Source: Antedon mediterranea | Lineage: Eukaryota > Animalia > Echinodermata | DNA: 64,000 bases | Direction: 5' to 3' | Assembly (NCBI RefSeq): GCF_964355755.1 | Contig: NC_092674.1 | Location: 14,260,001-14,324,000 of the forward strand | Part shown: in pieces, positions 1 through 64,000 of the stretch | Layout: every line of letters begins with the position of its first letter | Position numbering within the stretch: position 1 is the first letter of the stretch | Program-made: the position numbers and the translations under genes | Notes under the pieces: generated by a model | Told to the model about the DNA's origin: nothing | The model's input: the letters and a program-made list of their open reading frames with translations, nothing else | The model's database searches: none

Positions 1-578
1 ACCTTGCACAATTTGAATATTGATTCGAATTACCAAAGAAAATCGTCAATGAATTTCAAATTGCATAATTTGTTCAAATCGCGTATCAGAAATACATTAA
101 TAAAATAATATAAAGCAGCAAGCAGCGACCACGTGTCAGTCCTGCATACCCTGACATTCGGATTCTGTCAAAAACAGATTATTTTAGCATGTAGGCCTAT
201 ATAATGTAATACTATATCTTGAAAACATTGTTAGAAAACCCGTGACTATTTAGAATTAGATTATCATTTTAATAAACGATTTTTGGTTGAACAAAAATGA
301 TTTGCACATTTTTAGAATTTCATTTTGTACATTTAACGTCAACACTGATCGATTTTACATTTAACGGCGGGGGATGTTTGCACATTAGTGTATTATACAT
401 TTTTACAGATTTGCATATTTGAGGGTGTAATGTTGGCACAAATGTGGTTGTACATCCTGGCAACACAAATAATCTGTAATATGATGTTATTACTAGCATG
501 TCCTTCTTTCAATTATATTTTTTTTAAACCACACTGAATTATATAGCACCACTTAATAATACTGTTTGTAGCACTTAC

Positions 579-677
579 ATTGTTTGGAAGATCCAATTTA
601 GCACCTGCCTTGAGAAAAATAGTGCAAGCATCTGTGTGGCCCTCTTGTGCAGCCACATATAAAGGTGACGATCCTTT
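579..677 (-). CDS. Ankyrin-repeat exon (33 aa, phase 0/0) of a multi-exon host gene
   Basis: 99 nt between a CAG acceptor (678-680) and a GTAAGT donor (573-578); translates KGSSPLYVAAQEGHTDACTIFLKAGAKLDLPNN, one ankyrin repeat. Confidence 0.9.
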
Positions 678-1342
678 CTGAAATATTACAAACATTATTT
701 AGTATTTTTTCATTCTAAAACAATCTATTTAATATTGTGCTGAAATAAATTTGGATTTAAATAATGCTACGTTGTTAAATTAAATAAAGATTATTAAACT
801 CTGGTATTTTCTTAATAATATATAATAATGATAATAATGTATTTTATACGTATACATCTGTCTTTCTTTATAGTACATTTTTATAGTACTGTATAAATGT
901 AAGACAAATAAGGGATTTTTTTTGCCTGAAAAATAAGCACTAGTGCTAATATAGTCTGAGTGTAAATTAAGATAAAGTGACGTTTGAACTGGCAGTTACA
1001 GCTAAAAATATATCTAGGAACCACATTCTTTTAGGTGACACATTTGGACTGCTAAATTCTTACCATTGGTTTCATTTTACCGTTACTTGGAGGAGATATA
1101 TTTTTTTTTTATGTTTTAAAAAATCGAATGGAAATCTCGATTTATTAATATCCATTTATTGTATCATTGGCATAAAATGCAGTTTTGATCTGTACAGCAC
1201 AATACAATGCAAAAACAGAAAACTGAAAAACAACGACACATCATTTTACTAACATCCAGTGCCCTAATAGTCCAGTAAATAGGGTGAACCTAGAACAAAT
1301 TGCAACAGAATTTTGTTTTGTTTTGTCTGGTAAATATGGTTC

Positions 1343-2170
1343 AAATGAATATCATATCCAAAGTTTACCAAAATCGGACATCGCGAAGTGGGTTAATTAG
1401 CATAAATTCAAAATGGCCGCCATTTGCTATTTTGAAGCCTCATATCTCTCTAACGGTTTGATTTAGACCACCTAAGTGCATTACGAGTAGATATAAATGT
1501 GATATTAAACATTCTAATGAGCATATTTAAATTCCCATTTGACGTACCAATGACGTCATATGGTAGTTGTGACGTCATATATTATGTTATAACTGTTTAA
1601 ATGACATTATACTATGCGAACAATTTAGGAACTGCAAGAAAACATGTTTCTTGACATTTTCCTTGTTGAAATGAACATTATTTCCAAAGTTTACCAAAAT
1701 CGGACGTCAGGAAGTGGGTTAATTAGCATACATTCAAAATGGCCGCTATTTACTATATCATTTTGAAGCCCTATATCTCCTTAATGGTGGTTTTAGACCA
1801 CCAAAGTGCATTGCGAGTAGATATAAATGTGACATTAAACTTTCCAATTAACACATTTAAATTACCATATGACAAAAACATGACGTCATAAGGTAGTTGT
1901 GACGTCATATATTATGTTATAACTGCTTAAATGGCATTATCCCATGCTAAAAAATGTAGAAACTGCAGAAAAACAATTGTCTAACAATTTCCTGTTGAAA
2001 TGAACATGATATCCTAAGTTCACCAAAATCAGACTTCAAGAAGGGGGTAAATAAGCATAAATTCAAAATGACTGCTATTTACTATACCATTTTGAAGCCC
2101 TGTATCTCCTTAGCGGTTGGGCCGGGTTTAGACAGCCTATTTGCATTACGAGTAGATATATATGTAAAAA
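1343..2170. repeat. Diverged tandem repeat, ~327-bp unit, ~2.5 copies (probably the internal array of a non-autonomous DNA element)
   Basis: AAATGAA..CCAAAGTTTACCAAAATCGGAC..AATTAGCATAAATTCAAAATGGCCGC block recurs at ~1343, ~1669 and ~1998. Confidence 0.8.
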
Positions 2171-3145
2171 CCGTTGAAATTTATCATTAAGTTTCCATTT
2201 ACAAAATCTTAAGAAAATAGTTATTCTACAGAACCGTATATGAAAGGTCAAATGTATTTCCGAAACTGATTTGTACTCAAGCGCGCGCACATCTTGTTTT
2301 GTGTTTACTAAAACTACATCTTTTAGAACTTTATCTCTTTAAATTGGTAAAGGAATAAAAAAAATTGTAATGAGGCGATTGTTTGTTGGTCAGGCTATTC
2401 AAACCCATCATTCCCACAAACTCATCTCAATTCCCCAACTGAAAATTTAGATGATACATGCAATGATAAATGTCATACTGTAGTTTTCGGTATAGTCAGC
2501 ATCTCCATTCTGCTCTTTCTAAGTTGCTATTTCATTGCATCTGTTTGGTGTCGATCATTTATGAGACAACAACTTTTTATGATGTTTTATATAATGTTTA
2601 TCTTTTGAATGATGTTTCCAAGATTTGTTCTAATGTAATACAAATTATAAAACTGTCAATAAACCCCTAATTTTGACCTTTGACATATAGCCGGCACAAA
2701 TATTTTTGGCTTGGAGCACACTTTTCATATCTCAGAAATTGTTGGGCGGATATGGTCATAGTTGCTGTCAAAATACTCAGAAGATACATATTTCTATTCA
2801 CTTTAATGGACAACTTTTACCATAAATGACCATGAAACTTTATTTTTGATCATTGGTCAAGAAAATGGCCATATCATTATCTCAGCAACCACTAATCAGA
2901 AAGTTATTATTTTAGTCTCAAATTACTCACAATATATATAATTATATGTTATATGTTTTGGTTAACGTTTTTCATTGACGCTATTTTTCAGAAATAAGGT
3001 TCTCGACGCACGTAACTAAAGTTTTTCGTAATGCTTGCGCACGCACAGATCAAGTTGTTTACAAAGTGGGCGGAGCTTGGAAAATAGCGTTAACGTGCAT
3101 GTGCGAAAACTCCCTATATGAGAAGATAAGAACATTATGTTGTAA

Positions 3146-3316
3146 AGCCTGTTTTCCACTAGGCGAAATTATTAGCGCAAATCAAACATTTTCGCGTATA
3201 CGCGCACGCCCAATGGAGCACGTTGTTGATAAAAATAAACTGCGCATGCGCGCGTATAATGCAAAAAATGTTCAATTCGCGCGAATAAATTCACCTTGTG
3301 GAAAACATAACAGGCT
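3146..3316. mobile_element. Small PIF/Harbinger-like MITE
   Basis: Ends AGCCTGTTTTCCACTAGGCGAA / TTCACCTTGTGGAAAAC(ATAAC)AGGCT are imperfect inverted repeats; flanks TAA and TGA. Confidence 0.55.
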
Positions 3317-5434
3317 TGATGAAGCTAAGCGAGTTATAATGTTGAGCTCAGATAGTAATTGCTTAATTTCATCATGGGTTAGTCGTTTAAATTTTACTAG
3401 AAATTTATTTTTAGTTTGTGTTTATATTAAAACGTAATTCCAAATTATTCAGGACCTTTCAGTTTACCTTTAAAGTTTGTTTCTCGTAGTAAAATTTACC
3501 TTAAATCTGCAAATAGAGAACAATAGGTACATCTGATTGATCTTGCCGACAGATAAAATCTTTGAATTTCTTACAACTTTGTGGCTCTGCCGCGGAGCGC
3601 AAAATAGTTTCCCCAAATTGTTTTTACTTGATTCATAAATATTAGTATCTAAACTTTAGATTGATGATTTTTTTATTAAAAAATAATTTGTCGCACATGA
3701 AAAAAAACGCGTTTGTTTTTACCCTACTTTTTAAGAGTTTTATATATGCTAATTAGTAATTAATTAGTAAAAATCTTAGAATTTCATCAAATTATTTGAA
3801 ACTTTACTTAATTATTGTCAAGATGCTAGTTAATGTAAGTCTAAAATATTAAAACGCTAGGTAACTACGTTTGGCTTCCAGAGGCTGTTAAACTTAATAT
3901 AAATTATACACCAAAAATTAACAAAATTGGCCGAAAATCGTTATTTTTCGATTTTCTCGAAAACTTAGCGATATTTTAGCAAACAAACTACACATCAGGT
4001 TTACTTACATCAAGGTCTACCAATGTGCAAAATATGAGGCAATTCGAAATTTTGACCCTTGCCACTAAATTACGAATATGTCTGATTTTTGGTGACAAGC
4101 ACTCTTAAATAGCTGATAATCAGAGATGTGCGCGCGTGCAATTTAACCATCTAAATGAATATTTATTTACTAAAGCTAAAATTATGTTTTCTATTAGAGA
4201 AACTTTGTTGTTATGGGAACATACTAAGTGGTTGGTGTAACTTCACACTAACGATATATTTAATCATTACATTAATTAGTCTCCTTTACATAGACCTTTG
4301 TCATAGGCGATGATTTAAAATTCAGATAGTTTTAGTATTGATATTATGTTACTGAGGTGTAGTAGTATGCTACATGCAATGTGGATTGTTGAACATTTTA
4401 ATTTATTGATGATAAAAGTATATTATTATTGTAACCGAATTTGTCATGATTTACGATGAATTTAAATTAGTTTTTCCATCATGTTATGAGGTATAGTAGT
4501 ATTATATTATTATTGTAACTGAATTAACATTGTTAAAGTTTTATAGAATACTGGTAAAATACTGGTAAGTAATGTCCCACACTCCACACTAAACATGGCC
4601 ATGCATTTAATACAGAACATTGTATTACATTGACAGGTCAGAATGTTATAATGTACTTGGTATTTAAACTATACTAAATGACCAAATAGTGACATACACT
4701 TTTGTCAAATCATTCCCTGATTTGAATCGTTGGATAGATTTAAACTATATGAAACTATTTTAACAATAATATTGTTTGTACATTATACGTATGATGTAGT
4801 AATTCTTTGTTTGTCACTGAAAGTAATGGTAATGTATAATTTGTAAAGTGTCCCATATCGTATCTTTATGTGTTGTCAGTATGCTGTTATTTACGTACCT
4901 ATAGAGCAATACCTTCCCCGCGATTATGTGTACATTTAATGAAGAAAGAACAAAACTTAAAACTGTTACGTAAAAAAGGCGAGCGGCGTTTATTGTAAGT
5001 AATATTTTAGATGAATTAATATTATCAACATGCACAAGTACCTTAAATTGAATTCTACAATGTAAAGGATTCCAATGAAAACAAAAATGGTCCTGCTCTA
5101 AAACGTAGTGACAACTCAAATACAAGTTATTTGGTAAGATCTTGCTTGAAGGTATCCATTGCTTTAAAAGACAACGAAGTAAACTATCTTTGATAACTGA
5201 CTTCCCAAAGTCAATATTAACCTTGACAAGGCACCGGTGTTCCGAACCATAATTATGTGAGAGGTACGACCGCCATGCAGTTATCGACAGTACAGTCATC
5301 CTCGCTACAAATTACAGTATCTATAATATGACCCGCATTGTGGTTGGTTTATTTACCTATATTATTACCGGCACGCCCATTAAATCACACTGAATTATAT
5401 AGCACCAGTTATTAATAATATTTGTAACACTTAC

Positions 5435-5533
5435 ATTGTTTGGAAGATCCACTTTAGCACCTGCCTTGAGCAAAATAGTGCAAACGTCTGTGTGGCCCTC
5501 TAGTGCAGCTACATTTAAAGGTGACCATCCATT
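5435..5533 (-). CDS. Ankyrin-repeat exon (33 aa, phase 0/0), paralogous to 579-677
   Basis: CAG acceptor 5534-5536, GTAAGT donor ending 5434; NGWSPLNVAALEGHTDVCTILLKAGAKVDLPNN; flanking intron sequence also resembles the first copy. Confidence 0.9.
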
Positions 5534-7138
5534 CTGAAATAATAACAAACATCATGTTATAGAAGTAGTAGTATAGTCTTCTACAAAAAGCTAATTAATA
5601 TTGTATTGAAATTGTTTCGATGTGATCAAGTAAAACTAGCTTAAAAGCCAGGTGAGGGCAAACAAATTATTTTGATCTTGCATTCCAATATCTATAGTTT
5701 ACCCTATGTTTCACAATGTTTGTGATTTTATTTGTGTTACACGAGCTTGTTGAAAATATGCACTTTATTATCAGTGGTGGATAGTTCAAATTACAATAAA
5801 ATCTCTATTCATTTGTACACAAATGTTGTAAATAGAGAGACAATTAAAAAAAATCTAAAAATAAACAGTGTGGTAAAAATGTTATCAGAGGACTAAATAT
5901 AGATAATACTTCATAGTTTTATTTTCATGCTATAGCAAAAATTATCCATCGTATATCCACCATCTTTTTTCACCTTCTATGGAGTCACCGGACATGTAAT
6001 TACACTAGGTTAAACTACTTAACTACTGCAAAAAGTCTTTCTGGTTTTTATAACAGAATGTTACCAAATTTTGTATTTCACCATTTTAAGAGAAATCCAT
6101 GTGTTTTCGTCTTGATATCTATTACTATATATTATTTGATTTATGTACAATTAACAAGATATTATATTTAAAATTCATGCCTGTATCTAAGCTTTAACTT
6201 AAATAAAGATTATTAACCTTTGATGTTTTCTTAAAGATAATGTATTGTGTATGCATGCATTTGTTTTGCTTGTATACTATTTTGTTATATAGTACGGTAC
6301 TTTTGTACGTAGCATTTATATACTACAAATTTGGTAAGAAATTGTGGTCCTTAATATGAAAGATGGCACTAGTTCTGCTGCTAGTTATTTTGCTACAATT
6401 ATCAAAGAACCTATAGATACAGTGCACTGATTGGGTAATAGAATAATGTAGTTTGATGACTACGGTTAGTGTAATTTTGCGACAGTTGAAAACTTCAACA
6501 TTTAAGTTTTTTTGTTGGAGATATTGATATACCCACTGTCATATCTTACTTCTTACTTGAATCTTACTTGAATCTTTGGGCTTTTAAACGCCCTCCATTT
6601 CTTCTGTATTAAACTAGAATTGGTAGTAGAATCTACCTCCCATTGCTCTCTCTTTGTTTAGGTGTTCCTTGAATGCATTAATGCATATGGAACTTTTAAA
6701 GTTAAAACAGCCCAAATCATATTATTATAATAAATAAAATACAAAATAGAAAAGTCATTAAAAAAAACATTCCCTAACAATCAGTGCTCTAAATGGTAAC
6801 AATTATTACGGAATCTATTTTTACGAGGAGTGATAGACCGCTTCCTTGAACTTAAAAAATGAGATGGTTTGAGTCTTGCAAAATCAAATGTGTTTTCTTA
6901 GTAAAGTGATCTCTAATCAATCAAATTGAAAGTATACGTGAAGCATAATTAGCAATACAGTTAAGTTCCAACTTATCCTTACATGTGGTCCCGGTAAACC
7001 ATGCAACAATGATAAAAGTGAGAATACTTTCAATGACCGATTTATAAAAAAGAAAGACGTAGGCCTGATGGGAGGTTTAACTTCAAAATATTTAAGTCTG
7101 TGCACAAAGTAAAAACGTTGAGCATGGGCCTTAGTAAT

Positions 7139-7693
7139 TATTCAGAACAAAATACACAAGTTCTGCCAATTGTTGCATCCACATGAGTACTGTATTTATT
7201 TGACATAGGCTTGCTAATGCGTGACGATAATCTAACGTGACGGTTACAATGTTCCTATATAATTACTTCTTTCTAGGAATTCTCCGCCACGCCCAAGTTC
7301 ACATATCACGATTAACTGAAAGTTTAACAAAACATCTATAAAGTAAAGACTCAATAGTTACTACAATAGTTTCATTAAGATGATATGCCTGCCTCCTAAT
7401 CTTATGTGTATATAAGTATACGCTTACCGAAAGTAGGCCTAAGCAACCAAAGTAATACACTAGCATCCCACTGATGTGTCCATTAACCACCATTGTCTTG
7501 TACTAACTGACTGACCTTGGCCACAGAACACAGTGAGCTAATTTGCATAATAATGCCACCTGTGAGCACTACTAACTAGCCAATCAGCAAAGAGTTACTC
7601 AAGTGGAACAATGAGCTAACTTGGCTTCATAGAGCCACACAATAAATAAAGTACAGTAAATTAATAGTAAAACTTCTTAATTTGGCCTTTACA
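7139..7693 (-). repeat. BEL/Pao 3' LTR (555 bp)
   Basis: Near-identical to 20096-20369 + 28351-28633; starts TGTAAAGG on the minus strand, directly after AAGGGGCCGG (7694-7703, polypurine tract). Confidence 0.93.
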
Positions 7694-8655
7694 CCGGCCC
7701 CTTAATTGTGAACCACAATTATCTATAACAAACTTGGCCAAATATATTCTTTTTCTTTAACAGAACAAATTAATTATTTAATTTAAAAGTTCTTTTTTCT
7801 TTAAGCATTTATAGTCCAGTCAATCTGATGATATACCCACCACAAATTGCAATAGTAACAAAGCAAGTATTTTTGAATTCCATATAAAGTGTAGAACGAC
7901 ATACTAAAAGTCACCGAAAATCCAAGCATTGGGTCAAGGGGTCAGAGGTCAATAAAGGTCATTTTAAATCAAAATTAATATGCCCAATTAATTACATATA
8001 TTTAACCATTTGAAATACATTATATACAAGTGTGATTTATGTGATCCGAAAGCTTATTAAATTTCCTATTCAGTGATATCAAACTTATAGTCATAACATT
8101 TTATTTAGCATGTCATTTTTGCGGAAAAACACAACATAATGTGTCAATTTTGGCTAAAAATGTTGTTTTCGCTGTAAACAACAATGGTATACACACAGGG
8201 ATACCCTGGGGTGAACATTTCAGTCCAAAGCGATACACATGACCAGCTCAAGATGCAGATGAGTTCCTGTTCCTTTTGCTTCTGGATGATCTACATTCCA
8301 TTTTTTCCAGATGGCATTTGTGTTGCCATGGTTACAGTATTTATATTGGGATGTGTAAGTATTTTAAAGATTTTTTAACCAGTAGAAATACAAAGATGTT
8401 CAACAGCAGTTTGACAATGACCTCCATGCTGTATGACGTTCGGACCATCTGGGCATGATTGTCAACAGACCTGGTGATTGAAAAGGTTTCTATGAGAAGC
8501 CTCAAAGAAACCAGAGGTTTGACAAGAGATTTAGGAATGAGTACATCCAGACCAAATCTGCGCTGAATGTAATGCCTCGCAATAGTATCAGGGCGTTACT
8601 CCAGCAGCGGCCAACATAAGAACCTATGGCCACACGTCAGGAACACAATAGCAAT

Positions 8656-10672
8656 CAGGCCCGTAACCAGGGGGGGGATCGGGGGGATCGTACGATCCCC
8701 CCCGCTGAACAGCGAGTTCCGCTTGGCCTCCCACTTTTTTTTTGCTGGGCATACTAACACAACACGACGATTGTTCACTACAGGCCTAGTCAAGCCTTAA
8801 TAAATTTAATTAATATATATATATATATTTTAACTAAAATATAAAAACCTAACACTAAAATTTACAAGATAAGTTCTATTTGATAACTGCTGAACATCGT
8901 GGTTCTGGAGCTAGCGAGCTGTACACAGAGCATAGTTGTTGTTTGGTTGACATAACAGGGTATTCCCCTACACAGGTCTCCGCGTGCGTGTGTGACGTGC
9001 CCAGCCAGCTGCTTGATAGAGAAAGCATGCAGCTCACACGGACGCAAGTGCAAGATGCAATGGTTGAGTGAATTCAGGAATCATCTTAATTCCATGGTTT
9101 TTTACCTAAACACCACATGATGGTGAATATGCCTGTTAAAGTCTCAATGATACGATCCCTAATGTACCATGTTGTTGCAAGGAGGCTTGAAAGGAGGAGG
9201 GATCTAGCCTAATTTCGGTCGGCAAGAGAATGCCGTCCTCTGACAATATAAGGTCGGCAATATTAAGGTCGGCAATTGAAATTCGTGAGCTGGAAATTAC
9301 ACCAACAATATAGTTCATAAACAAAAGAGAATAGCCGGAAATGCGATTTGCGGCCATAGGCCTATAGAGAAAAAAAATTCGAGGGTATGGTTCTAGCGGG
9401 GGCGTATTTTTTTAAAAAATTAAATAGATTTTAAAAACACGTATCGTTTCGACGGTCATCAATCACCGATGGTTTGCACATTTTCATAGTGAAAATAGTA
9501 CGTCGGAGCACATCGTCAGCTTGATTGCATTCCACCAAGCATGTAGGCCTACGTCGACATCCTTTGTGTACTATCAATCTCTAGCGACCAACGATCATTC
9601 ACAGTTAAGTGTAAAAGGAGCAAGTTGATAAAAGCCACGTGGTGAGCTTGGTCGCGTTCCACTAAGCAGGCGGCATCCTTTGTGATCGTCACTCCCGTAT
9701 TGTAGAGTAGCGGTACCTCAGACGATCAATAGAGTTGATGAAGCCACATGGTCAGTGCTACTATACTACGCGCCCATTTATTAAGTACACTAAAAACAAA
9801 GGCTAGGACTGTATGCCTATGAAAATTATCCCGTTAGGGCTAAATTTTATTAAAACGTATTACTATTAAAATATTAACAATGCTGCAGCATTTCATGACC
9901 CTTGTTGTTTTATTTGCTTTCCCGTCGATGATTCTCATAAACACATCGCGATGACATCATGACAAAAGAGGTGTTTTGTTTTTTTCAAATCACTAAATAT
10001 AATGTAATCGAGCCGGACCGCTAATTTTTAAACGATCGTTTAAACCAGGTCGTTGAATATGCCGTGATTTTAATTGTCAAAAACATGATCGTCAGTCGAT
10101 GGCTCGGAGTTTCGATATTAATCTCGCGTCGCATGTGTTGCGTGGTGAAAACAAGTTTGCTGCATGAGACTCTGAGACGACCCGCTTTAACGTGACGTCA
10201 TTTTACTTTAGCTGCATGCGAAGTATAGTGACCGCGATCGACCCGGCGCGCGTGTAAAAAAATAATACCGGCCTAGACTAGGGCAAGTTTATAATATAAA
10301 GGTGAAAAACATCGTCGCGTTGTAAAAATTTAGATGTAAAGTACAGGCAAGTTGTTAGCTTGCTTTTGGTACCCTAGGTAAGTATCAGCTGCATATTCCA
10401 CATGTCGTAATTTGCGAGCTTTAGAGTGTTTGGTAAATGACATTATGAGATGTTTGTAAATCGTTTTAAACGACTTACAATGCGCTAGAACGCCAAAATT
10501 TCCAGGGGTCGTCGGCCCCTGGATCCCTTGGCGGCCCCCTGGCCCCCAGCCAATGTTTGCTCGCTTCGCTCGCAAAGCTACGCCACCCCTATTTCAATAT
10601 CCTGGATCCGCCCCTGGGTTCCACTAAACAACTTAACGATCCACCCCGCCGTCAAACCTGGTTACGGCCCTG
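8656..10672. mobile_element. Non-autonomous hAT-like element with a 5-bp TSD
   Basis: TIRs CAGGCCCGTAACCAGG / CCTGGTTACGGCCCTG; GCAAT duplicated at 8651-8655 and 10673-10677. Confidence 0.8.
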
Positions 10673-10677
10673 GCAAT

Positions 10678-12030
10678 TGAAAAATCCATTTGGTTACGAC
10701 TCAGAGACTTCATACCATTGACACGGGAGTTACTGCAGGTGACTCGGAATATTGGCAATGTGGTATTAAGCATTTTGGACGGATGTTAGGCCAGAAAGTC
10801 TTGCAATGTATTCAAGATCCTGGCAATAAAGTACATACAGGCAAATATGTGTGCATCGATCCTACAGTTCCAGAGGAGACTCGAGGTGACAACAAGGAAG
10901 TTTTTGAACATGAACTTATCCACCAGCACTTTTTGAAACAACCAACTTACAATACTTTCAGCTAATAAACCAACATGATGCAATGTGGAAACAATGAATA
11001 GTCTAACACATCCAACTCACTGAATCATGTCCAGTAGGCCTACATTCTAGATGGTAGTGCTCTATTGCACAGCATTCCATGGAATATTGTAGAGACTTAT
11101 GATGCGATCTGTAAAAAAATATTGCTCTGCCATCAGTCTTTGATGATTATGAAAGCGGCTCATCCACCAAAGACGGCGCACATGGTAAGGCGGGTCAGGT
11201 GGTAGTATCCCTGTACATTTTACCAGTGACATGTTCCACAAAATAGGATCACTTTCTGTAACAAACAACAATTTATAAATCTTCGTAATTAGTATTTGAA
11301 CAAAATGGCAATGAGTGAATGCAGCTGCTGATGCAGATTTCGGATAGTACAAAAAACCATTGAATCAGCAAACAGGAAAACATCTGTCATTATCCGATGA
11401 CACGGATCTATCTAGTGCTCCTCTCTGCAGTACAGCATTTAAAACATCTTGTGATATTCTTTAGACTGGAACTGAGATGCTGGACTATCAAACTGGTTCA
11501 AACAGTACTTTTGAGAGACATCTGTGATAACCCTCTGTTTGCTCATGCGATACTGGTGACAAAACATCCAGAGTTCGGAATTGGAAAACAAGTGGCTCTA
11601 AAAAAAGCTTGTCATTGCACTTATTTATGACATTATGCTGTAGTCTTCAGATGCAAACAAGCTACAAAGGATGACATTGTGGTTGCTAGAGAAAATGATT
11701 TAGTGTGTCTGTACAAGGGACGACCTGGACAACGTGGAATGCCTTTGACTCCATCCCATCTACAAGTACAACTTCGCATATATAACTTCATAATCGTACC
11801 ACAACCAAGGTACATAACATCATGTTCAAGTTAAAGTTCAAGTTATCTTTTAGCAATGGAGTGGGGTTGATATGTGTACTGAGGATTGGGGATGGAAGAT
11901 CAGATGATGGAAACATGGTTCCTCTACACACAGACTTAAAGCCAGCACCTGAGTATCTCCTTGAAGCCTTCAGGGGTAACTATAACTACATGTGGTGAAT
12001 GCAACGGCATTGCACTGTACTGATACCCGA
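10678..12030 (+). pseudogene. Frameshifted Academ transposase C-terminal region (XPG/PIN-like nuclease plus Cys-rich tail)
   Basis: Fragments in shifting frames: VFEHEL, LDGSALLHSIPW, FDDY, DAD, DDTDL, LFAHAIL, GIGK, WGW, PLHTDLKPAPEYLL, CGEC; a further remnant probably lies at ~8200-8650. Confidence 0.7.
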
Positions 12031-12099
12031 ACAAGAAAGTGATACTGATGACATAGTTGTGAGTCCTTTTCTATTTGAAGGATTAAACAATATCATCCC

Positions 12100-12760
12100 A
12101 CACGGGGCAATTCAATTGAAAAGGTCTGGATTAAAATGATCTTACAAGATATACAAAAATATCACAATACACAGTACAATATAACAAGAGTCAAAGTTCA
12201 AGAATTTAAGAGTCGGGTGGCAACTGGCAAAAAAGAATTTCTTTTACGGTGTGTTCTACATGCCGGGCATCGAAAGCGACGCCAATGAGGCATGAGCTCA
12301 AAATCACTGAACAAGGCATGGTTAACATTTTTTAGAATAGCTCTACTGCATCTCACAGAAGGAAGATAAGCTATGAGGTTGAGAACCTATTAATTTAGAA
12401 CTTAAATTAAAAATTCTTTATAGTGAGTTTCTCTCTTTGACCCTAAGACTAAAAAAACAGCATATAAAGTAAAGCAGTTAAAACGTTCTCAATAAAAGAA
12501 TTATAAAAACCCTGAGAATTACTTCGACATTAAAATGGTTCAGCTCCCTTAACAGATAAAGTCTTTGACTTTGCCCTTTCTTTACTATTGCCTCTGTATT
12601 TAATTCCCAGCTGAGATTGTCCTAGATATTTAAAGGAATGGACAATTTTGCTGGTTCGTCATTTATGAGGGATACCAGAGGGCTGCGTCCTTTCTCCTTC
12701 CTAAAATCTACAATCATCTCCTTGGTTTTGGTCACATTGAGTTCCATCTTATGCGGAACC
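12100..12760 (-). mobile_element. 5'-truncated LINE fragment (CR1-group, L2/Rex1-like RT C-terminus)
   Basis: MELNVTKTKEMIVDFRK followed in other frames by YLG, LSW, QRLYLLREL and RRFRCP; frameshifted. Confidence 0.75.
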
Positions 12761-13039
12761 ATGACCGTCCTGTGAATTTTTAAGGAGAGACAGCAAGACA
12801 GTGCCGTCAGCAAATTTGACAAGATGACTATTGTCCTGTTTGCTGCGACAGTCATCCGTGTATATAATATACAGGAGAGGAGAAAGGACGCAACCATGGG
12901 GAGATCCAATACTTGTCATTACGTACATTCGTTGATACTAAAATCATAAAAAATCTATCTATAGTAAATCATGAGTTGATTCCAAATTATCAAGACTCAT
13001 TAATTAATCAGCAATAGTACATACCGCTAATGAATTTCA

Positions 13040-13930
13040 ATGTTCTTCTAGCTAGCATCATTTTTCCTATTTCATGACGATACAATAGGTACAGGAAAAA
13101 CATTATTTGCACCAAATACTTCCAATATATAAATAAACATAATTTAGGTTTACGCTATTTTAAGAAAATTTTCGTAAAAGGTCACTGACCTCTATAGTTA
13201 CATAACAACTGTTGTATCAATTAGTTTTTAGAGTAAGAAATACATATTATACACATTTGTAGTTATTTAGATGTTATTGGCAGGCATAAATGTTACCTCT
13301 AAACACAAGTTTCATCAAATGCATCGGCAATTATGGAATAAGACATTGCAGTTAATAATTTTGTTAGGAAAAATTTGAGTTTTTGTAAAAGGTCAATGAC
13401 CTTTTGACCTCTAGTTACGTATAACTGTTGTATTAATTGTTTTTTTTATGTATATTAGTAGGATATATATACTATACACATTGGTACTAAAGCTATTTAG
13501 ATATGATTATAAAATAATGGATTATAGGCATAAACGCTACCCCCTACCACAAAATTGTTTACATTACATTTGATCAAGAATCAATTTTAATAAGAATAGT
13601 ACATCATTACTTTTAAAATTCTTCTAGTTAACATCAGGTTTCCTATTTTATATATCGATAGGTACAGAAAAAACACAATTTTGATTAAATGCATCCACAA
13701 TTATGGCATTACAGTTAATCATTTTTTTATGGAAAAAAATGAGTTTTTGTAAAAGGTCAATAACCTTTTGACCTCTAGTTATATAAATAGGTGTTGTATT
13801 TTGTTTTTTTAAATTGCATATTAGAAAGAAATATATATTCTACACTATTCTACATTGATATCAAGATTATTGAGATTGGATTATAAAACCACAAGTTATG
13901 GGCATAAATGTTACCCCCTACCCCAAAAAT
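13040..13930. repeat. Subterminal direct repeats near the Academ right end
   Basis: GTAAAAGGTCA..GACCTCTA..AGTTA-type block at ~13175, ~13385 and ~13750; TTCTTCTAG..ATAGGTACAG block at ~13043 and ~13619. Confidence 0.65.
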
Positions 13931-14117
13931 ATTTACGGAATAAAATCGCTATATAGTTGTTGAGATTACGTAAAAAAAAATGTGTTCCAATGCTTCAATT
14001 TTCGGTGACTTTTAATATGTCATTCTAAAGTACATTTGGAATGAAAAAATCAATGTTTCGTTACTATTGCAATTTGTGGTCGGTTTACCTCTAAATATCA
14101 CTAGATTGACTGGAATA

Positions 14118-16436
14118 TTAGTTATCTGCCTCTAGAAGTAAGCACAACTTGTCAATTGGTCGCTGGAGTACTGTAGTTGCAGTTTTTACTTCGACCACTC
14201 TAACATATCCATTTCTGTCAGTCATTACTTTCAGCACCCTACCAAGTGTCCATGTGTTGCGGGGTGTGTTTTCCATCAACAAAACTATATCTCCAACAGC
14301 AAAGTTCCTTCTGGGATTTATCCATTTCCGGCGTACTTGTAACGTAGGCAAGTACTCTTTTGTCCACCTTTTCCAAAAGAGATCAGCTAGGTGTTGAACT
14401 TGACGCCAACGTCGACGTGGATAATTGTCATCTTTGCTAAAGATTCCAGGTTGTAAAACTTTACCTTTGCTTAACAACAAATCATTTGGTGTTAATGCCT
14501 GCAGATCATTAGTGTCATCAGAAACAGTAGTAATGGGACGGCTATTTAGTGTTGCTTCAACCTCACAGAATAGTGTATGAAGACCCTCATCATCAAATCG
14601 ATGCATTTGGTGATGCATTAGTGAGCACAATATTTTCCGTACCGAACGTATTAACCGTTCCCAAACACCGCCGAAATGAGAACCATGCGGTGGATTAAAT
14701 TTCCAAGCTATACCTTTTTGACTCAAAGTATTTGTCAGTTTGGTTTGGTTCCACTTGCTGATTTCTTCCCGTAACTCTCTTTCAGCACCAACTAAATTTG
14801 TCCCGTTGTCGGACAGTATCATATTGGGTGTACCTCTTCTAGCAATAAAACGTCTTATTGCGTTAATGCATGAAGCGGTATCAAGCGAATGAGCAACTTC
14901 AAGATGCACTGCCCTACTGGTAAAGCAAGTGAATATTACCCCATATCGTTTTTGTACAGCACGTCCCCGTTTCACTTCCAGGGGTCCAAAATAATCCATT
15001 CCAATATTAGAAAATGGTGGCATATTTGGTTTAAGACGTTCTTCAGGTAAATCTGCCATCATTTGTTCGCCAGCCTTGCCCTGATACTTGCGACAGACTA
15101 CACATTTTGACGTCAATCTCTTTATGGCTTCATTTGCTCCTAAGATCCAATATTTTTGTCTTACTCGTGCAAGTATGGCATTTTTACCAAGATGTCCCGT
15201 CAATCTATGTGCCTCTTCTAGTAGCAAATTTGAGACAACATGTCTCTTCGGCAACAGGATCGGATGTTTCATCTCGTATGGTATAGATGCTTGTTCCAGA
15301 CGTCCTCCAACTCTCAGAATTCCATCTTTTATAAACGGATTCAATTTATAAATGGAACTAGATTTCTTTAGTTTACCATGCAATTCACCTTCTTTTAGTG
15401 AGTTTAGCTCATCAGGAAACTGTTTGGTTTGTACGTAGCGAATTATCGCTTCTTCTGCTGTTTCCAGTATTCCAGGAGATATTGGATTACCGTTACATTG
15501 CAGCTTCTTGTTTTCAGCTTGGGTTTGAGTTTGATTATGGTTGTTATTTAATTTTCTCTTCTTCAGAGCCGCTTGTTCCCGTAATTTACATTTTAGCCTT
15601 AAAATCCAACCAACCGCTATCTTCAACCTCATCCATGTTGAATGACGAGAGAACAACCTTTTAATTATTTCTGAAGACCCATTTACGATAACAGCATTTG
15701 CAGTCGTTTTCACTTCTGGGTCATTATCCAAAATAGGTTGAGGTTGTATATCATACTTAGGCCAGTTATCCTCCGATTTCCACAAGAAGTCTGGGCCTTT
15801 CAGCCACCGTTGATTTTGTAGCAAATTTCTGAAATCGAGACCTCTTGAGGCATCATCAGCTGGATTACATTTGGATTCCACATATCTCCACTGGCTGCTC
15901 TCCGATGATTCTCTGATTGTGTGAATTTGGTTCGCCACAAAGGTATGGAAATGTGCAGATTTATTAGATATCCATTTTAAAACTGACATGCTGTCCGTCC
16001 AAAATAAAACTTTATGCACCTGACAACTTAACTCATCCATAATAATTTTGTTAACACGAACAGCTAACATAGCGGCTGTCAGCTCCATGCGTGGCACTGT
16101 CACCTTCTTCAAGGGTGCAACTCTGGATTTTCCAATAAGTAGAGAACAATGTATCTTTCCGTCAACATCTTCTAATCGGAGATAAGATACCATTCCATAA
16201 CCTTGGTTACTAGCATCCGAGAAGTTGTGTATCTGACAAGACTTCACCTTTCCGAAAATAGATGGTTTAAAGCATCTAGGGATAATCAATTTATCTAGAT
16301 TTGTTAAATTGTTTAACCATTGCTGCCATCTTGCTAAGTCGTTACCAGTTAATTCTTGGTCCCATTGAACATTATTTCTGCACATTTCTTGAAGGAGGAT
16401 TTTAGCGGGTAAAATAAACGGTGCCGCAAATCCCAA
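14118..16436 (-). CDS. pol: BEL/Pao pol 3' part: RNase H (Pao peptidase A17 region), integrase zinc finger and core
   Basis: FSDAS..YG, FWTDS, NPADDASRG, H-x4-H...CxxC, DYFGP, SDNGTN, GGVWERLIRSV, RPIDKLCLL; joined to the upstream ORF through a frameshift near 16590. Confidence 0.95.
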   Translation of the reverse strand: MGFAAPFILPAKILLQEMCRNNVQWDQELTGNDLARWQQWLNNLTNLDKLIIPRCFKPSIFGKVKSCQIHNFSDASNQGYGMVSYLRLEDVDGKIHCSLLIGKSRVAPLKKVTVPRMELTAAMLAVRVNKIIMDELSCQVHKVLFWTDSMSVLKWISNKSAHFHTFVANQIHTIRESSESSQWRYVESKCNPADDASRGLDFRNLLQNQRWLKGPDFLWKSEDNWPKYDIQPQPILDNDPEVKTTANAVIVNGSSEIIKRLFSRHSTWMRLKIAVGWILRLKCKLREQAALKKRKLNNNHNQTQTQAENKKLQCNGNPISPGILETAEEAIIRYVQTKQFPDELNSLKEGELHGKLKKSSSIYKLNPFIKDGILRVGGRLEQASIPYEMKHPILLPKRHVVSNLLLEEAHRLTGHLGKNAILARVRQKYWILGANEAIKRLTSKCVVCRKYQGKAGEQMMADLPEERLKPNMPPFSNIGMDYFGPLEVKRGRAVQKRYGVIFTCFTSRAVHLEVAHSLDTASCINAIRRFIARRGTPNMILSDNGTNLVGAERELREEISKWNQTKLTNTLSQKGIAWKFNPPHGSHFGGVWERLIRSVRKILCSLMHHQMHRFDDEGLHTLFCEVEATLNSRPITTVSDDTNDLQALTPNDLLLSKGKVLQPGIFSKDDNYPRRRWRQVQHLADLFWKRWTKEYLPTLQVRRKWINPRRNFAVGDIVLLMENTPRNTWTLGRVLKVMTDRNGYVRVVEVKTATTVLQRPIDKLCLLLEADN

Positions 16437-16583
16437 AGGATCGTATACTGAGCTGATTATAGAAAGAACGTTTCTTCTAGTTGGTTGTCGACTTGGTACA
16501 ACATTCTTAAATCCAAGAGTATCAGTGCCTACTGACCATCTAATTCCTAGAGCTCGTTCTATCGAAAGTTTCTCATAATCTAA

Positions 16584-19340
16584 TTATATGTTTTCAAACT
16601 CTTTGGCTCGTTCAGCTGCTGGAACCGAAAGTAGTACTTCTCGCTTGTTGCTTACCCATTTCGATAACTTGAAACCACCCATTTCACAAAGTGTGGTAAG
16701 CTGCTGAATAAGAGATACTGCTTGGTCACTTGAACTAACCGATTTGAGGCAATCGTCAACATAAAAGTTACCCAACACTGTATCGGCTACTATCGGATCG
16801 AATAAATTCTTGTTCCTCTGTGCAGTCAAACGCAGTGCAAAGTTGGCACACGAAGGCGATGAGACAGCCCCAAACAAATGAACTGTCATTCTGTAGATAA
16901 CTGGATCAATGCTTAGATTACCCTGCGGCCACCAATAGAACCGAAGAAAATCACATTCATCTTTGGGAACATGAACTTGGTAAAACATCGATACAATGTC
17001 CCCCATGACTGCAACATTCTCTTGTCGGAAACGCAATAAGACGCCAATGAGGTTGTTGGTTAGGTTTGGACCTTGAAGGAGAAGGTCGTTTAGTGATACC
17101 CCATGGTATTTACAAGTACAGTCGAAGACGACACGAACTTTGTCTGGTTTCTTGGGGTGATACACCCCATGATGCGGGATGTACCATACCTTCCCGTCAG
17201 CTCTAGCTAAATCCTTAATAGGGACAATTTCTGCATACCCATTTTGTATTATTTTAGAAATGAAGTCGTTATAATCAGAATGTAGCTTGGAGTCTCTCCG
17301 GAGCCTCTTTTCTAAACCTTTTAGTCGACGTACAGCTACTTCAGAGTTATCGGGCAAGTTCAAGTCACTTCTGAAAGGTAAACTAATTTGATAGTGGCCA
17401 TCTTTCAACCTACAGGATTTTTCCACTACCGCCATAAATCTTCTGTCCTCTTGAGACCATTCTTTCCTGTCGTCAATTGTACGTTCAGGAAAGTCATAAT
17501 TAATGCATTCTCTCACTAACTTCTCTAGTTTTCTGTTGTCTTCAACTTCCTGTATCGCACTTATAGTGGCTTTGTTCACTGCCAAGATATCTTCTTTACC
17601 AGACCTGGATCCATCGTTCCGAATTACGTTCCATGCTATCCAACCTAAAGCTGTCTGTGTCGCATGTGGGCTCCCAGCTGGTCCGGTTCTAACTTGCCTT
17701 GGCGTGTATGCATCTGGAACATTATTTCCAATTAACAAACCAATGTCGGCGTTGACATGTGGAAGATGGACATCTGAAAAGTGTGGCCAACGACGAACAT
17801 CGTTGGCAGTAGGTATGTGATGGTGAGAAACTGGCATCCTATCTTTAGTATAAACTTTAGGTAATTCTGTTATATTCAAACTATCAAGACTTAGGATTTC
17901 TAAACCTTCCACCACGTAGGTATACATTGTATGTGGTACACCCATTGTTTCGATTGTGATCTTCATTTTATGACTGGTCCCACACACTTCTTTCATCAGA
18001 GCACTGGAGCAGAAAGACACATTGCTACCAGGATCAAGAAATGCATATGTGACGGCTTCCTTAATACTATTTCTCATTCTCACTCTTACTGGAACAATTG
18101 CCATCGTACAGTCTCCATCACATTCTGTATTTTCTGTATCAGAACCATATACATCTGCAAAACTTGAGCTACCGTCTATCTGTGTCTGTGTAGTAGTGGA
18201 TTTGGTCTTTGAAGTGTCCGTGTTAGGAGCTACTGTCTTGGGAGCCTCCATATTATTAGCTATTGTCTTTGGAACATCCACAGCGTTTCCTTCTCTGCCA
18301 GAAACATGCAAAACTGAAGGGTGATGCCCCTGACATTTCTTACAAACTGCCTTATTGCGACAATGCTGTTTCATATGACCTGGTTTCAAGCAGCCAAAAC
18401 ACAAACCCTTGCTTCTCAGAAAATGTATGCGGCCCTGCAGGGTAAGTGTTTCAATCTTTCGGCAACCCATTAGTGAATGTGAGGTATTCATGCAGTACAG
18501 GCATCTTGTAGTTTGTGAATTTGCCTTATTACCGCTCAGAATAGAACCATCCAAGTTCTGCCCGTCTGAAAGGTTGGTTGCTGTGCTGACTCTCCCTCTA
18601 CTCTTTGTCTGTGCCGGCCCCTGTACACCAAAGTCATCTCCACATAATGCAAGTTTACCATAAGTAGGGTCATTAGCCTTTTTTGCTTCGTTCTTCACAA
18701 ACTGCACAAGAAGTTTAAACGCCACTGTCTGCTTCTTTTCTTTAGTTTTCTGCACTAAACTTCTCCATTTGTCATGAAGGGAGTAAGGAAGCCTCTTCAC
18801 AATGTTTTCAGAGTACTCAAGAATTTTCATAGAATCAACGCATCTTACCGCATTTTCACATTCTACCAGAAATATTGAGAAGGCATCTAAAGCTTTAGGG
18901 TTACCATCTTTGATTACTGGCCAAGCTAGTGCCTTTCTAATAAAGGCATTTGCGATTAATTCTGTATCTCCATATCGTTCCTCCAATTCATGTAAAGCTG
19001 CTTGGTACCCCAACTCGGCATCAAGATAACTAAAGCCATTTACAATCTTCTTTGCTTCTCCGTAGGTAAACTGCTCTAAGTAGTACAACCGCTCATCATC
19101 ACTTTCCGTATTTCTCACAACTCTGGCTTGAAACTGTCGCATGAATTTTTTATATTCCATGGGATCACCACCAAACTTCATCATTTCCGGTGTTGGCCTC
19201 TGAAGCTGTTTCACCAGTGCCTGAGGAAGATCTGCGGTAATAGTCGGCATTCCATATGGATTAGTAATCTTTCTGTTTACATCAGGTACACGAACCTCAT
19301 CACCATACACAGGTACCTTATCCTGAACATGTACTCGATG
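16584..19340 (-). CDS. BEL/Pao gag (zinc knuckles), aspartic protease and reverse transcriptase
   Basis: CxxC-x3-H, CFGCLKPGH and CKKCQGHH knuckles; FLDPGS protease; WYIPHHGV, RVVFD, FGAVSSP, FYVDD. Confidence 0.93.
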   Translation of the reverse strand, partial: HRVHVQDKVPVYGDEVRVPDVNRKITNPYGMPTITADLPQALVKQLQRPTPEMMKFGGDPMEYKKFMRQFQARVVRNTESDDERLYYLEQFTYGEAKKIVNGFSYLDAELGYQAALHELEERYGDTELIANAFIRKALAWPVIKDGNPKALDAFSIFLVECENAVRCVDSMKILEYSENIVKRLPYSLHDKWRSLVQKTKEKKQTVAFKLLVQFVKNEAKKANDPTYGKLALCGDDFGVQGPAQTKSRGRVSTATNLSDGQNLDGSILSGNKANSQTTRCLYCMNTSHSLMGCRKIETLTLQGRIHFLRSKGLCFGCLKPGHMKQHCRNKAVCKKCQGHHPSVLHVSGREGNAVDVPKTIANNMEAPKTVAPNTDTSKTKSTTTQTQIDGSSSFADVYGSDTENTECDGDCTMAIVPVRVRMRNSIKEAVTYAFLDPGSNVSFCSSALMKEVCGTSHKMKITIETMGVPHTMYTYVVEGLEILSLDSLNITELPKVYTKDRMPVSHHHIPTANDVRRWPHFSDVHLPHVNADIGLLIGNNVPDAYTPRQVRTGPAGSPHATQTALGWIAWNVIRNDGSRSGKEDILAVNKATISAIQEVEDNRKLEKLVRECINYDFPERTIDDRKEWSQEDRRFMAVVEKSCRLKDGHYQISLPFRSDLNLPDNSEVAVRRLKGLEKRLRRDSKLHSDYNDFISKIIQNGYAEIVPIKDLARADGKVWYIPHHGVYHPKKPDKVRVVFDCTCKYHGVSLNDLLLQGPNLTNNLIGVLLRFRQENVAVMGDIVSMFYQVHVPKDECDFLRFYWWPQGNLSIDPVIYRMTVHLFGAVSSPSCANFALRLTAQRNKNLFDPIVADTVLGNFYVDDCLKSVSSSDQAVSLIQQLTTLCEMGGFKLSKWVSNKREVLLSVPAAERAKEFENI

Positions 19341-20073
19341 ATCTTCGATATGTGCACACATCAACATGTGTATGTGCATTAACTTTACCATCCAATGAAC
19401 TTGCAAGTCTAGCTCTCGGAGCCCTATCAATATCAAGGCTATCACTGAATACAGAACCTGCCTCACTATCAAACTTATCAAGCACTCTGCTTCTTGCTTC
19501 AAGGACGTCCACCTCTGTCTGTAGTCTCATCTCTTCTTCTTTCAATCTTAAACTTAACTTCTGAAGTTCTAATTGGTGCACGTTTCTAAGAGATGCTGCC
19601 CTGGCTTTAAGTTCAGCTCTTTTCTGCTCACTTCGTAGCCTTTCCGACACAGCCAAACTATGCTGAGACGACCTTCTTGACACAATAGATCCAGGTGGAT
19701 TGGGTCTCTTACTGGAAGCTATTCCAAACCATTCTTCCATTGAAGCCTTAAAATTGCCAAGCCAATTGCTTCTTTCATCATACCATTTAATTCTATAACT
19801 AACACGTTCCTCGTCAGACAACAGAGCATAATATTCATCATGCCTTTGGAGAAATTCTTCATACATGCCCATCCATGCCTTATATTCATTTCTCATAACT
19901 TCCAAATCAGGATTACTCCCCTTCACATACTGAATACGTTCAGATTTTTCTTTAACGGCCTTAAAACTGTAATGAATATTTCTCAACTTTAAATCCTTAT
20001 TATATTCAAGACCTTTCTCAGTGGGCACTCTACGCCTTCTTGTACTATCACCAATTAATCCTGCTGTACTCAT
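19318..20073 (-). CDS. gag: BEL/Pao gag N-terminus (frameshifted relative to the next ORF)
   Basis: 251-aa ORF beginning 22 bp after the 5' LTR; RRRVPTEKG motif and coiled-coil region typical of BEL gag. Confidence 0.8.
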   Translation of the reverse strand: MSTAGLIGDSTRRRRVPTEKGLEYNKDLKLRNIHYSFKAVKEKSERIQYVKGSNPDLEVMRNEYKAWMGMYEEFLQRHDEYYALLSDEERVSYRIKWYDERSNWLGNFKASMEEWFGIASSKRPNPPGSIVSRRSSQHSLAVSERLRSEQKRAELKARAASLRNVHQLELQKLSLRLKEEEMRLQTEVDVLEARSRVLDKFDSEAGSVFSDSLDIDRAPRARLASSLDGKVNAHTHVDVCTYRRSSSTCSG

Positions 20074-20399
20074 TCTCAGCCTTTTCGTTAATGCTTATTC
20101 AGAACAAAATACACAAGTTCTGCCAATTGTTGCATCCACATGAGTACTGTATTTATTTGACATAGGCTTGCTAATGCGTGACGATAATCTAACGTGACGG
20201 TTACAATGTTCCTATATAATTACTTCTTTCTAGGAATTCTCCGCCACGCCCAAGTTCACATATCACGATTAACTGAAAGTTTAACAAAACATCTATAAAG
20301 TAAAGACTCAATAGTTACTACAATAGTTTCATTAAGATGATATGCCTGCCTCCTAATCTTATGTGTATACACAGCAAAATTTGAAATTCTAAGCAAGAA

Positions 20400-21930
20400 A
20401 AAAAAATCTTGTTTTAAGAAAAAATTCTTAAAATAAGTATTTTTTTTCTTGTCAAGATTTAAAATTACTTAAAACAAGAAATAATTTTCTAGAAAAGACA
20501 CATTTTCTTAAATTAAGTTTTGCAATATTCTTGAAAATGCTTATTACAAGAAATATTTTACTTAAAATAAGAAGTCAATATCATTCTCTTCTTATTAAGA
20601 ATAGTTTTGCTTAAAACAAGATTTGAAAATACTTAATTTGAAAAGTATTTTACTTAAAATAAGAAATCTATATTATATTTATCCCTATCAAGAATAATTT
20701 TTCTTAAATCAAGATTGATGAATTATAAAAATTACTTAAAACAATCAATATTTTTCTAGGTAAGACAAAGTTTCTTAAATTAGGTTTCGCAATAGTCTTG
20801 AAAATACTTGTTTTGAGAAATATTTTACTTAAAATAAGAAGTCAATTTCACACTACCCTTATCAAGATTATTTTTACTTGAATCAAGATTCGCAATATTC
20901 TTGAAAAAATGCTTATTACAAGAAATATTTTACTTAAAATAAGAAGTCAATATCATTCTCTTCTTATTAAGAATAGTTTTGCTTAAAACAAGATTTGAAA
21001 ATACTTAATTTGAAAAGTATTTTACTTAAAATAAGAAATCAATATTATATTTATCCCTATCAAGAATAATTTTTCTTAAATCAAGATTGATGAATTCTAA
21101 AAATTACTTAAAACAATAAATATTTTTCTAGGTAAGACAAAGTTTCTTAAATTAGGTTTTGCAATATTCTTAAAAATACTTATTTTGAGAAATGTTTTAC
21201 TTAAAATAAGAAGTCAATATCATACTATCTTATCAAGACTATTTTTGCTTAAATTGAGATTCGCAATATTTTTAAAAATACTTATTTTGAGAAATGTTTT
21301 ACTTAAAATAAGAAGTCAATATCATACTATCTTATCAAGACTATTTTTACTTGAATCAAGATTCGCAATATTCTTAAAAATACTTATTTCGAGAAATGTT
21401 TTACTTAAAATAAGAAGTCAATATCATACTATCTTATCAAGACTATTTTTGCTTAAATTGAGATTCGCAATATTTTAAAAAATACTTATTTTGAAAAATG
21501 TTTTACTTAAAATAAGAAGTCAATATCATACTATCCTATCAAGACTATTTTTGCTTGAATTCAGATTCGCAATATTCTGATTTTGAGAAATGTTTTACTT
21601 AAAATAAGAAGTCAATATCATACTATCTTATCAAGACTATTTTTACTTGAATCAAGATTCGCAATATTCTTTAAAATACTTATTTTGAGAAATGTTTTAC
21701 TTAAAATAAGAAGTCAATATCATACTATCTTATCAAGACTATTTTTGCTTAAATTGAGATTCGCAATATTTTTAAAAATACTTATTTTGAGAAATGTTTT
21801 ACTTAAGATAAGAAGTCAATATCATACTACAGTATATCCTATCAAGACTATTTTTGCTTGAATTGAAGTCAATTCTATTTTAATATTCTTAAAAATACTT
21901 ATTTTGAGAAATGTTTTACTTAAAATAGAT
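20400..21930. repeat. Left subterminal array (~81-bp unit, with a larger duplication at ~20520-21180)
   Basis: CTTATTTTGAGAAATGTTTTACTTAAAATAAGAAGTCAATATC repeated; gives 27-aa-periodic spurious ORFs. Confidence 0.9.
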
Positions 21931-24900
21931 TGTCAATATCCTTATATTCACACAACGGTAGAGCAGTTAGCACTTCAGTTTCAACTGATGAAAGAATCTG
22001 GGTAATCAAACTGTTTGTGCTTTGAATAATCGATTGCACTGCAACCTAAAGAAAATAATATTGATTTAATATTTTTTATATTCAAGTTTTAATATGTTTA
22101 AAAACTAAGTTGTGCTTTAGTTGGGGAGCTATGCAGCCTAACAAAAAAAATGTTATTTGTAACAATGAAATTGGTCACAAAAAAATGCAACATAAACTTA
22201 GAGTGTATAATGCCTAGGCCTAGGCCTAGTACCCAAGTCCTATAGTTAATACTATAGCTAATAGTCCTGTATAATAACAGTACCAGCAAGGCCTAGGAAA
22301 TAGACGTATTTCTCTAATAAAAAATAGTTTAAAATGCATAATTGTTGTAATTTTAAAGCAAAATGGCTTACCTGTGGAATCTTGTTTCTCTCCTTTAATT
22401 TTAGTAGAAAGAAATCAGCATTTTTTATACTAGTATCTGCCTGTTCATCCTCTAGTTAGTAGGCCTTCTTGCTGAGCATCAACAAGATAATTAATATTAA
22501 ACAATCATTAACAGTATAACAATACTAGAATTATCACTACTACTATCGTCAGTTGATAAATCATCCCCGTTATAATAGTTTTTTTCTTCATTAACTTCGT
22601 CAGTCTCCTAGTCTAGGCCTAGTTGTTCTACTTCATCCTCAATTGGCATCCTCGTTTTCTCCAGGCATACTTATATACTGATGTTTCCATCGTCAACTGC
22701 AGGAGGTTGCCGGTTGTTATACTCGTCCTTAAAATGGCGTCTTATGACATGCTTGTAAAACGAATTGTAAATTCCAAAGCTTGCCGGGCAGCGAACCACC
22801 AATTCCACATGTTACTCGAAAATTCGGAGTATTTCCATGAATTGAATTATAATGCCTTGCAAATAGGGTAGCAAATACTGTACCTACTTCAGTTTACTGG
22901 CACCAACTTATCGCTTTTTTTCGGACTGCAACAAACATGTGTCATTATTATTGTCTGTCGTATTACTGTTGGTCCAGACGTTTTATAGATTTGCTTTAAC
23001 CACCATGGAGGTTTATACCTCCATGCTTTAACGTTGAGCAGTATAATGACCTTATACATTCTGGGTAAAAGGCCAGCGATACATTTTTGGTTATAGTTGA
23101 AAAACAACACTGTGTGTGGTCGATGACCTAGCTCCCGGCGGGATCATGGCCAACGGTTTTTTAAAGTAGTCATTCAAAATCTAGAGTTTGTAAGTAAAAG
23201 ACACCTTTCATTGCAATTTATATATCAAATGCTTCAATAGGCCTAGTAAGATTAGTCTAATATAATGTCGAAGGAAGACGCTTTGTTGAAGATCCGAGAA
23301 ATAGATGAAGAAGTGGCCAACATTTTAACAGGTTCGTAGGCCTAATAATTATATTTTAATCTGCCAGCAGTCTCTAGGCCTAGCCTAGGCTCCTTCCTAG
23401 TTTAGTAATACTGTAGGCCTGGAACTAGTAGGTCTAGGCTAGCCTACTATGCCTGTACTGACGGACAGGTGTATAGGTTTAGCTTAGCATTTTAGTTCAG
23501 ACATTGACAGAGGGGACAAATATTGTCGGACCTATTTCAGCTAGGTATAAGGAAGGCCTAATAATAGATAATACAATTACAGTATAATGTAACAGTTATT
23601 TTGTAATGTAGCCATGAAATATCTACGAAGGATTATATTATATACACATATTCCAATGAGAAATATAATGACATTTAAAAACACTTCTTTATATTTAATT
23701 AATTGTACACACTAAGTAGCCTAATCCCCGAAGTGATCACATCGATATTGAAACTTAATGTTTTTAACTCTAAATTTAAAAAAAACATACTAAAAAAACA
23801 AACAAAAAACATACGTACTGCATAACTAAAATTGTTATATTAAATTTCTTTTTAAAAAACTGTGTTATTTACAATATCTTAAATTATTTGTTAGGTAATT
23901 GAAGAAGTTCGAAGGATACTAATTATTACTAGGCAAAGAGGAATGAAATACAAAAGAAAGCTTTTTAAAAAAGTGCTTAGCAAATTTTTCCAAAGAAGAG
24001 AATAATATAGTTTATTTTGGTATTTTAAAGAGAAACACCAGTCCTCCATCTGGTAAGTACAGTGTATGTTTTTGTACTTTTATCTATTCATAAATAGTTT
24101 TATAATGGACCAATGGTAGTGAGGAAAATACGTGTACATATTGTGTACGTATTTTTAACAGCTTGGTTCGACTCAAGCTAGTGTCATGCACTCCTCCCTT
24201 TGACAACTAAAATTAAATAAATGACTTATGAATATTAATTTTTGACATATTAATGCTCTCCTGGCCAGCCCACCCTTTCCCCTTCCTTTTACATTGACCA
24301 CCTACAAAACTGTAGGCTACATTATTAAAAATTTGAGCTACAGTATATCAAGTTTATGTCCATACATTATTCCACTCATTTAAATAAATTTATATAATAT
24401 AATGTTTTCAATTTGTTATTTTTGGTTAGGTTCAAAGATAACCCATATGTTGTCAAATCTGTCAAACATATTTGTTGGGAAAAACTCATCAAAAAAAGTC
24501 TGCCGACCTTGAAGGTATTTAGTGTTTTTTTAAATTTAAAATACTTAAGTAACATTATGTACATTAAAAAAAAATATCTTAAAGTGTTTTTTTAAAATCA
24601 AATTTATCTTAGCTTAAAATTCGAGGTATATACTATGTTTACAATAATTTATTAAAATCAAACAATTAAACAAAATTTACATTTAATTGTATGATTGTTA
24701 TTATAAACATTGATACGGAATAAAAACATCAATCAGGATTGAGCACCGTTTTGCGTATTGTCTTCCTAAATAGTAATATTAAAAATAAATTTAGACCCTA
24801 ATAATTTAACTAAAAATAATAGATACAGCCAGGCCTCTGTCTTTGGGATCGGTATAAACAGGGCAAAGTTTGTGATTAAAAAGTTCAAATGCATATTCCA

Positions 24901-25174
24901 CCCACCCTTATGTCTTATAATGTAAAATTATTCTTACCACCATTCTAATATTGCGTCATGTTTTTGTGTTTACCGCCCCAGATATAGGACTCTAAAACCA
25001 CACCGTACCCAATTAGTTGATGATGTTACACATATTTTAAATACAGTAATAACTAAAACTATATTAATCTCTTTTCATTTTTAGGAACATGAATAAAGAT
25101 CCAGAATCCTGGTCTTCACGCCGATCAGGTAATATGCCGGTATTGCTTTTGGACACAGAAATGGCCTACATTTA

Positions 25175-26101
25175 CGCCCGTATTCTTAAACCGGACTTTA
25201 GTCGTAGTTCGAAGTTCGACTTGAAAAAGTCGTAGTTCGAGCTATTACTTCAAATTCGATTAAAAAACGAAGTAGTCAAAGTTTGCAGTTCGACTTAATG
25301 AAGTCGAGCTTTTCGTCGAGTTCCACACGTCTGGGTACCAAAGGCTATACATTGGCCAATGACAAGAGAGTATTTGAGGAGCAGACGAAATTTTGCGCAT
25401 TGATATCACTTTCCATTTCTTACAACTCTTTTTACGCATCAGGACTATATACATGAAAAATAATTTTAATCGTTAATTATTAGAACAATATCAGTATTAA
25501 TTTAACAGTGAAGTATATTTGATTAACAACAAATAAAATCTTCAAAATATATTTAGGAACCATGGCGGTACGGTAACTTTTATATTTTCTAGGCCCCCAA
25601 CAAAGTATGATCGCGACGAACCACGCACTTCAAAGCGTGACAAGAAAGAGTTAGGCCCCCTAAACATTCCATCGCGTGGTGAATTGCCGCATCTCCCATT
25701 GTCGCTATGGCGTGACGTAGCTCAAGTCGGACTTGCGCGAAGAAAATAATGTAATTTGTATACAGTTGTAAATAAAGATGATTTTCATTATTATAACTTA
25801 TACCAATGTATATTTAATTAAGCTAATATAAATATAGATATTTCATTCTTCAATATCTGGCCAATATAACAACTCAATGACTGTTACGTTTTTTATAAAC
25901 ATCGTTTAAAAACCATTTAGTCGACCATTTAGCCTGCCCCCTCCAGGACTAAAAAAATCGATCAAAATCCGTCTCGATTTAGTCGAGGTTGGCCTGATTT
26001 AGTCGGTGATTTAGTTGAAGTTCGGTTTATGAATTAAAATGACGTCATTTTTTTAGTTTTAGCTCGAACTACGACTAAAGTCCGGTTTAAGAATACGGGC
26101 G
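25175..26101. mobile_element. MITE with ~38-bp perfect TIRs (Harbinger-like ends)
   Basis: CGCCCGTATTCTTAAACCGGACTTTAGTCGTAGTTCGA and its reverse complement; TA duplicated within a TTTAAA site. Confidence 0.85.
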
Positions 26102-26599
26102 TAAAGTTTAGCAAACAATTCTAACTACAAAGAAAGCAAAATTAGATGAGGCTCTAGTTACTCTCCTCTCCACTTTTTACCTTCTGGATTTCGATTATCC
26201 AAAATGAAAAGAAGTAGGCCTCACTATCCTTTAACAGTTAGTGATTTGTGATGAAAACACACCTGTACACTTGACAAAGGCTGTTGAATCATCATTAGTA
26301 TACATTAATAAATTTAAAGACACCTAATAGTTTAAAGCCCAGGTGCGGGAGAAGAATTTTACGAAATTTGTATTTTACCATTTTAATGTTTTTAAGTTTT
26401 CTTTTGATGGCATTTTATTATTAATAAAAACAAGTTTGTTTTAAAGAAGTTGTATATATTATTGTACCTAATGTCATGTAAATTGTAGTTCTTAATGAAA
26501 ATAACAGTATTATGTTTTATAACATTCTTGAATTTATTTGTTTAAGTAAAATATTACTTAAAATGAGTATTCATTTATCGTTCTTAAAATAAATTTTTA

Positions 26600-28130
26600 A
26601 TGATTTATATTTTATAGAATTCTTGTTTCAAGCAATTTTTTTCCCAATATAAGTAAGAATTTACGAATTTTAATTTTATAGAATTCTTGTTTCAAGCAAT
26701 ACTTTTCTTAAAATAAGTAAACATTTACTGGTTTTTATTTGATAGACTTCTTGTTTACTTATTTTAAAAAAAGTTTTGCTTGAAACAAGAATTCTACAAA
26801 TAAAAATCGGAATATTCTTACTTATTTTAAGAAATATATTGCTTGAAACAAGAAAATTAAAAATATAAATCGGAATATTCTTACTTATTTTAAGAAAAAT
26901 ATTGCTTAAAACAAGAATTCTTAAAAATACAAACCGGAATATTCTTACTTATTTTAAGAAAAATATTGCTTGAAACAAGAATTCTACAAATAAAAATCGG
27001 AATATTCTTACTTATTTTAAGAAATATATTGCTTGAAACAAGAATTCAAAAAATACAAATCGGAATATTCTTACTTATTTTAAGAAAAATATTGCTTGAA
27101 ACAAGAATTCAAAAAATACAAATCGGAATATTCTTACTTATTTTAAGAAAAATATTGCTTGAAACAAGAATTCAAAAAATACAAATCGGAATATTCTTAC
27201 TTATTTTAAGAAAAATATTGCTTGAAACAAGAATTCAAAAAATACAAATCGGAATATTCTTACTTATTTTAAGAAATATATTGCTTGAAACAAGAATATT
27301 AAAATTAAAAATCGGAATATTCTTACTTATTTTAAGAAAAATATTGCTTAAAACAAGAATTCTAAAAAATACAAATCGGAATATTCTTACTTATTTTAAG
27401 AAAAATATTGCTTAAAACAAGAATTCTACAAATAAAAATCGGAATATTCTTACTTATTTTAAGAAATATTTTGCTTGAAACAAGAATTCAAAAAATACAA
27501 ATCGGAATATTCTTACTTATTTTAAGAAAAAAATTGCTTGAAACAAGAATTCAAAAAATACAAATCGGAATATTCTTACTTATTTTAAGAAAAATATTGC
27601 TTGAAACAAGAATTCAAAAAATACAAATCGGAATATTCTTACTTATTTTAAGAAAAATATTGCTTGAAACAAGAATTCAAAAAATAAAAATCGGAATATT
27701 CTTACTTATTTTGAGAAATATCTTGCTTGAAACAAGAATTCAAAAAAATACAAATCGGAATATTCTTACTTATTTTAAGAAATATATTGCTTGAAACAAG
27801 AATTCTATAAAATACAAATCGGAATATTCTTACTTATTTTAAGAAATATCTTGCTTGAAACAAGAATTCAAAAAAATACAAATCGGAATATTCTTACTTA
27901 TTTTAAGAAATATATTGCTTGAAACAAGAATTCTATAAAATACAAATCGGAATATTCTTACTTATTTTAAGAAATATATTGCTTGAAACAAGAATTCAAA
28001 CAAATACAAATCGGAATATTCTTACTTATTTTAAGAAAAATATTGCTTGAAACAAGAATTCTATTTTAAAAAATCGATAAATTGTTACTTATTTTAAGGC
28101 AGATACTGCTTAAAACAAGAATGAAAAAAG
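26600..28130. repeat. Right subterminal array (57-bp unit, more than 20 copies)
   Basis: ATCGGAATATTCTTACTTATTTTAAGAAAAATATTGCTTGAAACAAGAATTCAAAAAATACAA repeated; 19-aa-periodic spurious ORFs. Confidence 0.95.
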
Positions 28131-29465
28131 CAATTAAATTCTTGGTAAGAATATTGTTCTTAAAGTATTATTTCTTGGTAAGAATAATTTTCTTGATAAG
28201 AATTTGTGTGATTCTTGTTAAGAATTTTACGATTCTTGGTAAGCCAAAAAGTATTGAAATACGGACAAGTCAAAATTTACTTGTTTCAAGAAATATTTTG
28301 CTTGAAACAAGTTTTTTTTTTCTTAAAACAAGAATCAGAATTTTGCTGTGTATAAGTATACGCTTACCGAAAGTAGGCCTAAGCAACCAAAGTAATACAC
28401 TAGCATCCCACTGATGTGTCCATTAACCACCATTGTTTTGTACTAACTGACTGACCTTGGCCACAGAACACAGTGAGCTAATTTGCATAATAATGCCACC
28501 TGTGAGCACTACTAACTAGCCAATCAGCAAAGAGTTACTCAAGTGGAACAATGAGCTAACTTGGCTTCATAGAGCCACACAATAAATAAAGTACAGTAAA
28601 TTAATAGTAAAACTTATTAATTTGGCCTTTACAGTAATAATACTTATTATCGTGCGATTTAAGATCACTAGTGATTTATTTACAATGTCAATTTCAGATG
28701 GGGTATTTCATATTGTATGTGATTTACATTTTGTGTTATAAAATGTCGAGTGTTTCACCTGCTTTGATAGAAACAATACTGTAATGAGTTGAAAATGTAA
28801 CCATATTAGTGTATAGGTAAACACATGATGTACTGCAAACCTAGTGCATTTGTGCACATAATAGTAGGTGACATTTGTAATTAAGATCGTTTTATTTGAC
28901 ACGAAAACATGTGAAGTCATAAAAAACGTACATTATCATATAATGTAGTACATTTTGAATGTTGACATGACACGATAAACAATAAACATGTTCCTTCGAA
29001 AATAGATTTTTCTCAGAATACTTGGATTTCGTTCTTAAATACGGTATATAGTTTTATTTATTGTAATGCCATGTGTTCTCTATATGTCGATATAGTAGGG
29101 TACGGACATTTATCTTAGTATTGCAGGGTAACACCGTGTCTTAAAAATATATTGTTTATTATAAACATAGACCTTTGCAAAAACACTACTTAGTTTATTA
29201 ATGAAAAAGATCTTAATTGAAATATACATTTGAATTAGCTGTACGCGAGTGCAAATAAAATCTCTAAATGAATATGTATTTGCAAAAAGCTCAAATTATG
29301 TTTTCGAGGATTGTTTTTTTTTTTAGACCACACTACTAAGTGGTTGGTGTAACTTCACATTTATGATATATTGAAATATATATGCTAATTAGTCACCTTA
29401 ATATGGACCTTTGCCATATACGATGATTTATTGATCAAATTCAGAGTTTTAGTATTATAGTATTA

Positions 29466-30055
29466 CAGTTGAACCCCCATGAGCGGTCATCTCCCGAAAG
29501 CTGCCTCCCTTAACGGCTGTACTTTCGAAAAGCCTGTTTGTTCTTCATCTAGTTAGTGGACCTCCTGTAAGCAGCCATCTCACGTGAGCGCCATCTCACG
29601 TGAGCGGCCGCGGAAAATTTGGTTACAACACATTAGATTATTTGTATGGTAAATTACCTCCCGTAAGCGGCCACACAACAACAATACATAGCTGCAGTCG
29701 CGTGCGGAAATTTTAGTTCGTGTTTACCGACCGACCGAAGTATCAAAATACAATTTTCATACTTATATTACGCTTTACGCTATATAATAATTAGCTTTAT
29801 TTCGAAGCGGTTTTAAAATATTTATGTGAAGAACATTCCTGTGTTTTTTTAGATGAGATAACTACACTTTTTGATTTTGACCGACCGGTTTGTCTGAAAA
29901 TCATAAATAATACTAAACCACCTGATCATAAACAATATAATACAATTAACTAGAGCATAGAGGCCCGTTGTGTTAAGAAAGCCGAAAAATATCGTGCATA
30001 GCCATAATACGTGATTTTGGCCCTCTATCGGCAGAACCTCCCGTAATCGGCCACT
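29466..30055. mobile_element. Left end of a pogo/Tc1-mariner-like non-autonomous element
   Basis: TA|CAGTTGAACCCC start and repeated CTCCCGTAAGCGGCCA-like motif; matching right TIR not found. Confidence 0.5.
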
Positions 30056-30100
30056 TTTCAATTTCATAAAATAAGGCAATTAATAGGAATTGGTACCTTA

Positions 30101-31605
30101 AGGTTGGTTTCCTGTCGACGTAAGAACATCACTTTTGTTGCGACTACGTCGATTTGTCGTAAGAAATGCGGATTTTACAGGAAACCGATTACGATCGAAA
30201 ATTTACAAAATCGACGCAACGTAAGAAAAATGGTAACGACAAACGATTTTACAGGAAACCGATGACCTAACAATTGTTGCGTTACGACGTTTTCTTCCGA
30301 TTTTACAGGATTTTTGATCTTACGCTTGAATGAACGCCCTTGCGTCACGTTTCTTACGTCTCTTACGAAAGTTGACTTGAAGTCAACTTTTGCAAGAGAC
30401 GTAAGCGCAATCGTAACAAGCAACCAATGAGCGACAAGAGTTATGACGTAATGTGTATGTCCTTATAGTGAAATAAAGCCGGACAATAACATTTGTATGT
30501 ATTTACTACTATAATTTTAGCCCACTTTACGATGTTGTACATACTTTACAAATGCACAGTAGTTTCAATATAGGCCTAATAATGTTCTAATCAGGGAGTT
30601 TACAACTCATATCAAAATCTAATACTCTTATTTATGGACGTGCAATAAACAATCAGCATCGGTAGAAACGTCACGAAAATGAACATTTGCAACAAGATAA
30701 GATATAGAAAACCCCTTTGTAAGCAATATAATATTATTATGTAACTTTAAAAAAAAATTGTTTGCTTGATTTTGTATAATTTATATTGTTTTGTTAAATT
30801 TATTCTTATTATAGGCCTGTAAATAATGGATATCTTACTGCGGTAGTACTATCTCATGCTCGATTAGAGTATGCCTGGGCCCATAGGCCAAGGCCTAGCC
30901 TAGGGCCTAGGTAGGTCTAATAATAATAGGAATCCCGAAATGAAATGATTTGCCTTTTTTTAATTTTGAAAACTATTTAAGGCTAGGCCTAAAGGGCCAG
31001 TATAATTCATTCATATTTTGATTCATACAATAATACATAGGCCTACTAGCCTAGGCTCCTTATAGGCTAGTTTGATTAGATTTTGGTCAAATCAATTCCT
31101 ATTAGTACAGTATTAATTAAGTATTATTACTAATACTAGGGCCTAGCCTATCTACTAAAAATAATAATGTTGGTGTGCTGCACTGACACTGATGCTGAGT
31201 TGCACCTTTACTCCATGGTTGCACTGACACTGATGCTGAGTAGCTACAGGTACAATAACATCATTCAACATTTCGCGCGAAAAATGATAAAACCCGCTCT
31301 AAAAAGAAACACCAATCAGAGCTGATGTTGTTTCAAATACGTCATAAATCTGACCGACGTAAGAAAAAAATTTCAACTTTCGTAACAACACTAAAATCGA
31401 CGTAAGCATACGACGTGTGTTTCACAGCTAAAATTTCAACTTTCGGGAGCAGCATAACTACAGATGTTTTTCTGCGGCCCGACACGATCTTGACTAACGT
31501 CAGCGACGTCAATTTTTTCTCAACTTTCGTAAGAGACGTAAGAAACGTATGAAACGCAAGAATCGTTGCAAAATTCGACTTCTTACGTCGACAGGAAACC
31601 AGCCT
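30101..31605. mobile_element. PIF/Harbinger MITE
   Basis: TIRs AGG(T/C)TGGTTTCCTGTCGACGTAAGAA; 3-bp TSD TTA on both sides; subterminal CGTAAG motifs. Confidence 0.9.
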
Positions 31606-32192
31606 TTAGTGGTTATAACAGCCCAGATCTATAGTCTACTTTAGTTAAGTATGGTCAACAACATGGATTCCAGAAAAGTGAGTGCTAAATTAAACTAAAT
31701 TTGAACTCATCAAGCCCACATTTTTGTCGCAAATACTGTAGGACATGTGAGAGGTGAGGTGCTAACCTAACCTGTAAGTAGTATTCTAGCCCATCCATGA
31801 TGCCTGATGGGTACGAGTTGGCAGCCATTGGTACGAGTTGACCCGTATTCTAGCTAGGGTGTCCAGTCCTGGTCAACCCGTATCCAAACCAACCCGTATA
31901 TGTAATATAAATATACTTTTAATAGCATTAAACATGGGTACAGGCCAGCCCATGATGAGTACGAGCCAGCCCATGATGTGCAGGAGTGGGCCAACATTTT
32001 GGGTATGAGTAAACCAAAATTTGGGTACGTTGTTGGCATGGGTACGTGTTGACCTGTATCCTTCTAGCTAATCTTACTAGGCCTAGAGTAGAGTAGGTCT
32101 ATGCTATACCCAGACCGGTTACAATAATGGTCTATTCATTCTGTTTATACTGTAGCTTTATTGATAGCTGGGTTGGGGCGGCTTTTTCTCAT

Positions 32193-32594
32193 TGTAGTGA
32201 ATTTATCTTAGTTGGTTCCGAGCTTTCTCAGGCGTATATATTTCCACGCAACGTACACAGCTGTCACTGAATGATAACTCATACAAAAAGTATATTTAAC
32301 TCAACTAGAACTTTTAGTCCTTGTAATTCGATTAATACATCTTTCTACCACTACCAGTCAAGCCTTAATATTCTCTTTATCATCTTTCCGTTTAATTACT
32401 TTGATCTTATTCTCTCTTTTCTTAATATCTATTACATTCTACTTATTATACTGGATATGCAAATTTTAGGCTTCAGAGGAGGATAACATTTTCCCTCCAA
32501 AAATTATACAATTTTGATTGGCTAATAATAAGGCGGACCTGGTCTAAAGCATCCTTCTCTAAACACAGAGAATCACAACATCAATAATATGACA
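32193..32594 (-). repeat. Gypsy 3' LTR
   Basis: Matches 51573-51973 with about 5 differences by eye; polypurine tract AAAAAGGGGAA adjacent at 32595-32605. Confidence 0.95.
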
Positions 32595-32695
32595 TTCCCC
32601 TTTTTGGGAAAAAGATTGTGTCAATCTTTCCAAAAATTTAACATTTAAAACCATTTTACTTTAAACTATCTACTAATAACACCTCTATAATATTA

Positions 32696-33136
32696 TTATG
32701 CACGGCTTAATCCATCTGCATTTCCATTTAGTGATCCTTTCTTGTAAATAACTTTAAATTTATATCCTTGTAAAAACAGAGCCCATCTCATAAGTCTAAC
32801 ATTGGCACCCTTCATTAAGTCCATCCATCTCAATGCCTGGTGGTCAGTATGAACTTGAAATTCACAACCATACAGATAATACTTAAGTTTATTGATAGCC
32901 CAAACAATAGAGAGGCACTCTTTTTCTGGCACAGAATATCTCTGCTCATGTACAGATAACTTTCTACTTAAGTACACAATAGGATAATCATTACCCTCAC
33001 CATCTATTTGGCTCAGCACTGCACCTATGCCATAATTTGAGGCATCGGTTTGCAATATAAACATCTTATCAAAATGTGGGGCTTTTATACATTATCATCA
33101 GTAAGACGTTTCTTTAAAGTTACAAAGGCATTTTCT
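32696..33136 (-). pseudogene. Gypsy RNase H domain
   Basis: FILQTDASNYGIGAVLSQ...EKECL...TDH...NADGLSR; frameshift near 33085. Confidence 0.92.
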
Positions 33137-34291
33137 GGGCAATTCCATGCAAACATGGACATGACCAAAAAAATTCAAATTAATTAGTCAGCTCAAAATT
33201 TGTGTTTATGTTACTCTTTGAATATGTGGGAACTAGGTTTTTAACTTTTTCAATTCATTTATGACTTTTTGCAGCCAAAAAATTACGTTTATTCAATGTT
33301 GAATATATATTTTTTTTTAGGTGTGAAAAATAGGTAATTACGTTAACTGATTATTATTTTCCCAACAAAGCAATATTTATAAAGTAACATGTCTAAGTAA
33401 TAGTACACTTAAGATGTATGGAAAATATGATATAACTACAAATGTTGAATATCCCATATAGGAGTGCTGTGTATATTCTGTTATATATTAGGGTATGTAA
33501 TGCGAGTGACAAAAAAAATGATTTTTTTTTTTTATACCATCATGATGATAATTTTTTTTAATGAAATTTTATAATTTAGCTATACTACTTTGAACAATTA
33601 AAATTTGACAAATAAAAAATCCACGTAAATACAAAATTGTTGAGACATTGAAAAGTGAAATGCGAGTGACATGTAATGCGAGTGACGTTCAAAAATGGAC
33701 AATGTAATGCGAGTGACATTACCACAACTCTTTTTTTTGTAAAGTAAAATAGTAATTAATCTATCATTAGTTATGAATTAGTCCCAGAATTAGTATATAC
33801 ATTAATTTCATAATACAATGTGTAATTTGGCCCTTATTTGGAGGCACTACAGTATAATAATTATAGCATTAGGTTTGTTGAGGGCACAATCCCTAGCAAC
33901 GACCTTTTTGCAGTTAAATCATTTGAAAAATCAATCATTATAAGAGCTCATTAAATAAAAAACACTAAATCTGGTGAGATTTAACAAATTTGGTACAATT
34001 TTTTGTGAAGATAAGAAGGAAGGTAAGAATAAGTATACATTTATATTTAATCAAAATTTTTTTTCTTATATTGTTAGTGTTAATTATTTCAAATTCTATA
34101 ATTTGAAAACACCGCATAGGCCTAGGCTATAATAAGTAATTTATATATTATTATTTATATATTATTATTTACTAGGCATATTTTACATCACCAGGTCTAA
34201 AGCATTGTAGTTTTAAAAACAAAATATATAATTGCTTATTATTTAAAAATAATTTTAAAATATCATTCACATTTGCATCCTGCCTTTAGAA

Positions 34292-34570
34292 ATGGCCAAA
34301 CGACAGAGAAAGTACCTAGAAAAACTGAAAGCCGAGGGAAAATACACCTCATACAGAAACAAACAAAATAAAATTTCGAAAAGAAGTAAAAAAGTAAAAG
34401 AAAAGAGAAAATTCTAGCTCTGCCACCAGCTTTGAAGAAGCAGAAGATTGATGCTCTTAAAGTTGCTAATAGAAAACGTGTGGCTATTAGTTCAGAGCAA
34501 AGAAGGCTGCTTTGGCATCAGACGGACCATCACCTTTTAGAAGTGCTATGGCTTTGCTAAAGCCACTACC
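34292..34570 (+). pseudogene. Basic N-terminal remnant of the carrier element's transposase
   Basis: MAKRQRKYLEKLKAEGKYTSYRNKQ...NRKRV...SPFRS; frameshifted, no catalytic core; resemblance to Sola2 N-termini is from recollection only. Confidence 0.45.
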
Positions 34571-36212
34571 AGGGCAAAAAGAATGCTTGATGCTGGTTTG
34601 CGAAGAACTTTGAGTTCCATAATTTGTAAAATGGCTGTTTGAATTTTCTATTTTCATTTTTAGTGACCGTATAAGTGTTCTGTTACTGTGTTTGTAAAAA
34701 ATCAAGATATTCTGTTAGTGTTAAAAATAGATGATGTCCTCTAGAACTTCATCCAAATGAGTTGAAATAAAAGTTTTTACTTGAAAATTGATATAACATT
34801 CTTTGAGTGGTTTAATGTTGCATTATTTAATTATTGTCTACTTTTCTTTCTGCTTTGCTTAGTAAATACTAAGTTCACTTCTTACGGGAATGCGAGTGAC
34901 AGTAATGCGAGTGACGGGACTTTTTTGTTAAAATGTAAAATATTTTTAAAATCTATGTAATGTTGAATTTTTTTATTATCCTATTTTATACTTTAAAAGT
35001 ACAGTAATTAAAAATATAAGATCTTTTGATTTATATATTTTTAGTTTAAGGACACGTTCTTATCAAATCTAATCAAATTTTTGTTGTGTCCTTTTTGTGT
35101 AATGCGTGTGACAGAATTTCGCAATGGCGTCATTGTCGAAGTAAAAGACATACAATTTTTTTTATAGTATTTTATTAAAGACTTGCACCTAAAGTATGTT
35201 CATATAAAACATTGACTTAAAAATCCAATTAGTGTGTTCCTTCCCTTTACCAGCTAACCCGTCATATATAAAGCTCTAGCGGGTCGGCCAACCTCAATTT
35301 TCATTAGGCCTAAGTGACAACTCACCTTGGTATCAAAGTAAAGAGCCGCGATTTACGAGAGCCAGCTGTAATAAATCACAGCTTGTGGTCTGACAGTGCA
35401 AGATAAACAGATACAGTGTATATATAGCAAACGAAACAAAATAAATGTTTCCGTAAAGAAAAAAATAAAAGTATTCATACAGTTGTATTCATTATAAAAA
35501 AATATTGTTTTTACATGTTCGAATCGTGAAAATCGGTTAAGTTTAAGTGGAGCTAATGAACAAAGTTAAAATACACTTTCAATCATGTGAATGTTTACTA
35601 AAGGGCGTAGTGATAGTAATTCCTCGATGATGCACTAGGCCCGACATAAGACGCAATGCTGTTTTAGTATATCTATTTGTAACACTTTATCACGTTATTT
35701 TGCAGTAAATATGTTATATTATAATGTCAATATTATGATTATATTAATTATTGGTGAAAAACGATTTAATTTATTTTGATGTAATAAAATTACCGAACTA
35801 TTTTCTTGTGCGTAATTAGGTGACCGAGTCGCGCGGCTGCTAAGAAAAAAATACACTATTATTGTGGCCGCTGCACACGTGGTCGAGAGCATGTAGCTGG
35901 TTTACTTGATTGAATGGCGTATTAATTTTATATATAATAAAGATTTTTGATTATCTTAGAAGGAATAAAGTACAGCTTTTAAAAATAAATTATAATATTA
36001 TACGTATACCATAATTGTTAGTATGAATGAATGAGAAAAATATTTTTTATTGAGTAAAATTTAGGAACTTTTTTTCGCGTAATACAACGGTCGCATTACG
36101 TAATGTATGTTCGCCGCCCCTACCGTGGCAACTTTAATTAACTCAGCACTGTGCGAGGTCAGTTATTATTTTGTTGACGTTAGTACAATGTGTTGTTGGT
36201 AAGCTCCAAAAA

Positions 36213-39016
36213 ATGGCAGAAATTATGAGTGTTGGCAGCCGTGTACAATGTGTTGACAGTTTAGGACGATGGGAGTACGGGCGGGTGGTTGCTTTAGCCG
36301 ACGACGATGATGGACTAATTAAAGTTACATTTCCTGGCTGGTCGTCGGAGTGGGATCGTTCTGTCACTGTGCAAGAAATTCGACTGCCAGTGCAGCCGAT
36401 AGATAAACAATTTAAACGTAAGTGTATATTTATTAATTATTCTGAATTGTAGCATTAGATAGTCAATCCCCGGGCTACAGTTCATCATACTGTGCTAGGC
36501 CTAGGTGGATAAGTTTTTGACTTTAATCATTATTATAGAGAATGAAGTAGGTCTAGGCTAGGCCTATGTTAGTGTGACGATATGATTAAGACTTGAAAGA
36601 GTGAGTGCAGCGGCGCGTCGTAGGCCCACCACCGTGTCCGAGACTAGGCCTATTTATAGGACAATTCGGATAGACTGTTTTTTTTTAAATTAATATCTAG
36701 CTTTAAAGAAGGTAGCTTGGCCTACCCTACCTATATACATACACTATAATCATGCAGTACAGAAAAATCCCAGTACAAAAATTGAGGTAAATTAATCAAT
36801 ATCCTCGGGTGCCACACTAGTGACTAGCTTGATCCTAAAAATAGCCTGCCTATGAAGGGTAGGCTACTAGTAATTATGTCCTTTTTTTAAAAATGACTAC
36901 AGGAATTATGAAATATGTGAATAAGCTGTAGAAATAATTACGAGATTCTGCTGAAAGTGCATATCAGTCATTTATGGAAATTCATTATTAAGTTATACAC
37001 GGTATTAAATATATATGTTATACAGGTTCAGTTCCAGGTGGACATAGACGGTCTATTAAGAAACCTACACCTGAGCAATTAGCGACTTTTAAAAATCTGA
37101 CCTCAGAAGATGAGGTACTTGTAGGAGATGCATCTTTACAGGTCGTTGAGGTCGACAGGTTCAACCAATCTTTGGTTGTAATTAGGGACAACCACAGAGA
37201 AACAATTAATATCACTGAGTTACAGATAAAAGATAATGGAGGTATGTATTAAGTCCATTAACAATTGTGTATAATAATTAACAGCTGTTTCTTTTATTTT
37301 TTAATTAAAGAATCCTTTTTGTTTATTTTAATTAATCTTCTTACTTATCTATAATTTCTCATAAATCTGGTTGAATAGGCACTCTTTGAACTAATTACTC
37401 AATGCTAAAATTACAGGAAGTTGGTTTATATGTCTTAATTAATGTTAATAAACAATTATTTCTTTATGCTTACTCACATAATTTGGTTGGATAGGCACTC
37501 TTTTGATCTAATTACTTAATTCTGGTTCAATAATGATGATTAATGTTAAATATACAATTACTTTATGCTTTTGGTTGCATAGGCACTATTTTGTTTAGTA
37601 TCTTTAATCTAATATACAACTGTACAAACAATTCATTAATGTTAATTAAATTAGAAACACTTATATATTTTAAATTAGAAAAAGATATTAAATCATAGAA
37701 ATATTATAGTAAACTATAATGTCTCTATCATTAGATTGAGTTCTATCTATTGTATTATCTGAATAATGAATAATACTTTTTTTAGTGCAAGTTTTTTAAT
37801 TAAATCAAAGATAAAAATGCACTTTTATGATATCTGTATGATGGTGCTTTATTTTGTTTTCGATTTCAATAGGCAACCAAAATTCTAAAAGGGCAGCAAA
37901 AAAACGAAAGTCTTGCACTGTTTCTTGTGAACTTCAAACACATGCTGTACAGACAGACAGTTGGGTAAGTTTTTAAATTGTCATATAATTTAAATTATAG
38001 CTTTGTGATTGATTTACAGTACTTGTTTATTTTGTTCTAACATTAAGGCAGATAGTATTAGTAACATGGTTGTAACCAGCTCATTTGAATATACTAAAAT
38101 AAAACATCTTTTCTCTATTCCTTATTCTAGTTATCGACTGACAGCGACACCTTATTAGCTGTCACATCATGCATTGATGAGCTATATGGTATAGCAGTAG
38201 GAGAACTATATAAGGTAAAAATTGTTAGTGTTAGCATTTGTCTACTGTACTATGAAATTGTGTATTGTACTAAAGACTACATAATCAAACTTTATGTAAC
38301 AAAATGCCCATACAGTATGAATACGCTAATGTCATATTGTCAGTAATTTGGATTTATAATTTTTTGTTTTCTTTCAGATCAAGAAAAGCAACTTATTAGT
38401 TGCTGTAACAAACCTCGACTTATATAAACAATTAGCTCATTGTGTCATTTATATGGATGGTATTGATCTGGATTCTACTATCATCATTCCATACAATCGC
38501 TTAGATGTTTCTTGTGTGCCACTTTCCTGTGGATTGGACAAAAAAATGTTGGAGGAGTTCAGAAATAAGGCAAGTTCGCAAACTATAGAGAATCTCTCCA
38601 TATTAGAGTACAGAAAGCAGTTCCGAAGGGTGCAGTTGGCAAGTGCTATAAAATGTGAAGTAGGAGTGGTATTAAAGAGGAGACTGCGAGCTGTAAATCA
38701 CATGAACTTCGGACTTCTGACACCAGATGTTGATTGTGAAATGTTGCATTTCAACTTGCAAGAGGGTAAGAAAGCTAATAAATTCTCTTATAAAAATAAA
38801 AATCTTGATATGCTTGATCACATTTTGGGTAATGAATGGGACATCCATAGGTTTGAAAATGGAATCTCTTATGTAACAAGTTTGTCCATTCATATAAATA
38901 AGAAAAAGTACTTGGTAGGGTCGTTAGCAGTCGCTACATATAATGGACTTGTAGATGCAAATTATCGTCAACAACTAGGTGCTCACATGGTACATGTGAG
39001 GGATTGCTTGGACTAA
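36213..39016 (+). CDS. Five-exon gene, 411 aa, with N-terminal Tudor/chromo-barrel (Tudor-knot-like) domain; exons 36213-36417, 37026-37241, 37873-37964, 38131-38214, 38378-39016
   Basis: All introns GT-AG with compatible phases (1,1,0,0); 1236 nt open to the stop; VGSRVQCVDSLGRWEYGRV...IKVTFPGWSSEWDRSV fits the chromo-barrel pattern. Confidence 0.8.
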
Positions 39017-39591
39017 ATTGTCAATACTGTATGTAAAAACATTTTTAAAGATGCATTGTTTAAAAAAGCAAGACAACTGTGCTTTGTTGTTTTTCAAAAA
39101 TAATTTTGACTACTGTAGAGCATGCTTGCAATTCAAATTCCGTCCAATTTTCTTATTTGGCAATACATCTTTAATTGTTTCCGTATTGAAGAAAAGTCAT
39201 ATAAATAGTACTATTTAAGGATTTTACAAGTATTGTAGATTAATTGATTTGTCTTGTCTTACATGTTAAGTAATAAAAACAATTGTTGAGTTGCTTTTAT
39301 GAAAACTAAGGGGATAGTTTATCTAAAGGAAATTGGGGAAAATGTGATTTTTTTTGCTTGTTCAATCATGGAGGTATACTCCATGGTTCAATAAACACAT
39401 TAGAACATTACTAAAATCAGTCAACCCACAAGGGCAAATTTTTTAGTCACATTAACAGGTTTTAAATACTATTAAGTATTATTCAACTTCTTTTTTTGTA
39501 AGAGCAACACAATTATTGTTTTTTTTACATTGTACGCTGCCAACACTTATAATTTCTGCCTTTTGTTCTATGTAAATTGTATTGTACAAGT

Positions 39592-42500
39592 ATGAGTATC
39601 TCGGGACATTTTATTAATGGCCTATTGTGCAAGGTTCACCATCATGGTGCATCATGCAGTATAGATTGTTTATTGGAAGTTTTTTATTGGGGTATTTTTC
39701 CATTTACCAAAACTAAAATTTTCTCTCATCCCCTTCTCACAAGATTGTTTTATGTTTCAAATCTAAGAAAAATAATGCCTCTACAAACACCACCTTGTGA
39801 TATTCGGGAACCTGTTTGGAATTGGTTAGTTGAAAATTTACCAAATGGATTTTCCCCAAAAGGAACACATCATGCAGAAATACTGCAGGCCTTTGAATGT
39901 TTATCTGACACAAATATTGGCATGTCATTTGTTGCAAACTTCTTTGGAAATCAAAATCTACATTGCCAAAAGTGTCAGAGCTCATTAGATATTAACATTC
40001 TCACAAATTCAGTATATAATTACTCGCAATCGCTAAATGAAAAGTATCCACAAAACTTCAGTAAATGCATAGAGGAAGTCATAAGAAATACGATTTCACA
40101 TAAGTTAAAATGTAAATACAAGTGTAATTGTGGAGAAATGGCAAATACATTAAAAGGGCAATGTAGGATGCCTGAATTCCTTGTGGTAAACCTTGGGCTT
40201 GTGGGATGGCAAAATTGCCAAAAACCACCTATTGTTGTTCCCGAGAGAACAACCATACACTCATCCAGTTATGTTTTAACATCCGCTGTACAAATGGAAC
40301 CATCACACTTTATAGCAATTTGTAAAACTAATAGGGGTTATTCAGTCATTAATGATATGGTGCCATATACCAAGACATACCATACTTTTGCAGCAGCTGC
40401 TAACAGAAATCCCAAAATCCATTGCACATCAGTACCACTTGCAAGTTCAAAGGGCAAGGGAAAAATGGGGGGTATTCATTTGCTCATATACGCAAAAGTG
40501 GCGAGTGCTGAATGGCCGATGTTATCTTTCACTTGTCCAAAGCCAATAGAGGACCTAAATTCATCAGACCTTCCTACACAGGAATTGCCTACTGGTTCCA
40601 AGAATATGAGTACCAAAGAAAAGAATTCAGTAGATGACTTAAACAAAATGCCGATTGACTCTACTTGGCAAGTGCCACAGGAATTGCCTACTGGTTCCGA
40701 GAATATGAGTACCAAAGAAAAGAATTCAGTAGATGACCCTACTTGGCAATTGGCAAAAAAAAAAAAAAAACTTAATAAAAAGAAACATTCAGTAGATGAA
40801 TTAAACAAAATGCCGATTGACTCTACTTGGCAAGTGCCACAGGAATTGCCTACTGGTTCCGAGAATATGAGTACCAAAGAAAAGAATTCAGTAGATGACC
40901 CTACTTGGCAATTGGCAACAAAAAAAAGAAAACTTAATAAAAAGAAACATTCAGTAGATGAATTAACCAAAATGCCGATTGACTCTACTTGGCAAGTGCC
41001 ACAGGAATTGCCTACTGGTTCCGAGAATATGAGTACCAAAGAAAAGAATTCAGTAGATGACTTAAACAAAATGCCGATTGACTCTACTTGGCAAGTGCCA
41101 CAGGAATTGCCTACTGATTCCGAGAATGTAATTAGCAAAGAAAACCTATTATTAGATGGTTTGACTAAACCTGTACTTACTGATTTAACTAATTGTAACA
41201 ACAATGTTATTAAAAAAATAAATATCGGTGATGTTAACATTGAAGAAAAGGAAAATATTTCCCCTCATCCTAGGAAAAAACTCACTCAATGTAAAGTAAA
41301 AACAAACAATTTTGAACAATCTAAAAACTTTGTTGGAATTAAGATTGCAAAAAATAGTATTGTAGATATAGATATTGAAGCCATTGGTTCGACTGACATA
41401 CCACATACAATTTACAATGATAACATTTTCCTTAGCTGTCAGGAAATATTAAAATTATTAGGCCAGGAAAAAGAAATAAAAGCACGGGGATATGTCAAAT
41501 TCGACAAAATCCTTCAAGAAATGGGCCAAGACCCAAATCAAATGTTTCTTACATGTGGCAGCCGCAGACAGAGGCTCTGGGTAAAAAAAGAAGCTATAAT
41601 AAATATGTTAATGCACAAGTCATTTAGAAAACAAAAAACAGCTAATTTTGTTATGTTGCAATTGCAAGAGAAATTTAAAAATAAGAAATCTAAACTTGAG
41701 AAGACAAAATTTATTGAAAACAAGCCTCCACAAAAGACTCAAACTAGTTCATCCCCTACAATTAAGAAGGTAGATTTGAACTACAGAAAAGGAAATGTAA
41801 TTATTGATGGGCATCTTGTCAGTTACACAGTAAATGCAAATGGTGTGATTCACTTTAATACAAGTGAAATATTTTCAGCATTAGGTTTATTAAAACACAT
41901 TAAAAAGGAAGGGTACAAATATATTGATAAATATCTTAATGATCAAGGACTTGATTTTAAATCTTGCTTCATCATGAACGGTCCAAAGCGAACCTACATA
42001 ACGCTTCATGCGGTACACACTCTTATTTTATGTTTGCCAAACAGAATGATTGAAAGTGCAAAAAAGACAACTTTGTCCAATTCTGTTATTCTTGCACTGC
42101 AGCACATCACAGTAGAGAAATCTTCCGAAAACATACCATCTAAAAAAAAAGAGAAGTTCACGGTTGATGACAAAACAAATTTGTTAGAAAGTCTTAGTTC
42201 AATGTTAAGTGCAACAAAAGCAAATGACAATCAACGTTTAACAATAGATGATGTAGTGTCTGTATTGCATAAAGCAAGTATTAAATCACAAAAAGGAGCA
42301 AAAATTGTTAGAGGAATTGTAACCGATACATACAAATTATTAAACCCACTTAATGGTGAGGATGTAATTAATTGTCGCGAGAATTACAGTGGTTGTCGCC
42401 TTATGAACCGCATGAGAAAATTAATACCTGGGGTTCTTCCATCCAGAAAAACCGAAATGAAAGCTTCAGCCAAACTTAATGAAGAGTTTAGGGCAGTTTT

Positions 42501-44832
42501 GTGCCCACGCAGAACAGCATCTGGGTGGTATATTGACCCAGTCCGTTTGGTCGAAGTTTTGCTTTTTAAATATTCCTTTTTACAAGACAACATAAGTATG
42601 AAGATTCAAGGAGATGGTGCTCAAATGGGTGGGCGTAAAATTACTTATGTGGGGATTTCATTTCTCAATCACGAACTAAAGCTGCGTGGCCTCTCCTATC
42701 AAAATCCAAAAGAAATTTACCCAATTACACTTTTTTATGAAGGCGACGATCGTGATAACTTAGAAGAAAACCTAAAAATTCCCTTTTTGGAAAGATTAGT
42801 TCAGCATTTTAAATCAAATTTTACATTTTATTTAAGTGGGGATGAAATGTTCATCCAAGGTATACTGGATGGGTCATCTGTTTTAGGACCACTAACCGAG
42901 AAAGGTTGGAATATATACAATGAATGTAGCAAAGAGTCAAAAAAAAATGTATCAGAAAGTGGTATGCGAACAGACTTGTCCATGCCTATTGATCGTATCC
43001 ATCCAATTTCATTAATGCCTTCAATTCCACTTACCCATACACTTCCATGCATTCTTCACTGGGTTTCAAGGTGCACTGAAAAACTTTTATCATTGGAAGT
43101 TGAGAAAATATTTTCGCTTGGAAATAAATTAGCCGAAGTTGATGGCTCTTCAAATATTGAAGACCTAATAAAAAATTTAGAGACAAACATTAATTTACGA
43201 GGCATAAAAAACGGTAATTTCAGAATACCATTAGACAAAAATGGAAAACCAGAGCAGATTTCATTAAACAAAGATGCTGCAATCACGATAATTTGCCCAA
43301 CTCCCCTAGGAAAAGAAAAAGAATATCCACATGTTTTACATAATGTTGTCCCAACTTCAAAAATTAATAACAATCTACCTAAAAATGTAAGAGATTTTCT
43401 ACAACTAGACACTGATCTAACTGAACTTAGTTGTGTAAAGATGATATGGGAGAGTTTGTATATCATGTTTAGCATAGTACAGAAAGAACCAGAACACAAA
43501 ATTAAGTCAAGTTGTGTTGCAGGTTCTTTAAGACCGTCTGATTACAATTGGGGTTATTCCAATGATCAAAAAAATCAATATAAATTTCACGCAGAGAGGC
43601 TGTACCAACTGGTTTGCCTCAGATACAATTGGCACAACTTAACCCCATACATGATAAAATTTATTGATTATGGGGAACATTTTTTATCAAGGGACATTCC
43701 CTTATGTAGGTTTTCCACAGAAGGTGGTGAGCACAGCCACTATGATCGAAACTGCTTTTATTTCCACCACACAACTAGACATGGTGGGAAAAATAGTGTT
43801 GACCCAAACCTGGCCCAATTTAGTACTGTGTGGCGCAGGCTATCATATGACATCATTCATGGAGAAGATGAATCAGCTAAAAAAGCATTTGAGGTATATG
43901 TCAAAATGCATGTTGCTGCATCAAAAATACAGCGATGTTTTCGATTATTCTTGGTGAATAATTCTTTGTCTAAGTCTGGGTACATTCAAAACCCACAGAA
44001 TGAACATGAAAAAGCTAAAAACTTAATTTGTTTATCTAAGTTAGTACCACAAAATGTTATAGATTCAACAACTAAGAAATTATTCCGTGGGAAATCGTTT
44101 ATTTTAACTGGAAGTGTCCCAAAGTTCCAGGGGAAAAAAATGACTCAACAAACAATAACTGAAATGATAAAAGCAAATGGTGGTAAAATTAAAAAAAGCT
44201 TACCAGGAAATTCAAAAAGATCCACGAAAAAATACATAATCTTAACAAATCTTGCAACTTGCAAAAAAAGTACCTTTAAAGTGCCAAATGTCATAAAAGA
44301 TGGCGTGAGACGGCGCAGTCATGTTGTTGACTACAGTTATATATTTTCATCTATAGAATCCAACAGTCTACCTCCTTTTAGTATGCATGAACCAGAATGC
44401 CTTATGCAAATAAAGCAAAAAGTTTCGTTGTTGCCAACACTTAATCAGATACACTTTAAAAAAAAATTTCGAATGATATCTATCCTAAAAGGTCCGCGAA
44501 AAACTAAGGCAGTTATCCGAGAGCCAACACTTAAATGTGCAAAAAATGTTGCAGTTTTTTATGCCAATATAAAAAGAAAAGAATACATCAAAAGCAATGT
44601 TGGTGTAACTTTTAAAGAAAGTAGTCAATTATTTTCAAAGTATACCAAAGAATACAATGCTTTAAAACACAATGAAAAAACACATTATACAAGAATGTGG
44701 CTAAATAGCCGATATTCTAAGGCTAACCAGGCTAAAAGGTTAGCTGACCTGAAATCTTACAATTATATAAAAAAACCACAATATTTAGAAGCTACAAAAT
44801 GTAGTCTTGCTCAATCAGTTGCTCAGAATTAA
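39592..44832 (+). CDS. ~1750-aa multidomain RAG1/Transib-like DDE transposase/recombinase (USP-like protease, repeats, 2x Bro-N-like, DDE core, IQ, BRCT, HMG box)
   Basis: Uninterrupted 5.2-kb ORF (first ATG 39592); motifs IQGDG, LSGDEMF, PCILHWVSR, LTPY, FSTEGGEHS; SCSIDCLL/SHFIA/INDM; FRGKSFILTG..NGG; AATAAA at ~44907. Confidence 0.75.
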   Translation: MSISGHFINGLLCKVHHHGASCSIDCLLEVFYWGIFPFTKTKIFSHPLLTRLFYVSNLRKIMPLQTPPCDIREPVWNWLVENLPNGFSPKGTHHAEILQAFECLSDTNIGMSFVANFFGNQNLHCQKCQSSLDINILTNSVYNYSQSLNEKYPQNFSKCIEEVIRNTISHKLKCKYKCNCGEMANTLKGQCRMPEFLVVNLGLVGWQNCQKPPIVVPERTTIHSSSYVLTSAVQMEPSHFIAICKTNRGYSVINDMVPYTKTYHTFAAAANRNPKIHCTSVPLASSKGKGKMGGIHLLIYAKVASAEWPMLSFTCPKPIEDLNSSDLPTQELPTGSKNMSTKEKNSVDDLNKMPIDSTWQVPQELPTGSENMSTKEKNSVDDPTWQLAKKKKKLNKKKHSVDELNKMPIDSTWQVPQELPTGSENMSTKEKNSVDDPTWQLATKKRKLNKKKHSVDELTKMPIDSTWQVPQELPTGSENMSTKEKNSVDDLNKMPIDSTWQVPQELPTDSENVISKENLLLDGLTKPVLTDLTNCNNNVIKKINIGDVNIEEKENISPHPRKKLTQCKVKTNNFEQSKNFVGIKIAKNSIVDIDIEAIGSTDIPHTIYNDNIFLSCQEILKLLGQEKEIKARGYVKFDKILQEMGQDPNQMFLTCGSRRQRLWVKKEAIINMLMHKSFRKQKTANFVMLQLQEKFKNKKSKLEKTKFIENKPPQKTQTSSSPTIKKVDLNYRKGNVIIDGHLVSYTVNANGVIHFNTSEIFSALGLLKHIKKEGYKYIDKYLNDQGLDFKSCFIMNGPKRTYITLHAVHTLILCLPNRMIESAKKTTLSNSVILALQHITVEKSSENIPSKKKEKFTVDDKTNLLESLSSMLSATKANDNQRLTIDDVVSVLHKASIKSQKGAKIVRGIVTDTYKLLNPLNGEDVINCRENYSGCRLMNRMRKLIPGVLPSRKTEMKASAKLNEEFRAVLCPRRTASGWYIDPVRLVEVLLFKYSFLQDNISMKIQGDGAQMGGRKITYVGISFLNHELKLRGLSYQNPKEIYPITLFYEGDDRDNLEENLKIPFLERLVQHFKSNFTFYLSGDEMFIQGILDGSSVLGPLTEKGWNIYNECSKESKKNVSESGMRTDLSMPIDRIHPISLMPSIPLTHTLPCILHWVSRCTEKLLSLEVEKIFSLGNKLAEVDGSSNIEDLIKNLETNINLRGIKNGNFRIPLDKNGKPEQISLNKDAAITIICPTPLGKEKEYPHVLHNVVPTSKINNNLPKNVRDFLQLDTDLTELSCVKMIWESLYIMFSIVQKEPEHKIKSSCVAGSLRPSDYNWGYSNDQKNQYKFHAERLYQLVCLRYNWHNLTPYMIKFIDYGEHFLSRDIPLCRFSTEGGEHSHYDRNCFYFHHTTRHGGKNSVDPNLAQFSTVWRRLSYDIIHGEDESAKKAFEVYVKMHVAASKIQRCFRLFLVNNSLSKSGYIQNPQNEHEKAKNLICLSKLVPQNVIDSTTKKLFRGKSFILTGSVPKFQGKKMTQQTITEMIKANGGKIKKSLPGNSKRSTKKYIILTNLATCKKSTFKVPNVIKDGVRRRSHVVDYSYIFSSIESNSLPPFSMHEPECLMQIKQKVSLLPTLNQIHFKKKFRMISILKGPRKTKAVIREPTLKCAKNVAVFYANIKRKEYIKSNVGVTFKESSQLFSKYTKEYNALKHNEKTHYTRMWLNSRYSKANQAKRLADLKSYNYIKKPQYLEATKCSLAQSVAQN
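40570..41130 (+). repeat. In-frame coding tandem repeat (units 99, 162, 162, 99 bp)
   Basis: CCTACTG(G/A)TTCC anchor at 40588, 40687, 40849, 41011, 41110; QELPTGSENMSTKEKNSVDD. Confidence 0.92.
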
Positions 44833-45503
44833 ATTATGAATACAGTGCTAAAGCTTGTATTTGTGTTGTGTATCCTTTAATACAGTAGACTGGTACAGGT
44901 AATTTCAATAAAACATTTTTCTTGTCATTTTCTCAAATCACTAAGTCCATTCACTAAACAATTCATACTGTATGTTTCAAGTAAATATTGCCTATGCTAG
45001 TGCAAATCGATTAATAATGTACAGTACAGTAGGTATCATTTTTGGCAGAATAATAATGTGTGGAAGATGTTAGATCACTTTACAATATTTATGGCAATAT
45101 AAATCATTTATGATAATAAAAATCATTTATGGTAATAAATAAACATGTTTTTATAGTTTATGGCGTTTTAATATTATTTTTCTATTTTAACATAAGTAAC
45201 TAAAATTTAACAAAAAGTGGTTTTGAATTATACAAAACAACTTCTTTTTTTCAAAACTGTTTATCAAACTAAGATTATATTTGTCATATAGGTATTATAT
45301 AATACTGTAGTATAAAGGCCAATTTACAAAGATGAACGGTAACGGTTATAAAAATATAGAATGTATGTTATACCTTATGACCATTTACACACCATGCAAA
45401 GTGGACAGAGGTTTCCTTTCAGGATGTGTACAGATTCTATGTGATTTTCTGCTTATCATTACTCATCTCTGTAAATTGGCTTTAATTGTAAAGTATATTA
45501 GTA

Positions 45504-46460
45504 TTTCCATTTACTTTTATGTGTAAAATTAATTCAATAAATCCTATTCTTGTAATAGTATAGAGAATTTACAAATGAATTGGCTTTAATTGTAAAGTAG
45601 TATCTATATAATAATTGTAGTAGTAGTAATCTATATATAAGCGTGCCATCTAGTAAGTACAATTGTTGTAGTATGTGATAGTGATCGTAGGTAATAATAA
45701 TAGGTAGTAGTATAGTACAGTGGTACAATTTTTAAATTATGTTCTTTTAAAAATTATTTTACATTCCAATAACAATATTCACAGCTTTACAATGCAATTT
45801 AAAGTATTTATATATAACTCGGGAAAGTTTCCATTTACTTTTATGTGTAAAATTAATTCAATAAATCCTATTCTTGTAATAGTATAGAGAATTTACAAAT
45901 GAATTGGCTTTAATTGAATTGTAGTAGTAATAATAAGTACAATTGTTGTAGTATGTGATAGTGATCGTAGGTAATAATAATAGGTAGTAGTATAGTACAG
46001 TGGTACAATTTTTACATTATGTTCTTTTAAAAATTATTTTACATTCCAATAACAATATTCACAGCTTTACAATGCAATTTAAAGTATTTATATATAACCC
46101 GGGAAAGTTTCCATTTACTTTTATGTGTAAAATTAATTCAATAAATCCTATTCTTGTAATAGTATAGAGAATTTACAAATGAATTGGCTTTAATTGAATT
46201 GTAGTAGTAATAATAAGTACAATTGTTGTAGTATGTGATAGTGATCGTAGGTAATAATAATAGGTAGTAGTATAGTACAGTGGTACAATTTTTACATTAT
46301 GTTCTTTTAAAAATTATTTTATATTCCAATAACAATATTCACAGCTTTACAATGCAATTTAAAGTATATTTATATATAGCCAGGAAAAGTTTCCATTTAG
46401 TTTTTATATGTAAAATTAATTCAATAAATCCTATTCTTGTAATAGTATAGAGAATTTACA
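45504..46460. repeat. Tandem repeat, ~280-325-bp unit, ~3.3 copies
   Basis: TTTCCATTTACTTTTATGTGTAAAATTAATTCAATAAATCC at ~45504, ~45828, ~46108, ~46390. Confidence 0.9.
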
Positions 46461-46504
46461 GTTTGTCTTAAGCACTATTATTTTTAGTTTGTGAAAATAG
46501 ACAG

Positions 46505-46795
46505 TTTCAATTGGGTAGCACACTGTTTCAAAATGGATAGCACAATGTTTCAATTGGGTAGCACACTGTTTCAAAATGGATAGCACAATGTTTCAATTGG
46601 GTAGCACACTGTTTCAAAATGGATAGCACACTGTTTCAAAATGGATAGCACAATGTTTCAATTGGGTAGCACACTGTTTCAAAATGGATAGCACAATGTT
46701 TCAATTGGGTAGCACACTGTTTCAAAATGGATAGCACAATGTTTCAATTGGATAGCACACTGTTTCAAAATAGATAGCACAATGTTTTAATTGGA
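46505..46795. repeat. Minisatellite of alternating 22/21-bp units
   Basis: GCACACTGTTTCAAAATGGATA and GCACAATGTTTCAATTGGGTA, about 13 units. Confidence 0.92.
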
Positions 46796-47396
46796 AGTTA
46801 AAAAACCTATAAATGACAATAAAATATTCACTATTTTATTCACTTTTTCAAGACAATATTTTACCTCCGCCAAGGAGGTATATGTAGCCACATAAGTTAT
46901 TTACTTTGACCAAAAATTGGATTAAAAAAAATAATTTATAGCAAAAAAAAAATCAAATTGGTCGAAAGTCAATGGTTTTTTATAGAATTTACATTTTTAT
47001 TAAAGAGAAAACATTTTTTTAACTGCAAAATTGCTTATTTAAAAAATAAATAAAATATTAATTGCTCATGTTTTTGGGTGACAATACTGTACATCTTTAT
47101 AATTAAGCACATAATAATACTATTACAGTAGAAAAAAAAACACCAGAGAATTTAGAATGTAGTTCCAGTTTACTTGGCAGAGAGCACTAGCTGACCTTGC
47201 TTGAGCAATAAAACTTCCTAATCTAAACAAGCTATAATGGTAATCCAATTAAAATGCAATTACCAGTCCTAGACCTTAATCCCTAAAATGATGGTCAGAA
47301 ATCAGCAAAATTGGTAAAGGGAAGGAACACCTCATGCAAATCCTAGACTAACAAAAATGACTGTAATGTGTAATGCGAGTGACCATGGAATTGCCC

Positions 47397-48059
47397 TTCA
47401 CATTGTTCATTCCACTTAAAGGTATTACTTTTACTCTTTAAAGTTAAATCAATCAATGGCTTAGCAATATCGGCATAGTTCTGTACAAATTTTCTGTAAT
47501 AGCCAGTTAATCCGAGAAATGATCGGACTTGTTTCTTAGACAAAGGTCTGGGGAACTTTTCCACAGCCTCAACCTTATCAATCATGGGTCTAATTTCTCC
47601 ATTACCAATCTTATGCCCCAGAAATTCTACCTGTGCATAGGCAATTTTACATTTCAAAGGCTTTGCTGTCAATCCAGCACTACTTAATCTTTCTAATACA
47701 TCATTCAAATGAAAAATATGATCTTTCCAAGTTTGACTATAAATACATATGTCATCTATATATGCCTTAGCATATCCCTCAGTACCTTGTAATACCTTAT
47801 CCATTAATCTTTGGAAAGTACTAGAGCTATTTTGCATACCAAATGGAAGTACATTGTAACAATACTGTCCAAATTGTGTAATAAATGCTGATTTGTCTTT
47901 GGTCTTAGGATCCAGAGGCACCTGGTAAAATCCTTTAGTTAGATCTAACGTAGTTATGTATATTGCGGATGATACCTCATCCAACATTTCGTCTATGCGA
48001 GGCATAACATAAGGGTCAAATTGTGTAGTCTTATTTAGTGATCTAAAATCTGTCACCAT
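47397..48059 (-). pseudogene. Gypsy reverse transcriptase (N-terminus deleted)
   Basis: DFRSLN, LDLTKGFYQV, LPFGMQN, AYIDD, FLGLTGYYRKF. Confidence 0.95.
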
Positions 48060-48062
48060 TCT

Positions 48063-49399
48063 TTACTATTTCCTACTGGAAGGAATATCAACACTTTGTC
48101 CCCTTCTACAAATTCTCTATCAATAGCATTCTTGTTATAATTGTGGGACATAATTTCTTGTTGTTCAAGTTTGTTTACATTAGCATCGTTCATTAATTCC
48201 TCCATTTTTTCTCTTATTTCTAACATGTATTTGATAACATCAGTAGATGTTTCTTCATCTTCTACCCAATTACTTTTGAGTAAACTCAAGGGTCCTCTCA
48301 CCTCTCTACCATAAAGCAATTTAAAAGGTGAATGGCCCGTCGCTTTACTAGGAACTTCTCTGTATGCAAACAGAAAGGGGGGTATGTAGTTATCCCAATT
48401 TTTTCTTTGCTTAACTGTAAGTGTCCTTATCATATTTTTCAATGTACCGTGAAATCTTTCAACAAGCCCATTGCTTTGGGGGTGGTACACTGTAGTCTTT
48501 AATTGATTAATCCCCAACATACTACATATAGATTGCATAATTGAAGACATGAAATTAGTTCCTTGATCATGTACAATCTCTTCGGGTAATCCTACTCTAG
48601 TAAAGACTTCTATTAGAGCCCTGGCTACTGTTTCAGCTCTAACATTGGGTAACGGGATAGCATCCGGATATCTCGTAGCATAGTCAATTATAGTAAGCAT
48701 ATATTTGTTATTACGGCTTGTTCTAGATAAGGGTCCAACAATATCTATCGCTATACGTTTAAATGGTGTACTTATAATCGGTAATGGTATCAAAGTATGT
48801 TTCCTTTTACTTTTACCCTTATCTACCTTTTGGCATTCCTTACAGACTTTACAATAGACTACCACATCTTTAAATATACCTGGCCAATAGAATTGGTTCA
48901 GGACCCTACTTTTAGTTTTCTCAACACCCATGTGACCTGCAAATGGCACATTATGACCTAAGTGTAATACACCCTGTCTACACTGAGTGGGTAATACAAT
49001 CTGTTCCACTTGGTTATTCTTATCTTTAATACTACTCCAATTTCTCATCAATATACCTTGTCTCATAAAGAAACATACCCTATGCTGACCTATTTCTTCT
49101 ATAGGGACTATCCTGTCAAACACTCCTTTGAGTGAGTCATCCTTAGTTTGCAATTTGATCAGTTCTTGTTTAGTTAGCTTGTGCTGTTGTTCATAAGTTT
49201 TATGTTTGACTGTTTTATCTTTAGCTTTATCCTCATTTTCGTCAAACAAATTATTCATTTCTGTTCCATTCATATCATCTAAACACTTAGTTTTATTTAC
49301 TTTGTTGTCATTTACTACTGTTTTCAACAATTGTACATTAGTTTCTTTAGGCGGCTCTTCTATCAGCTTAAAGTTACTATCTTTCCCTAACAATATCAT
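48063..49399 (-). pseudogene. Gypsy integrase (C-terminus deleted in this copy)
   Basis: H-x6-H...CxxC, DIVGPL, HDQGTNF, NGLVERFH; diverges from the second copy after VGNSK. Confidence 0.95.
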
Positions 49400-49960
49400 T
49401 TCGTCTTGTATTCTAACATCATTTCTATTCTGGCTTGCTCCCTAGTTAGGACGAACATTTCTTTAGCCATTGTTTCCCCACAATTCTGGTCCAAATCATG
49501 ACCCAATAACATGTCCCTCTGTAATCCTTCGATTACGGCTACAATCACTTTTCCTGTCACTATCTTACTTTCTATAGCTACCTCAGCTAAGGGGACGGTA
49601 ATATCGCCTCCTATACCTCTTAACGTAACCCATTTTCCTGGCAAGTAACATTTGTTAGGCACTAGACTTTCCTTAACAGCTGACTGGGTACATCCCGAGT
49701 CTCTAAGCATAGTTATATCCTGTCCTTCTAATTTTCCTGGTATTGTACATTTCTCCATTTTATTTTCTACACTATCTATAACTACTTGGGGTCTATCTGA
49801 TTTTAGTCCTTCACATCTTAAGCCATCTTTCACATTCGGGCCCTTCTTAGTGTCACTAGTCTTTCCTTTTGCTACCATCTTAGGACAATCCCCTATTTTA
49901 TGTCCCTTCTCCTTACAATTAAAGCATAAGCCATTAATCCATTCATTAGAAGGTTCTTTC
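49396..49960 (-). pseudogene. Gypsy zinc knuckle and aspartic protease
   Basis: CFNCKEKGHKIGDC upstream in frame; LRDSGC and MLLGHD protease motifs. Confidence 0.9.
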
Positions 49961-51026
49961 TGTTGGAAATTTCTACCATAGTTATGGAATTTGCCTCCCC
50001 TTCCGTGATACCTACAGTATTGTATCCTTGCTGCCTAGCTCCAGGGTTATTCTGAGTCGTACTATTCTTAGGTTTACTATTTTCTTGGCCCTTATAATAC
50101 ATAGGCTTATTTTCAGAATTTACGGCATTCCAATAGCCACGGCCACCTCTATTAGCTATATAATCATCGGCTATCATAGCCATATCATAGCTCTTATTTA
50201 CTTGTTTATCTCTAAGATAAAGCCTCAGATCTTCAGGCATTTTATCAAGTGCCTGTTCCATTATAATCATTTCAATAATGCCTGCAGCATCATCTTCTTT
50301 TACATTAGCACATTTCATCCAACATTTTAAATAATGGGAGAGCTCATTCAGCCATTCCCTGATGGACATATCTTTAACTCTGTTTGAATTTCTAAATTTA
50401 AATCTGTAGGTCTCTGCGGACACATCATACTTTTCTAAGATTGCCTTCTTTAAGGTATCATAATCTACACATTCTTTTACGGTTAAGGATGCATATGCTG
50501 TCCTAGCTTTACCAGACAGTTCAGGTGCTAACCTAGCGGACCACGTATTCTTATCCCAACCTGTGGCTTCTGCCAAGTGTTCAAATGTTCTAAAATATAT
50601 ATCAATATCATCTGATTCCTTCAAAGTAGGAACCTTTACCTTCATTTCATCTACTATATTCCTAGCATTACTGTAGCTAGACCTATTTTCTAATTCCATC
50701 ATTTTCACTCTTTCTTGTGATTCAATTTTTCTTTGCTCTATATCTATTTTCTGTGGCTCTATATCTGCTTCTAATCTTAATTGGTCTTGTTGGTATTGTA
50801 ATTCTAACCTTTTGTTTTCGGCCTCGGCCTCGAACTTCATTCGAAAATATTCGAGCATCATATCTTTAGGCATACCGCCGGGTATTTCGGGCAAATCAAT
50901 ATCCCTAGCCATGTTATCATACATTTCATTGACTTGGTCAACCTCTTCTTGGTCAACCATCTCTTCCCTAGTATCTTTTTCTGACATAGTCTTATCTATA
51001 TTTTTACCCGATCTTAAAGTTGTCAT
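49893..51026 (-). CDS. gag: Gypsy gag with SCAN-like capsid region (frameshifted before the zinc knuckle)
   Basis: MTTLRSG start; YFRTFE..W..W, LKKAILEKY..ETYRFKFR, IIMEQAL..MPEDLRLYL. Confidence 0.9.
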   Translation of the reverse strand: MTTLRSGKNIDKTMSEKDTREEMVDQEEVDQVNEMYDNMARDIDLPEIPGGMPKDMMLEYFRMKFEAEAENKRLELQYQQDQLRLEADIEPQKIDIEQRKIESQERVKMMELENRSSYSNARNIVDEMKVKVPTLKESDDIDIYFRTFEHLAEATGWDKNTWSARLAPELSGKARTAYASLTVKECVDYDTLKKAILEKYDVSAETYRFKFRNSNRVKDMSIREWLNELSHYLKCWMKCANVKEDDAAGIIEMIIMEQALDKMPEDLRLYLRDKQVNKSYDMAMIADDYIANRGGRGYWNAVNSENKPMYYKGQENSKPKNSTTQNNPGARQQGYNTVGITEGEANSITMVEISNRKNLLMNGLMAYALIVRRRDIK

Positions 51027-51558
51027 GCTAATAACAATTTTACTAATGAAATATGTAAACTTATGTATACAAAATATGTTATAAAAGTATTTGTATTACC
51101 TTGATTCCATTCAGATATGTAAAAAATATGAAATCCACATAAATTTTTAAATGCAATACAATCTAAGACATTAATTTACTTCAAAGTCACAAACAACGTT
51201 CCAAGTTCGCTCCGTACAAAAATTTGCTTTCGAAATAAAAAATAGTTTACAAAGTCAGCTTTGCAAATCTTCTCAAAATTTTCTGGGCTTCCTTCTGTTA
51301 CTTCAGTCTTCTTCTTTCAGATCTCGGTGAATATATACAGTATCTCCGATGAATATCCAGCAGTCTTGAGTAGGTACCTTGAGCTCAACAGTACTTCTTC
51401 TTCGTTGTAATATCCAAACAACGCACGGTATAAAAACTGTCAGGAATCCAGATCTTCGTAACCATTTAACTTTTTGGTTACTGATTTAACAGGCCCGTAG
51501 AGTAGGCACTGTCACTTCTTCTTCTTCTTGATACTTAAATCATGTATACAAAAATTTT

Positions 51559-51572
51559 CACCGCTGCCACCA
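51559..51572 (-). promoter_or_regulatory. Primer-binding site complementary to the tRNA-Leu 3' end
   Basis: TGGTGGCAGCGGTG immediately after the 5' LTR; mirrored at 57916-57929. Confidence 0.85.
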
Positions 51573-51973
51573 TGTAGTGAATTTATCTTAGTTGGTTCCG
51601 AGCTTTCTCAGGCGTATATATTTCCACGCGACGTACACAGCTGTCACTGAATGATAACTCATACAAAAAGTATATTTAACTCAACTAGAACTTTTATTCC
51701 TTGTAATTCGATTAATACATCTTTCTACCACTACCAGTCAAGCCTTAATATTCTCTTTATCATCTTTCCGTTTATCTACTTTGATCTTATTCTCTCTTTT
51801 CTTAATATCTATTACATTCTACTTTTATACTGGATATGCAAATTTTAGGCTTCAGAGGAGGATAACATTTTCCCTCCAAAAATTATACAATTTTGATTGG
51901 CTAATAATAAGGCGGACCTGGTCTAAAGCATCCTTCTCTAAACACAGAGAATCACAACATCAATAATATGACA
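51573..51973 (-). repeat. Gypsy 5' LTR
   Basis: TG...CA, 401 bp, primer-binding site on the inner side, TSD CTCAT on the outer side. Confidence 0.95.
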
Positions 51974-54900
51974 CTCATTCTAAAACAGATTTCCTTATCA
52001 TAATAAAATAATATATGAATTTAAATGTAATATTGTATACATAATATTAGTAATTGCCATTGCATTTATTATAATTATATATTATACGGTTACCCCTTAA
52101 TTATACTATAGTATAATTTTCTTGTTATATTTTACAATATTTTCTTCATAGTTCAACAATTTTTTCTTTCACAGGAGAAATTATCATACTGAATCATCAC
52201 ACACCAAGTCTCATAAATCTCTACTGTATTTCTCCAAGGTACTCCAGCTACATGGTATTGCCTTGAGGCTAAACTACAGTAAACGATATACTGGCACTAC
52301 CATCATTCCTGGCCCGTCAACCTGGACCACATTACAGTATGGTCCAACACATAAGTACAGTAGTCGTACTACTGATTCAAAATAGTGAATTACACCCTGT
52401 GGTCAAGGCTTTATTTGCTCTTATGCTTATTTCCTCCAAATATAGAGTACGTAGGGCTTTCGATTTGCTTTTATACCAGTTAATTTAAAAATCGTTTATG
52501 CCTATTGTTGCATAAAGTATCAAATTTAGACTGTAAATACTGGGATGATCACCCTAAATTTTCTTTTTCAATTAACAATTTTATATTTCACAGCTGAAAA
52601 ATGCACTAAAGCATCATATAGAGATTTTTTATTCATAACTGTTAAATTGCATCCCAATACATGGTACCTATATAAAAATACAAAGGCGGCCAACACAGAT
52701 AGTTTGATATATACAGTACTCTCTTATAAATAGATGTATATCTCCAAACTACTCCAACTACCTAATTAGCATACTACTGTACACTTTGTAGACAAGAAAT
52801 AAATTGTATCCACCTAGAGGACTTATGGTAGTACAGTCGATCGTCCTGTCACTGGCCCGGTCAACATAATCTACGCCTAGATTATTACAGTAAGTACATT
52901 ATTACAGAGATTTTTTTTTTTTTTGCAGAAATCAAAGTTATGTGTATAGAAAGCAGTACTCGTATTAAAAACTAAGCAGGTTATATTCTTGTACGCAAAC
53001 TGGCAGGATATTTTGAATATTTTTTGTTGTTGAAATGATGGAATCCTAACTTCATTTTCCACGAGCTGGAGAGTGACAAAGACATATTACGACCCTTTTA
53101 TTTAAATTTATTTGGATAGACCTCTATGTAAATTCATTAAAGGCTATATTATTGTTTTATATTTTAATATGTGATAGTAGATAATCATTGTGCATAATGA
53201 AGACTATGAATCTAATATTTACTTGCATTCTCATCTTTTTAAAATTGTATTTATAATGCTGGTAATGAGTTTACTATTGAAAAAGTCATGTTTCCACTTA
53301 TCTCAAATTGTGGCACACCTCTAACCTTGGTAGAACTGACTGTGTTCTACATGAGTACATTTATTCTGCCATATAGTAGTGTTTCCACCATACTTCAACC
53401 TGGTAATTGAATAAATTTCATCGGGGTAAAATTTAAACTAATTATCACCTTTTAACATAAAGTATCCTCCTGAAAAATGTTTGTACTGTACTTCATCTAA
53501 TATCCATTACTTAATACTAATTTGGGTGATTTATGTCTAACTTCAGGAATGATCTGAGGCTAGAAGAACGAATTTCTGTACATATAATTTATATAAAAAA
53601 TAAACCAATGTTTTCCTAATAACTTAACCCCTAGGTTGATAACTAACAAAGAAATTATTGAAATTGTGTTCTTACAATATATGTGTACTGTATCTACATA
53701 TGCATACTGCGTTCAAAAGAAGAATGTTTTATAGTTATTATAGGTAACTGGTTATTTCCAAATATTAAAGGTCTGATATCTAACATAAACTAAATGTTAT
53801 CAAACTATGTTTTTGAAAATCTTTATGATATAATAATTATAATAATATGAACATAATATTAAATTATATTGACTATTTTTGATAATCATCATGTCCTTAT
53901 AAATTCATTTATATTTATTTTGTGGTAATATAGTTTATATATTATGTATTAAATAAATTGGTAAGGCCCTATACTGTTTATATTTAAGGAAAGTTTATAC
54001 ACACTTTTATTTTATGCCTACCAATATTAGTATTAATTGTTTATGTAACTATTTTGTCTAATTGCATTGAATTTTTGTATAGGCCAATGGCATTAATGTT
54101 TTTCTCAAAGCAAATTAGCCTAATAATGCCATATTTAGACACACAATTCATTGATTTCTGATATTCTGTACTTGTGTATGCATTACTAAAATAGTAGTTA
54201 TTTTATTACTTTTATAATGTATAAACATTTATTCATTTTTTTTTTACATTTTTTAATTTAAAAATTATTAAAATACCTATCTACCTTTCTGTTATTGTTA
54301 CTATTATAATATTTTTTGAGGCAGATTGATTTCAATAAAAAAGAATTTAAAAAATTAATTTGACTTATACTGTACTATGTTAGTTCAGGAGATGAAGTGT
54401 GTGTGGGCAGAATCTGGTGTGTTGGAGGTTGGTGATGTGAGGTGTAAAGTTGTCACTTTAAGACCTAAATTAGATGTTTTCTGAAGAAAAGAAGTAAGAG
54501 GATAGGCTTTCAAACAACTTCAAGAAGATTCACACAGAAATATTTACTTCCCAATAAATAGTATTTATACCAAGTATCAAATGTTTTTGAATACGAAAAA
54601 TATTTTTTATCGATGTTTTTTGTATATGTTTTTAAGCAAAATTCTATCATAACCCTAATTTTTAATGTTCAATGTGATATTTATTGAAGTGCTTTGAATA
54701 CGTTGATGAAATTTGGAGGTATGAAACTTTGTTAGGAGTAGAATCAGCTTCAAGCATTAAATGTTAAAAATATGTTTATATTACTCATTAATTAATAATA
54801 ATTATTAATAAATTAATAGAAAACTAGAGAGGGCGCTTTTCGACAAGAAAATGAATGTTTTTTTATGTGTGTTATTTTTCCGCTCGAGTTTATTCAATGT

Positions 54901-57900
54901 ACTGTTATACACTGTTACATACTATTTTATTGGGAAGTAATTATTTCTGTGTGAATCTTCTTGAAGTTGTTTGAAAGCCTATCCTCTTACTTCTTTTCTT
55001 CAGAAAACTTCTAATTTAGGACTTAAAGTGACAAAAATACATCTCGCATCACCAACCTCCAACACACCAGATTCTGCCCACACACACTTCATCTCCTGAA
55101 CTAACATAGTACAGTATAAGTCAAATTAATTGATTAAAATTTTTTTTATTGAAATCAATCTGCCTCAAAAAATATTATAATAGTAACAATAACAGAAAGG
55201 TAGATAGTATTTTAATAATTTTTAAATTAAAAAATGTAAAAAAAAAAATGAATAAATATTTATACATACATTATAAAAGTAATAAAATAACTACTATTTT
55301 AGTAATGCATACACAAGTACAGAATATCAGAAATCAATGAATTATGTGTCTAAATATGGCATTATTAGGCTAATTTGCTTTGAGAAAAACATTAATGCCA
55401 TTGGCCTATACAAAAATCCAATGCAATTAGACAAAATAGTTACATAAACAATTAATACTAATATTGGTAGGCATAACATAATAGTGTATATAAACTTTCC
55501 TTAAATATAAACAATATAGGGCCTTACCAATTTATTTAATATATAATATATGAACTATATTACCACAAAATAAATAAAAATGAATTTATAAGGACATGAT
55601 GATTATCAAAAATAGTCAATATAATTTAATATTATGTTCATATTATTATAATTATTATATCATAAAGATTTTCAAAAACATAGATTGATAACATTTAGTT
55701 TATGTTAGATATCAGACCTTTAATATTTGGAAATAACCTATAATAACTATAAAACATTCTTCTTTTCAACGCAGTATGCATATGTAGATACAGTACACAT
55801 ATATTGTAAGAACACAATTTCAATAATTTCTTTGTTAGTTATCAACCTAGGGGTTAAGTTATCAGGAAAACATTGGTTTATTTTTTATATAAATTATATG
55901 TACAGAAATTCGTTCTTCTAGCTCATCTAGATCATTCCTGAAGTTAGACATAAATCACCCAAATTAGTATTAAGTAATGGATATAAGATGAAGTACAGTA
56001 CAAACATGTTTCAGGAGGATACTTTATGTTAAAAGGTGATAATTAGTTTAAATTTTACCCCGATGAAATTTATTCAATTACCAGGTTGAAGTATGGTGGA
56101 AACACTACTATATGGCAGAATAAATGTACTCATGTAGAACACAGTCAGTTCTACCAAGGTTAGAGGTGTGCCACAATTTGAGATAAGTGGAAACATGACT
56201 TTTTCAATAGTAAACTCATTACCAGCATTATAAATACAATTTTAAAAAGATGAGAATGCAAGTAAATATTAGATTCATAGTCTTCATTATGCACAATGAT
56301 TATCTACTATCACATATTAAAATATAAAACAATCATATAGCCTTTAATGAATTTACATGGAGGTCTATCCAAATAAATTTAAATAAAAGGGTCGTAATAT
56401 GTCTTTGTCACTCTCCAGCTCGTGGAAAATGAAGTTAGGATTCCATCATTTCAACAACAAAAAATATTCAAAATATCCTGCCAGTTTGCGTACAAGAATA
56501 TAACCTGCTTAGTTTTTAATACGAGTACTGCTTTCTATACACATAACTTTGATTTCTGCAAAAAAAAAAAAATCTCTGTAATAATGTACTTACTGTAATA
56601 ATCTAGGCGTAGATTATGTTGACCGGGCCAGTGACAGGACGATCGACTGTACTACCATAAGTCCTCTAGGTGGATACAATTTATTTCTTGTCTACAAAGT
56701 GTACAGTAGTATGCTAATTAGGTAGTTGGAGTAGTTTGGAGAGATACATCTATTTATAAGAGAGTACTGTATATATCAAACTATCTGTGTTGGCCGCCGT
56801 TGTATTTTTATATAGGTACCATGTATTGGGATGCAATTTAACAGTTATGAATAAAAAATCTCTATATGATGCTTTAGTGCATTTTTCCGCTGTGAAATAT
56901 AAAATTGTTAATTGAAAAAGAAAATTTAGGGTGATCATCCCAGTATTTACAGTCTAAATTTGATACTTTATGCAACAATAGGCATAAACGATTTTTAAAT
57001 TAACAGGTATAAAAGCAAATCGAAAGCCCTACGTACTCTGTATTTGGAGGAAATAAGCATACAGTAAGAGCAAATAAAGCCTTGACCACAGGGTGTAATT
57101 CACTATTTTGAATCAGTAGTACGACTACTGTACTTATGTGTTGGACCATACTGTAATGTGGTCCAGGTTGACGGGCCAGGAATGATGGTAGTGCCAGTAT
57201 ATCGTTTACTGTAGTTTAGCCTCAAGGCAATACCATGTAGCTGGAGTACCTTGGAGAAATACAGTAGAGATTTATGAGACTTGGTGTGTGATGATTCAGT
57301 ATGATAATTTCTCCTGTGAAAGAAAAAATTGTTGAACTATGAAGAAAATATTGTAAAATATAACAAGAAAATTATACTATAGTATAATTAAGGGGTAACC
57401 GTATAATATATAATTATAATAAATGCAATGGCAATTACTAATATTATGTATACAATATTACATTTAAATTCATATATTATTTTATTATGATAAGGAAATC
57501 TGTTTTAGAATGAGTGTCATATTATTGATGTTGTGATTCTCTGTGTTTAGAGAAGGATGCTTTAGACCAGGTCCGCCTTATTATTAGCCAATCAAAATTG
57601 TATAATTTTTGGAGGGAAAATGTTATCCTCCTCTGAAGCCTAAAATTTGCATATCCAGTATAAAAGTAGAATGTAATAGATATTAAGAAAAGAGAGAATA
57701 AGATCAAAGTAGATAAACGGAAAGATGATAAAGAGAATATTAAGGCTTGACTGGTAGTGGTAGAAAGATGTATTAATCGAATTACAAGGAATAAAAGTTC
57801 TAGTTGAGTTAAATATACTTTTTGTATGAGTTATCATTCAGTGACAGCTGTGTACGTCGCGTGGAAATATATACGCCTGAGAAAGCTCGGAACCAACTAA

Positions 57901-58461
57901 GATAAATTCACTACATGGTGGCAGCGGTGAAAATTTTTGTATACATGATTTAAGTATCAAGAAGAAGAAGAAGTGACAGTGCCTACTCTACGGGCCTGTT
58001 AAATCAGTAACCAAAAAGTTAAATGGTTACGAAGATCTGGATTCCTGACAGTTTTTATACCGTGCGTTGTTTGGATATTACAACGAAGAAGAAGTACTGT
58101 TGAGCTCAAGGTACCTACTCAAGACTGCTGGATATTCATCGGAGATACTGTATATATTCACCGAGATCTGAAAGAAGAAGACTGAAGTAACAGAAGGAAG
58201 CCCAGAAAATTTTGAGAAGATTTGCAAAGCTGACTTTGTAAACTATTTTTTATTTCGAAAGCAAATTTTTGTACGGAGCGAACTTGGAACGTTGTTTGTG
58301 ACTTTGAAGTAAATTAATGTCTTAGATTGTATTGCATTTAAAAATTTATGTGGATTTCATATTTTTTACATATCTGAATGGAATCAAGGTAATACAAATA
58401 CTTTTATAACATATTTTGTATACATAAGTTTACATATTTCATTAGTAAAATTGTTATTAGC

Positions 58462-59595
58462 ATGACAACTTTAAGATCGGGTAAAAATATAGATAAGACT
58501 ATGTCAGAAAAAGATACTAGGGAAGAGATGGTTGACCAAGAAGAGGTTGACCAAGTCAATGAAATGTATGATAACATGGCTAGGGATATTGATTTGCCCG
58601 AAATACCCGGCGGTATGCCTAAAGATATGATGCTCGAATATTTTCGAATGAAGTTCGAGGCCGAGGCCGAAAACAAAAGGTTAGAATTACAATACCAACA
58701 AGACCAATTAAGATTAGAAGCAGATATAGAGCCACAGAAAATAGATATAGAGCAAAGAAAAATTGAATCACAAGAAAGAGTGAAAATGATGGAATTAGAA
58801 AATAGGTCTAGCTACAGTAATGCTAGGAATATAGTAGATGAAATGAAGGTAAAGGTTCCTACTTTGAAGGAATCAGATGATATTGATATATATTTTAGAA
58901 CATTTGAACACTTGGCAGAAGCCACAGGTTGGGATAAGAATACGTGGTCCGCTAGGTTAGCACCTGAACTGTCTGGTAAAGCTAGGACAGCATATGCATC
59001 CTTAACCGTAAAAGAATGTGTAGATTATGATACCTTAAAGAAGGCAATCTTAGAAAAGTATGATGTGTCCGCAGAGACCTACAGATTTAAATTTAGAAAT
59101 TCAAACAGAGTTAAAGATATGTCCATCAGGGAATGGCTGAATGAGCTCTCCCATTATTTAAAATGTTGGATGAAATGTGCTAATGTAAAAGAAGATGATG
59201 CTGCAGGCATTATTGAAATGATTATAATGGAACAGGCACTTGATAAAATGCCTGAAGATCTGAGGCTTTATCTTAGAGATAAACAAGTAAATAAGAGCTA
59301 TGATATGGCTATGATAGCCGATGATTATATAGCTAATAGAGGTGGCCGTGGCTATTGGAATGCCGTAAATTCTGAAAATAAGCCTATGTATTATAAGGGC
59401 CAAGAAAATAGTAAACCTAAGAATAGTACGACTCAGAATAACCCTGGAGCTAGGCAGCAAGGATACAATACTGTAGGTATCACGGAAGGGGAGGCAAATT
59501 CCATAACTATGGTAGAAATTTCCAACAGAAAGAACCTTCTAATGAATGGATTAATGGCTTATGCTTTAATTGTAAGGAGAAGGGACATAAAATAG
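58462..59595 (+). CDS. gag: Gypsy gag (copy 2)
   Basis: Translation identical to 49893-51026. Confidence 0.9.
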   Translation: MTTLRSGKNIDKTMSEKDTREEMVDQEEVDQVNEMYDNMARDIDLPEIPGGMPKDMMLEYFRMKFEAEAENKRLELQYQQDQLRLEADIEPQKIDIEQRKIESQERVKMMELENRSSYSNARNIVDEMKVKVPTLKESDDIDIYFRTFEHLAEATGWDKNTWSARLAPELSGKARTAYASLTVKECVDYDTLKKAILEKYDVSAETYRFKFRNSNRVKDMSIREWLNELSHYLKCWMKCANVKEDDAAGIIEMIIMEQALDKMPEDLRLYLRDKQVNKSYDMAMIADDYIANRGGRGYWNAVNSENKPMYYKGQENSKPKNSTTQNNPGARQQGYNTVGITEGEANSITMVEISNRKNLLMNGLMAYALIVRRRDIK

Positions 59596-59609
59596 GGGAT
59601 TGTCCTAAG

Positions 59610-60092
59610 ATGGTAGCAAAAGGAAAGACTAGTGACACTAAGAAGGGCCCGAATGTGAAAGATGGCTTAAGATGTGAAGGACTAAAATCAGATAGACCCC
59701 AAGTAGTTATAGATAGTGTAGAAAATAAAATGGAGAAATGTACAATACCAGGAAAATTAGAAGGACAGGATATAACTATGCTTAGAGACTCGGGATGTAC
59801 CCAGTCAGCTGTTAAGGAAAGTCTAGTGCCTAACAAATGTTACTTGCCAGGAAAATGGGTTACGTTAAGAGGTATAGGAGGCGATATTACCGTCCCCTTA
59901 GCTGAGGTAGCTATAGAAAGTAAGATAGTGACAGGAAAAGTGATTGTAGCCGTAATCGAAGGATTACAGAGGGACATGTTATTGGGTCATGATTTGGACC
60001 AGAATTGTGGGGAAACAATGGCTAAAGAAATGTTCGTCCTAACTAGGGAGCAAGCCAGAATAGAAATGATGTTAGAATACAAGACGAAATGA
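59610..60092 (+). pseudogene. Gypsy protease (copy 2)
   Basis: Identical to 49396-49878. Confidence 0.9.
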
Positions 60093-61815
60093 TATTGTTA
60101 GGGAAAGATAGTAACTTTAAGCTGATAGAAGAGCCGCCTAAAGAAACTAATGTACAATTGTTGAAAACAGTAGTAAATGACAACAAAGTAAATAAAACTA
60201 AGTGTTTAGATGATATGAATGGAACAGAAATGAATAATTTGTTTGACGAAAATGAGGATAAAGCTAAAGATAAAACAGTCAAACATAAAACTTATGAACA
60301 ACAGCACAAGCTAACTAAACAAGAACTGATCAAATTGCAAACTAAGGATGACTCACTCAAAGGAGTGTTTGACAGGATAGTCCCTATAGAAGAAATAGGT
60401 CAGCATAGGGTATGTTTCTTTATGAGACAAGGTATATTGATGAGAAATTGGAGTAGTATTAAAGATAAGAATAACCAAGTGGAACAGATTGTATTACCCA
60501 CTCAGTGTAGACAGGGTGTATTACACTTAGGTCATAATGTGCCATTTGCAGGTCACATGGGTGTTGAGAAAACTAAAAGTAGGGTCCTGAACCAATTCTA
60601 TTGGCCAGGTATATTTAAAGATGTGGTAGTCTATTGTAAAGTCTGTAAGGAATGCCAAAAGGTAGATAAGGGTAAAAGTAAAAGGAAACATACTTTGATA
60701 CCATTACCGATTATAAGTACACCATTTAAACGTATAGCGATAGATATTGTTGGACCCTTATCTAGAACAAGCCGTAATAACAAATATATGCTTACTATAA
60801 TTGACTATGCTACGAGATATCCGGATGCTATCCCGTTACCCAATGTTAGAGCTGAAACAGTAGCCAGGGCTCTAATAGAAGTCTTTACTAGAGTAGGATT
60901 ACCCGAAGAGATTGTACATGATCAAGGAACTAATTTCATGTCTTCAATTATGCAATCTATATGTAGTATGTTGGGGATTAATCAATTAAAGACTACAGTG
61001 TACCACCCCCAAAGCAATGGGCTTGTTGAAAGATTTCACGGTACATTGAAAAATATGATAAGGACACTTACAGTTAAGCAAAGAAAAAATTGGGATAACT
61101 ACATACCCCCCTTTCTGTTTGCATACAGAGAAGTTCCTAGTAAAGCGACGGGCCATTCACCTTTTAAATTGCTTTATGGTAGAGAGGTGAGAGGACCCTT
61201 GAGTTTACTCAAAAGTAATTGGGTAGAAGATGAAGAAACATCTACTGATGTTATCAAATACATGTTAGAAATAAGAGAAAAAATGGAGGAATTAATGAAC
61301 GATGCTAATGTAAACAAACTTGAACAACAAGAAATTATGTCCCACAATTATAACAAGAATGCTATTGATAGAGAATTTGTAGAAGGGGACAAAGTGTTGA
61401 TATTCCTTCCAGTAGGAAATAGTAAGTTAGACAGTAAATGGCAAGGCCCCTTCACTGTTACAAAAAAGGTCAATGATGTAAATTATGAAATATACATAGG
61501 AGGTAGAAGAAAAGAAAAACAAATTCTACATGTTAATATGTTAAAGAGATGGTATGATAAAGTAGAAATAAGTAAAGATGGTTATTATGTAGTAACAAAT
61601 GTTCAGTCGATAGAAGAAGTAGACTTAAATGAAACAGTCCATGACAATGAGTTAGATAGTGAAATAGACATAGGATTGTCTTATCATCAATCACAAACAT
61701 GGAGAGATGTTAACGTTAGTAGTAATTTAAATGATACACAAACTAAACAATTAACAGAATTGTTAAAGTACCAACAGAATGTATTCTCGGATGTACCAGG
61801 TAGAACTCACTTAGT
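60089..61815 (+). pseudogene. Gypsy integrase including C-terminus and the start of RT (copy 2)
   Basis: Retains KWQGPF..HVNMLK and VFSDVPGRTHLV, absent from copy 1; interrupted at 61816. Confidence 0.92.
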
Positions 61816-63993
61816 CAGTGGGAAAGCCACTTCGCGTTTTGACCGTTAAATCGTGTAAAATCGACTTACTTCCGCATTGACGATTTTGAAGCGCCACCTA
61901 TCGTTGAAAACTGAAACCACGATTTTTCGTCGCCTAGCAAATAAGTGCTGTTTTATTTTAAGCTCTCAAGAATATTTAAGAACCGCCCAACATTACCTAT
62001 TATGGTAAAAGCATTTCCTAATAAGTATAATTGAATAACCAATCGGTTTTCTTCAAAGAAACCGAAGCTAATACAATACATTCGGCGACTGAAGTCGGGA
62101 CTCGTGAAATTTATAAATGTGGTACGATTTGACTACTGTTTTGTTGTCCATTTTCTGAATAGTCGGAGGTGCATCCCAACAAATTAAAAAAATTGTAATC
62201 AATTGTTTTATCAAGAATAATATTAGTTTAATCGAGTATGATATATTTCTATCCTGTTCAAAATGTGTTGGTGTATTCTCAGGCCTCGAAAGGTAGGTAC
62301 ATTTTCTAGCTGTGAGCGTGGTTTCGGCAACGCGAGACACGTGTGTCAGTATAGGCGATAGCGAGACGTGTGTTGGTACTGTGTTGATGCTGATCCGATA
62401 GTCGTTAAGTTGTACTGATTACGAGTATCATTGGTCCTGGCCGGCCTAGCCTGGTGATCTGATCCCCCCCCAAAAAATACTTTTTTTCAATCAGTATTAA
62501 TATTATTATTTTATTTTTCATTTATTATTTGATTTATTAGGCTCAATAGATGCCTAGCTAGGCTACTAGTAGGCCTAGATTATATAAATAATAATAGTAA
62601 ATACTGTAATTTAATTAATAAAAATACAGCTTCCATTTGCCTTACTTTTATGTCATCATATAATATTATAATTATATATACAACCAGACATTAACATTTT
62701 TTTTAAATAATATTTATTATTTTTTCTGACACTTTCAGGAATCGTTGATGATGCAGAGTTCTTTGTCTTTGTGACTTCAAACTGAGAGTGAAGTGGATAA
62801 AAAGATGACACCTGTACCTACCGACATTGTCATACCCAAACTATAATTTAATTATTTAAAACAAAATGTTGAATTACAAATATATATGTATGTTGCAGAG
62901 GATTTAGATGAATTACAATACAAATATTTATGTTGAATGCAAACCTACTACACTATACTCTGTAAATGATGTTATTGTCATGTGGTAGACCTTAAAAATT
63001 GAATATTTATTGTATGTTAGGCCTATTTTATATTTTATTAATACTGTATTAGTTTAATATTACTATTAATTTATATTATACAGTACTAGGCCCCTAGGCC
63101 TAGTTTGTACATGTTTTTACCCCAAAAAAATGAATAAATAATTTGTTATTCAATCTAATTGCTTGTTTGTTCATCAATAACAAAACAATTGTAAGCAAGT
63201 ATATAACAGTTCTTGTTAGCCGCTTATTTCAGGTCATATTATTAATATTAGCTAGGCCCGACGCGCCCGATCACAACGTCACTAAGTGACTTTCCGCCCC
63301 TGGAACAATCGCTCGCTAATAGGGCTAGGCCTCGGACTTGTATAAAAGCTATTATAATAGTTATGATAAATATTCCTCAACTAAAATGTTTACTGTGATA
63401 AATAAACAAGTAATAATATACGTTGTATTGGAATGTATTTATTTATATGAATTCTTATACGCGGACAATTATAAACATCGCGTATATCGTTCGCTATAAA
63501 TAAATTCATAAACACGATGACGATGTGTTTACAAAATGGCGGTTTCGCTAGTTTTCGATGGAACAAATAGTGGTACCTTTAGTTTGAATAGTCGGAGCTG
63601 CATCCCAACCACCGAATTTTGTATCTTAATATCGTATTCTGTAGATTATTAATTTTTCTAACAGGGATTTTAAATTCAGGACTGTTCAATTTTTCTAAAT
63701 ATTTTATTTTAATGATTTTCTAGGGTACAATTTCGGAAAAAAGACATTGGTTGATTTTGCCGTTAAATTACAGATTATCGTTTTGTTCAAATACATTTAA
63801 TTTTACATGACAATATATTAAAACCATTTATGAATTTATTTCACTAACAAAATTTTTCCGATAATCAACTAAATTTACAAATATTGTGTTTTTCCAACAC
63901 CCTAAAATTTAGCCATTTTGAACTAAACTAGAAAAGTAGGGCGCCCTCTCCGAGTCGAAATTTGACACGATTTGTCGACTGGCTGTCCCACTG
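61816..63993. mobile_element. 2.2-kb non-autonomous DNA transposon with a 4-bp TSD
   Basis: TIR CAGTGGGA(A/C)AGCCA(C/G)T; TAGT duplicated at 61812-61815 and 63994-63997. Confidence 0.85.
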
Positions 63994-64000
63994 TAGTGAC

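Follow-up and report, generated by a model that had tools for sequence, protein, structure and literature searches.

Can an enzyme with the fold of RAG1 travel with a chromatin-reading partner other than RAG2? The question is raised by a locus of the echinoderm Antedon mediterranea, within a stretch of 64,000 nt (the window) that was analysed as a whole. The initial annotation saw there a two-gene mobile cassette, a RAG1-like recombinase beside a Tudor/chromo-barrel protein. The verdict reached here is that the cassette represents RAG1-fold transposons of a two-gene lineage not described before: inverted ends bound an insertion with two open genes, one encoding a conserved D-D-E triad, and the genes are linked across animals.

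An insertion with inverted ends and two open genes

That the element is a mobile RAG1-fold transposon is close to certain (Table 1). A perfect 19-bp inverted repeat pair occupies 35234-35252 and 47312-47330; the chance expectation of such a pair in random 64-kb sequence of equal composition is 0.06. Contigs from sequencing runs break precisely at 35233/35234, left ends with different flanks are found in runs X3 and X8, and the empty host site is present in three of four runs (X1 and X3 being one sample). Inverted ends, empty site and other insertion sites uphold the claim of a DNA-transposon insertion, and both same-strand genes inside it are open. The surrounding transposon frames had been called broken, which is true of the neighbours checked: a single stop at 16584-16586 divides a BEL/Pao frame, and a Gypsy pol is interrupted and frameshifted. 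The insertion lies in a non-coding element that we take to be Sola2-like.

The original span, 35234..47330, holds on the left, where the contigs break; on the right the element extends to 47336, host sequence restarting at about 47337 by comparison with the loose end of the empty site. Comparison with the empty-site loose ends shows that the outermost 6 nt on the left are missing from the window copy, along with about 10 nt of host DNA; an X1 contig begins 6 nt ahead of 35234. Because of this deletion a target-site duplication is unreadable in the window copy. Outside each perfect arm, at a distance of 7 nt, lies a 6-bp direct repeat; it was dismissed as a candidate duplication, since the empty site shows the left junction to be deleted.

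The ends of the element read 5'-CAT..ATG-3', with the CAT start seen in window copies and in the related loci L001 and L013. L013, the sole copy with both ends intact, encloses both genes in 26-bp inverted ends and has no target-site duplication (n=1). It is 99.9% identical to L015 across 7.7 kb, and the two diverge one base beyond the right end. Among ten proteins looked up, six fall into clusters of 6-10 members (90% identity) spread over several large contigs. Summed contig depth in X1 is 237-297 over 35234-35912 vs 27 over the genes, which only hints at non-autonomous copies, since such depth does not measure copy number. Contigs of runs X5 and X8 leave the internal genes uncovered, a gap that is not evidence of absence.

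Table 1. Features of the transposon and its surroundings (window coordinates)
Feature	Position	Strand	Remarks
Transposon	35234-47336		Antedon mediterranea NC_092674.1 window; ~12 kb; insertion with inverted ends, two genes
Host element of the insertion	33137..47396	.	non-coding; 12-bp GGG..CCC inverted ends; itself within a Gypsy element
Left terminal inverted repeat	35234..35252	+	19 bp perfect core; outer 6 nt of other copies missing here
Gene 1 exon 1	36213..36417	+	Tudor/MBT-type barrel (D15, W20, F40, W43, W47)
Gene 1 exon 2	37026..37241	+	second conserved beta-rich module, V..D.F motif
Gene 1 exon 3	37873..37964	+	basic linker
Gene 1 exon 4	38131..38214	+	
Gene 1 exon 5	38378..39016	+	unnamed conserved C-terminal domain
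Gene 2	39592..44832	+	1746-aa transposase, single open frame (frame 39553-44832, ATG at 39592)
USP-type cysteine protease domain	39592..40500	+	C22, H239, N254/D255, zinc-ribbon cysteines
In-frame tandem repeats (162/99 bp)	40577..41160	+	code low-complexity linker
Two copies of ~100-aa conserved module	41356..42132	+	copies cross-match, E=7e-19
RAG1/Transib-fold catalytic core	42388..43875	+	D1008 (42613), D1084 (42841), E1377 (43720)
IQ-like motif	43909..43950	+	weak matches: two relatives to Pfam IQ (E 0.013-0.016); sodium-channel IQ E 0.28
BRCT domain	44077..44379	+	Pfam BRCT_2 E=8e-9, above cut-off; VIA Z 9.9
HMG-box-like domain	44539..44760	+	Nhp6A profile match E=4e-4, many HMG boxes; three helices in model
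Subterminal tandem arrays	45654..46795	.	280 bp x2.9; 43 bp x6.8
Right terminal inverted repeat	47312..47336	-	terminates ..ATG at 47336

The enzyme and its kin

Gene 2 does encode the open DDE protein of about 1750 aa first described. It has 31 homologues. Database names of homologues are 'hypothetical' or single-domain labels; no relatives were found in the viral contigs or prokaryotic genomes searched, the partner alignment being too variable to enter the viral scan. The catalytic residues are conserved: the first D in 36 of 37 rows, the second in 37/37, the E in 35/37. The core was folded from an alignment (pLDDT 83, as against only 33 for a single-sequence model), and with this model RAG1 chains occupy the top Foldseek ranks (E=2.5e-10). 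VIA gave Z 19.7 against RAG1 (rmsd 4.0, 406 aligned), 18.0 against HzTransib (PDB 6PQX; rmsd 4.7, 397 aligned), 17.8 against BbRAG1L and 12.6 against P transposase, a ranking among Foldseek's own candidates, with hAT, CACTA-type or other folds placed lower there still conceivable. The structural match to RAG1/Transib was found by both programs; as the gap between RAG1 and Transib is less than 2 Z units, closer kinship to RAG1 than to Transib is not established. The likeness is one of fold alone: identity to RAG1 is 10-13%, and sequence searches with the core, profile searches included, gave no match to RAG1. Elements of the P superfamily have a THAP domain and a 7-8 bp duplication; this element has the poorer fold match to them noted above, and no THAP match.

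The kinship first proposed accordingly stands on fold and triad, with one loss overlooked. The zinc ligands of RAGL enzymes (ZnC2/ZnH2) are absent: within the windows where RAG1 spacing would put them, neither CxxC nor Hx3-4H occurs in any of 35 rows. A CxxH at C300/H303 of the folded piece is retained (C in 33 of 37 rows, H in 36), and CxxH is common to the C/DxxH group (PMC10045372). Transib has a fold match almost equal to RAG1's and, like this element, short inverted ends. It is a single gene with zinc motifs and hairpin-forming cleavage chemistry, about one-third the length of this multi-domain enzyme, and the present element has two genes (window, L013), ends starting CAT and no zinc motifs. 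Transib ends are CAC, with 5-bp duplications (PMC7204232).

The element could also belong to a family already held in Repbase or Dfam, such as Lanisha or an unclassified family of the CMCT clade (EnSpm/CACTA, Mirage, Chapaev, Transib, Plavaka, ESTA as well as Lanisha; Kojima 2025, PMC12730594). The 5'-CA..TG-3' termini and RAG1-like enzyme fit that clade, and Lanisha is described solely in Repbase Reports. However, PMC12730594 states that every named CMCT lineage, Lanisha included, has 2-5 bp duplications and, in the stretch from the second D to the E, both a C(2)C and an H(3-4)H motif; the motifs are missing in all 35 rows of this family, and the duplication is not seen in L013, the single case. 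The homologues' database names also argue against membership, which is rated unlikely. A literature search, Repbase and Dfam lying outside it, found no description of this two-gene combination.

To call gene 2 a DDE protein was right as to the core, and overlooked a USP-type protease, a BRCT domain, an IQ-like motif and an HMG box. The protease call rests on the Cys box, His box, Asp/Asn and finger cysteines of the USP (peptidase C19) type: the Cys is present in 17/17 and the His in 22/22 rows having a residue there, and the first ESM Atlas match is a PF00443 UCH cluster (score 0.95, 185 shared features). Profile matches are weak, with no members above the Pfam cut-off and Peptidase_C98 the best (E=1.6e-4, 1/10). 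Zisupton and Ginger elements carry fused Ulp1/OTU proteases; the present element shares with them the fusion of a ubiquitin/SUMO-type protease to a transposase, and differs in protease family (USP) and transposase lineage. RAG1 has a RING zinc finger at the N-terminus where this enzyme has the protease, and lacks the fused BRCT and HMG box. The HMG call is strengthened by HMG_box_2 (Pfam, E=6e-5, above cut-off) in relative P0031. The ~100-aa module, perhaps Bro-N-like by resemblance, has no PDB match below E 0.15; TALE-repeat profile matches to gene 2 were treated as chance.

The partner and its barrel

Gene 1 was verified on the sequence as drawn in the initial annotation: five exons, 1236 nt, 411 aa, no internal stop and GT..AG borders on all four predicted introns, with intron 1 identical in position and phase in L001. 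The Tudor/chromo-barrel call is likewise sustained. The best sequence matches of exon 1 are of the PHF20L1 Tudor1/MBT type (PHF20L1 Tudor1: E=0.007 alone, 4e-6 with the family profile), and sequence comparison supports a barrel of that type with a largely conserved cage. The positions matching D23, F47, W50 and Y54 of PHF20L1 are D, F, W and W, and four of six ligand-contact positions of such a barrel, with its acidic residue and aromatic cage, are conserved; two of the five cage aromatics (Y24, Y29) are not, being S16 and E21 here. Across the family the W50 equivalent is W in 22 of 24 rows and the Y54 equivalent aromatic (F/W/Y) in 21 of 24, the D23 equivalent being D in just 12 of 22. The partner thus shares the D-F-W-aromatic cage positions of PHF20L1 Tudor1 and L3MBTL MBT, and differs from them in the lost tyrosines and in placing the barrel in a transposon protein with an unrelated C-terminus. 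Kelch and PHD gave no match in the gene 1 exons or in 106 family members.

The partner probably binds methyl-lysine. Two properties of PHF20L1 weigh against the explanation favoured below: its Tudor1 also reads the non-histone protein DNMT1, and its Tudors in tandem are DNA binders that on nucleosomes are no longer methyl-selective (PMC13285377). The barrel is only about 60 of the 411 residues. The majority of the partner's conserved residues (R, R, E, G, D, LD..LG..WD, YR) fall within the C-terminal domain, as yet unnamed; in the exon 5 product, R83, D119, D147, W154, D155 and R197 are conserved at 90% or more. That domain had no identification in Pfam, PDB or Atlas (Atlas best 0.78); among 360 candidates, a word-based search that used exon 5 gave no match, whereas the profile search did find relatives, 243 of the partner at E<=0.001.

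A second perspective takes the partner for an anti-silencing or end-binding regulator: bound to DNA or chromatin of the element itself, it would sustain the element's expression, playing no part in target choice and perhaps never touching the enzyme. CACTA elements carry a second protein too, and models for such a regulator are the TnpA of CACTA/En-Spm and the Myb/SANT protein of Harbinger. The concentration of conservation in the C-terminal domain, rather than the barrel, speaks for it, as do the subterminal arrays, the fit of a USP-type isopeptidase to a counter-silencing toolkit and the DNA binding of which PHF20L1-type Tudor modules are capable (PMC13285377). But the cage aromatics are strongly conserved across lineages at about 20% identity, and no DNA-binding fold was identified in the partner. 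This perspective has a real, lesser chance of being right; it is compatible with chromatin reading.

Linkage, mechanism and meaning

Do the two genes belong together? Of 21 fetched loci, five, from four lineages, have a partner homologue beside the transposase, as has one Holothuria (sea cucumber) gene model; the window's gene 1 alone matches beside the transposase in L001, L004, L009, L013 and L015 (E 1.5e-14 to 1.2e-6) and in the N-terminal part of that gene model, P0029 (E 2e-15). The expectation that the genes co-occur elsewhere is thus borne out in other animals, within shared inverted ends in L013. P0029 is probably an annotation join and was rejected as a genuine fusion, because gene 1 of the window ends in a stop and poly(A) signals of its own. 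Head-to-tail order, offered at first as a defining trait, does not survive: the partner lies upstream on the same strand in L001, L004 and P0029, downstream on the same strand in L009, and convergent with the transposase in L013/L015, so that order is no fixed trait, and the head-to-tail layout is known from a published RAG2L-RAG1L pair (PMC9435367). The other 16 loci have no partner match, and none of them has both ends defined; in L011 no partner lies within about 1.7 kb on each side.

These facts bear on the supposition that the partner is a captured host gene, passive cargo of a one-gene Transib-like element. It would account for the three layouts, for the numerous partner relatives, and for the Holothuria annotation, where none of five partner genes (HOLleu_33913, 03333, 21476, 14763, 20891) adjoins any of four other transposase tags (42605, 22741, 03851, 03423), both lists being partial. 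Yet the linkage outlasts inversion, relocation and intron loss across cores sharing only 23-53% identity; the frame stays open over five exons; the annotated relatives are hypothetical proteins present in several copies, and no conserved host orthologue is named among them; and partner divergence tracks that of the enzyme (Spearman 0.83 over 6 pairs of identities, reached by 9 of 720 permutations), for which host relatedness may be partly responsible. Passive cargo is very improbable, and functional coupling of partner and transposase highly likely.

The nearest parallel is RAGL/ProtoRAG and the RAG1-RAG2 locus: a RAG1-fold D-D-E core, two genes between inverted ends and, in the second gene, a domain predicted to be of methyl-lysine-reader type, as in RAG2. 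RAGL elements have both convergent and head-to-tail layouts (ProtoRAG, AanRAGL; PMC9435367), as L013 and the window have here. They differ in that RAG2 is kelch plus PHD, the partner here Tudor plus an unnamed domain; RAGL ends begin CAC (RSS-heptamer-like), these CAT; and RAGL makes a 5-bp duplication, where L013, the one intact relative (n=1), has none.

The explanation somewhat favoured is a mobile two-gene transposon whose enzyme, of predicted RAG1 fold, likely cuts and pastes while the partner, bound to methylated lysine on chromatin, would aid it. The step from such binding to the guidance or licensing of transposition, as opposed to a purely counter-silencing role, falls a little short of an even chance. 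Like RAG1 and Transib at their own ends, the D-D-E core would cut at CAT..ATG; RAG uses host HMGB1, and the fused HMG box may bend end DNA in its stead; the BRCT domain may engage break-repair proteins; the USP-type domain could strip ubiquitin or SUMO, so protecting the complex or loosening silencing; the partner would dock by its Tudor barrel, likely at mono- or dimethylated lysine, its C-terminal domain perhaps contacting the enzyme or the element ends. A bolder and rather doubtful extension makes this an unnamed, superfamily-level RAG1-fold branch that has rebuilt the RAG accessory kit: a Tudor reader for RAG2, a built-in HMG box for HMGB1, a deubiquitinase in the place of RAG1's ligase and a BRCT domain to engage repair factors, with the zinc site dropped, insertion free of duplication and ends joined to each other in the manner of V(D)J signal joints (L001). 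The end-to-end junction of the L001 type could stem from a circle or from a tandem array.

To our knowledge, RAG1's need for a chromatin-reading partner has one known solution, RAG2. If the favoured explanation is true, this element would amount to another such team, formed independently of RAG1 and RAG2. The pairing of a RAG1-fold enzyme and an unrelated reader offers a natural comparison: is recruitment of a reader a recurring need of the fold, and does the reader serve targeting or escape from silencing? As the window copy is intact with defined ends, it is directly testable. Relevant to transposon classification and to integration tools, too, would be a RAG1 fold that lacks zinc, an HMG box that the enzyme itself supplies and, possibly, insertion that makes no duplication.

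Genes, ends and insertion site

Both genes of the element are open, as the initial annotation described: gene 1, which encodes the partner, has four GT..AG introns and a spliced product of 411 codons without a stop, and gene 2, which encodes the enzyme, is a single frame of 1746 codons starting with ATG. The element is bounded by an inverted repeat of 19 bp without mismatch; in random sequence as long as the window, chance alone would give 0.06 pairs of this kind.

Coordinates of features in the window
Feature	Position	Remarks
Inverted repeat, 19 bp	35234-35252 / 47312-47330	perfect
Gene 1 (partner)	36213-39016	exons lie within
Gene 2 (enzyme)	39592-44832	
Catalytic core	42388-43875	
Histidines after catalytic Glu	43729-43785	
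Gypsy element	32193-51976	minus strand; SCAN domain in gag, integrase ahead of RT; presumably Gmr1-like
Gypsy LTRs	32193-32597 and 51573-51976	98.5% identity
Non-coding element	33137-47396	12-bp inverted ends, GGG..CCC; imperfect 4-bp flanking repeat; taken to be Sola2-like
Palindrome, 13 kb	48063-61425	almost perfect; 100% complementarity between arms of up to 4361 nt
BEL/Pao retrotransposon	14118-19526	one stop (16584-16586) splits the frame
AT-rich tandem arrays	20531-21940 and 26604-28129	related; 102-bp and 63-bp units, inverted segments

Contigs from four sequencing runs (X1, X3, X5 and X8) were compared with window 34600-39500. Past 35233, host sequence runs on in three of the four (X1 and X3 being one sample), and its last 13 letters are those of window 47344-47356; contigs joining the two therefore document an empty site. 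Other flanks precede the left end in X3 and X8, where it starts with CATG; one X1 contig begins 6 nt ahead of 35234; and the right end of the window copy extends to ATG at 47336. From these sequences we infer that the true termini are 5'-CAT..ATG-3' and that, at the left junction of the window copy, 6 nt belonging to the element and roughly 10 nt of host DNA are missing. The first base of the right flank is C in all three cases seen. Over window 35234-39000, X5 also shows a relative in organism B with internal deletions (joints 35879-36268 and 36633-38991).

Among relatives, the inverted ends of locus L013 are 26 bp long, begin with CATTAC and lie at 791 and 10069; no target-site duplication was seen beside them, and this is the one element from which a lack of duplication was read. 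L015 is the same element (99.9% identity over 7698 nt) with a different right flank, and the pair agree with CAT..ATG ends. L001 is a circularly permuted unit whose right end is fused to its left with one base missing (6369-6409), resembling a signal joint. The contig closes within a coding tandem repeat, so that circle and tandem array look alike, and the junction may represent either. Contigs L007 and L017 match the exons of L013 but lack its introns, as a spliced transcript or a processed copy would.

The transposon sits in a non-coding element, which itself interrupts a Gypsy element between the RT and RNase H regions; these two insertions break up the Gypsy body. Summed contig depth for the non-coding element is high in X1 and X3. 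The nearby palindrome is either an inverted duplication or an assembly artefact.

The enzyme

The large protein had been read as related to RAG1 and Transib, and its predicted structure bears this out. With a model of residues 854-1746 (mean pLDDT 83; alignment of 37 rows), the top Foldseek match was RAG1 (E 2.5e-10), followed by Transib, BbRAG1L and P transposase; VIA gave Z 19.7 for RAG1 (rmsd 4.0, 406 aligned), 18.0 for HzTransib, 17.8 for BbRAG1L and 12.6 for P. Sequence searches with the core gave no match to RAG1, the link being seen by fold prediction alone. Core homologues number 31 among 3611 candidate proteins (29-61% identity); Holothuria leucospilota is the named source of four, and Apostichopus japonicus of one.

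The catalytic triad is kept: D1008 in 36/37 rows, D1084 in 37/37, E1377 in 35/37. CxxC downstream of the second Asp and Hx3-4H upstream of the Glu occur in 0 of 35 rows, within search windows set by the spacing in RAG1; Kojima 2025 (PMC12730594) gives CxxC-/HxxxH-type motifs as common to all CMCT lineages and RAG1. Because histidines after the catalytic Glu are conserved (35/35, 33/35 and 29/35), an alternative metal site is possible there.

Comparison with the ESM Atlas relates residues 1-303 to USP/UCH clusters (score 0.95, with 185 features in common), and rows with a residue at USP-type catalytic positions have Cys at C22 (17/17), His at H239 (22/22) and Asp at 254 (19/20). Profile searches of this protease domain were weak (E 0.65 and 0.95), with a Peptidase_C98 match in one of ten members. 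A BRCT domain scores above the Pfam cut-off. The C-terminus matches the HMG box (Nhp6A, E 4e-4), for which the homologous protein P0031 is above cut-off; in L009 the box is apparently, judged by eye, encoded in separate exons. An IQ-like motif is weakly supported, and a 100-residue module without identified match is present twice.

The partner and its linkage to the enzyme

The exon 1 product matches PHF20L1 Tudor1 (E 0.007), and the family profile matches L3MBTL3 and PHF20L1 (E 1e-6 to 5e-6). In PHF20L1, according to bioRxiv 2020.04.29.069500, methyl-lysine is held by D23, Y24, Y29, F47, W50 and Y54, and Y24A or Y24L does not weaken small-ligand binding. The partner has D, S, E, F, W and W at these positions, the last three aromatic in 22, 23 and 21 of 24 rows. 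This retention favours a mono/dimethyl-lysine pocket, whose ligand the cage does not name. PHF20L1 Tudors also bind DNA unselectively on nucleosomes (PMC13285377). The partner's C-terminal domain, for which no fold was identified, contains Arg, Asp and Trp residues that are nearly invariant. A search with a 5-row profile found 243 clusters of relatives (E<=0.001); of 20 looked up, those with names are listed as hypothetical proteins and come from Holothuria, Apostichopus, Anneissia and Branchiostoma.

The expectation that the genes occur together elsewhere held: window gene 1 protein, as sole query, matches at 5 of 21 loci (L001, L004, L009, L013, L015), or four lineages with L013 and L015 counted once, and Holothuria model P0029 is partner over its first 340 residues and enzyme thereafter. 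The profile check of linkage included L001, L009 and L013 themselves in the profiles. The 16 loci without a match are short or do not include the flank in question; in L011, which extends about 1.7 kb to either side, no partner was seen. In Holothuria, the locus tags of five annotated partner genes do not adjoin the four other transposase tags seen, both lists being partial. Enzyme and partner identities correlate over six pairs (0.83; 9/720 permutations), which could partly be due to host relatedness.

Head-to-tail order is not constant in the family. The partner is 5' of the enzyme on the same strand in the window, L001, L004 and P0029; 3' on the same strand in L009; and convergent in L013, where the partner is intronless and the enzyme spliced. 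AanRAGL is already head-to-tail (PMC9435367); the order is therefore not new.

Mechanism and placement

Insertion, ends, open genes, conserved triad and linkage are observed, and the fold is predicted; by analogy with RAG and Transib, the element may work in the manner of such a transposon. The enzyme would cut both element ends, the HMG box bend DNA, the BRCT domain contact repair machinery, the protease remove ubiquitin or SUMO, and the partner dock on chromatin. We lean slightly towards this scheme as a whole; that the partner is only an anti-silencing or end-binding factor seems less likely.

The element differs from RAGL in having no RAG2-like gene, CAC ends or zinc motifs (for RAGL ends and 5-bp duplications, see PMC7204232); it falls outside Transib and, on zinc motifs, outside CMCT. 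The C/DxxH group is described in PMC10045372. A search of the published literature found no description of this RAG1-fold/Tudor-partner family, whose novelty may yet be affected by entries in Repbase and Dfam, by the Lanisha report or by supplementary data of PMC9435367 and PMC12730594. The element represents a real, intact two-gene transposon lineage, with a RAG1-fold enzyme, that has probably gone undescribed so far.

Follow-up and report, generated by a model that had tools for sequence, protein, structure and literature searches.

A putative two-gene DNA transposon of Antedon mediterranea encodes a catalytic core of predicted RAG1/Transib fold that lacks the zinc motifs

The stretch of Antedon mediterranea DNA that was analyzed (64,000 nucleotides, called the window in the following) contains a 12.1-kb element with two genes and inverted ends, which is likely a cut-and-paste DNA transposon. 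The core of its putative transposase has a predicted RAG1/Transib fold, and the element likely represents a separate, CMCT-related lineage of marine invertebrates. We assign a probability of about 0.8 to this reading. The initial annotation had described the region 42340..43800 as a RAG1/Transib-like catalytic core; this span proved to be the core only, not the whole protein, and it lies inside a multidomain transposase of 1,746 aa. The features of the element and of the element that surrounds it are the following.

33137..47396, no strand assigned: host element, with 13-bp inverted ends GGGCAATTCCATG and a 4-bp flanking duplication with one mismatch
35226..47336, plus strand: whole putative DNA transposon, about 12.1 kb, with inverted repeats; the outer few left bases are uncertain
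35234..35252, plus strand: left terminal inverted repeat, 19-bp perfect core
36213..39016, plus strand: gene A, 411 aa, five exons (36213-36417, 37026-37241, 37873-37964, 38131-38214, 38378-39016)
39592..44832, plus strand: transposase ORF of 1,746 aa when counted from its first ATG, readable without an intron, stop-free frame 39577-44832
39610..40506, plus strand: likely USP/papain-type cysteine protease, with Cys27 (39655), His244 (40306), Asp260 (40354) and two Cys pairs
40577..41199, plus strand: linker of in-frame tandem repeats, 162/99-bp units
41344..42111, plus strand: two tandem domains of about 100 aa each, conserved in homologs
42280..43875, plus strand: catalytic core of predicted RAG1/Transib fold, with D1013 (42613), D1057 (42745), D1089 (42841), H1161 (43057) and E1385 (43729), without zinc motifs
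43903..43956, plus strand: IQ-like motif; 9 of 30 homologs have a Pfam IQ match, while Pfam made no such call for the window protein
44077..44379, plus strand: BRCT domain, Pfam BRCT_2 E 8e-9, above the cut-off, also in 18 of 30 homologs
44524..44736, plus strand: likely HMG box; family profile versus PDB gave TFAM E 6e-6, Nhp6A 3e-5, HMGB1 8e-5
45504..46833, no strand assigned: subterminal tandem repeats in the right part of the element, 280-bp and 43-bp units
47312..47336, minus strand: right terminal inverted repeat, made up of the 19-bp core (47312-47330) and CATGAG at the terminus

The five motifs listed in the initial annotation were all present, in the order claimed and within the one stop-free plus-strand frame. 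KIQGDGAQMG (42601-42630), FYLSGDEMF (42826-42852), PCILHWVSR (43045-43071) and FSTEGGEHS (from 43711) were in frame, and they place the two D codons (42613 and 42841), the H codon (43057) and the E codon (43729) at residues 1013, 1089, 1161 and 1385. LTPYM was also found, at 43639-43653, but it is without the histidines of the RAG1 motif with which it had been equated. Taken by themselves, the five motifs are so short that they could arise by chance, and thus conservation in the family decides whether they are real. For this comparison the 50 cores with a BLAST span above 430 aa were used, out of 184 family proteins. D1013 and D1089 were kept in all 50 cores and E1385 in 49, the remaining one having a gap at this position; the D-D-E triad, which had been called intact from the single sequence, is therefore kept across these cores. 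H1161 was kept in 49 of the 50 cores, and the position of D1057 was occupied by D or E in every core. We take D1057 to be the likely fourth acid, equivalent to that of the RAG1 DEDE tetrad.

At E<=0.001 the core had 344 relatives among 50%-identity representatives, and the named ones were Holothuria leucospilota and Glandiceps talaboti. Seven cores of Holothuria leucospilota had pairwise identities of 46-67%. The dN/dS value was about 0.10 for the loci L002 and L003, while the other five of six pairs were at or near saturation, and the family thus appears to be under purifying selection. The tree that was built comprised family members only. None of the homology searches with the core or the family had a RAG1, Transib or CMC sequence among its matches, and the family profile search returned family members only, plus one marginal match at E 1.5e-3. 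Single-sequence Pfam searches with the protein and the core gave no RAG1 and no transposase match, Pfam transposase families matched neither the window protein nor the 30 homologs scanned, and neither RAG1 nor another transposase was among the four matches at E<=10 of a single-sequence PDB search with the core. When the family profile was compared with PDB sequences, HMG and BRCT proteins were found, and RAG1 was not among the best 60 of the 78 matches.

Because sequence profiles do not reach RAG1, the link to RAG1 rests on predicted structure. An AlphaFold2 model of the core, for which an alignment of 72 sequences was used, had a pLDDT of 94 and a pTM of 0.90. In this model D1013 lies on strand one of the RNase H fold, D1089 terminates a later strand and E1385 belongs to the helix that follows a helical insertion, so that the three residues would form one cluster. 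A Foldseek comparison with RAG1 and Transib structures, which had been proposed in the initial annotation, returned mouse RAG1 as the top match (E 3.8e-10, TM 0.54, 12% identity), and HzTransib (E 4e-7) and the P element (E 3e-5) were also found. With VIA the core model matched RAG1 (Z 21.1, rmsd 4.0, 408 aligned), HzTransib (Z 19.1, rmsd 4.3, 390 aligned), BbRAG1L (Z 18.9), the P element (Z 13.4, rmsd 6.8), ISCth4 (Z 8.5) and Hermes (Z 8.1). By Atlas features the core scored 0.90 against a cluster in which 38% of the members carry RAG1_RNase_H. The PDB lists hold no EnSpm, Chapaev or Plavaka structure, and therefore the closest similarity to RAG1/Transib may reflect solved structures only, and the ranking does not distinguish a Transib from a CMC ancestry.

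The core is accompanied by several accessory domains. The N-terminal domain is likely a USP/papain-type cysteine protease: the Cys motif was present in all 28 proteins that span the region and the His..Asp pair in 24 of the 28, and weak Pfam matches in homologs were to Peptidase_C98 (0.0097), UCH_1 (0.0035) and Josephin (0.0064). In the protein P0027 of Glandiceps talaboti a ubiquitin domain precedes the protease-like domain, and the HMG box is detectable with Pfam. The place of the linker is taken by unrelated repeats in relatives. The two middle domains had no significant match in Pfam, PDB-profile or PHROG searches; they may resemble BRO-N/KilA-N DNA-binding domains, a reading of BRO-N that Pfam, the PDB profile and PHROGs did not support. 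The BRCT assignment is firm. The Lys-rich C-terminus likely holds an HMG box, which is a modest call: a second alignment matched Nhp6A at 3e-4, and Pfam HMG_box was found in only 1 of 30 homologs.

Gene A lies upstream of the transposase; all of its introns are GT-AG, and it has no internal stop. It was 32% identical to the partner gene of the related locus L001 (E 8e-56). Its predicted layout begins with tandem Tudor/chromo-barrel domains, continues with a long helix and ends in an alpha/beta C-terminal domain. The model of the gene A protein of locus L014 (pLDDT 70) showed two confident barrels, a disordered middle, the long helix and the alpha/beta domain, and its barrels matched the MRG15 chromo barrel (Z 9.7, rmsd 1.9, 57 aligned) and also Tudor/Agenet domains. 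A pattern W..F-x-x-W-x(2-3)-[WYF] was kept in all six gene A N-termini seen, and may form a methyl-lysine cage. The C-terminal domain had no structure match, though Tudor domains filled both match lists; its Atlas scores were all below 0.8, and a homolog search yielded one protein, from locus L008 itself. A Pfam toxin domain on exon 5 was dismissed as chance (E 0.21). A complex prediction for the core and gene A exon 5, made without alignments and with an uncertain partner fold, scored 0.00.

Homologs of gene A adjoin the transposase in 5 of the 24 related loci (L001, L004, L008, L014 and L015, of which L014 and L015 are one family). It was not found in the other 19, the majority of which are shorter than would be needed to contain it. 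Three arrangements were seen among the relatives, i.e., gene A followed by the transposase, the transposase followed by gene A, and the two in convergent orientation. In four gene models, three of them from H. leucospilota, gene A was fused to the transposase. In an intron-containing subfamily (L014:1981-9124, L015, L017, L018 and L006) gene A is convergent to the transposase, the orientation of RAG1 and RAG2.

The family differs from the known groups in its zinc site. Four zinc ligands (ZnC2, ZnH2) stabilize the fold of RAG1L according to the accessible parts of two sources (PMC7204232, 10.1101/2023.08.20.553239), and C(2)C and also H(3-4)H, located between second D and E, are common to all CMCT lineages in the available text of Kojima 2025 (PMC12730594); as far as these texts go, the site is described as shared and fold-stabilizing in RAG1, Transib and all CMC transposases. 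In contrast, a CxxC (C(2)C) lying between second D and E was present in none of the 50 family cores, and H(3-4)H before the E in only one of the 50. Since the zinc motifs are absent family-wide, a separate, CMCT-related lineage is likely. For the same reason the family falls outside RAG1L, Transib, Chapaev and CMCT as these are defined, which does not refute a RAG-like way of working. The initial annotation had spoken of a RAG1/Transib/Chapaev-related enzyme; the fold and the conserved residues agree with this, but membership is not borne out, as zinc motifs, RAG2, Chapa/RING and a CAC end are absent. A large family without zinc ligands under purifying selection would show what the RAG1 fold requires, and would widen the range of RAG1 relatives.

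Comparison with the single groups gave likenesses as well as differences. The family shares with RAG1 and RAG1L (6xny, 6oes, 6b40) the predicted core fold over about 410 residues, the DDE residues and a histidine like H795, but the identity is 10-12% and the ZnC2/ZnH2 ligands are missing here. The N-terminus of RAG1 is C1-C3/RING, whereas here it is likely a protease, and a BRCT domain and a likely HMG box are fused in addition. RAGL transposons are also two-gene elements; their partner is RAG2L with kelch and PHD, while the partner here, likely histone-reading, has predicted Tudor/chromo barrels. No RAG2 was found, and the element is without further ORFs of at least 100 aa except short frames on the opposite strand. 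Transib (HzTransib 6pqx, 6pqn) is similar in its predicted fold and as a TIR element of invertebrates, but it keeps the zinc domain and CAC ends, and the element here adds a second gene and five further types of domain. The available part of PMC4411706 describes canonical Transib as core only and Chapaev/Chapaev3 as having a Chapa zinc finger at the N-terminus, sometimes together with RING; in contrast, the N-terminus here is a conserved Cys-His-Asp protease-like domain, and there was no Pfam RING match. A DDE core with a long insertion and 5'-CA..TG-3' ends, the termini given for CMCT in the text available from PMC12730594, are shared with CMCT (EnSpm/CACTA, Mirage, Chapaev, Plavaka, ESTA, Lanisha), from which the family differs by the missing C(2)C and H(3-4)H. 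The P element transposase (6pe2) was the next fold neighbor after RAG1/Transib with a much weaker match, and no THAP match was found here.

It is conceivable that the family is instead a derived member of a described CMCT lineage (EnSpm/CACTA, Chapaev, Plavaka, ESTA, Lanisha, Transib), perhaps one in Repbase, and that its zinc ligands were lost secondarily. Two-gene layouts and accessory proteases are known from CACTA-type elements, which speaks for this possibility, as do the CMCT-like ends and the closest clusters in the Atlas, which consist of cnidarian proteins without a name. In addition, TIR and TSD are labile within Transib, and Transib ends can vary, according to the accessible part of 10.64898/2026.08.26.747230. 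The absence of the very motifs that are common to all those lineages, the missing Pfam transposase match and the family profile search that, apart from one marginal match, stayed within the family argue against it, and we consider such a derived member somewhat unlikely. No description of a family of this kind was found among the titles and abstracts listed from largely open-access literature, and BRCT occurred in none of the 20 matches listed out of 41 in one of the searches.

The ends of the window element read 5'-CAATTAGTGTGTT on the left and 5'-CATGAGGTGTT on the right, and the right end fits the end pattern of L001. A 19-bp inverted match between both flanks arose in 1 of 500 shuffles. 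The repeat was not conserved in 23 related loci, the best of which had 5 mismatches. Element ends were found in 4 of the 24 related loci. At L014 they are inverted and 9.3 kb apart with the transposase between them, and L014 and L015 share 99.8% identity as far as the right end and have divergent flanks thereafter. While RAG1L and Transib ends start with 5'-CAC and resemble the RSS heptamer, the ends here start with CAT: CATTAC opens all four genome-flanked ends of relatives (L014 twice, L015 and L018), and CATGAG is the right end in the window. The CATTAC ends also speak against a reading of the ends as 5'-GTG..CAC-3'. RAG1L and Transib have target-site duplications of 5 bp and CMCT elements ones of 2-5 bp. 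No target-site duplication was present at L014; in the window AAATC(C) flanks both sides, one base out of register with CA..TG ends.

The host element interrupts a Gypsy pol gene, and the Pfam RT and RNase H domains lie on opposite sides of it. Inside it are a 12-bp motif that occurs eight times and, near 34290, a short ORF that is broken, and it may resemble Sola2. This nesting bears on the idea that the locus is a host gene for a recombinase or for DNA repair (BRCT, HMG and DDE) that arose by domestication and has a chromatin-reader gene as its neighbor. Purifying selection and domains typical of repair proteins would fit such a gene, but the locus lies between inverted repeats inside other mobile elements, many divergent paralogs exist within one sea cucumber species, and one family (L014/L015) has different right flanks in two assemblies. 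Domestication is thus highly improbable, and the cut-and-paste transposon is the likely reading.

Judging from intact frames and young copies in relatives, the putative transposase may be active. Full-length copies of the family on separate large contigs were 97-99% identical, though they may be alleles from separate assemblies. The transposase reading could be right and the window copy, or the family in this host, could nevertheless be no longer mobile. The left end of the window element has two extra bases compared with the right end and is unlike it in the outer bases, and therefore this copy may be immobile; the window of 64 kb also holds no second copy, and the element has no clean TSD. 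However, neither gene is disrupted (gene A has five clean exons and the transposase a 5.2-kb ORF), the 19-bp repeat has no mismatch, and in the three-level nest the element forms the youngest layer, so that we regard a loss of mobility as unlikely. Intact, young elements of 9-13 kb with short ends are candidates for biochemistry.

At locus L001 the contig has a 69-bp terminal overlap and, when closed, gives a circle of 13,083 bp with a continuous ORF of 1,911 aa and gene A. It contains one palindromic joint of two ends, GTAATG then ATTAC, which is one base short of perfect. Because the 20-bp arms of the joint are shorter than the overlap length, the assembler is unlikely to have invented it. 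The joint of two ends is thus real, but it does not tell an excised circle from a tandem array, and L001 may be either. In our judgment the odds are slightly better than even that L001 represents copies in head-to-tail tandem, or a loop made in assembly, rather than an excised circle of the signal-joint type: the contig opens and closes inside the tandem repeats of the ORF, where the overlap lies, and tandem copies would assemble identically, whereas the joint is missing one base and contains no target spacer.

A mechanism can be proposed by analogy with RAG and HzTransib. In the accessible part of PMC6941560 the catalytic residues of RAG1 are D600/D708/E962, HzTransib forms hairpins on the flank and blunt ends, the bending cofactor of RAG is HMGB1/2, and RAG2 reads H3K4me3. 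By this analogy a transposase dimer would pair both element ends, and the fused HMG box would bend the DNA, a role filled by host HMGB1 in RAG. Two metal ions on the D-D-E residues would then nick and release the element, with hairpins on the flanks and blunt element ends, and the released element would be joined to a new target. Alternatively, host repair could ligate the released ends together, which would give an end-to-end joint of the L001 type. The BRCT domain could tie the complex to repair factors, and the protease might remove ubiquitin or SUMO and, with BRCT, handle repair and turnover. Gene A would direct the complex to methylated histones, as the PHD of RAG2 does for RAG1.

The fused HMG box and the histone-reader partner would thus parallel the use of HMGB1 and of the RAG2 PHD by RAG, and this parallel offers a natural test of how helper functions are acquired. 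A more far-reaching, tentative reading joins all these points: a new, superfamily-level and still active branch of the RAG1 fold across marine invertebrates, which is zinc-less, carries its HMG box in cis, acquired a Tudor/chromo-barrel protein independently as a RAG2-like chromatin-targeting subunit, and leaves signal-joint-like excised circles. We think it unlikely that this combination holds as a whole.

A viral origin of the family was rejected, as 0 of 94 pattern matches lay in viral contigs and the best viral fold had E 7e-4 and TM 0.27. One of the 24 loci, L024, comes from a prokaryotic genome; here the family member lies on a 3.8-kb contig of a Sedimenticola MAG, which is likely host DNA that was binned with the bacterium.

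The window has about 32% GC and contains GT-AG introns and Gypsy and BEL/Pao elements. Among the sequencing runs listed, four from a single study contained 0.89-0.91 of the query words and may be its source, three had small shares of 0.08-0.10, and there was no RNA run that contained the words. The interrupted Gypsy copy (47343-51026, minus strand, and 32193-33064) has a SCAN-domain gag and an integrase before the RT, and its RT and RNase H are split by the nested insertions. A 13.4-kb near-perfect palindrome at 48063-61425 carries Gypsy gag-pol-int in inverted duplicate; its arms of 4,361 bp are 100% complementary, and either a true fold-back or an error of assembly could explain it. A BEL/Pao retrotransposon occupies 7131-20369, with ORFs at 14118-20073 on the minus strand and direct repeats (7131-7412 and 20088-20369) that are 99% identical. 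The segment 7407-7693, which adjoins one of these repeats, recurs at 28347-28633. Related AT-rich tandem arrays with 102-bp and 63-bp units lie at 20461-21931 and 26602-28131, and the latter has inverted arms and is foldback-like.

What the first reader, a model, noticed from the sequence alone, without database searches (positions are those of the whole stretch)
39592..40500. USP-like cysteine protease at the N-terminus of a transposase
Seen: Cys box GASCSIDCLLEVF, zinc-ribbon cysteines (CQKC, CKYKCNC), MPEFLVVNL, YVLTSAV, His box PSHFIAI and INDM, giving a candidate C-H-D triad. Known: this is the peptidase C19 layout; RAG1 has a RING ubiquitin ligase in its N-terminal region, and Zisupton or Helentron elements carry Ulp1 or OTU proteases. 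Inference: a transposase-tethered deubiquitinase acting on chromatin, repair factors or itself.
Basis: partly seen in the sequence, partly recalled or inferred. Interest (0 to 1): 0.72.

Follow-up and report, generated by a model that had tools for sequence, protein, structure and literature searches.

The report
Jumping gene carrying its own deubiquitinase
This is an intact marine-invertebrate-type jumping gene whose cut-and-paste enzyme is predicted to fold like the immune-system recombinase RAG1 and begins with a predicted ubiquitin-removing protease, which likely strips the host's destruction and DNA-damage tags at the site of the jump.

Summary
Confirmed and extended. The 1746-aa ORF at 39592-44832 starts with a USP (peptidase C19) fold: model pLDDT 82, all 37 listed Foldseek rows are USPs, VIA Z 17.6. 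Asn9, Cys22, His239 and Asn/Asp254 are kept in 72/72, 96/100, 117/120 and 111/113 aligned relatives; the family has 256 clusters at 50% identity. The rest of the protein is a RAG1/Transib-fold DDE core (DDE invariant in 17/17) with IQ-like, BRCT and HMG-like tails. It lies in a ~12.1-kb element with probable 5'-CAT terminal repeats and a five-exon Tudor-like accessory gene. An inverted repeat pairs the accessory start codon with the stretch just before the transposase ATG, in 2 of 2 elements where both parts are held. Two relatives carry a ubiquitin-like domain ending in GG, and one a 2A-like peptide, directly before the protease. Activity and substrate are untested. UCH, OTU and VTD domains are known on Helitrons; ten full-text searches found no USP on a DDE transposase. 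It fails Transib and RAGL membership tests. Verdict: an apparently undescribed RAG1-like transposon family with a probably active tethered isopeptidase.

The parts
39592..44832 (+). Intronless 1746-aa ORF: USP domain, repeat linker, 2 small repeated domains, RAG1/Transib-fold DDE core, IQ-like helix, BRCT, HMG-like box
39592..40500 (+). USP/C19-fold cysteine protease domain; Asn9 (39616), Cys22 (39655), His239 (40306), Asn254 (40351); finger-tip cysteines C125, C128, C178, C180
39616..39657 (+). Extended Cys loop (Asn9 to Cys22) with conserved C13, H16, H18; with C69 a possible extra zinc site (inferred)
   Evidence: C13 66/76, H16 61/78, H18 52/81; C69 67/109
40577..41160 (+). In-frame tandem repeats (162/99 nt) forming a low-complexity linker; no Gly-Gly in it
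41368..42141 (+). Two copies of a small conserved domain, possibly Bro-N-like DNA-binding (lead only, atlas score 0.77)
42289..43911 (+). RAG1/Transib-fold catalytic core; D1008 (42613), D1084 (42841), H1156 (43057), E1377 (43720)
43909..43971 (+). IQ-like helix (Pfam IQ in 14 of 17 relatives at E<=0.1, 4 above the cut-off; not hit in the window's own protein)
44077..44379 (+). BRCT domain (PF16589, E 8e-9, above cut-off)
44554..44781 (+). HMG-box-like C-terminal domain (weak: PDB HMG boxes E 0.026-2; Pfam E 0.002 in P0063)
36213..39016 (+). Accessory gene, exons 36213-36417, 37026-37241, 37873-37964, 38131-38214, 38378-39016; 411 aa, GT-AG introns, no internal stop; N-terminal Tudor/chromo-barrel-like domain (weak Pfam hits); splicing predicted, not shown
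36208..36239 (+). Arm A of the internal inverted repeat, covering the accessory ATG
39536..39567 (+). Arm B of the internal inverted repeat, ending 24 nt before the transposase ATG
35234..35252 (+). Probable left terminal inverted repeat, lacking the outermost 6 nt of the right one
   Evidence: (repeat-family boundary at 35233/35234; that contig has 6 more letters)
47312..47336 (-). Probable right terminal inverted repeat, reading 5'-CATGAG... inward
45504..46794 (.). Subterminal tandem arrays (280-nt and 43-nt units; the 43-nt unit holds CACAATG/CACACTG)
33137..47396 (.). Outer insertion with 13-nt inverted ends (a second DNA transposon) that holds the element and appears to split a Gypsy reverse transcriptase
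   Evidence: junctions read by eye

Best explanation
The region encodes a predicted USP-fold cysteine protease at the N-terminus of a predicted RAG1/Transib-fold transposase, and it likely acts as a tethered deubiquitinase at the transposition site. Shown: the fold matches, the conserved Asn/Cys/His/Asp-Asn set, the fusion in many relatives, the DDE core and BRCT. Inferred: (1) the domain is active; (2) it cuts after the diGly of ubiquitin or a ubiquitin-like modifier, with the extended Cys loop shaping chain or substrate choice as in USP53/54; (3) held on DNA by the transposase and on damage-marked chromatin by BRCT and the Tudor-like partner, it would remove chains from the transposase and post-cleavage complex (sparing them extraction and proteasomal decay) and from nearby histones (damping or steering repair); (4) the start-codon duplex would set the ratio of the two proteins.
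For: AF2 pLDDT 82.4, pTM 0.85; Cys22 starts a helix, His239 starts a strand and Asn254 follows the next strand. 37 of 37 listed Foldseek rows are USPs, best USP54 E 1e-10; VIA Z 17.6, rmsd 5.2, 254 aligned, USP46. Profile hit USP15 E 2.5e-8 with GH and DD in register. Atlas UCH clusters 0.95. N9 72/72, C22 96/100, H239 117/120, D/N254 111/113 among 256 clusters at 50% identity, while neighbouring columns vary. 17 of 26 long hits carry the same DDE core and 4 more its repeat domain. P0063 has a Pfam ubiquitin domain (E 7.5e-9) ending LTGG 21 residues before the Cys, and P0101 a weaker UBL ending in GG at the same distance. Helitron VTD domains are active DUBs, proposed to protect transposition proteins from the proteasome (PMC9741609, passages). 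An extended Cys loop with an oxyanion Asn is needed for K63 cleavage in USP53/54 (PMC12037411, passages).
Against: No assay. The fold does not show activity or substrate: inactive Pan2 ranks second (Z 17.4) and the SUMO protease USPL1 is within 1.5 Z units of the top. Identity to solved USPs is 9-18%. Triad distances could not be measured because no coordinates were given. Conservation counts come from hits selected by the same profile and include near-duplicates. 7 of 17 core relatives show no USP part (they may be 5'-truncated gene calls), and the intron-bearing subfamily L012 shows none within its terminal repeats, so the protease is not needed by all relatives. This copy's left end lacks 6 nt and no target-site duplication was found, so present mobility is not shown.
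Confidence: 0.55

Rival explanations
1. The domain is active but specific for another modifier (SUMO like USPL1, or NEDD8), countering SUMO-linked transposon silencing or cullin ligases.
For: USPL1 at Foldseek E 1.4e-8, VIA Z 16.1, profile E 1e-4; one member hits Pfam Peptidase_C98 at E 0.003. The CxxD box (D25 98/100) resembles USPL1 and CYLD (recalled). Some Helitron VTDs also cut NEDD8 (PMC9741609, passages).
Against: Ubiquitin-type USPs rank as high or higher in all three searches; the domain fused upstream in P0063 is ubiquitin-family.
Confidence: 0.2
2. The domain is mainly a processing protease that matures the element's own polyprotein (removing an N-terminal ubiquitin-like leader or releasing the transposase).
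For: UBL-GG leaders in 2 of 100 rows and a 2A-like leader in 1 of 100 leave the Cys at +21, +21 and +19, close to Met-started members (68 of 100 have the Cys within 35 residues of the start). A long variable linker (71-354 aa) follows the domain.
Against: The window's protein has no leader to remove. 13 of 21 linkers, including this one, have no Gly-Gly, and the 8 others share no motif.
Confidence: 0.12
3. The locus is a domesticated or dead single-copy gene pair, no longer a mobile element; the protease serves a host function.
For: Internal part at low, even depth with only one partial second copy; left end short by 6 nt; no target-site duplication found; RAG1's zinc-binding CxxC is absent.
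Against: It sits inside another transposon that itself splits a Gypsy element. Its left-end sequence belongs to a repeat family at about 8 times the internal depth. L012 and L013 share a right end with different flanks, and L001 holds a head-to-tail terminal-repeat joint. DDE is invariant in 17 of 17.
Confidence: 0.08
4. The USP domain is a non-catalytic scaffold or ubiquitin-binding module, like Pan2's pseudo-UCH.
For: Pan2 is 5 of 50 VIA rows, one at rank 2; the loop before the catalytic His is shorter than in solved USPs.
Against: All four catalytic-site positions are nearly invariant across clusters under 50% identity.
Confidence: 0.05

Closest known systems
USP / peptidase C19 deubiquitinases (USP46/12, USP54/53, USP18, USP15; USPL1)
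   Same: Predicted palm-thumb-fingers fold, finger-tip CxxC pairs, Cys at a helix start, His box and Asp/Asn in register.
   Different: 9-18% identity; CxxD instead of the usual CYMN (recalled); 13-residue Asn-to-Cys loop with conserved C/H/H; short loop before the His; fused to a transposase.
Helitron2/Helentron-borne proteases (UCH, OTU, VTD/Herpes_teg_N)
   Same: A transposon enzyme carries a DUB-type domain. UCH is enriched in HLE2 (PMC11417382, passages). The same USP subfamily heads two RepHel proteins here, P0076 and P0133. VTDs are active (PMC9741609, passages).
   Different: Those are rolling-circle elements; here the partner is a DDE cut-and-paste enzyme with terminal inverted repeats.
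RAG1 / RAGL (ProtoRAG) transposons
   Same: Core fold, best Foldseek E 2.8e-10 to RAG1; DDE plus the His of the C/DxxH motif; two-gene element; an N-terminal ubiquitin-pathway enzyme (RAG1 has a RING E3, PMC9099191, passages); an HMG-like box echoes RAG's use of HMGB1.
   Different: 10-14% identity; no RING or NZD but a protease of opposite sign; ZnC2 cysteines absent and ZnH2 mostly lost; partner is Tudor-like, not RAG2-like; ends read CAT, not CAC; BRCT tail.
Transib (HzTransib)
   Same: Core fold, Foldseek E 2.4e-7; DDE.
   Different: Ends CAT, no 5-bp duplication seen, zinc ligands missing, second gene, 1746-aa multi-domain protein.
Zisupton, Dada, Ginger and MULE/CACTA elements with Ulp1 or OTU proteases (mostly recalled; Ginger-OTU seen only in the listing)
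   Same: A DDE-type transposase carries a ubiquitin-like-modifier protease.
   Different: Different protease families (C48, OTU) and different transposase superfamilies.

Membership tests
USP / peptidase C19 fold | Papain-like palm-thumb-fingers fold | tested here: met
   37/37 rows USP; Z 17.6, rmsd 5.2, 254 aligned; a predicted model.
USP / peptidase C19 fold | Cys-His-Asp/Asn triad in register and conserved | tested here: met
   His box and DD aligned to USP15/USP8/USP46. The Cys register rests on secondary structure and whole-domain alignment. Conservation 96/100, 117/120, 111/113.
USP / peptidase C19 fold | Oxyanion-hole Asn before the Cys | tested here: inconclusive
   N9 72/72, but 13 residues before the Cys; members with short loops have N five residues before it; geometry not measured.
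USP / peptidase C19 fold | Pfam UCH (PF00443) at the curated cut-off | tested here: not met
   No hit for the window's protein; best member E 0.031; UCH_1 E 2e-4 below cut-off in P0087. It is a distant subfamily.
USP / peptidase C19 fold | Cleaves ubiquitin after Gly76 | not testable with these tools
   Needs an assay.
DDE transposase, RAG1/Transib fold | RNase H DDE with helical insertion | tested here: met
   D1008, D1084, E1377, H1156 invariant 17/17; 37 listed rows: 31 RAG1, 1 BbRAGL, 3 Transib, 2 P element.
Transib / RAGL | Terminal repeats starting 5'-CAC | tested here: not met
   Candidate ends read 5'-CAT in the window, L001, L012 and L013; CAC rule from PMC7204232 (passages). The ends are inferred.
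Transib / RAGL | 5-bp target-site duplication | tested here: inconclusive
   None in L012, which may be a chimeric contig of a multi-copy element; the window's left junction is deleted.
Transib / RAGL | ZnC2 + ZnH2 zinc site in the core | tested here: not met
   No CxxC after the second Asp in 17/17; the LTPYM.K..D[YH] stretch has a His in 5 of 17. Position assigned from recalled RAG1 motifs.
RAGL | Linked RAG2-like gene (kelch + PHD) | tested here: not met
   The linked gene has weak Tudor/chromo-barrel hits (Agenet E 0.0015 in L007) and no kelch or PHD hit.
Chapaev / CMC | N-terminal Chapa/NZD zinc finger | tested here: not met
   The N-terminus folds as a USP; Chapa domain described in bioRxiv 10.64898/2026.01.24.700457 (passages).
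Named Repbase families (Kolobok, Academ, Novosib, unclassified DNA) | Transposase similarity to a deposited consensus | not testable with these tools
   No Repbase or Dfam library is held.
Active transposon | Paired ends, several insertion sites, excision products | tested here: inconclusive
   19-nt perfect repeat, 0 of 200 shuffles reach 18; L012/L013 differ beyond the right end; L001 has a head-to-tail joint; mobility not observed.

The most novel reading that the evidence does not exclude
A new superfamily-level group of RAG1-fold DNA transposons in marine invertebrates, with 5'-CAT ends, that carries its own chromatin toolkit. It has an active USP-type deubiquitinase with a zinc-braced extended Cys loop that needs a free N-terminus (made by ATG, ubiquitin-GG cleavage or 2A skipping), BRCT, IQ and HMG tails, and a Tudor-like partner. 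An RNA duplex between the two start regions switches partner and transposase output, and excision can leave signal-joint-like circles. It would be the mirror image of RAG1's RING ligase and a new outgroup for RAG evolution.
Probability: 0.35. Interest if true: 0.88.

Novelty: new variant of a known kind. Interest (0 to 1): 0.72.

Why it matters
It would be the first USP-class deubiquitinase on a cut-and-paste transposase, as far as ten full-text searches show. It adds to Helitron UCH/OTU/VTD domains as evidence that ubiquitin tagging is a general host barrier to transposition, and it makes that idea testable in one polypeptide: a C22A mutant leaves the DDE core intact. It also supplies a large, intact, distant RAG1-fold family with the opposite ubiquitin enzyme to RAG1's RING, a divergent USP subfamily for DUB biochemistry, and a conserved start-codon RNA duplex as a candidate control switch.

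Tried and rejected
Single-sequence Pfam and PDB searches of the N-terminal domain gave nothing useful, and the single core sequence had no PDB match. The word-index search with residues 1-313 found 1 relative and missed those later found through the core. The Ubp8 hit aligns Cys22 to a cysteine inside Ubp8's zinc-binding stretch (recalled), so I did not use it for the register. No whole genome is held. No relative of the core in viral contigs, 0 of 16 candidates; 1 of 29 candidates in prokaryotic genomes, a 3.8-kb MAG contig that I read as host contamination. The viral fold search gives only generic giant-virus USPs at 8-15% identity and weaker nidovirus polyprotein hits, so no viral origin is claimed. 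No RNA holder listed. Run X5 covers the flanking repeats but little of the interior; it is not used as evidence. A complex prediction of P0063's USP domain with its own ubiquitin-like leader returned no model, and the VIA look at the core was not obtained. A diGly release site in the linker was rejected. The second Gypsy copy could not define the insertion junction because it stops short of the RT. CACAATG repeats at 46.5 kb and CACTGTG at 36147 were not taken as ends: wrong orientation and no partner. The USP tree (FastTree, 79 domains of at least 200 aa, no support values read) is descriptive only. No earlier findings by sequence or words.

Full report
Observation. The finding lies at the start of one intronless + strand ORF, 39592-44832, 1746 aa. 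All quoted motifs are present: Cys22 at 39655, His239 at 40306, Asn254/Asp255 at 40351/40354. The window is AT-rich (GC 0.20-0.44 per kb) and holds BEL and Gypsy retrotransposons, so it is eukaryotic and probably animal. No whole genome is held.

Fold of the N-terminal domain. Alone it has no meaningful Pfam or PDB match. The atlas placed it near UCH clusters (0.95). A 10-sequence alignment gave a model with pLDDT 82.4 and pTM 0.85. All 37 listed Foldseek rows are USP-family, led by USP54 (E 1e-10, TM 0.54). VIA gives Z 17.6 (rmsd 5.2, 254 aligned) to USP46; all 50 rows are USP folds, 5 of them the inactive Pan2. A 43-sequence profile hits USP15 at E 2.5e-8 and aligns the family's His box and following DD with the USP GHY and DD. 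In the model Cys22 opens a helix, His239 opens a strand and Asn254 follows the next strand, as in USPs. Distances could not be measured.

Conservation. The profile finds 256 clusters at 50% identity with E up to 0.001; I examined the best 150, plus 6 further relatives, the window's protein and two locus ORFs. Among rows spanning each column: N9 72/72, C22 96/100, D25 98/100, H239 117/120, D or N at 254 111/113. Adjacent columns 236-238 vary freely. These hits were chosen by the same profile and include near-duplicates, so the figures lean upward. Members with short loops read N-x4-C like ordinary USPs. Most transposase-linked members have 13 residues between Asn and Cys, with C13 (66/76), H16 (61/78), H18 (52/81) and C69 (67/109), which may bind a second zinc (inference). 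USP53/54 need an extended Cys loop and an oxyanion Asn for K63 cleavage (PMC12037411, passages).

The rest of the protein. A core search gave 17 relatives. D1008, D1084, H1156 and E1377 are invariant in the 17 aligned sequences (the window's and 16 relatives; P0019 left out). The core model (pLDDT 86.6) matches RAG1 best (E 2.8e-10), then HzTransib (2.4e-7), BbRAGL (2.9e-7) and P element (1.9e-5), at 10-14% identity. The RAG1 zinc cysteines are missing. BRCT passes Pfam's cut-off. IQ-like and HMG-like tails are weak but recurrent, and the repeated middle domain is only a Bro-N-like lead. 10 of 17 relatives carry USP sequence, 7 of them the whole domain. Of 26 USP hits of 800 aa or more, 17 have this core, 4 its middle repeats, 2 are Helitron RepHel proteins, 1 has JmjC and 2 have no assigned partner. 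Named hosts are a sea cucumber (P0014, P0047, P0052), a hemichordate (P0063) and amphioxus (P0101, USP only).

N-terminus. 68 of 100 rows have the Cys within 35 residues of the start. P0063 has a ubiquitin domain (E 7.5e-9) ending LTGG, P0101 a weak UBL ending in GG, and L008 a DVESNPGP motif (2A consensus recalled). These place the Cys at +21, +21 and +19 after the expected break. This is 3 of 100 rows, a hint that a defined N-terminus matters and that the domain is tied to ubiquitin chemistry. No diGly site is conserved in the downstream linker: 13 of 21 have no GG.

The element. Upstream lies a five-exon gene of 411 aa with GT-AG introns and no internal stop, with weak Tudor/chromo-barrel hits. 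Homologues sit beside the transposase in 4 of 21 metagenome loci: upstream in L001, downstream in L007, convergent in L012 and L013; most other loci are short. A perfect 19-nt inverted repeat joins 35234-35252 and 47312-47330; 0 of 200 shuffles reach 18. Contigs show a repeat-family boundary at 35233/35234, with six further letters in the family contig, matching the six extra bases (to 47336) at the right end. The interior has low, even depth, and a second partial copy lacks 39525-40265. L012 has 5'-CATTAC ends on both sides, L013 shares its right end with another flank, and L001, a contig with a 69-nt terminal overlap, holds a head-to-tail joint of CATTAC-type ends lacking one base: a circle or a tandem pair. 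No target duplication was established. The ~12.1-kb element lies inside a second transposon (33137-47396) that appears to split a Gypsy RT (read by eye). The L012 subfamily has introns and no USP hit.

Start-codon duplex. 36208-36239, over the accessory ATG, is complementary to 39536-39567, 24 nt before the transposase ATG. L001 has the same arrangement with different letters (40 nt, 88%), though the two elements share almost no nucleotide similarity. Duplex energies are -61 and -69 kcal/mol against medians of -25 (354 windows) and -30 (259 windows). 4 of 8 non-Watson-Crick positions are G-U on the sense strand against 1 of 8 on the other, a weak hint of RNA pairing. It could hide the accessory AUG and bring a leader next to the transposase start, or act in trans. 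Two cases only; no RNA data.

Mechanism. Most likely (0.55) the USP domain is an active deubiquitinase carried to the transposon ends, where it would trim chains from the transposase and post-cleavage complex and from nearby chromatin. Rivals are SUMO/NEDD8 specificity (0.2), self-processing (0.12), a domesticated locus (0.08) and an inert scaffold (0.05). Fold, fusion and conservation rest on tool results; activity, substrate and purpose are inferred.

Known systems and novelty. UCH, OTU and herpes-tegument domains occur on HLE2 Helitrons (PMC11417382, passages), and the tegument-type ones are active DUBs (PMC9741609, passages). RAG1 has a RING ligase (PMC9099191, passages). RAGL and Transib have CAC ends and 5-bp duplications (PMC7204232, passages; PMC9435367, first half of the text). 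Chapaev and RAG1L have an N-terminal zinc finger (bioRxiv 10.64898/2026.01.24.700457, passages). Passages of PMC6431247 and bioRxiv 10.1101/2021.09.26.461848 name no such element. Ten searches (listings seen) showed no USP on a DDE transposase, but only seven were aimed at this family. Subscription papers, supplements and Repbase/Dfam were not seen and may list it. It works like a RAG1-fold transposase with a USP, but it is not a Transib or RAGL member by ends, zinc site and partner. Verdict: a new variant of known kinds, interest 0.72.

Noticed in passing
window 48063-52087 and 57401-61425: A 4025-nt Gypsy segment (SCAN-gag, integrase before RT) is duplicated in inverted orientation at 100% identity; a recent duplication or an assembly fold-back.
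   Followed up: no
window 33137-47396, with LTR copies at 32193-32597 and 51573-51976: Triple nesting: Gypsy split by a DNA transposon with GGGC ends, which in turn holds the RAG1-like element.
   Followed up: partly
window 39525-40265: Contigs from the same sample show a second, partial copy that skips the transposase ATG and most of the USP domain, with a 27-nt filler, at similar depth.
   Followed up: no
L001 6369-6409: 41-nt near-perfect palindrome read as a right end joined to a left end minus one base; the contig overlaps itself by 69 nt (circle or tandem unit).
   Followed up: partly
L008 1272-7574: 2101-aa frame with a leader ending in a 2A-like DVESNPGP motif directly before the USP domain of the transposase.
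   Followed up: partly
P0063, P0101: Ubiquitin-like domain ending in GG 21 residues before the catalytic Cys (hemichordate transposase; amphioxus model named IGSF22).
   Followed up: partly
L012 791-10069, L013, L014, L016, L019-L021: Intron-bearing relatives of the transposase; in L012/L013 the accessory gene is convergent, as RAG1 and RAG2 are, and no USP was found.
   Followed up: partly
P0076, P0133, P0136: The same USP subfamily heads Helitron RepHel proteins (with DUF6570) and a JmjC-containing protein, so the protease module moves between elements.
   Followed up: partly
window 46501-46794: 43-nt tandem array holding heptamer-like CACAATG and CACACTG near the right end; possibly transposase-binding subterminal repeats.
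   Followed up: no
window 14118-19502 (-): BEL/Pao retrotransposon ORFs (DUF1759, RT, Peptidase_A17, integrase).
   Followed up: no
window 20461-21949 and 26755-28311: Two long tandem satellites with weak similarity to each other.
   Followed up: no
L022 338-3794: A broken copy of the USP-transposase gene in a 3.8-kb contig of a bacterial MAG, probably host DNA.
   Followed up: partly

Follow-up and report, generated by a model that had tools for sequence, protein, structure and literature searches.

A predicted RAG1-fold transposase with an HMG-box-like tail in a two-gene element of Antedon mediterranea

Introduction

In the literature cited here, RAG-type enzymes rely on borrowed HMGB1/2 and have a kelch-type RAG2 as their partner. 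The part that HMGB1 plays in RAG is linked to the bend of the heptamer-spacer-nonamer signal (PMC3575807), and the motifs C(2)C and H(3-4)H are said to be common to all members of the related CMCT clade (PMC12730594).

In a 64,000-nucleotide stretch of Antedon mediterranea DNA (NC_092674.1, positions 14,260,001 to 14,324,000; the window), an HMG box had been predicted from the letters alone at the end of a RAG1-like enzyme, with the proposal that this protein carries its own DNA-bending cofactor in cis. Here we compare the locus with the RAG, Transib and HMGB systems. The segment first reported lies in a larger unit of 12.1 kb, which has two genes and inverted ends; a two-gene transposon outside RAG1L and Transib proper had escaped the original prediction.

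Results

The element and its ends

The coordinates of the element and its parts are collected in Table 1. The 19-nt perfect inverted match between the ends was reached in none of 500 shuffles, and the longest other open frame between them is 71 aa. The element is nested inside a separate element with terminal inverted repeats, which in turn interrupts a Gypsy pol gene. In an alignment of four elements the ends begin CAT(T/G)A, with no CAC start seen among them, and a second conserved block, CATTG(A), lies about 13-19 nt further inside, where the window's own ends have CTTTAC; no 12/23-type asymmetry was seen in the element ends. CA..TG ends, a feature of the CMCT clade, were thus found in the family, while the left end in the window is degenerate, so that the window copy may be immobile.

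Table 1. Features of the two-gene element and its surroundings (window positions; residues numbered as in the 1751-aa protein P0001, counted from 39577)
Feature	Position	Strand	Basis
Separate outer element with TIRs (13 bp each, 33137-33149 and 47384-47396)	33137-47396
Left terminal inverted repeat (perfect 19-nt match at 35234-35252; degenerate over its first 7 nt)	35227-35252	+
Partner gene, about 411 aa, five predicted exons	36213-39016	+	open GT-AG splice path
Partner exons	36213-36417, 37026-37241, 37873-37964, 38131-38214, 38378-39016	+
Single-exon ORF of the transposase (1746 aa counted from first ATG)	39592-44832	+
USP/USPL1-like cysteine protease domain (putative; Cys27, His244, Asp260, zinc-finger cysteines)	39592-40506	+	profile, conservation
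Variable linker of in-frame 162/99-bp repeats	40577-41199	+	
Conserved middle domain, apparently duplicated, family not identified	41344-42126	+	alignment
Predicted RAG1-fold DDE core	42244-43866	+	model pLDDT 95, Foldseek, VIA, conservation
Core residues	Asp1013 (42613), Asp1089 (42841), Cys/His 1158/1161 (C/DxxH), Glu1385 (43729)	+
IQ-like motif on long helix	43909-43971	+	Pfam IQ in relatives
BRCT domain, aa 1501-1601	44077-44379	+	Pfam BRCT_2 E 8e-9, above cut-off
HMG-box-like domain, basic arm before it (aa 1653-1729)	44533-44763	+	profile, model, structure matches, conservation
280-bp and 43-bp tandem arrays in the 3' region of the element	45654-46795
Right terminal inverted repeat (read inward begins CATGAG)	47312-47336	-

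Flanks are known for three insertions. Two copies, L012 and L013, are 99.8% identical and differ in their right flanks. No target duplication is present in L012, whose flanks may be misassembled, and in the window a 6-bp flanking repeat depends on extending the right end by one base (chance 0.0065). A further copy, L003, measures 13,083 bp, and on one contig its two ends come together in a palindrome one base short; this unit may reflect an assembly that collapsed a tandem array. With its inverted ends, multiple copies and differing flanks, the element is likely a mobile cut-and-paste DNA transposon.

The partner gene

The partner gene, whose five-exon model is one of 24 similar splice solutions, encodes an N-terminal Tudor domain (PHF20L1 Tudor, E 2.9e-4 in a profile search) followed at the C-terminus by a conserved domain that belongs to no known family, and shows no similarity to the transposase profile. 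Partner homologues adjoin the transposase gene in L003, L006 and L012/L013; the two genes are convergent in L012/L013, and the position of the partner varies among loci. A linked kelch-repeat RAG2L gene was not found in the element, its linked gene being the one with the Tudor domain. A complex prediction of the core with the last partner exon, run without alignments and with an uncertain partner fold, scored 0.00, a value that speaks neither for nor against a complex.

The transposase and its accessory domains

The transposase is predicted to consist, in this order, of a USP/SUMO-protease-like domain, a RAG1-fold core, an IQ motif, a BRCT domain and an HMG box. For the N-terminal domain a profile search gave USPL1 at E 3.5e-4; over 21 sequences the Cys of the putative triad is near-invariant and the His invariant, and a relative, P0035, matched Pfam ubiquitin (E 7.5e-9) and UCH_1 (E 0.0035). 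The domain gave no Pfam match above cut-off; from its sequence it is a candidate USP/USPL1-like peptidase with a putative Cys-His-Asp triad. Relatives carry repeat linkers unrelated to that of the window protein. The middle domain has no match in Pfam or PHROG, neither of which supported a BRO/KilA-N identity. Many relatives matched Pfam IQ, some of them above cut-off, and the window protein itself did not.

The RAG1-fold core

The model of the core reaches pLDDT 95, and structure comparison shows an RNase H DDE core with the insertion-domain architecture of RAG1. RAG1 was matched by Foldseek at E 4.7e-10 (TM 0.51) and by VIA with Z 19.0 (rmsd 3.6 across 405 residues), compared with Z 17.9 for BbRAG1L, Z 12.3 for Transib (Foldseek E 3.9e-7), Z 11.1 for the P element and Z 7.5 for Hermes; Atlas gave 0.91-0.95 for RAG1 clusters. 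The triad is conserved across the family (D 47/49, D 57/57, E 49/49), as is a C/DxxH motif that lies after the second D and before the E (C or D in 57/57, H in 56/57). A single ORF joins this core to the HMG segment, and the structure matches and the triad support the proposed fusion of an HMG box to a RAG1-fold DDE enzyme.

The term RAG1-like, as used originally, holds for the predicted fold, on which Foldseek, VIA and Atlas concur, and barely at the level of sequence. Pfam RAG1 matched one of 19 queries (E 0.0024, below cut-off) and none of 46 at E<=0.1, and neither RAG1 nor Transib was among the 53 matches at E<=1 of the core profile to PDB sequences. The CxxC and Hx3-4H of ZnC2/ZnH2 are absent between Asp1089 and Glu1385 of the window protein, and across 74 sequences their ligands form no conserved columns; partly conserved His residues may form a rearranged zinc site. 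The absence of the zinc motifs that stabilise RAG1 means that the chemistry of this core may differ from that of RAG1. The GRPR/K nonamer-binding motif and the CCGHC tail are also absent from the window protein, and occur in 1/91 and 0/91 family proteins, respectively.

The C-terminal segment

The peptide read as an HMG box is present letter for letter in the ORF at 39577-44832 (+) as aa 1653-1704, that is nt 44533-44688; the interval first given, 44545-44700, lay 12 nt too far right. Searched alone against Pfam the segment had no HMG match at E<=1, and the window protein was not above the curated cut-offs of HMG_box and HMG_box_2: the Pfam check suggested with the prediction yielded no HMG match for this protein. 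A single-sequence PDB search gave nothing useful, and a Pfam match of the segment alone to Phi-29 GP4 (E 0.0017-0.003) was rejected because profile and structure searches indicate otherwise. Pfam HMG matches at E<=0.1 were obtained for 4/46 and 3/20 queries, the 4 all below cut-off and the one above it (HMG_box_2) being an exon that adjoins the L006 transposase. HMG motifs of a more canonical kind occur in distant relatives.

When a 39-sequence family profile was compared with PDB sequences, 21 of the 32 matches at E<=1 were HMG boxes (best NHP6A, E 0.0013), and another family profile matched HMGB1 box A at E 1.8e-4, the best E for any HMG box. The AlphaFold2 model of aa 1620-1751 (mean pLDDT 90) has helices at aa 1658-1673, 1679-1695 and 1698-1729. 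The best 25 of 50 VIA rows for it are HMG boxes, with Z 7.7-5.8, all below 8, a range that VIA terms common, and the first non-HMG row has Z 5.4. HMG boxes also led the Foldseek rows (best HMGB3, E 0.2; none at E<=0.001), and Atlas gave HMG clusters 0.80, which is no more than a lead. Profile, three-helix model and VIA rows together bear out the original assignment, and we take the tail of the transposase as a predicted HMG box.

The segment keeps the helix-2 Phe, the Trp and the helix-3 Tyr, and in the alignment has Ala where NHP6A has its conserved helix-1 Tyr. The helix-2 Phe, found in 29/39 sequences, aligns with NHP6A Phe48, which we take to be of the type that intercalates into DNA in architectural HMG boxes; position 1693 is Trp, Phe or Tyr in 39/39. 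Residues 1620-1751 contain 29 K+R against 7 D+E. Conservation in homologues, which together with a predicted HMG fold had been set as a test of the prediction, extends family-wide, with purifying selection on the segment (pN 0.16 vs pS 0.76 over 74 codons, L001 vs L002). The HMG profile matched 36 of 41 long-tailed relatives and missed 5, most of the 41 having also contributed to the profile.

Relatives and distribution

Relatives were found in the sea cucumber Holothuria leucospilota (8 separate loci), a hemichordate and a coral, and we consider it likely that these are jumping elements carried by marine invertebrates. Spliced, intron-bearing versions exist in relatives, and these carry stops or frameshifts. 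Public annotation names family members only as 'BRCT domain-containing' or hypothetical proteins. A viral origin was rejected: of 41 pattern matches in viral contigs none was confirmed as a relative, the best BFVD match was only a hAT-like protein (E 5.6e-4, TM 0.25), and 10 proteins had no PHROG match under E 0.004. The family was not found in the literature searched, and that search returned nothing relevant joining a transposase with BRCT/HMG/RAG1, BRCT/Tudor, or Zisupton with HMG.

Discussion

The reading that we favour, with modest confidence, is that of a cut-and-paste transposase of RAG1/Transib fold, encoded with a Tudor partner between inverted ends, whose HMG box bends the element's own ends. 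If the box binds and bends this DNA, host HMGB would not be needed, and bending in cis, by analogy with RAG, would replace HMGB1/2. From what is known of RAG and Transib, a dimer would then pair the CAT...ATG ends, cut them off blunt leaving hairpins on the flanks, and insert them elsewhere; the excised ends might also be joined into a circle. More loosely, one may picture a BRCT domain that engages DNA ends or repair proteins, a protease domain that removes SUMO or ubiquitin, and a Tudor partner that steers the complex by reading methylated histones, as the PHD of RAG2 does. The Phe kept at the Phe48 position speaks for a role of the HMGB1 type; the lack of GRPR/K and of 12/23-type asymmetry, that is of the setting in which HMGB1 bends RSS, speaks against it. 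A single HMG box may not replace the two-box HMGB1.

It is also possible, though we think it unlikely, that the box is a sequence-specific end-recognition domain of SOX/LEF type, which took the place of the RAG1L nonamer-binding domain and CCGHC tail and is no stand-in for HMGB1. RAG1L has a C-terminal end-binding clamp, the CTT (PMC10629977), and the HMG box occupies the same place, so that it may serve end recognition. The near-absence of GRPR/K and the absence of CCGHC from the family fit with this, and SOX/LEF boxes come within 1 Z of HMGB1 in VIA. The conserved CATTG(A) block, which resembles a SOX site, also favours this reading, but the window's own ends have CTTTAC there. Moreover, the profiles place HMGB1 and NHP6A above LEF1 and SOX30, and the helix-2 Phe, typical of non-specific HMG boxes, is present.

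Quite improbable is a function in target capture or chromatin tethering, in which the box, with the Tudor partner, would hold pre-bent or nucleosomal DNA instead of the donor ends. For RAG and Transib the target DNA has to be bent by 120-170 degrees (PMC12337333), and the partner's Tudor domain resembles methyl-lysine readers, but only the three insertions have known flanks. Very improbable, in our judgement, is domestication, with the gene now serving the host in recombination or repair and its mobility lost: purifying selection, introns and spliced versions in relatives, the host-type BRCT and HMG domains and the degenerate left end of the window copy would suit it, but the gene lies between inverted ends, nested in two other elements, occurs in many copies per genome and, in L012/L013, as one element with different flanks, and its spliced versions have stops or frameshifts. 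Despite the lack of a Pfam HMG match in this protein, Z below 8 and Atlas 0.80, we find it hardly credible that the tail should be some basic helical stretch whose resemblance to HMG boxes is compositional, since profile, Foldseek and VIA all rank HMG boxes first and in bulk, and distant relatives have more canonical motifs.

Returning to the transposase that bends its own ends, a broader proposal, tentative and rather doubtful as a whole, is that this family is an undescribed, superfamily-level branch of the RAG1 fold, self-sufficient through a zinc-free core joined to an HMG bender, BRCT and SUMO/ubiquitin protease, with an unrelated Tudor protein as RAG2 counterpart and excision circles resembling V(D)J signal joints: an independently built RAG-like two-protein recombinase. 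Where nature has fused an HMG box to a RAG1-fold enzyme, the role of HMGB in the reaction could be tested directly by deletion and rescue, and intact copies are candidates for a new transposase for biochemistry. The RAG family tree would be widened by a lineage whose predicted structure scores nearer to RAG1 than to Transib and which is nearly invisible to sequence search, one without the zinc site thought essential and with a different chromatin-reader partner recruited.

Among known systems, the closest solved fold is that of RAG1 and the RAG1L of RAGL (ProtoRAG), with the D-D-E and the C/DxxH His in common. RAGL transposons likewise have two genes inside inverted ends, the second with a chromatin-reader-like domain, and a similar distribution in cnidarians and deuterostome invertebrates. 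However, identity to RAG1/RAG1L is 9-12%, their ZnC2/ZnH2, GRPR/K, CCGHC, RING/zinc-finger N-terminus and kelch RAG2L are missing here, their ends are CAC where the present element has CAT, and the protease, IQ, BRCT and HMG domains are extra. Transib (HzTransib) shares the fold and the CA...TG ends, but it scores below RAG1 as a structural match and is a single small gene with zinc motifs and CAC ends, which the present element is not. A 5-bp target site duplication is typical of RAG1/RAG1L and Transib; L012, with its possibly misassembled flanks, shows none, and the window has a 6-bp candidate. The present family is not a member of RAG1L or Transib proper.

With the CMCT clade, whose lineages were compared by description, the family shares CA..TG ends (PlavakaB CATCA..TGATG) and a RAG1-related fold, but not the motifs C(2)C and H(3-4)H. 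The C/DxxH motif is held in common with P, hAT, MuDR, Kolobok and Dada (PMC10045372), but P element and Hermes fall far below RAG1 in Z, and the motif is not diagnostic of this group because RAG1 has the same His, H795 (PMC7204232). For the tail, HMGB1 box A and NHP6A are the best profile and structure matches, with the helix-2 Phe, Trp and Tyr core and a basic N-terminal arm in common; here, however, a single box is fused in cis, at 8-21% identity and with the helix-1 Tyr replaced. Finally, Zisupton and Ginger are transposons that carry proteases or HMG domains, and in which accessory SUMO/ubiquitin proteases and DNA-binding domains are fused to the transposase; their proteases are Ulp1 or OTU, in contrast to the USP/USPL1-like domain predicted here, and their transposase cores differ from the present one.

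A predicted HMG box in the transposase tail

The original prediction placed an HMG-box-like segment near the C-terminus of the window transposase (P0001), and the peptide that it quoted is indeed encoded in the uninterrupted ORF (see table). The sole Pfam domain found in this protein is BRCT (aa 1501-1601, E 8e-9). Pfam HMG was matched at E≤0.1 by four of 46 relatives, a set including some without the tail, and by none above the cut-off; in further queries, three of 20 matched, one above the cut-off. A family profile compared with PDB sequences gave 32 matches at E≤1, comprising 21 HMG boxes, 8 BRCT and 3 others; the best HMG match of the 39-sequence profile was NHP6A (E 0.0013), and a 21-sequence profile matched HMGB1 box A (E 1.8e-4). 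Among 41 relatives whose tails are of sufficient length, 36 match a family HMG profile, a partly circular count.

The segment was also expected to be conserved and to have a predicted HMG fold, and both were borne out. Conserved in the tail over the 39 aligned sequences are N-x-A-x-[FY]-Y, S-F opening helix 2, E-W-x-x-L and, further on, a Y and a W. Three helices spaced as in HMG are seen in the model of aa 1620-1751 (pLDDT 90); rows 1-25 of the VIA comparison are all HMG boxes (two assigned by entry titles; Z 7.7-5.8, graded middling by the tool), and HMG boxes lead in Foldseek, none at E≤0.001. Overall, the tail very probably has the HMG fold. Between L001 and L002, two loci with transposase relatives, pN of the box was 0.16 and pS 0.76. 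In the family profile alignment Val1660 and Phe1679 stand opposite NHP6A Met29 and Phe48, which we take to be its intercalating residues, and an Ala stands opposite NHP6A Tyr28.

The predicted RAG1-fold core and other domains

The RAG1 kinship of the core is barely detectable by sequence searches. The model of aa 890-1478 (pLDDT 95, pTM 0.90) matched RAG1 in Foldseek at E 4.7e-10 (TM 0.51), HzTransib at 3.9e-7 and the P element at 2.3e-5, and in VIA at Z 19.0 over 405 residues (3.6 A), followed by BbRAG1L (17.9), HzTransib (12.3), P (11.1) and Hermes (7.5). Atlas returned cnidarian clusters first (0.95), then RAG1-domain clusters (0.91-0.95) and DUF1280. Several named lineages, EnSpm, Chapaev, Mirage, Kolobok and others, were absent among the structural matches; since these are not known to have a solved structure, the core is closest to RAG1 among solved structures only. 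The D-D-E residues are conserved in 47/49 (Asp1013), 57/57 (Asp1089) and 49/49 (Glu1385) alignment rows, and C/DxxH in 57/57 (C/D) and 56/57 (H).

Between core and HMG box lie an IQ-like helix and then BRCT. Within the N-terminal 310 aa, one Cys and one His are conserved and a profile matches USPL1 (E 3.5e-4); this domain is missing in two of 21 relatives, and P0035, the Glandiceps talaboti relative, has an additional ubiquitin domain fused before the protease. A conserved domain preceding the core, present twice and matching none of the families searched, is a candidate DNA-binding module.

The C-terminal 862 aa matched 385 cluster representatives at E≤0.001. Among the 150 matches listed, the named relatives are from Holothuria leucospilota (eight separate locus tags) and Glandiceps talaboti (one protein); several clusters contain 3-13 members spread over different large contigs. 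The viral contigs searched yielded no relative. The window DNA itself is eukaryotic, AT-rich and full of repeats.

A partner gene within the inverted ends

Five exons upstream of the transposase are predicted to join by GT-AG splicing into an open 411-aa frame. Its N-terminus is a Tudor domain (PHF20L1-like, E 2.9e-4), beyond which no match was found among solved structures; a search gave 41 matches, one of them named (the coral Desmophyllum pertusum). Homologues adjoin the transposase in four of 17 loci from metagenome contigs, most of the others being too short to show it: L003 and L006 on the same strand, L012 and L013 convergently, the latter two being one element though counted as two. 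In P0042, from Holothuria leucospilota, one gene model fuses both proteins. A two-gene element makes the finding larger than the HMG box/RAG1 fusion first proposed. Side features near the partner gene are listed in the table.

Features of the window and of related loci
Feature	Sequence	Position	Strand	Remarks
Transposase ORF	window	39577-44832	+	first ATG 39592
HMG-like peptide	window	44533-44688	+	aa 1653-1704
Partner gene	window	36213-39016	+	
Twice-present domain	window	41344-42126		
Inverted match	window	35234-35252; 47312-47330		19 nt, perfect
Outer TIR element	window	33137-35226; 47337-47396		~2.1 kb; 13-bp inverted ends starting GGGC
LTR retrotransposon ORFs	window	14118-20073	-	presumably BEL/Pao-type, from motifs
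Gypsy inverted duplication	window	48063-61425		centred near 54740; outer arms of 4361 nt with 100% complementarity
Shared repeats	window	7131-7693; 20088-20369; 28347-28633		282-287 bp
Related tandem arrays	window	20531-21940; 26604-28129		92/102-bp and 63/64-bp; inverted block in one
GC-rich hairpin	L012	9242-9284		upstream of partner gene
Near-inverted flank copies	L012	784-790; 10070-10076		no direct repeats
Inverted copy of partner gene start	L003	6997-7036; 11928-11967		40 bp; directly upstream of transposase gene
End junction	L003	6369-6409		between the two genes

Element ends and copies

The inverted match flanking both genes exceeds the longest in every one of 500 shuffles. The 12,110-bp unit is nested within a second TIR element that interrupts a Gypsy pol gene. 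Inside this outer element a 15-bp motif recurs and a short, decayed ORF lies near 34292; its flanks show a 4-bp repeat that is a near match. The inverted ends of L012 measure 41 bp and begin CATTACAG; L013 is 99.8% identical to L012 with a different right flank, the left end of L016 is related, and the window right end, CATGAG, aligns with the ends of all three. An A precedes the left end in two elements and a C follows the right end in three.

The 13,083-bp contig of L003 has a 69-bp self-overlap and carries a perfect 20-bp palindrome formed by right end plus left end, one base short, possibly an excision circle or else a collapsed tandem. The GT-AG introns present in L016 and L012 are missing from L005 and L015, meaning that the family is transcribed and spliced, although L005 and L015 contain stops or frameshifts. 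The long Gypsy duplication elsewhere in the window is either a genuine fold-back or a product of the assembly.

Putative role of the HMG box

Anatomy, conservation and signs of mobility are observed features of the element, and the folds are predictions. Excision and insertion of the element would be of the RAG/Transib type, with the HMG box acting in cis on its end DNA and supplying locally the bending help that RAG gets from HMGB1/2. RAG is aided by HMGB1/2 recruited to the complex via DNA (PMC3597659), RAG and HMGB1 bend the 23RSS to a U, which allows joint reading of heptamer and nonamer (PMC3575807), HMGB1 was included in ProtoRAG assays (PMC8289069), sea urchin RAG1L bound RSS with HMG proteins present (PMC8355894), and the end clamp of RAG1L is its C-terminal tail (PMC10629977). 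Since the transposase family has neither such a clamp nor the nonamer-binding motif, the box may alternatively be the reader of the ends; bending and reading are compatible. The cis-cofactor proposal is partly supported: the box on a RAG1-fold transposase is predicted, and HMGB-like bending may be its function.

Comparison with known transposases

No description of this domain architecture was found among the open-access papers searched, and HMG, BRCT and Tudor do not occur in the passages of PMC10629977 covered; the supplements of PMC9435367 (786 RAG1L homologues) and PMC12730594 may contain family members. The motifs shared by the CMCT clade, as defined in PMC12730594, are missing in the window family. 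The element would be expected to work like a RAG1/Transib transposase, and the label RAG1-like enzyme holds for the predicted fold of the core; it does not extend to membership of RAGL or Transib, from which the family differs in end sequence, in partner and in the zinc motifs, which, like GRPR/K and CCGHC, were searched for in the transposase family and are missing. The window family would be a new form of RAG1-fold transposon, possibly a superfamily of its own.
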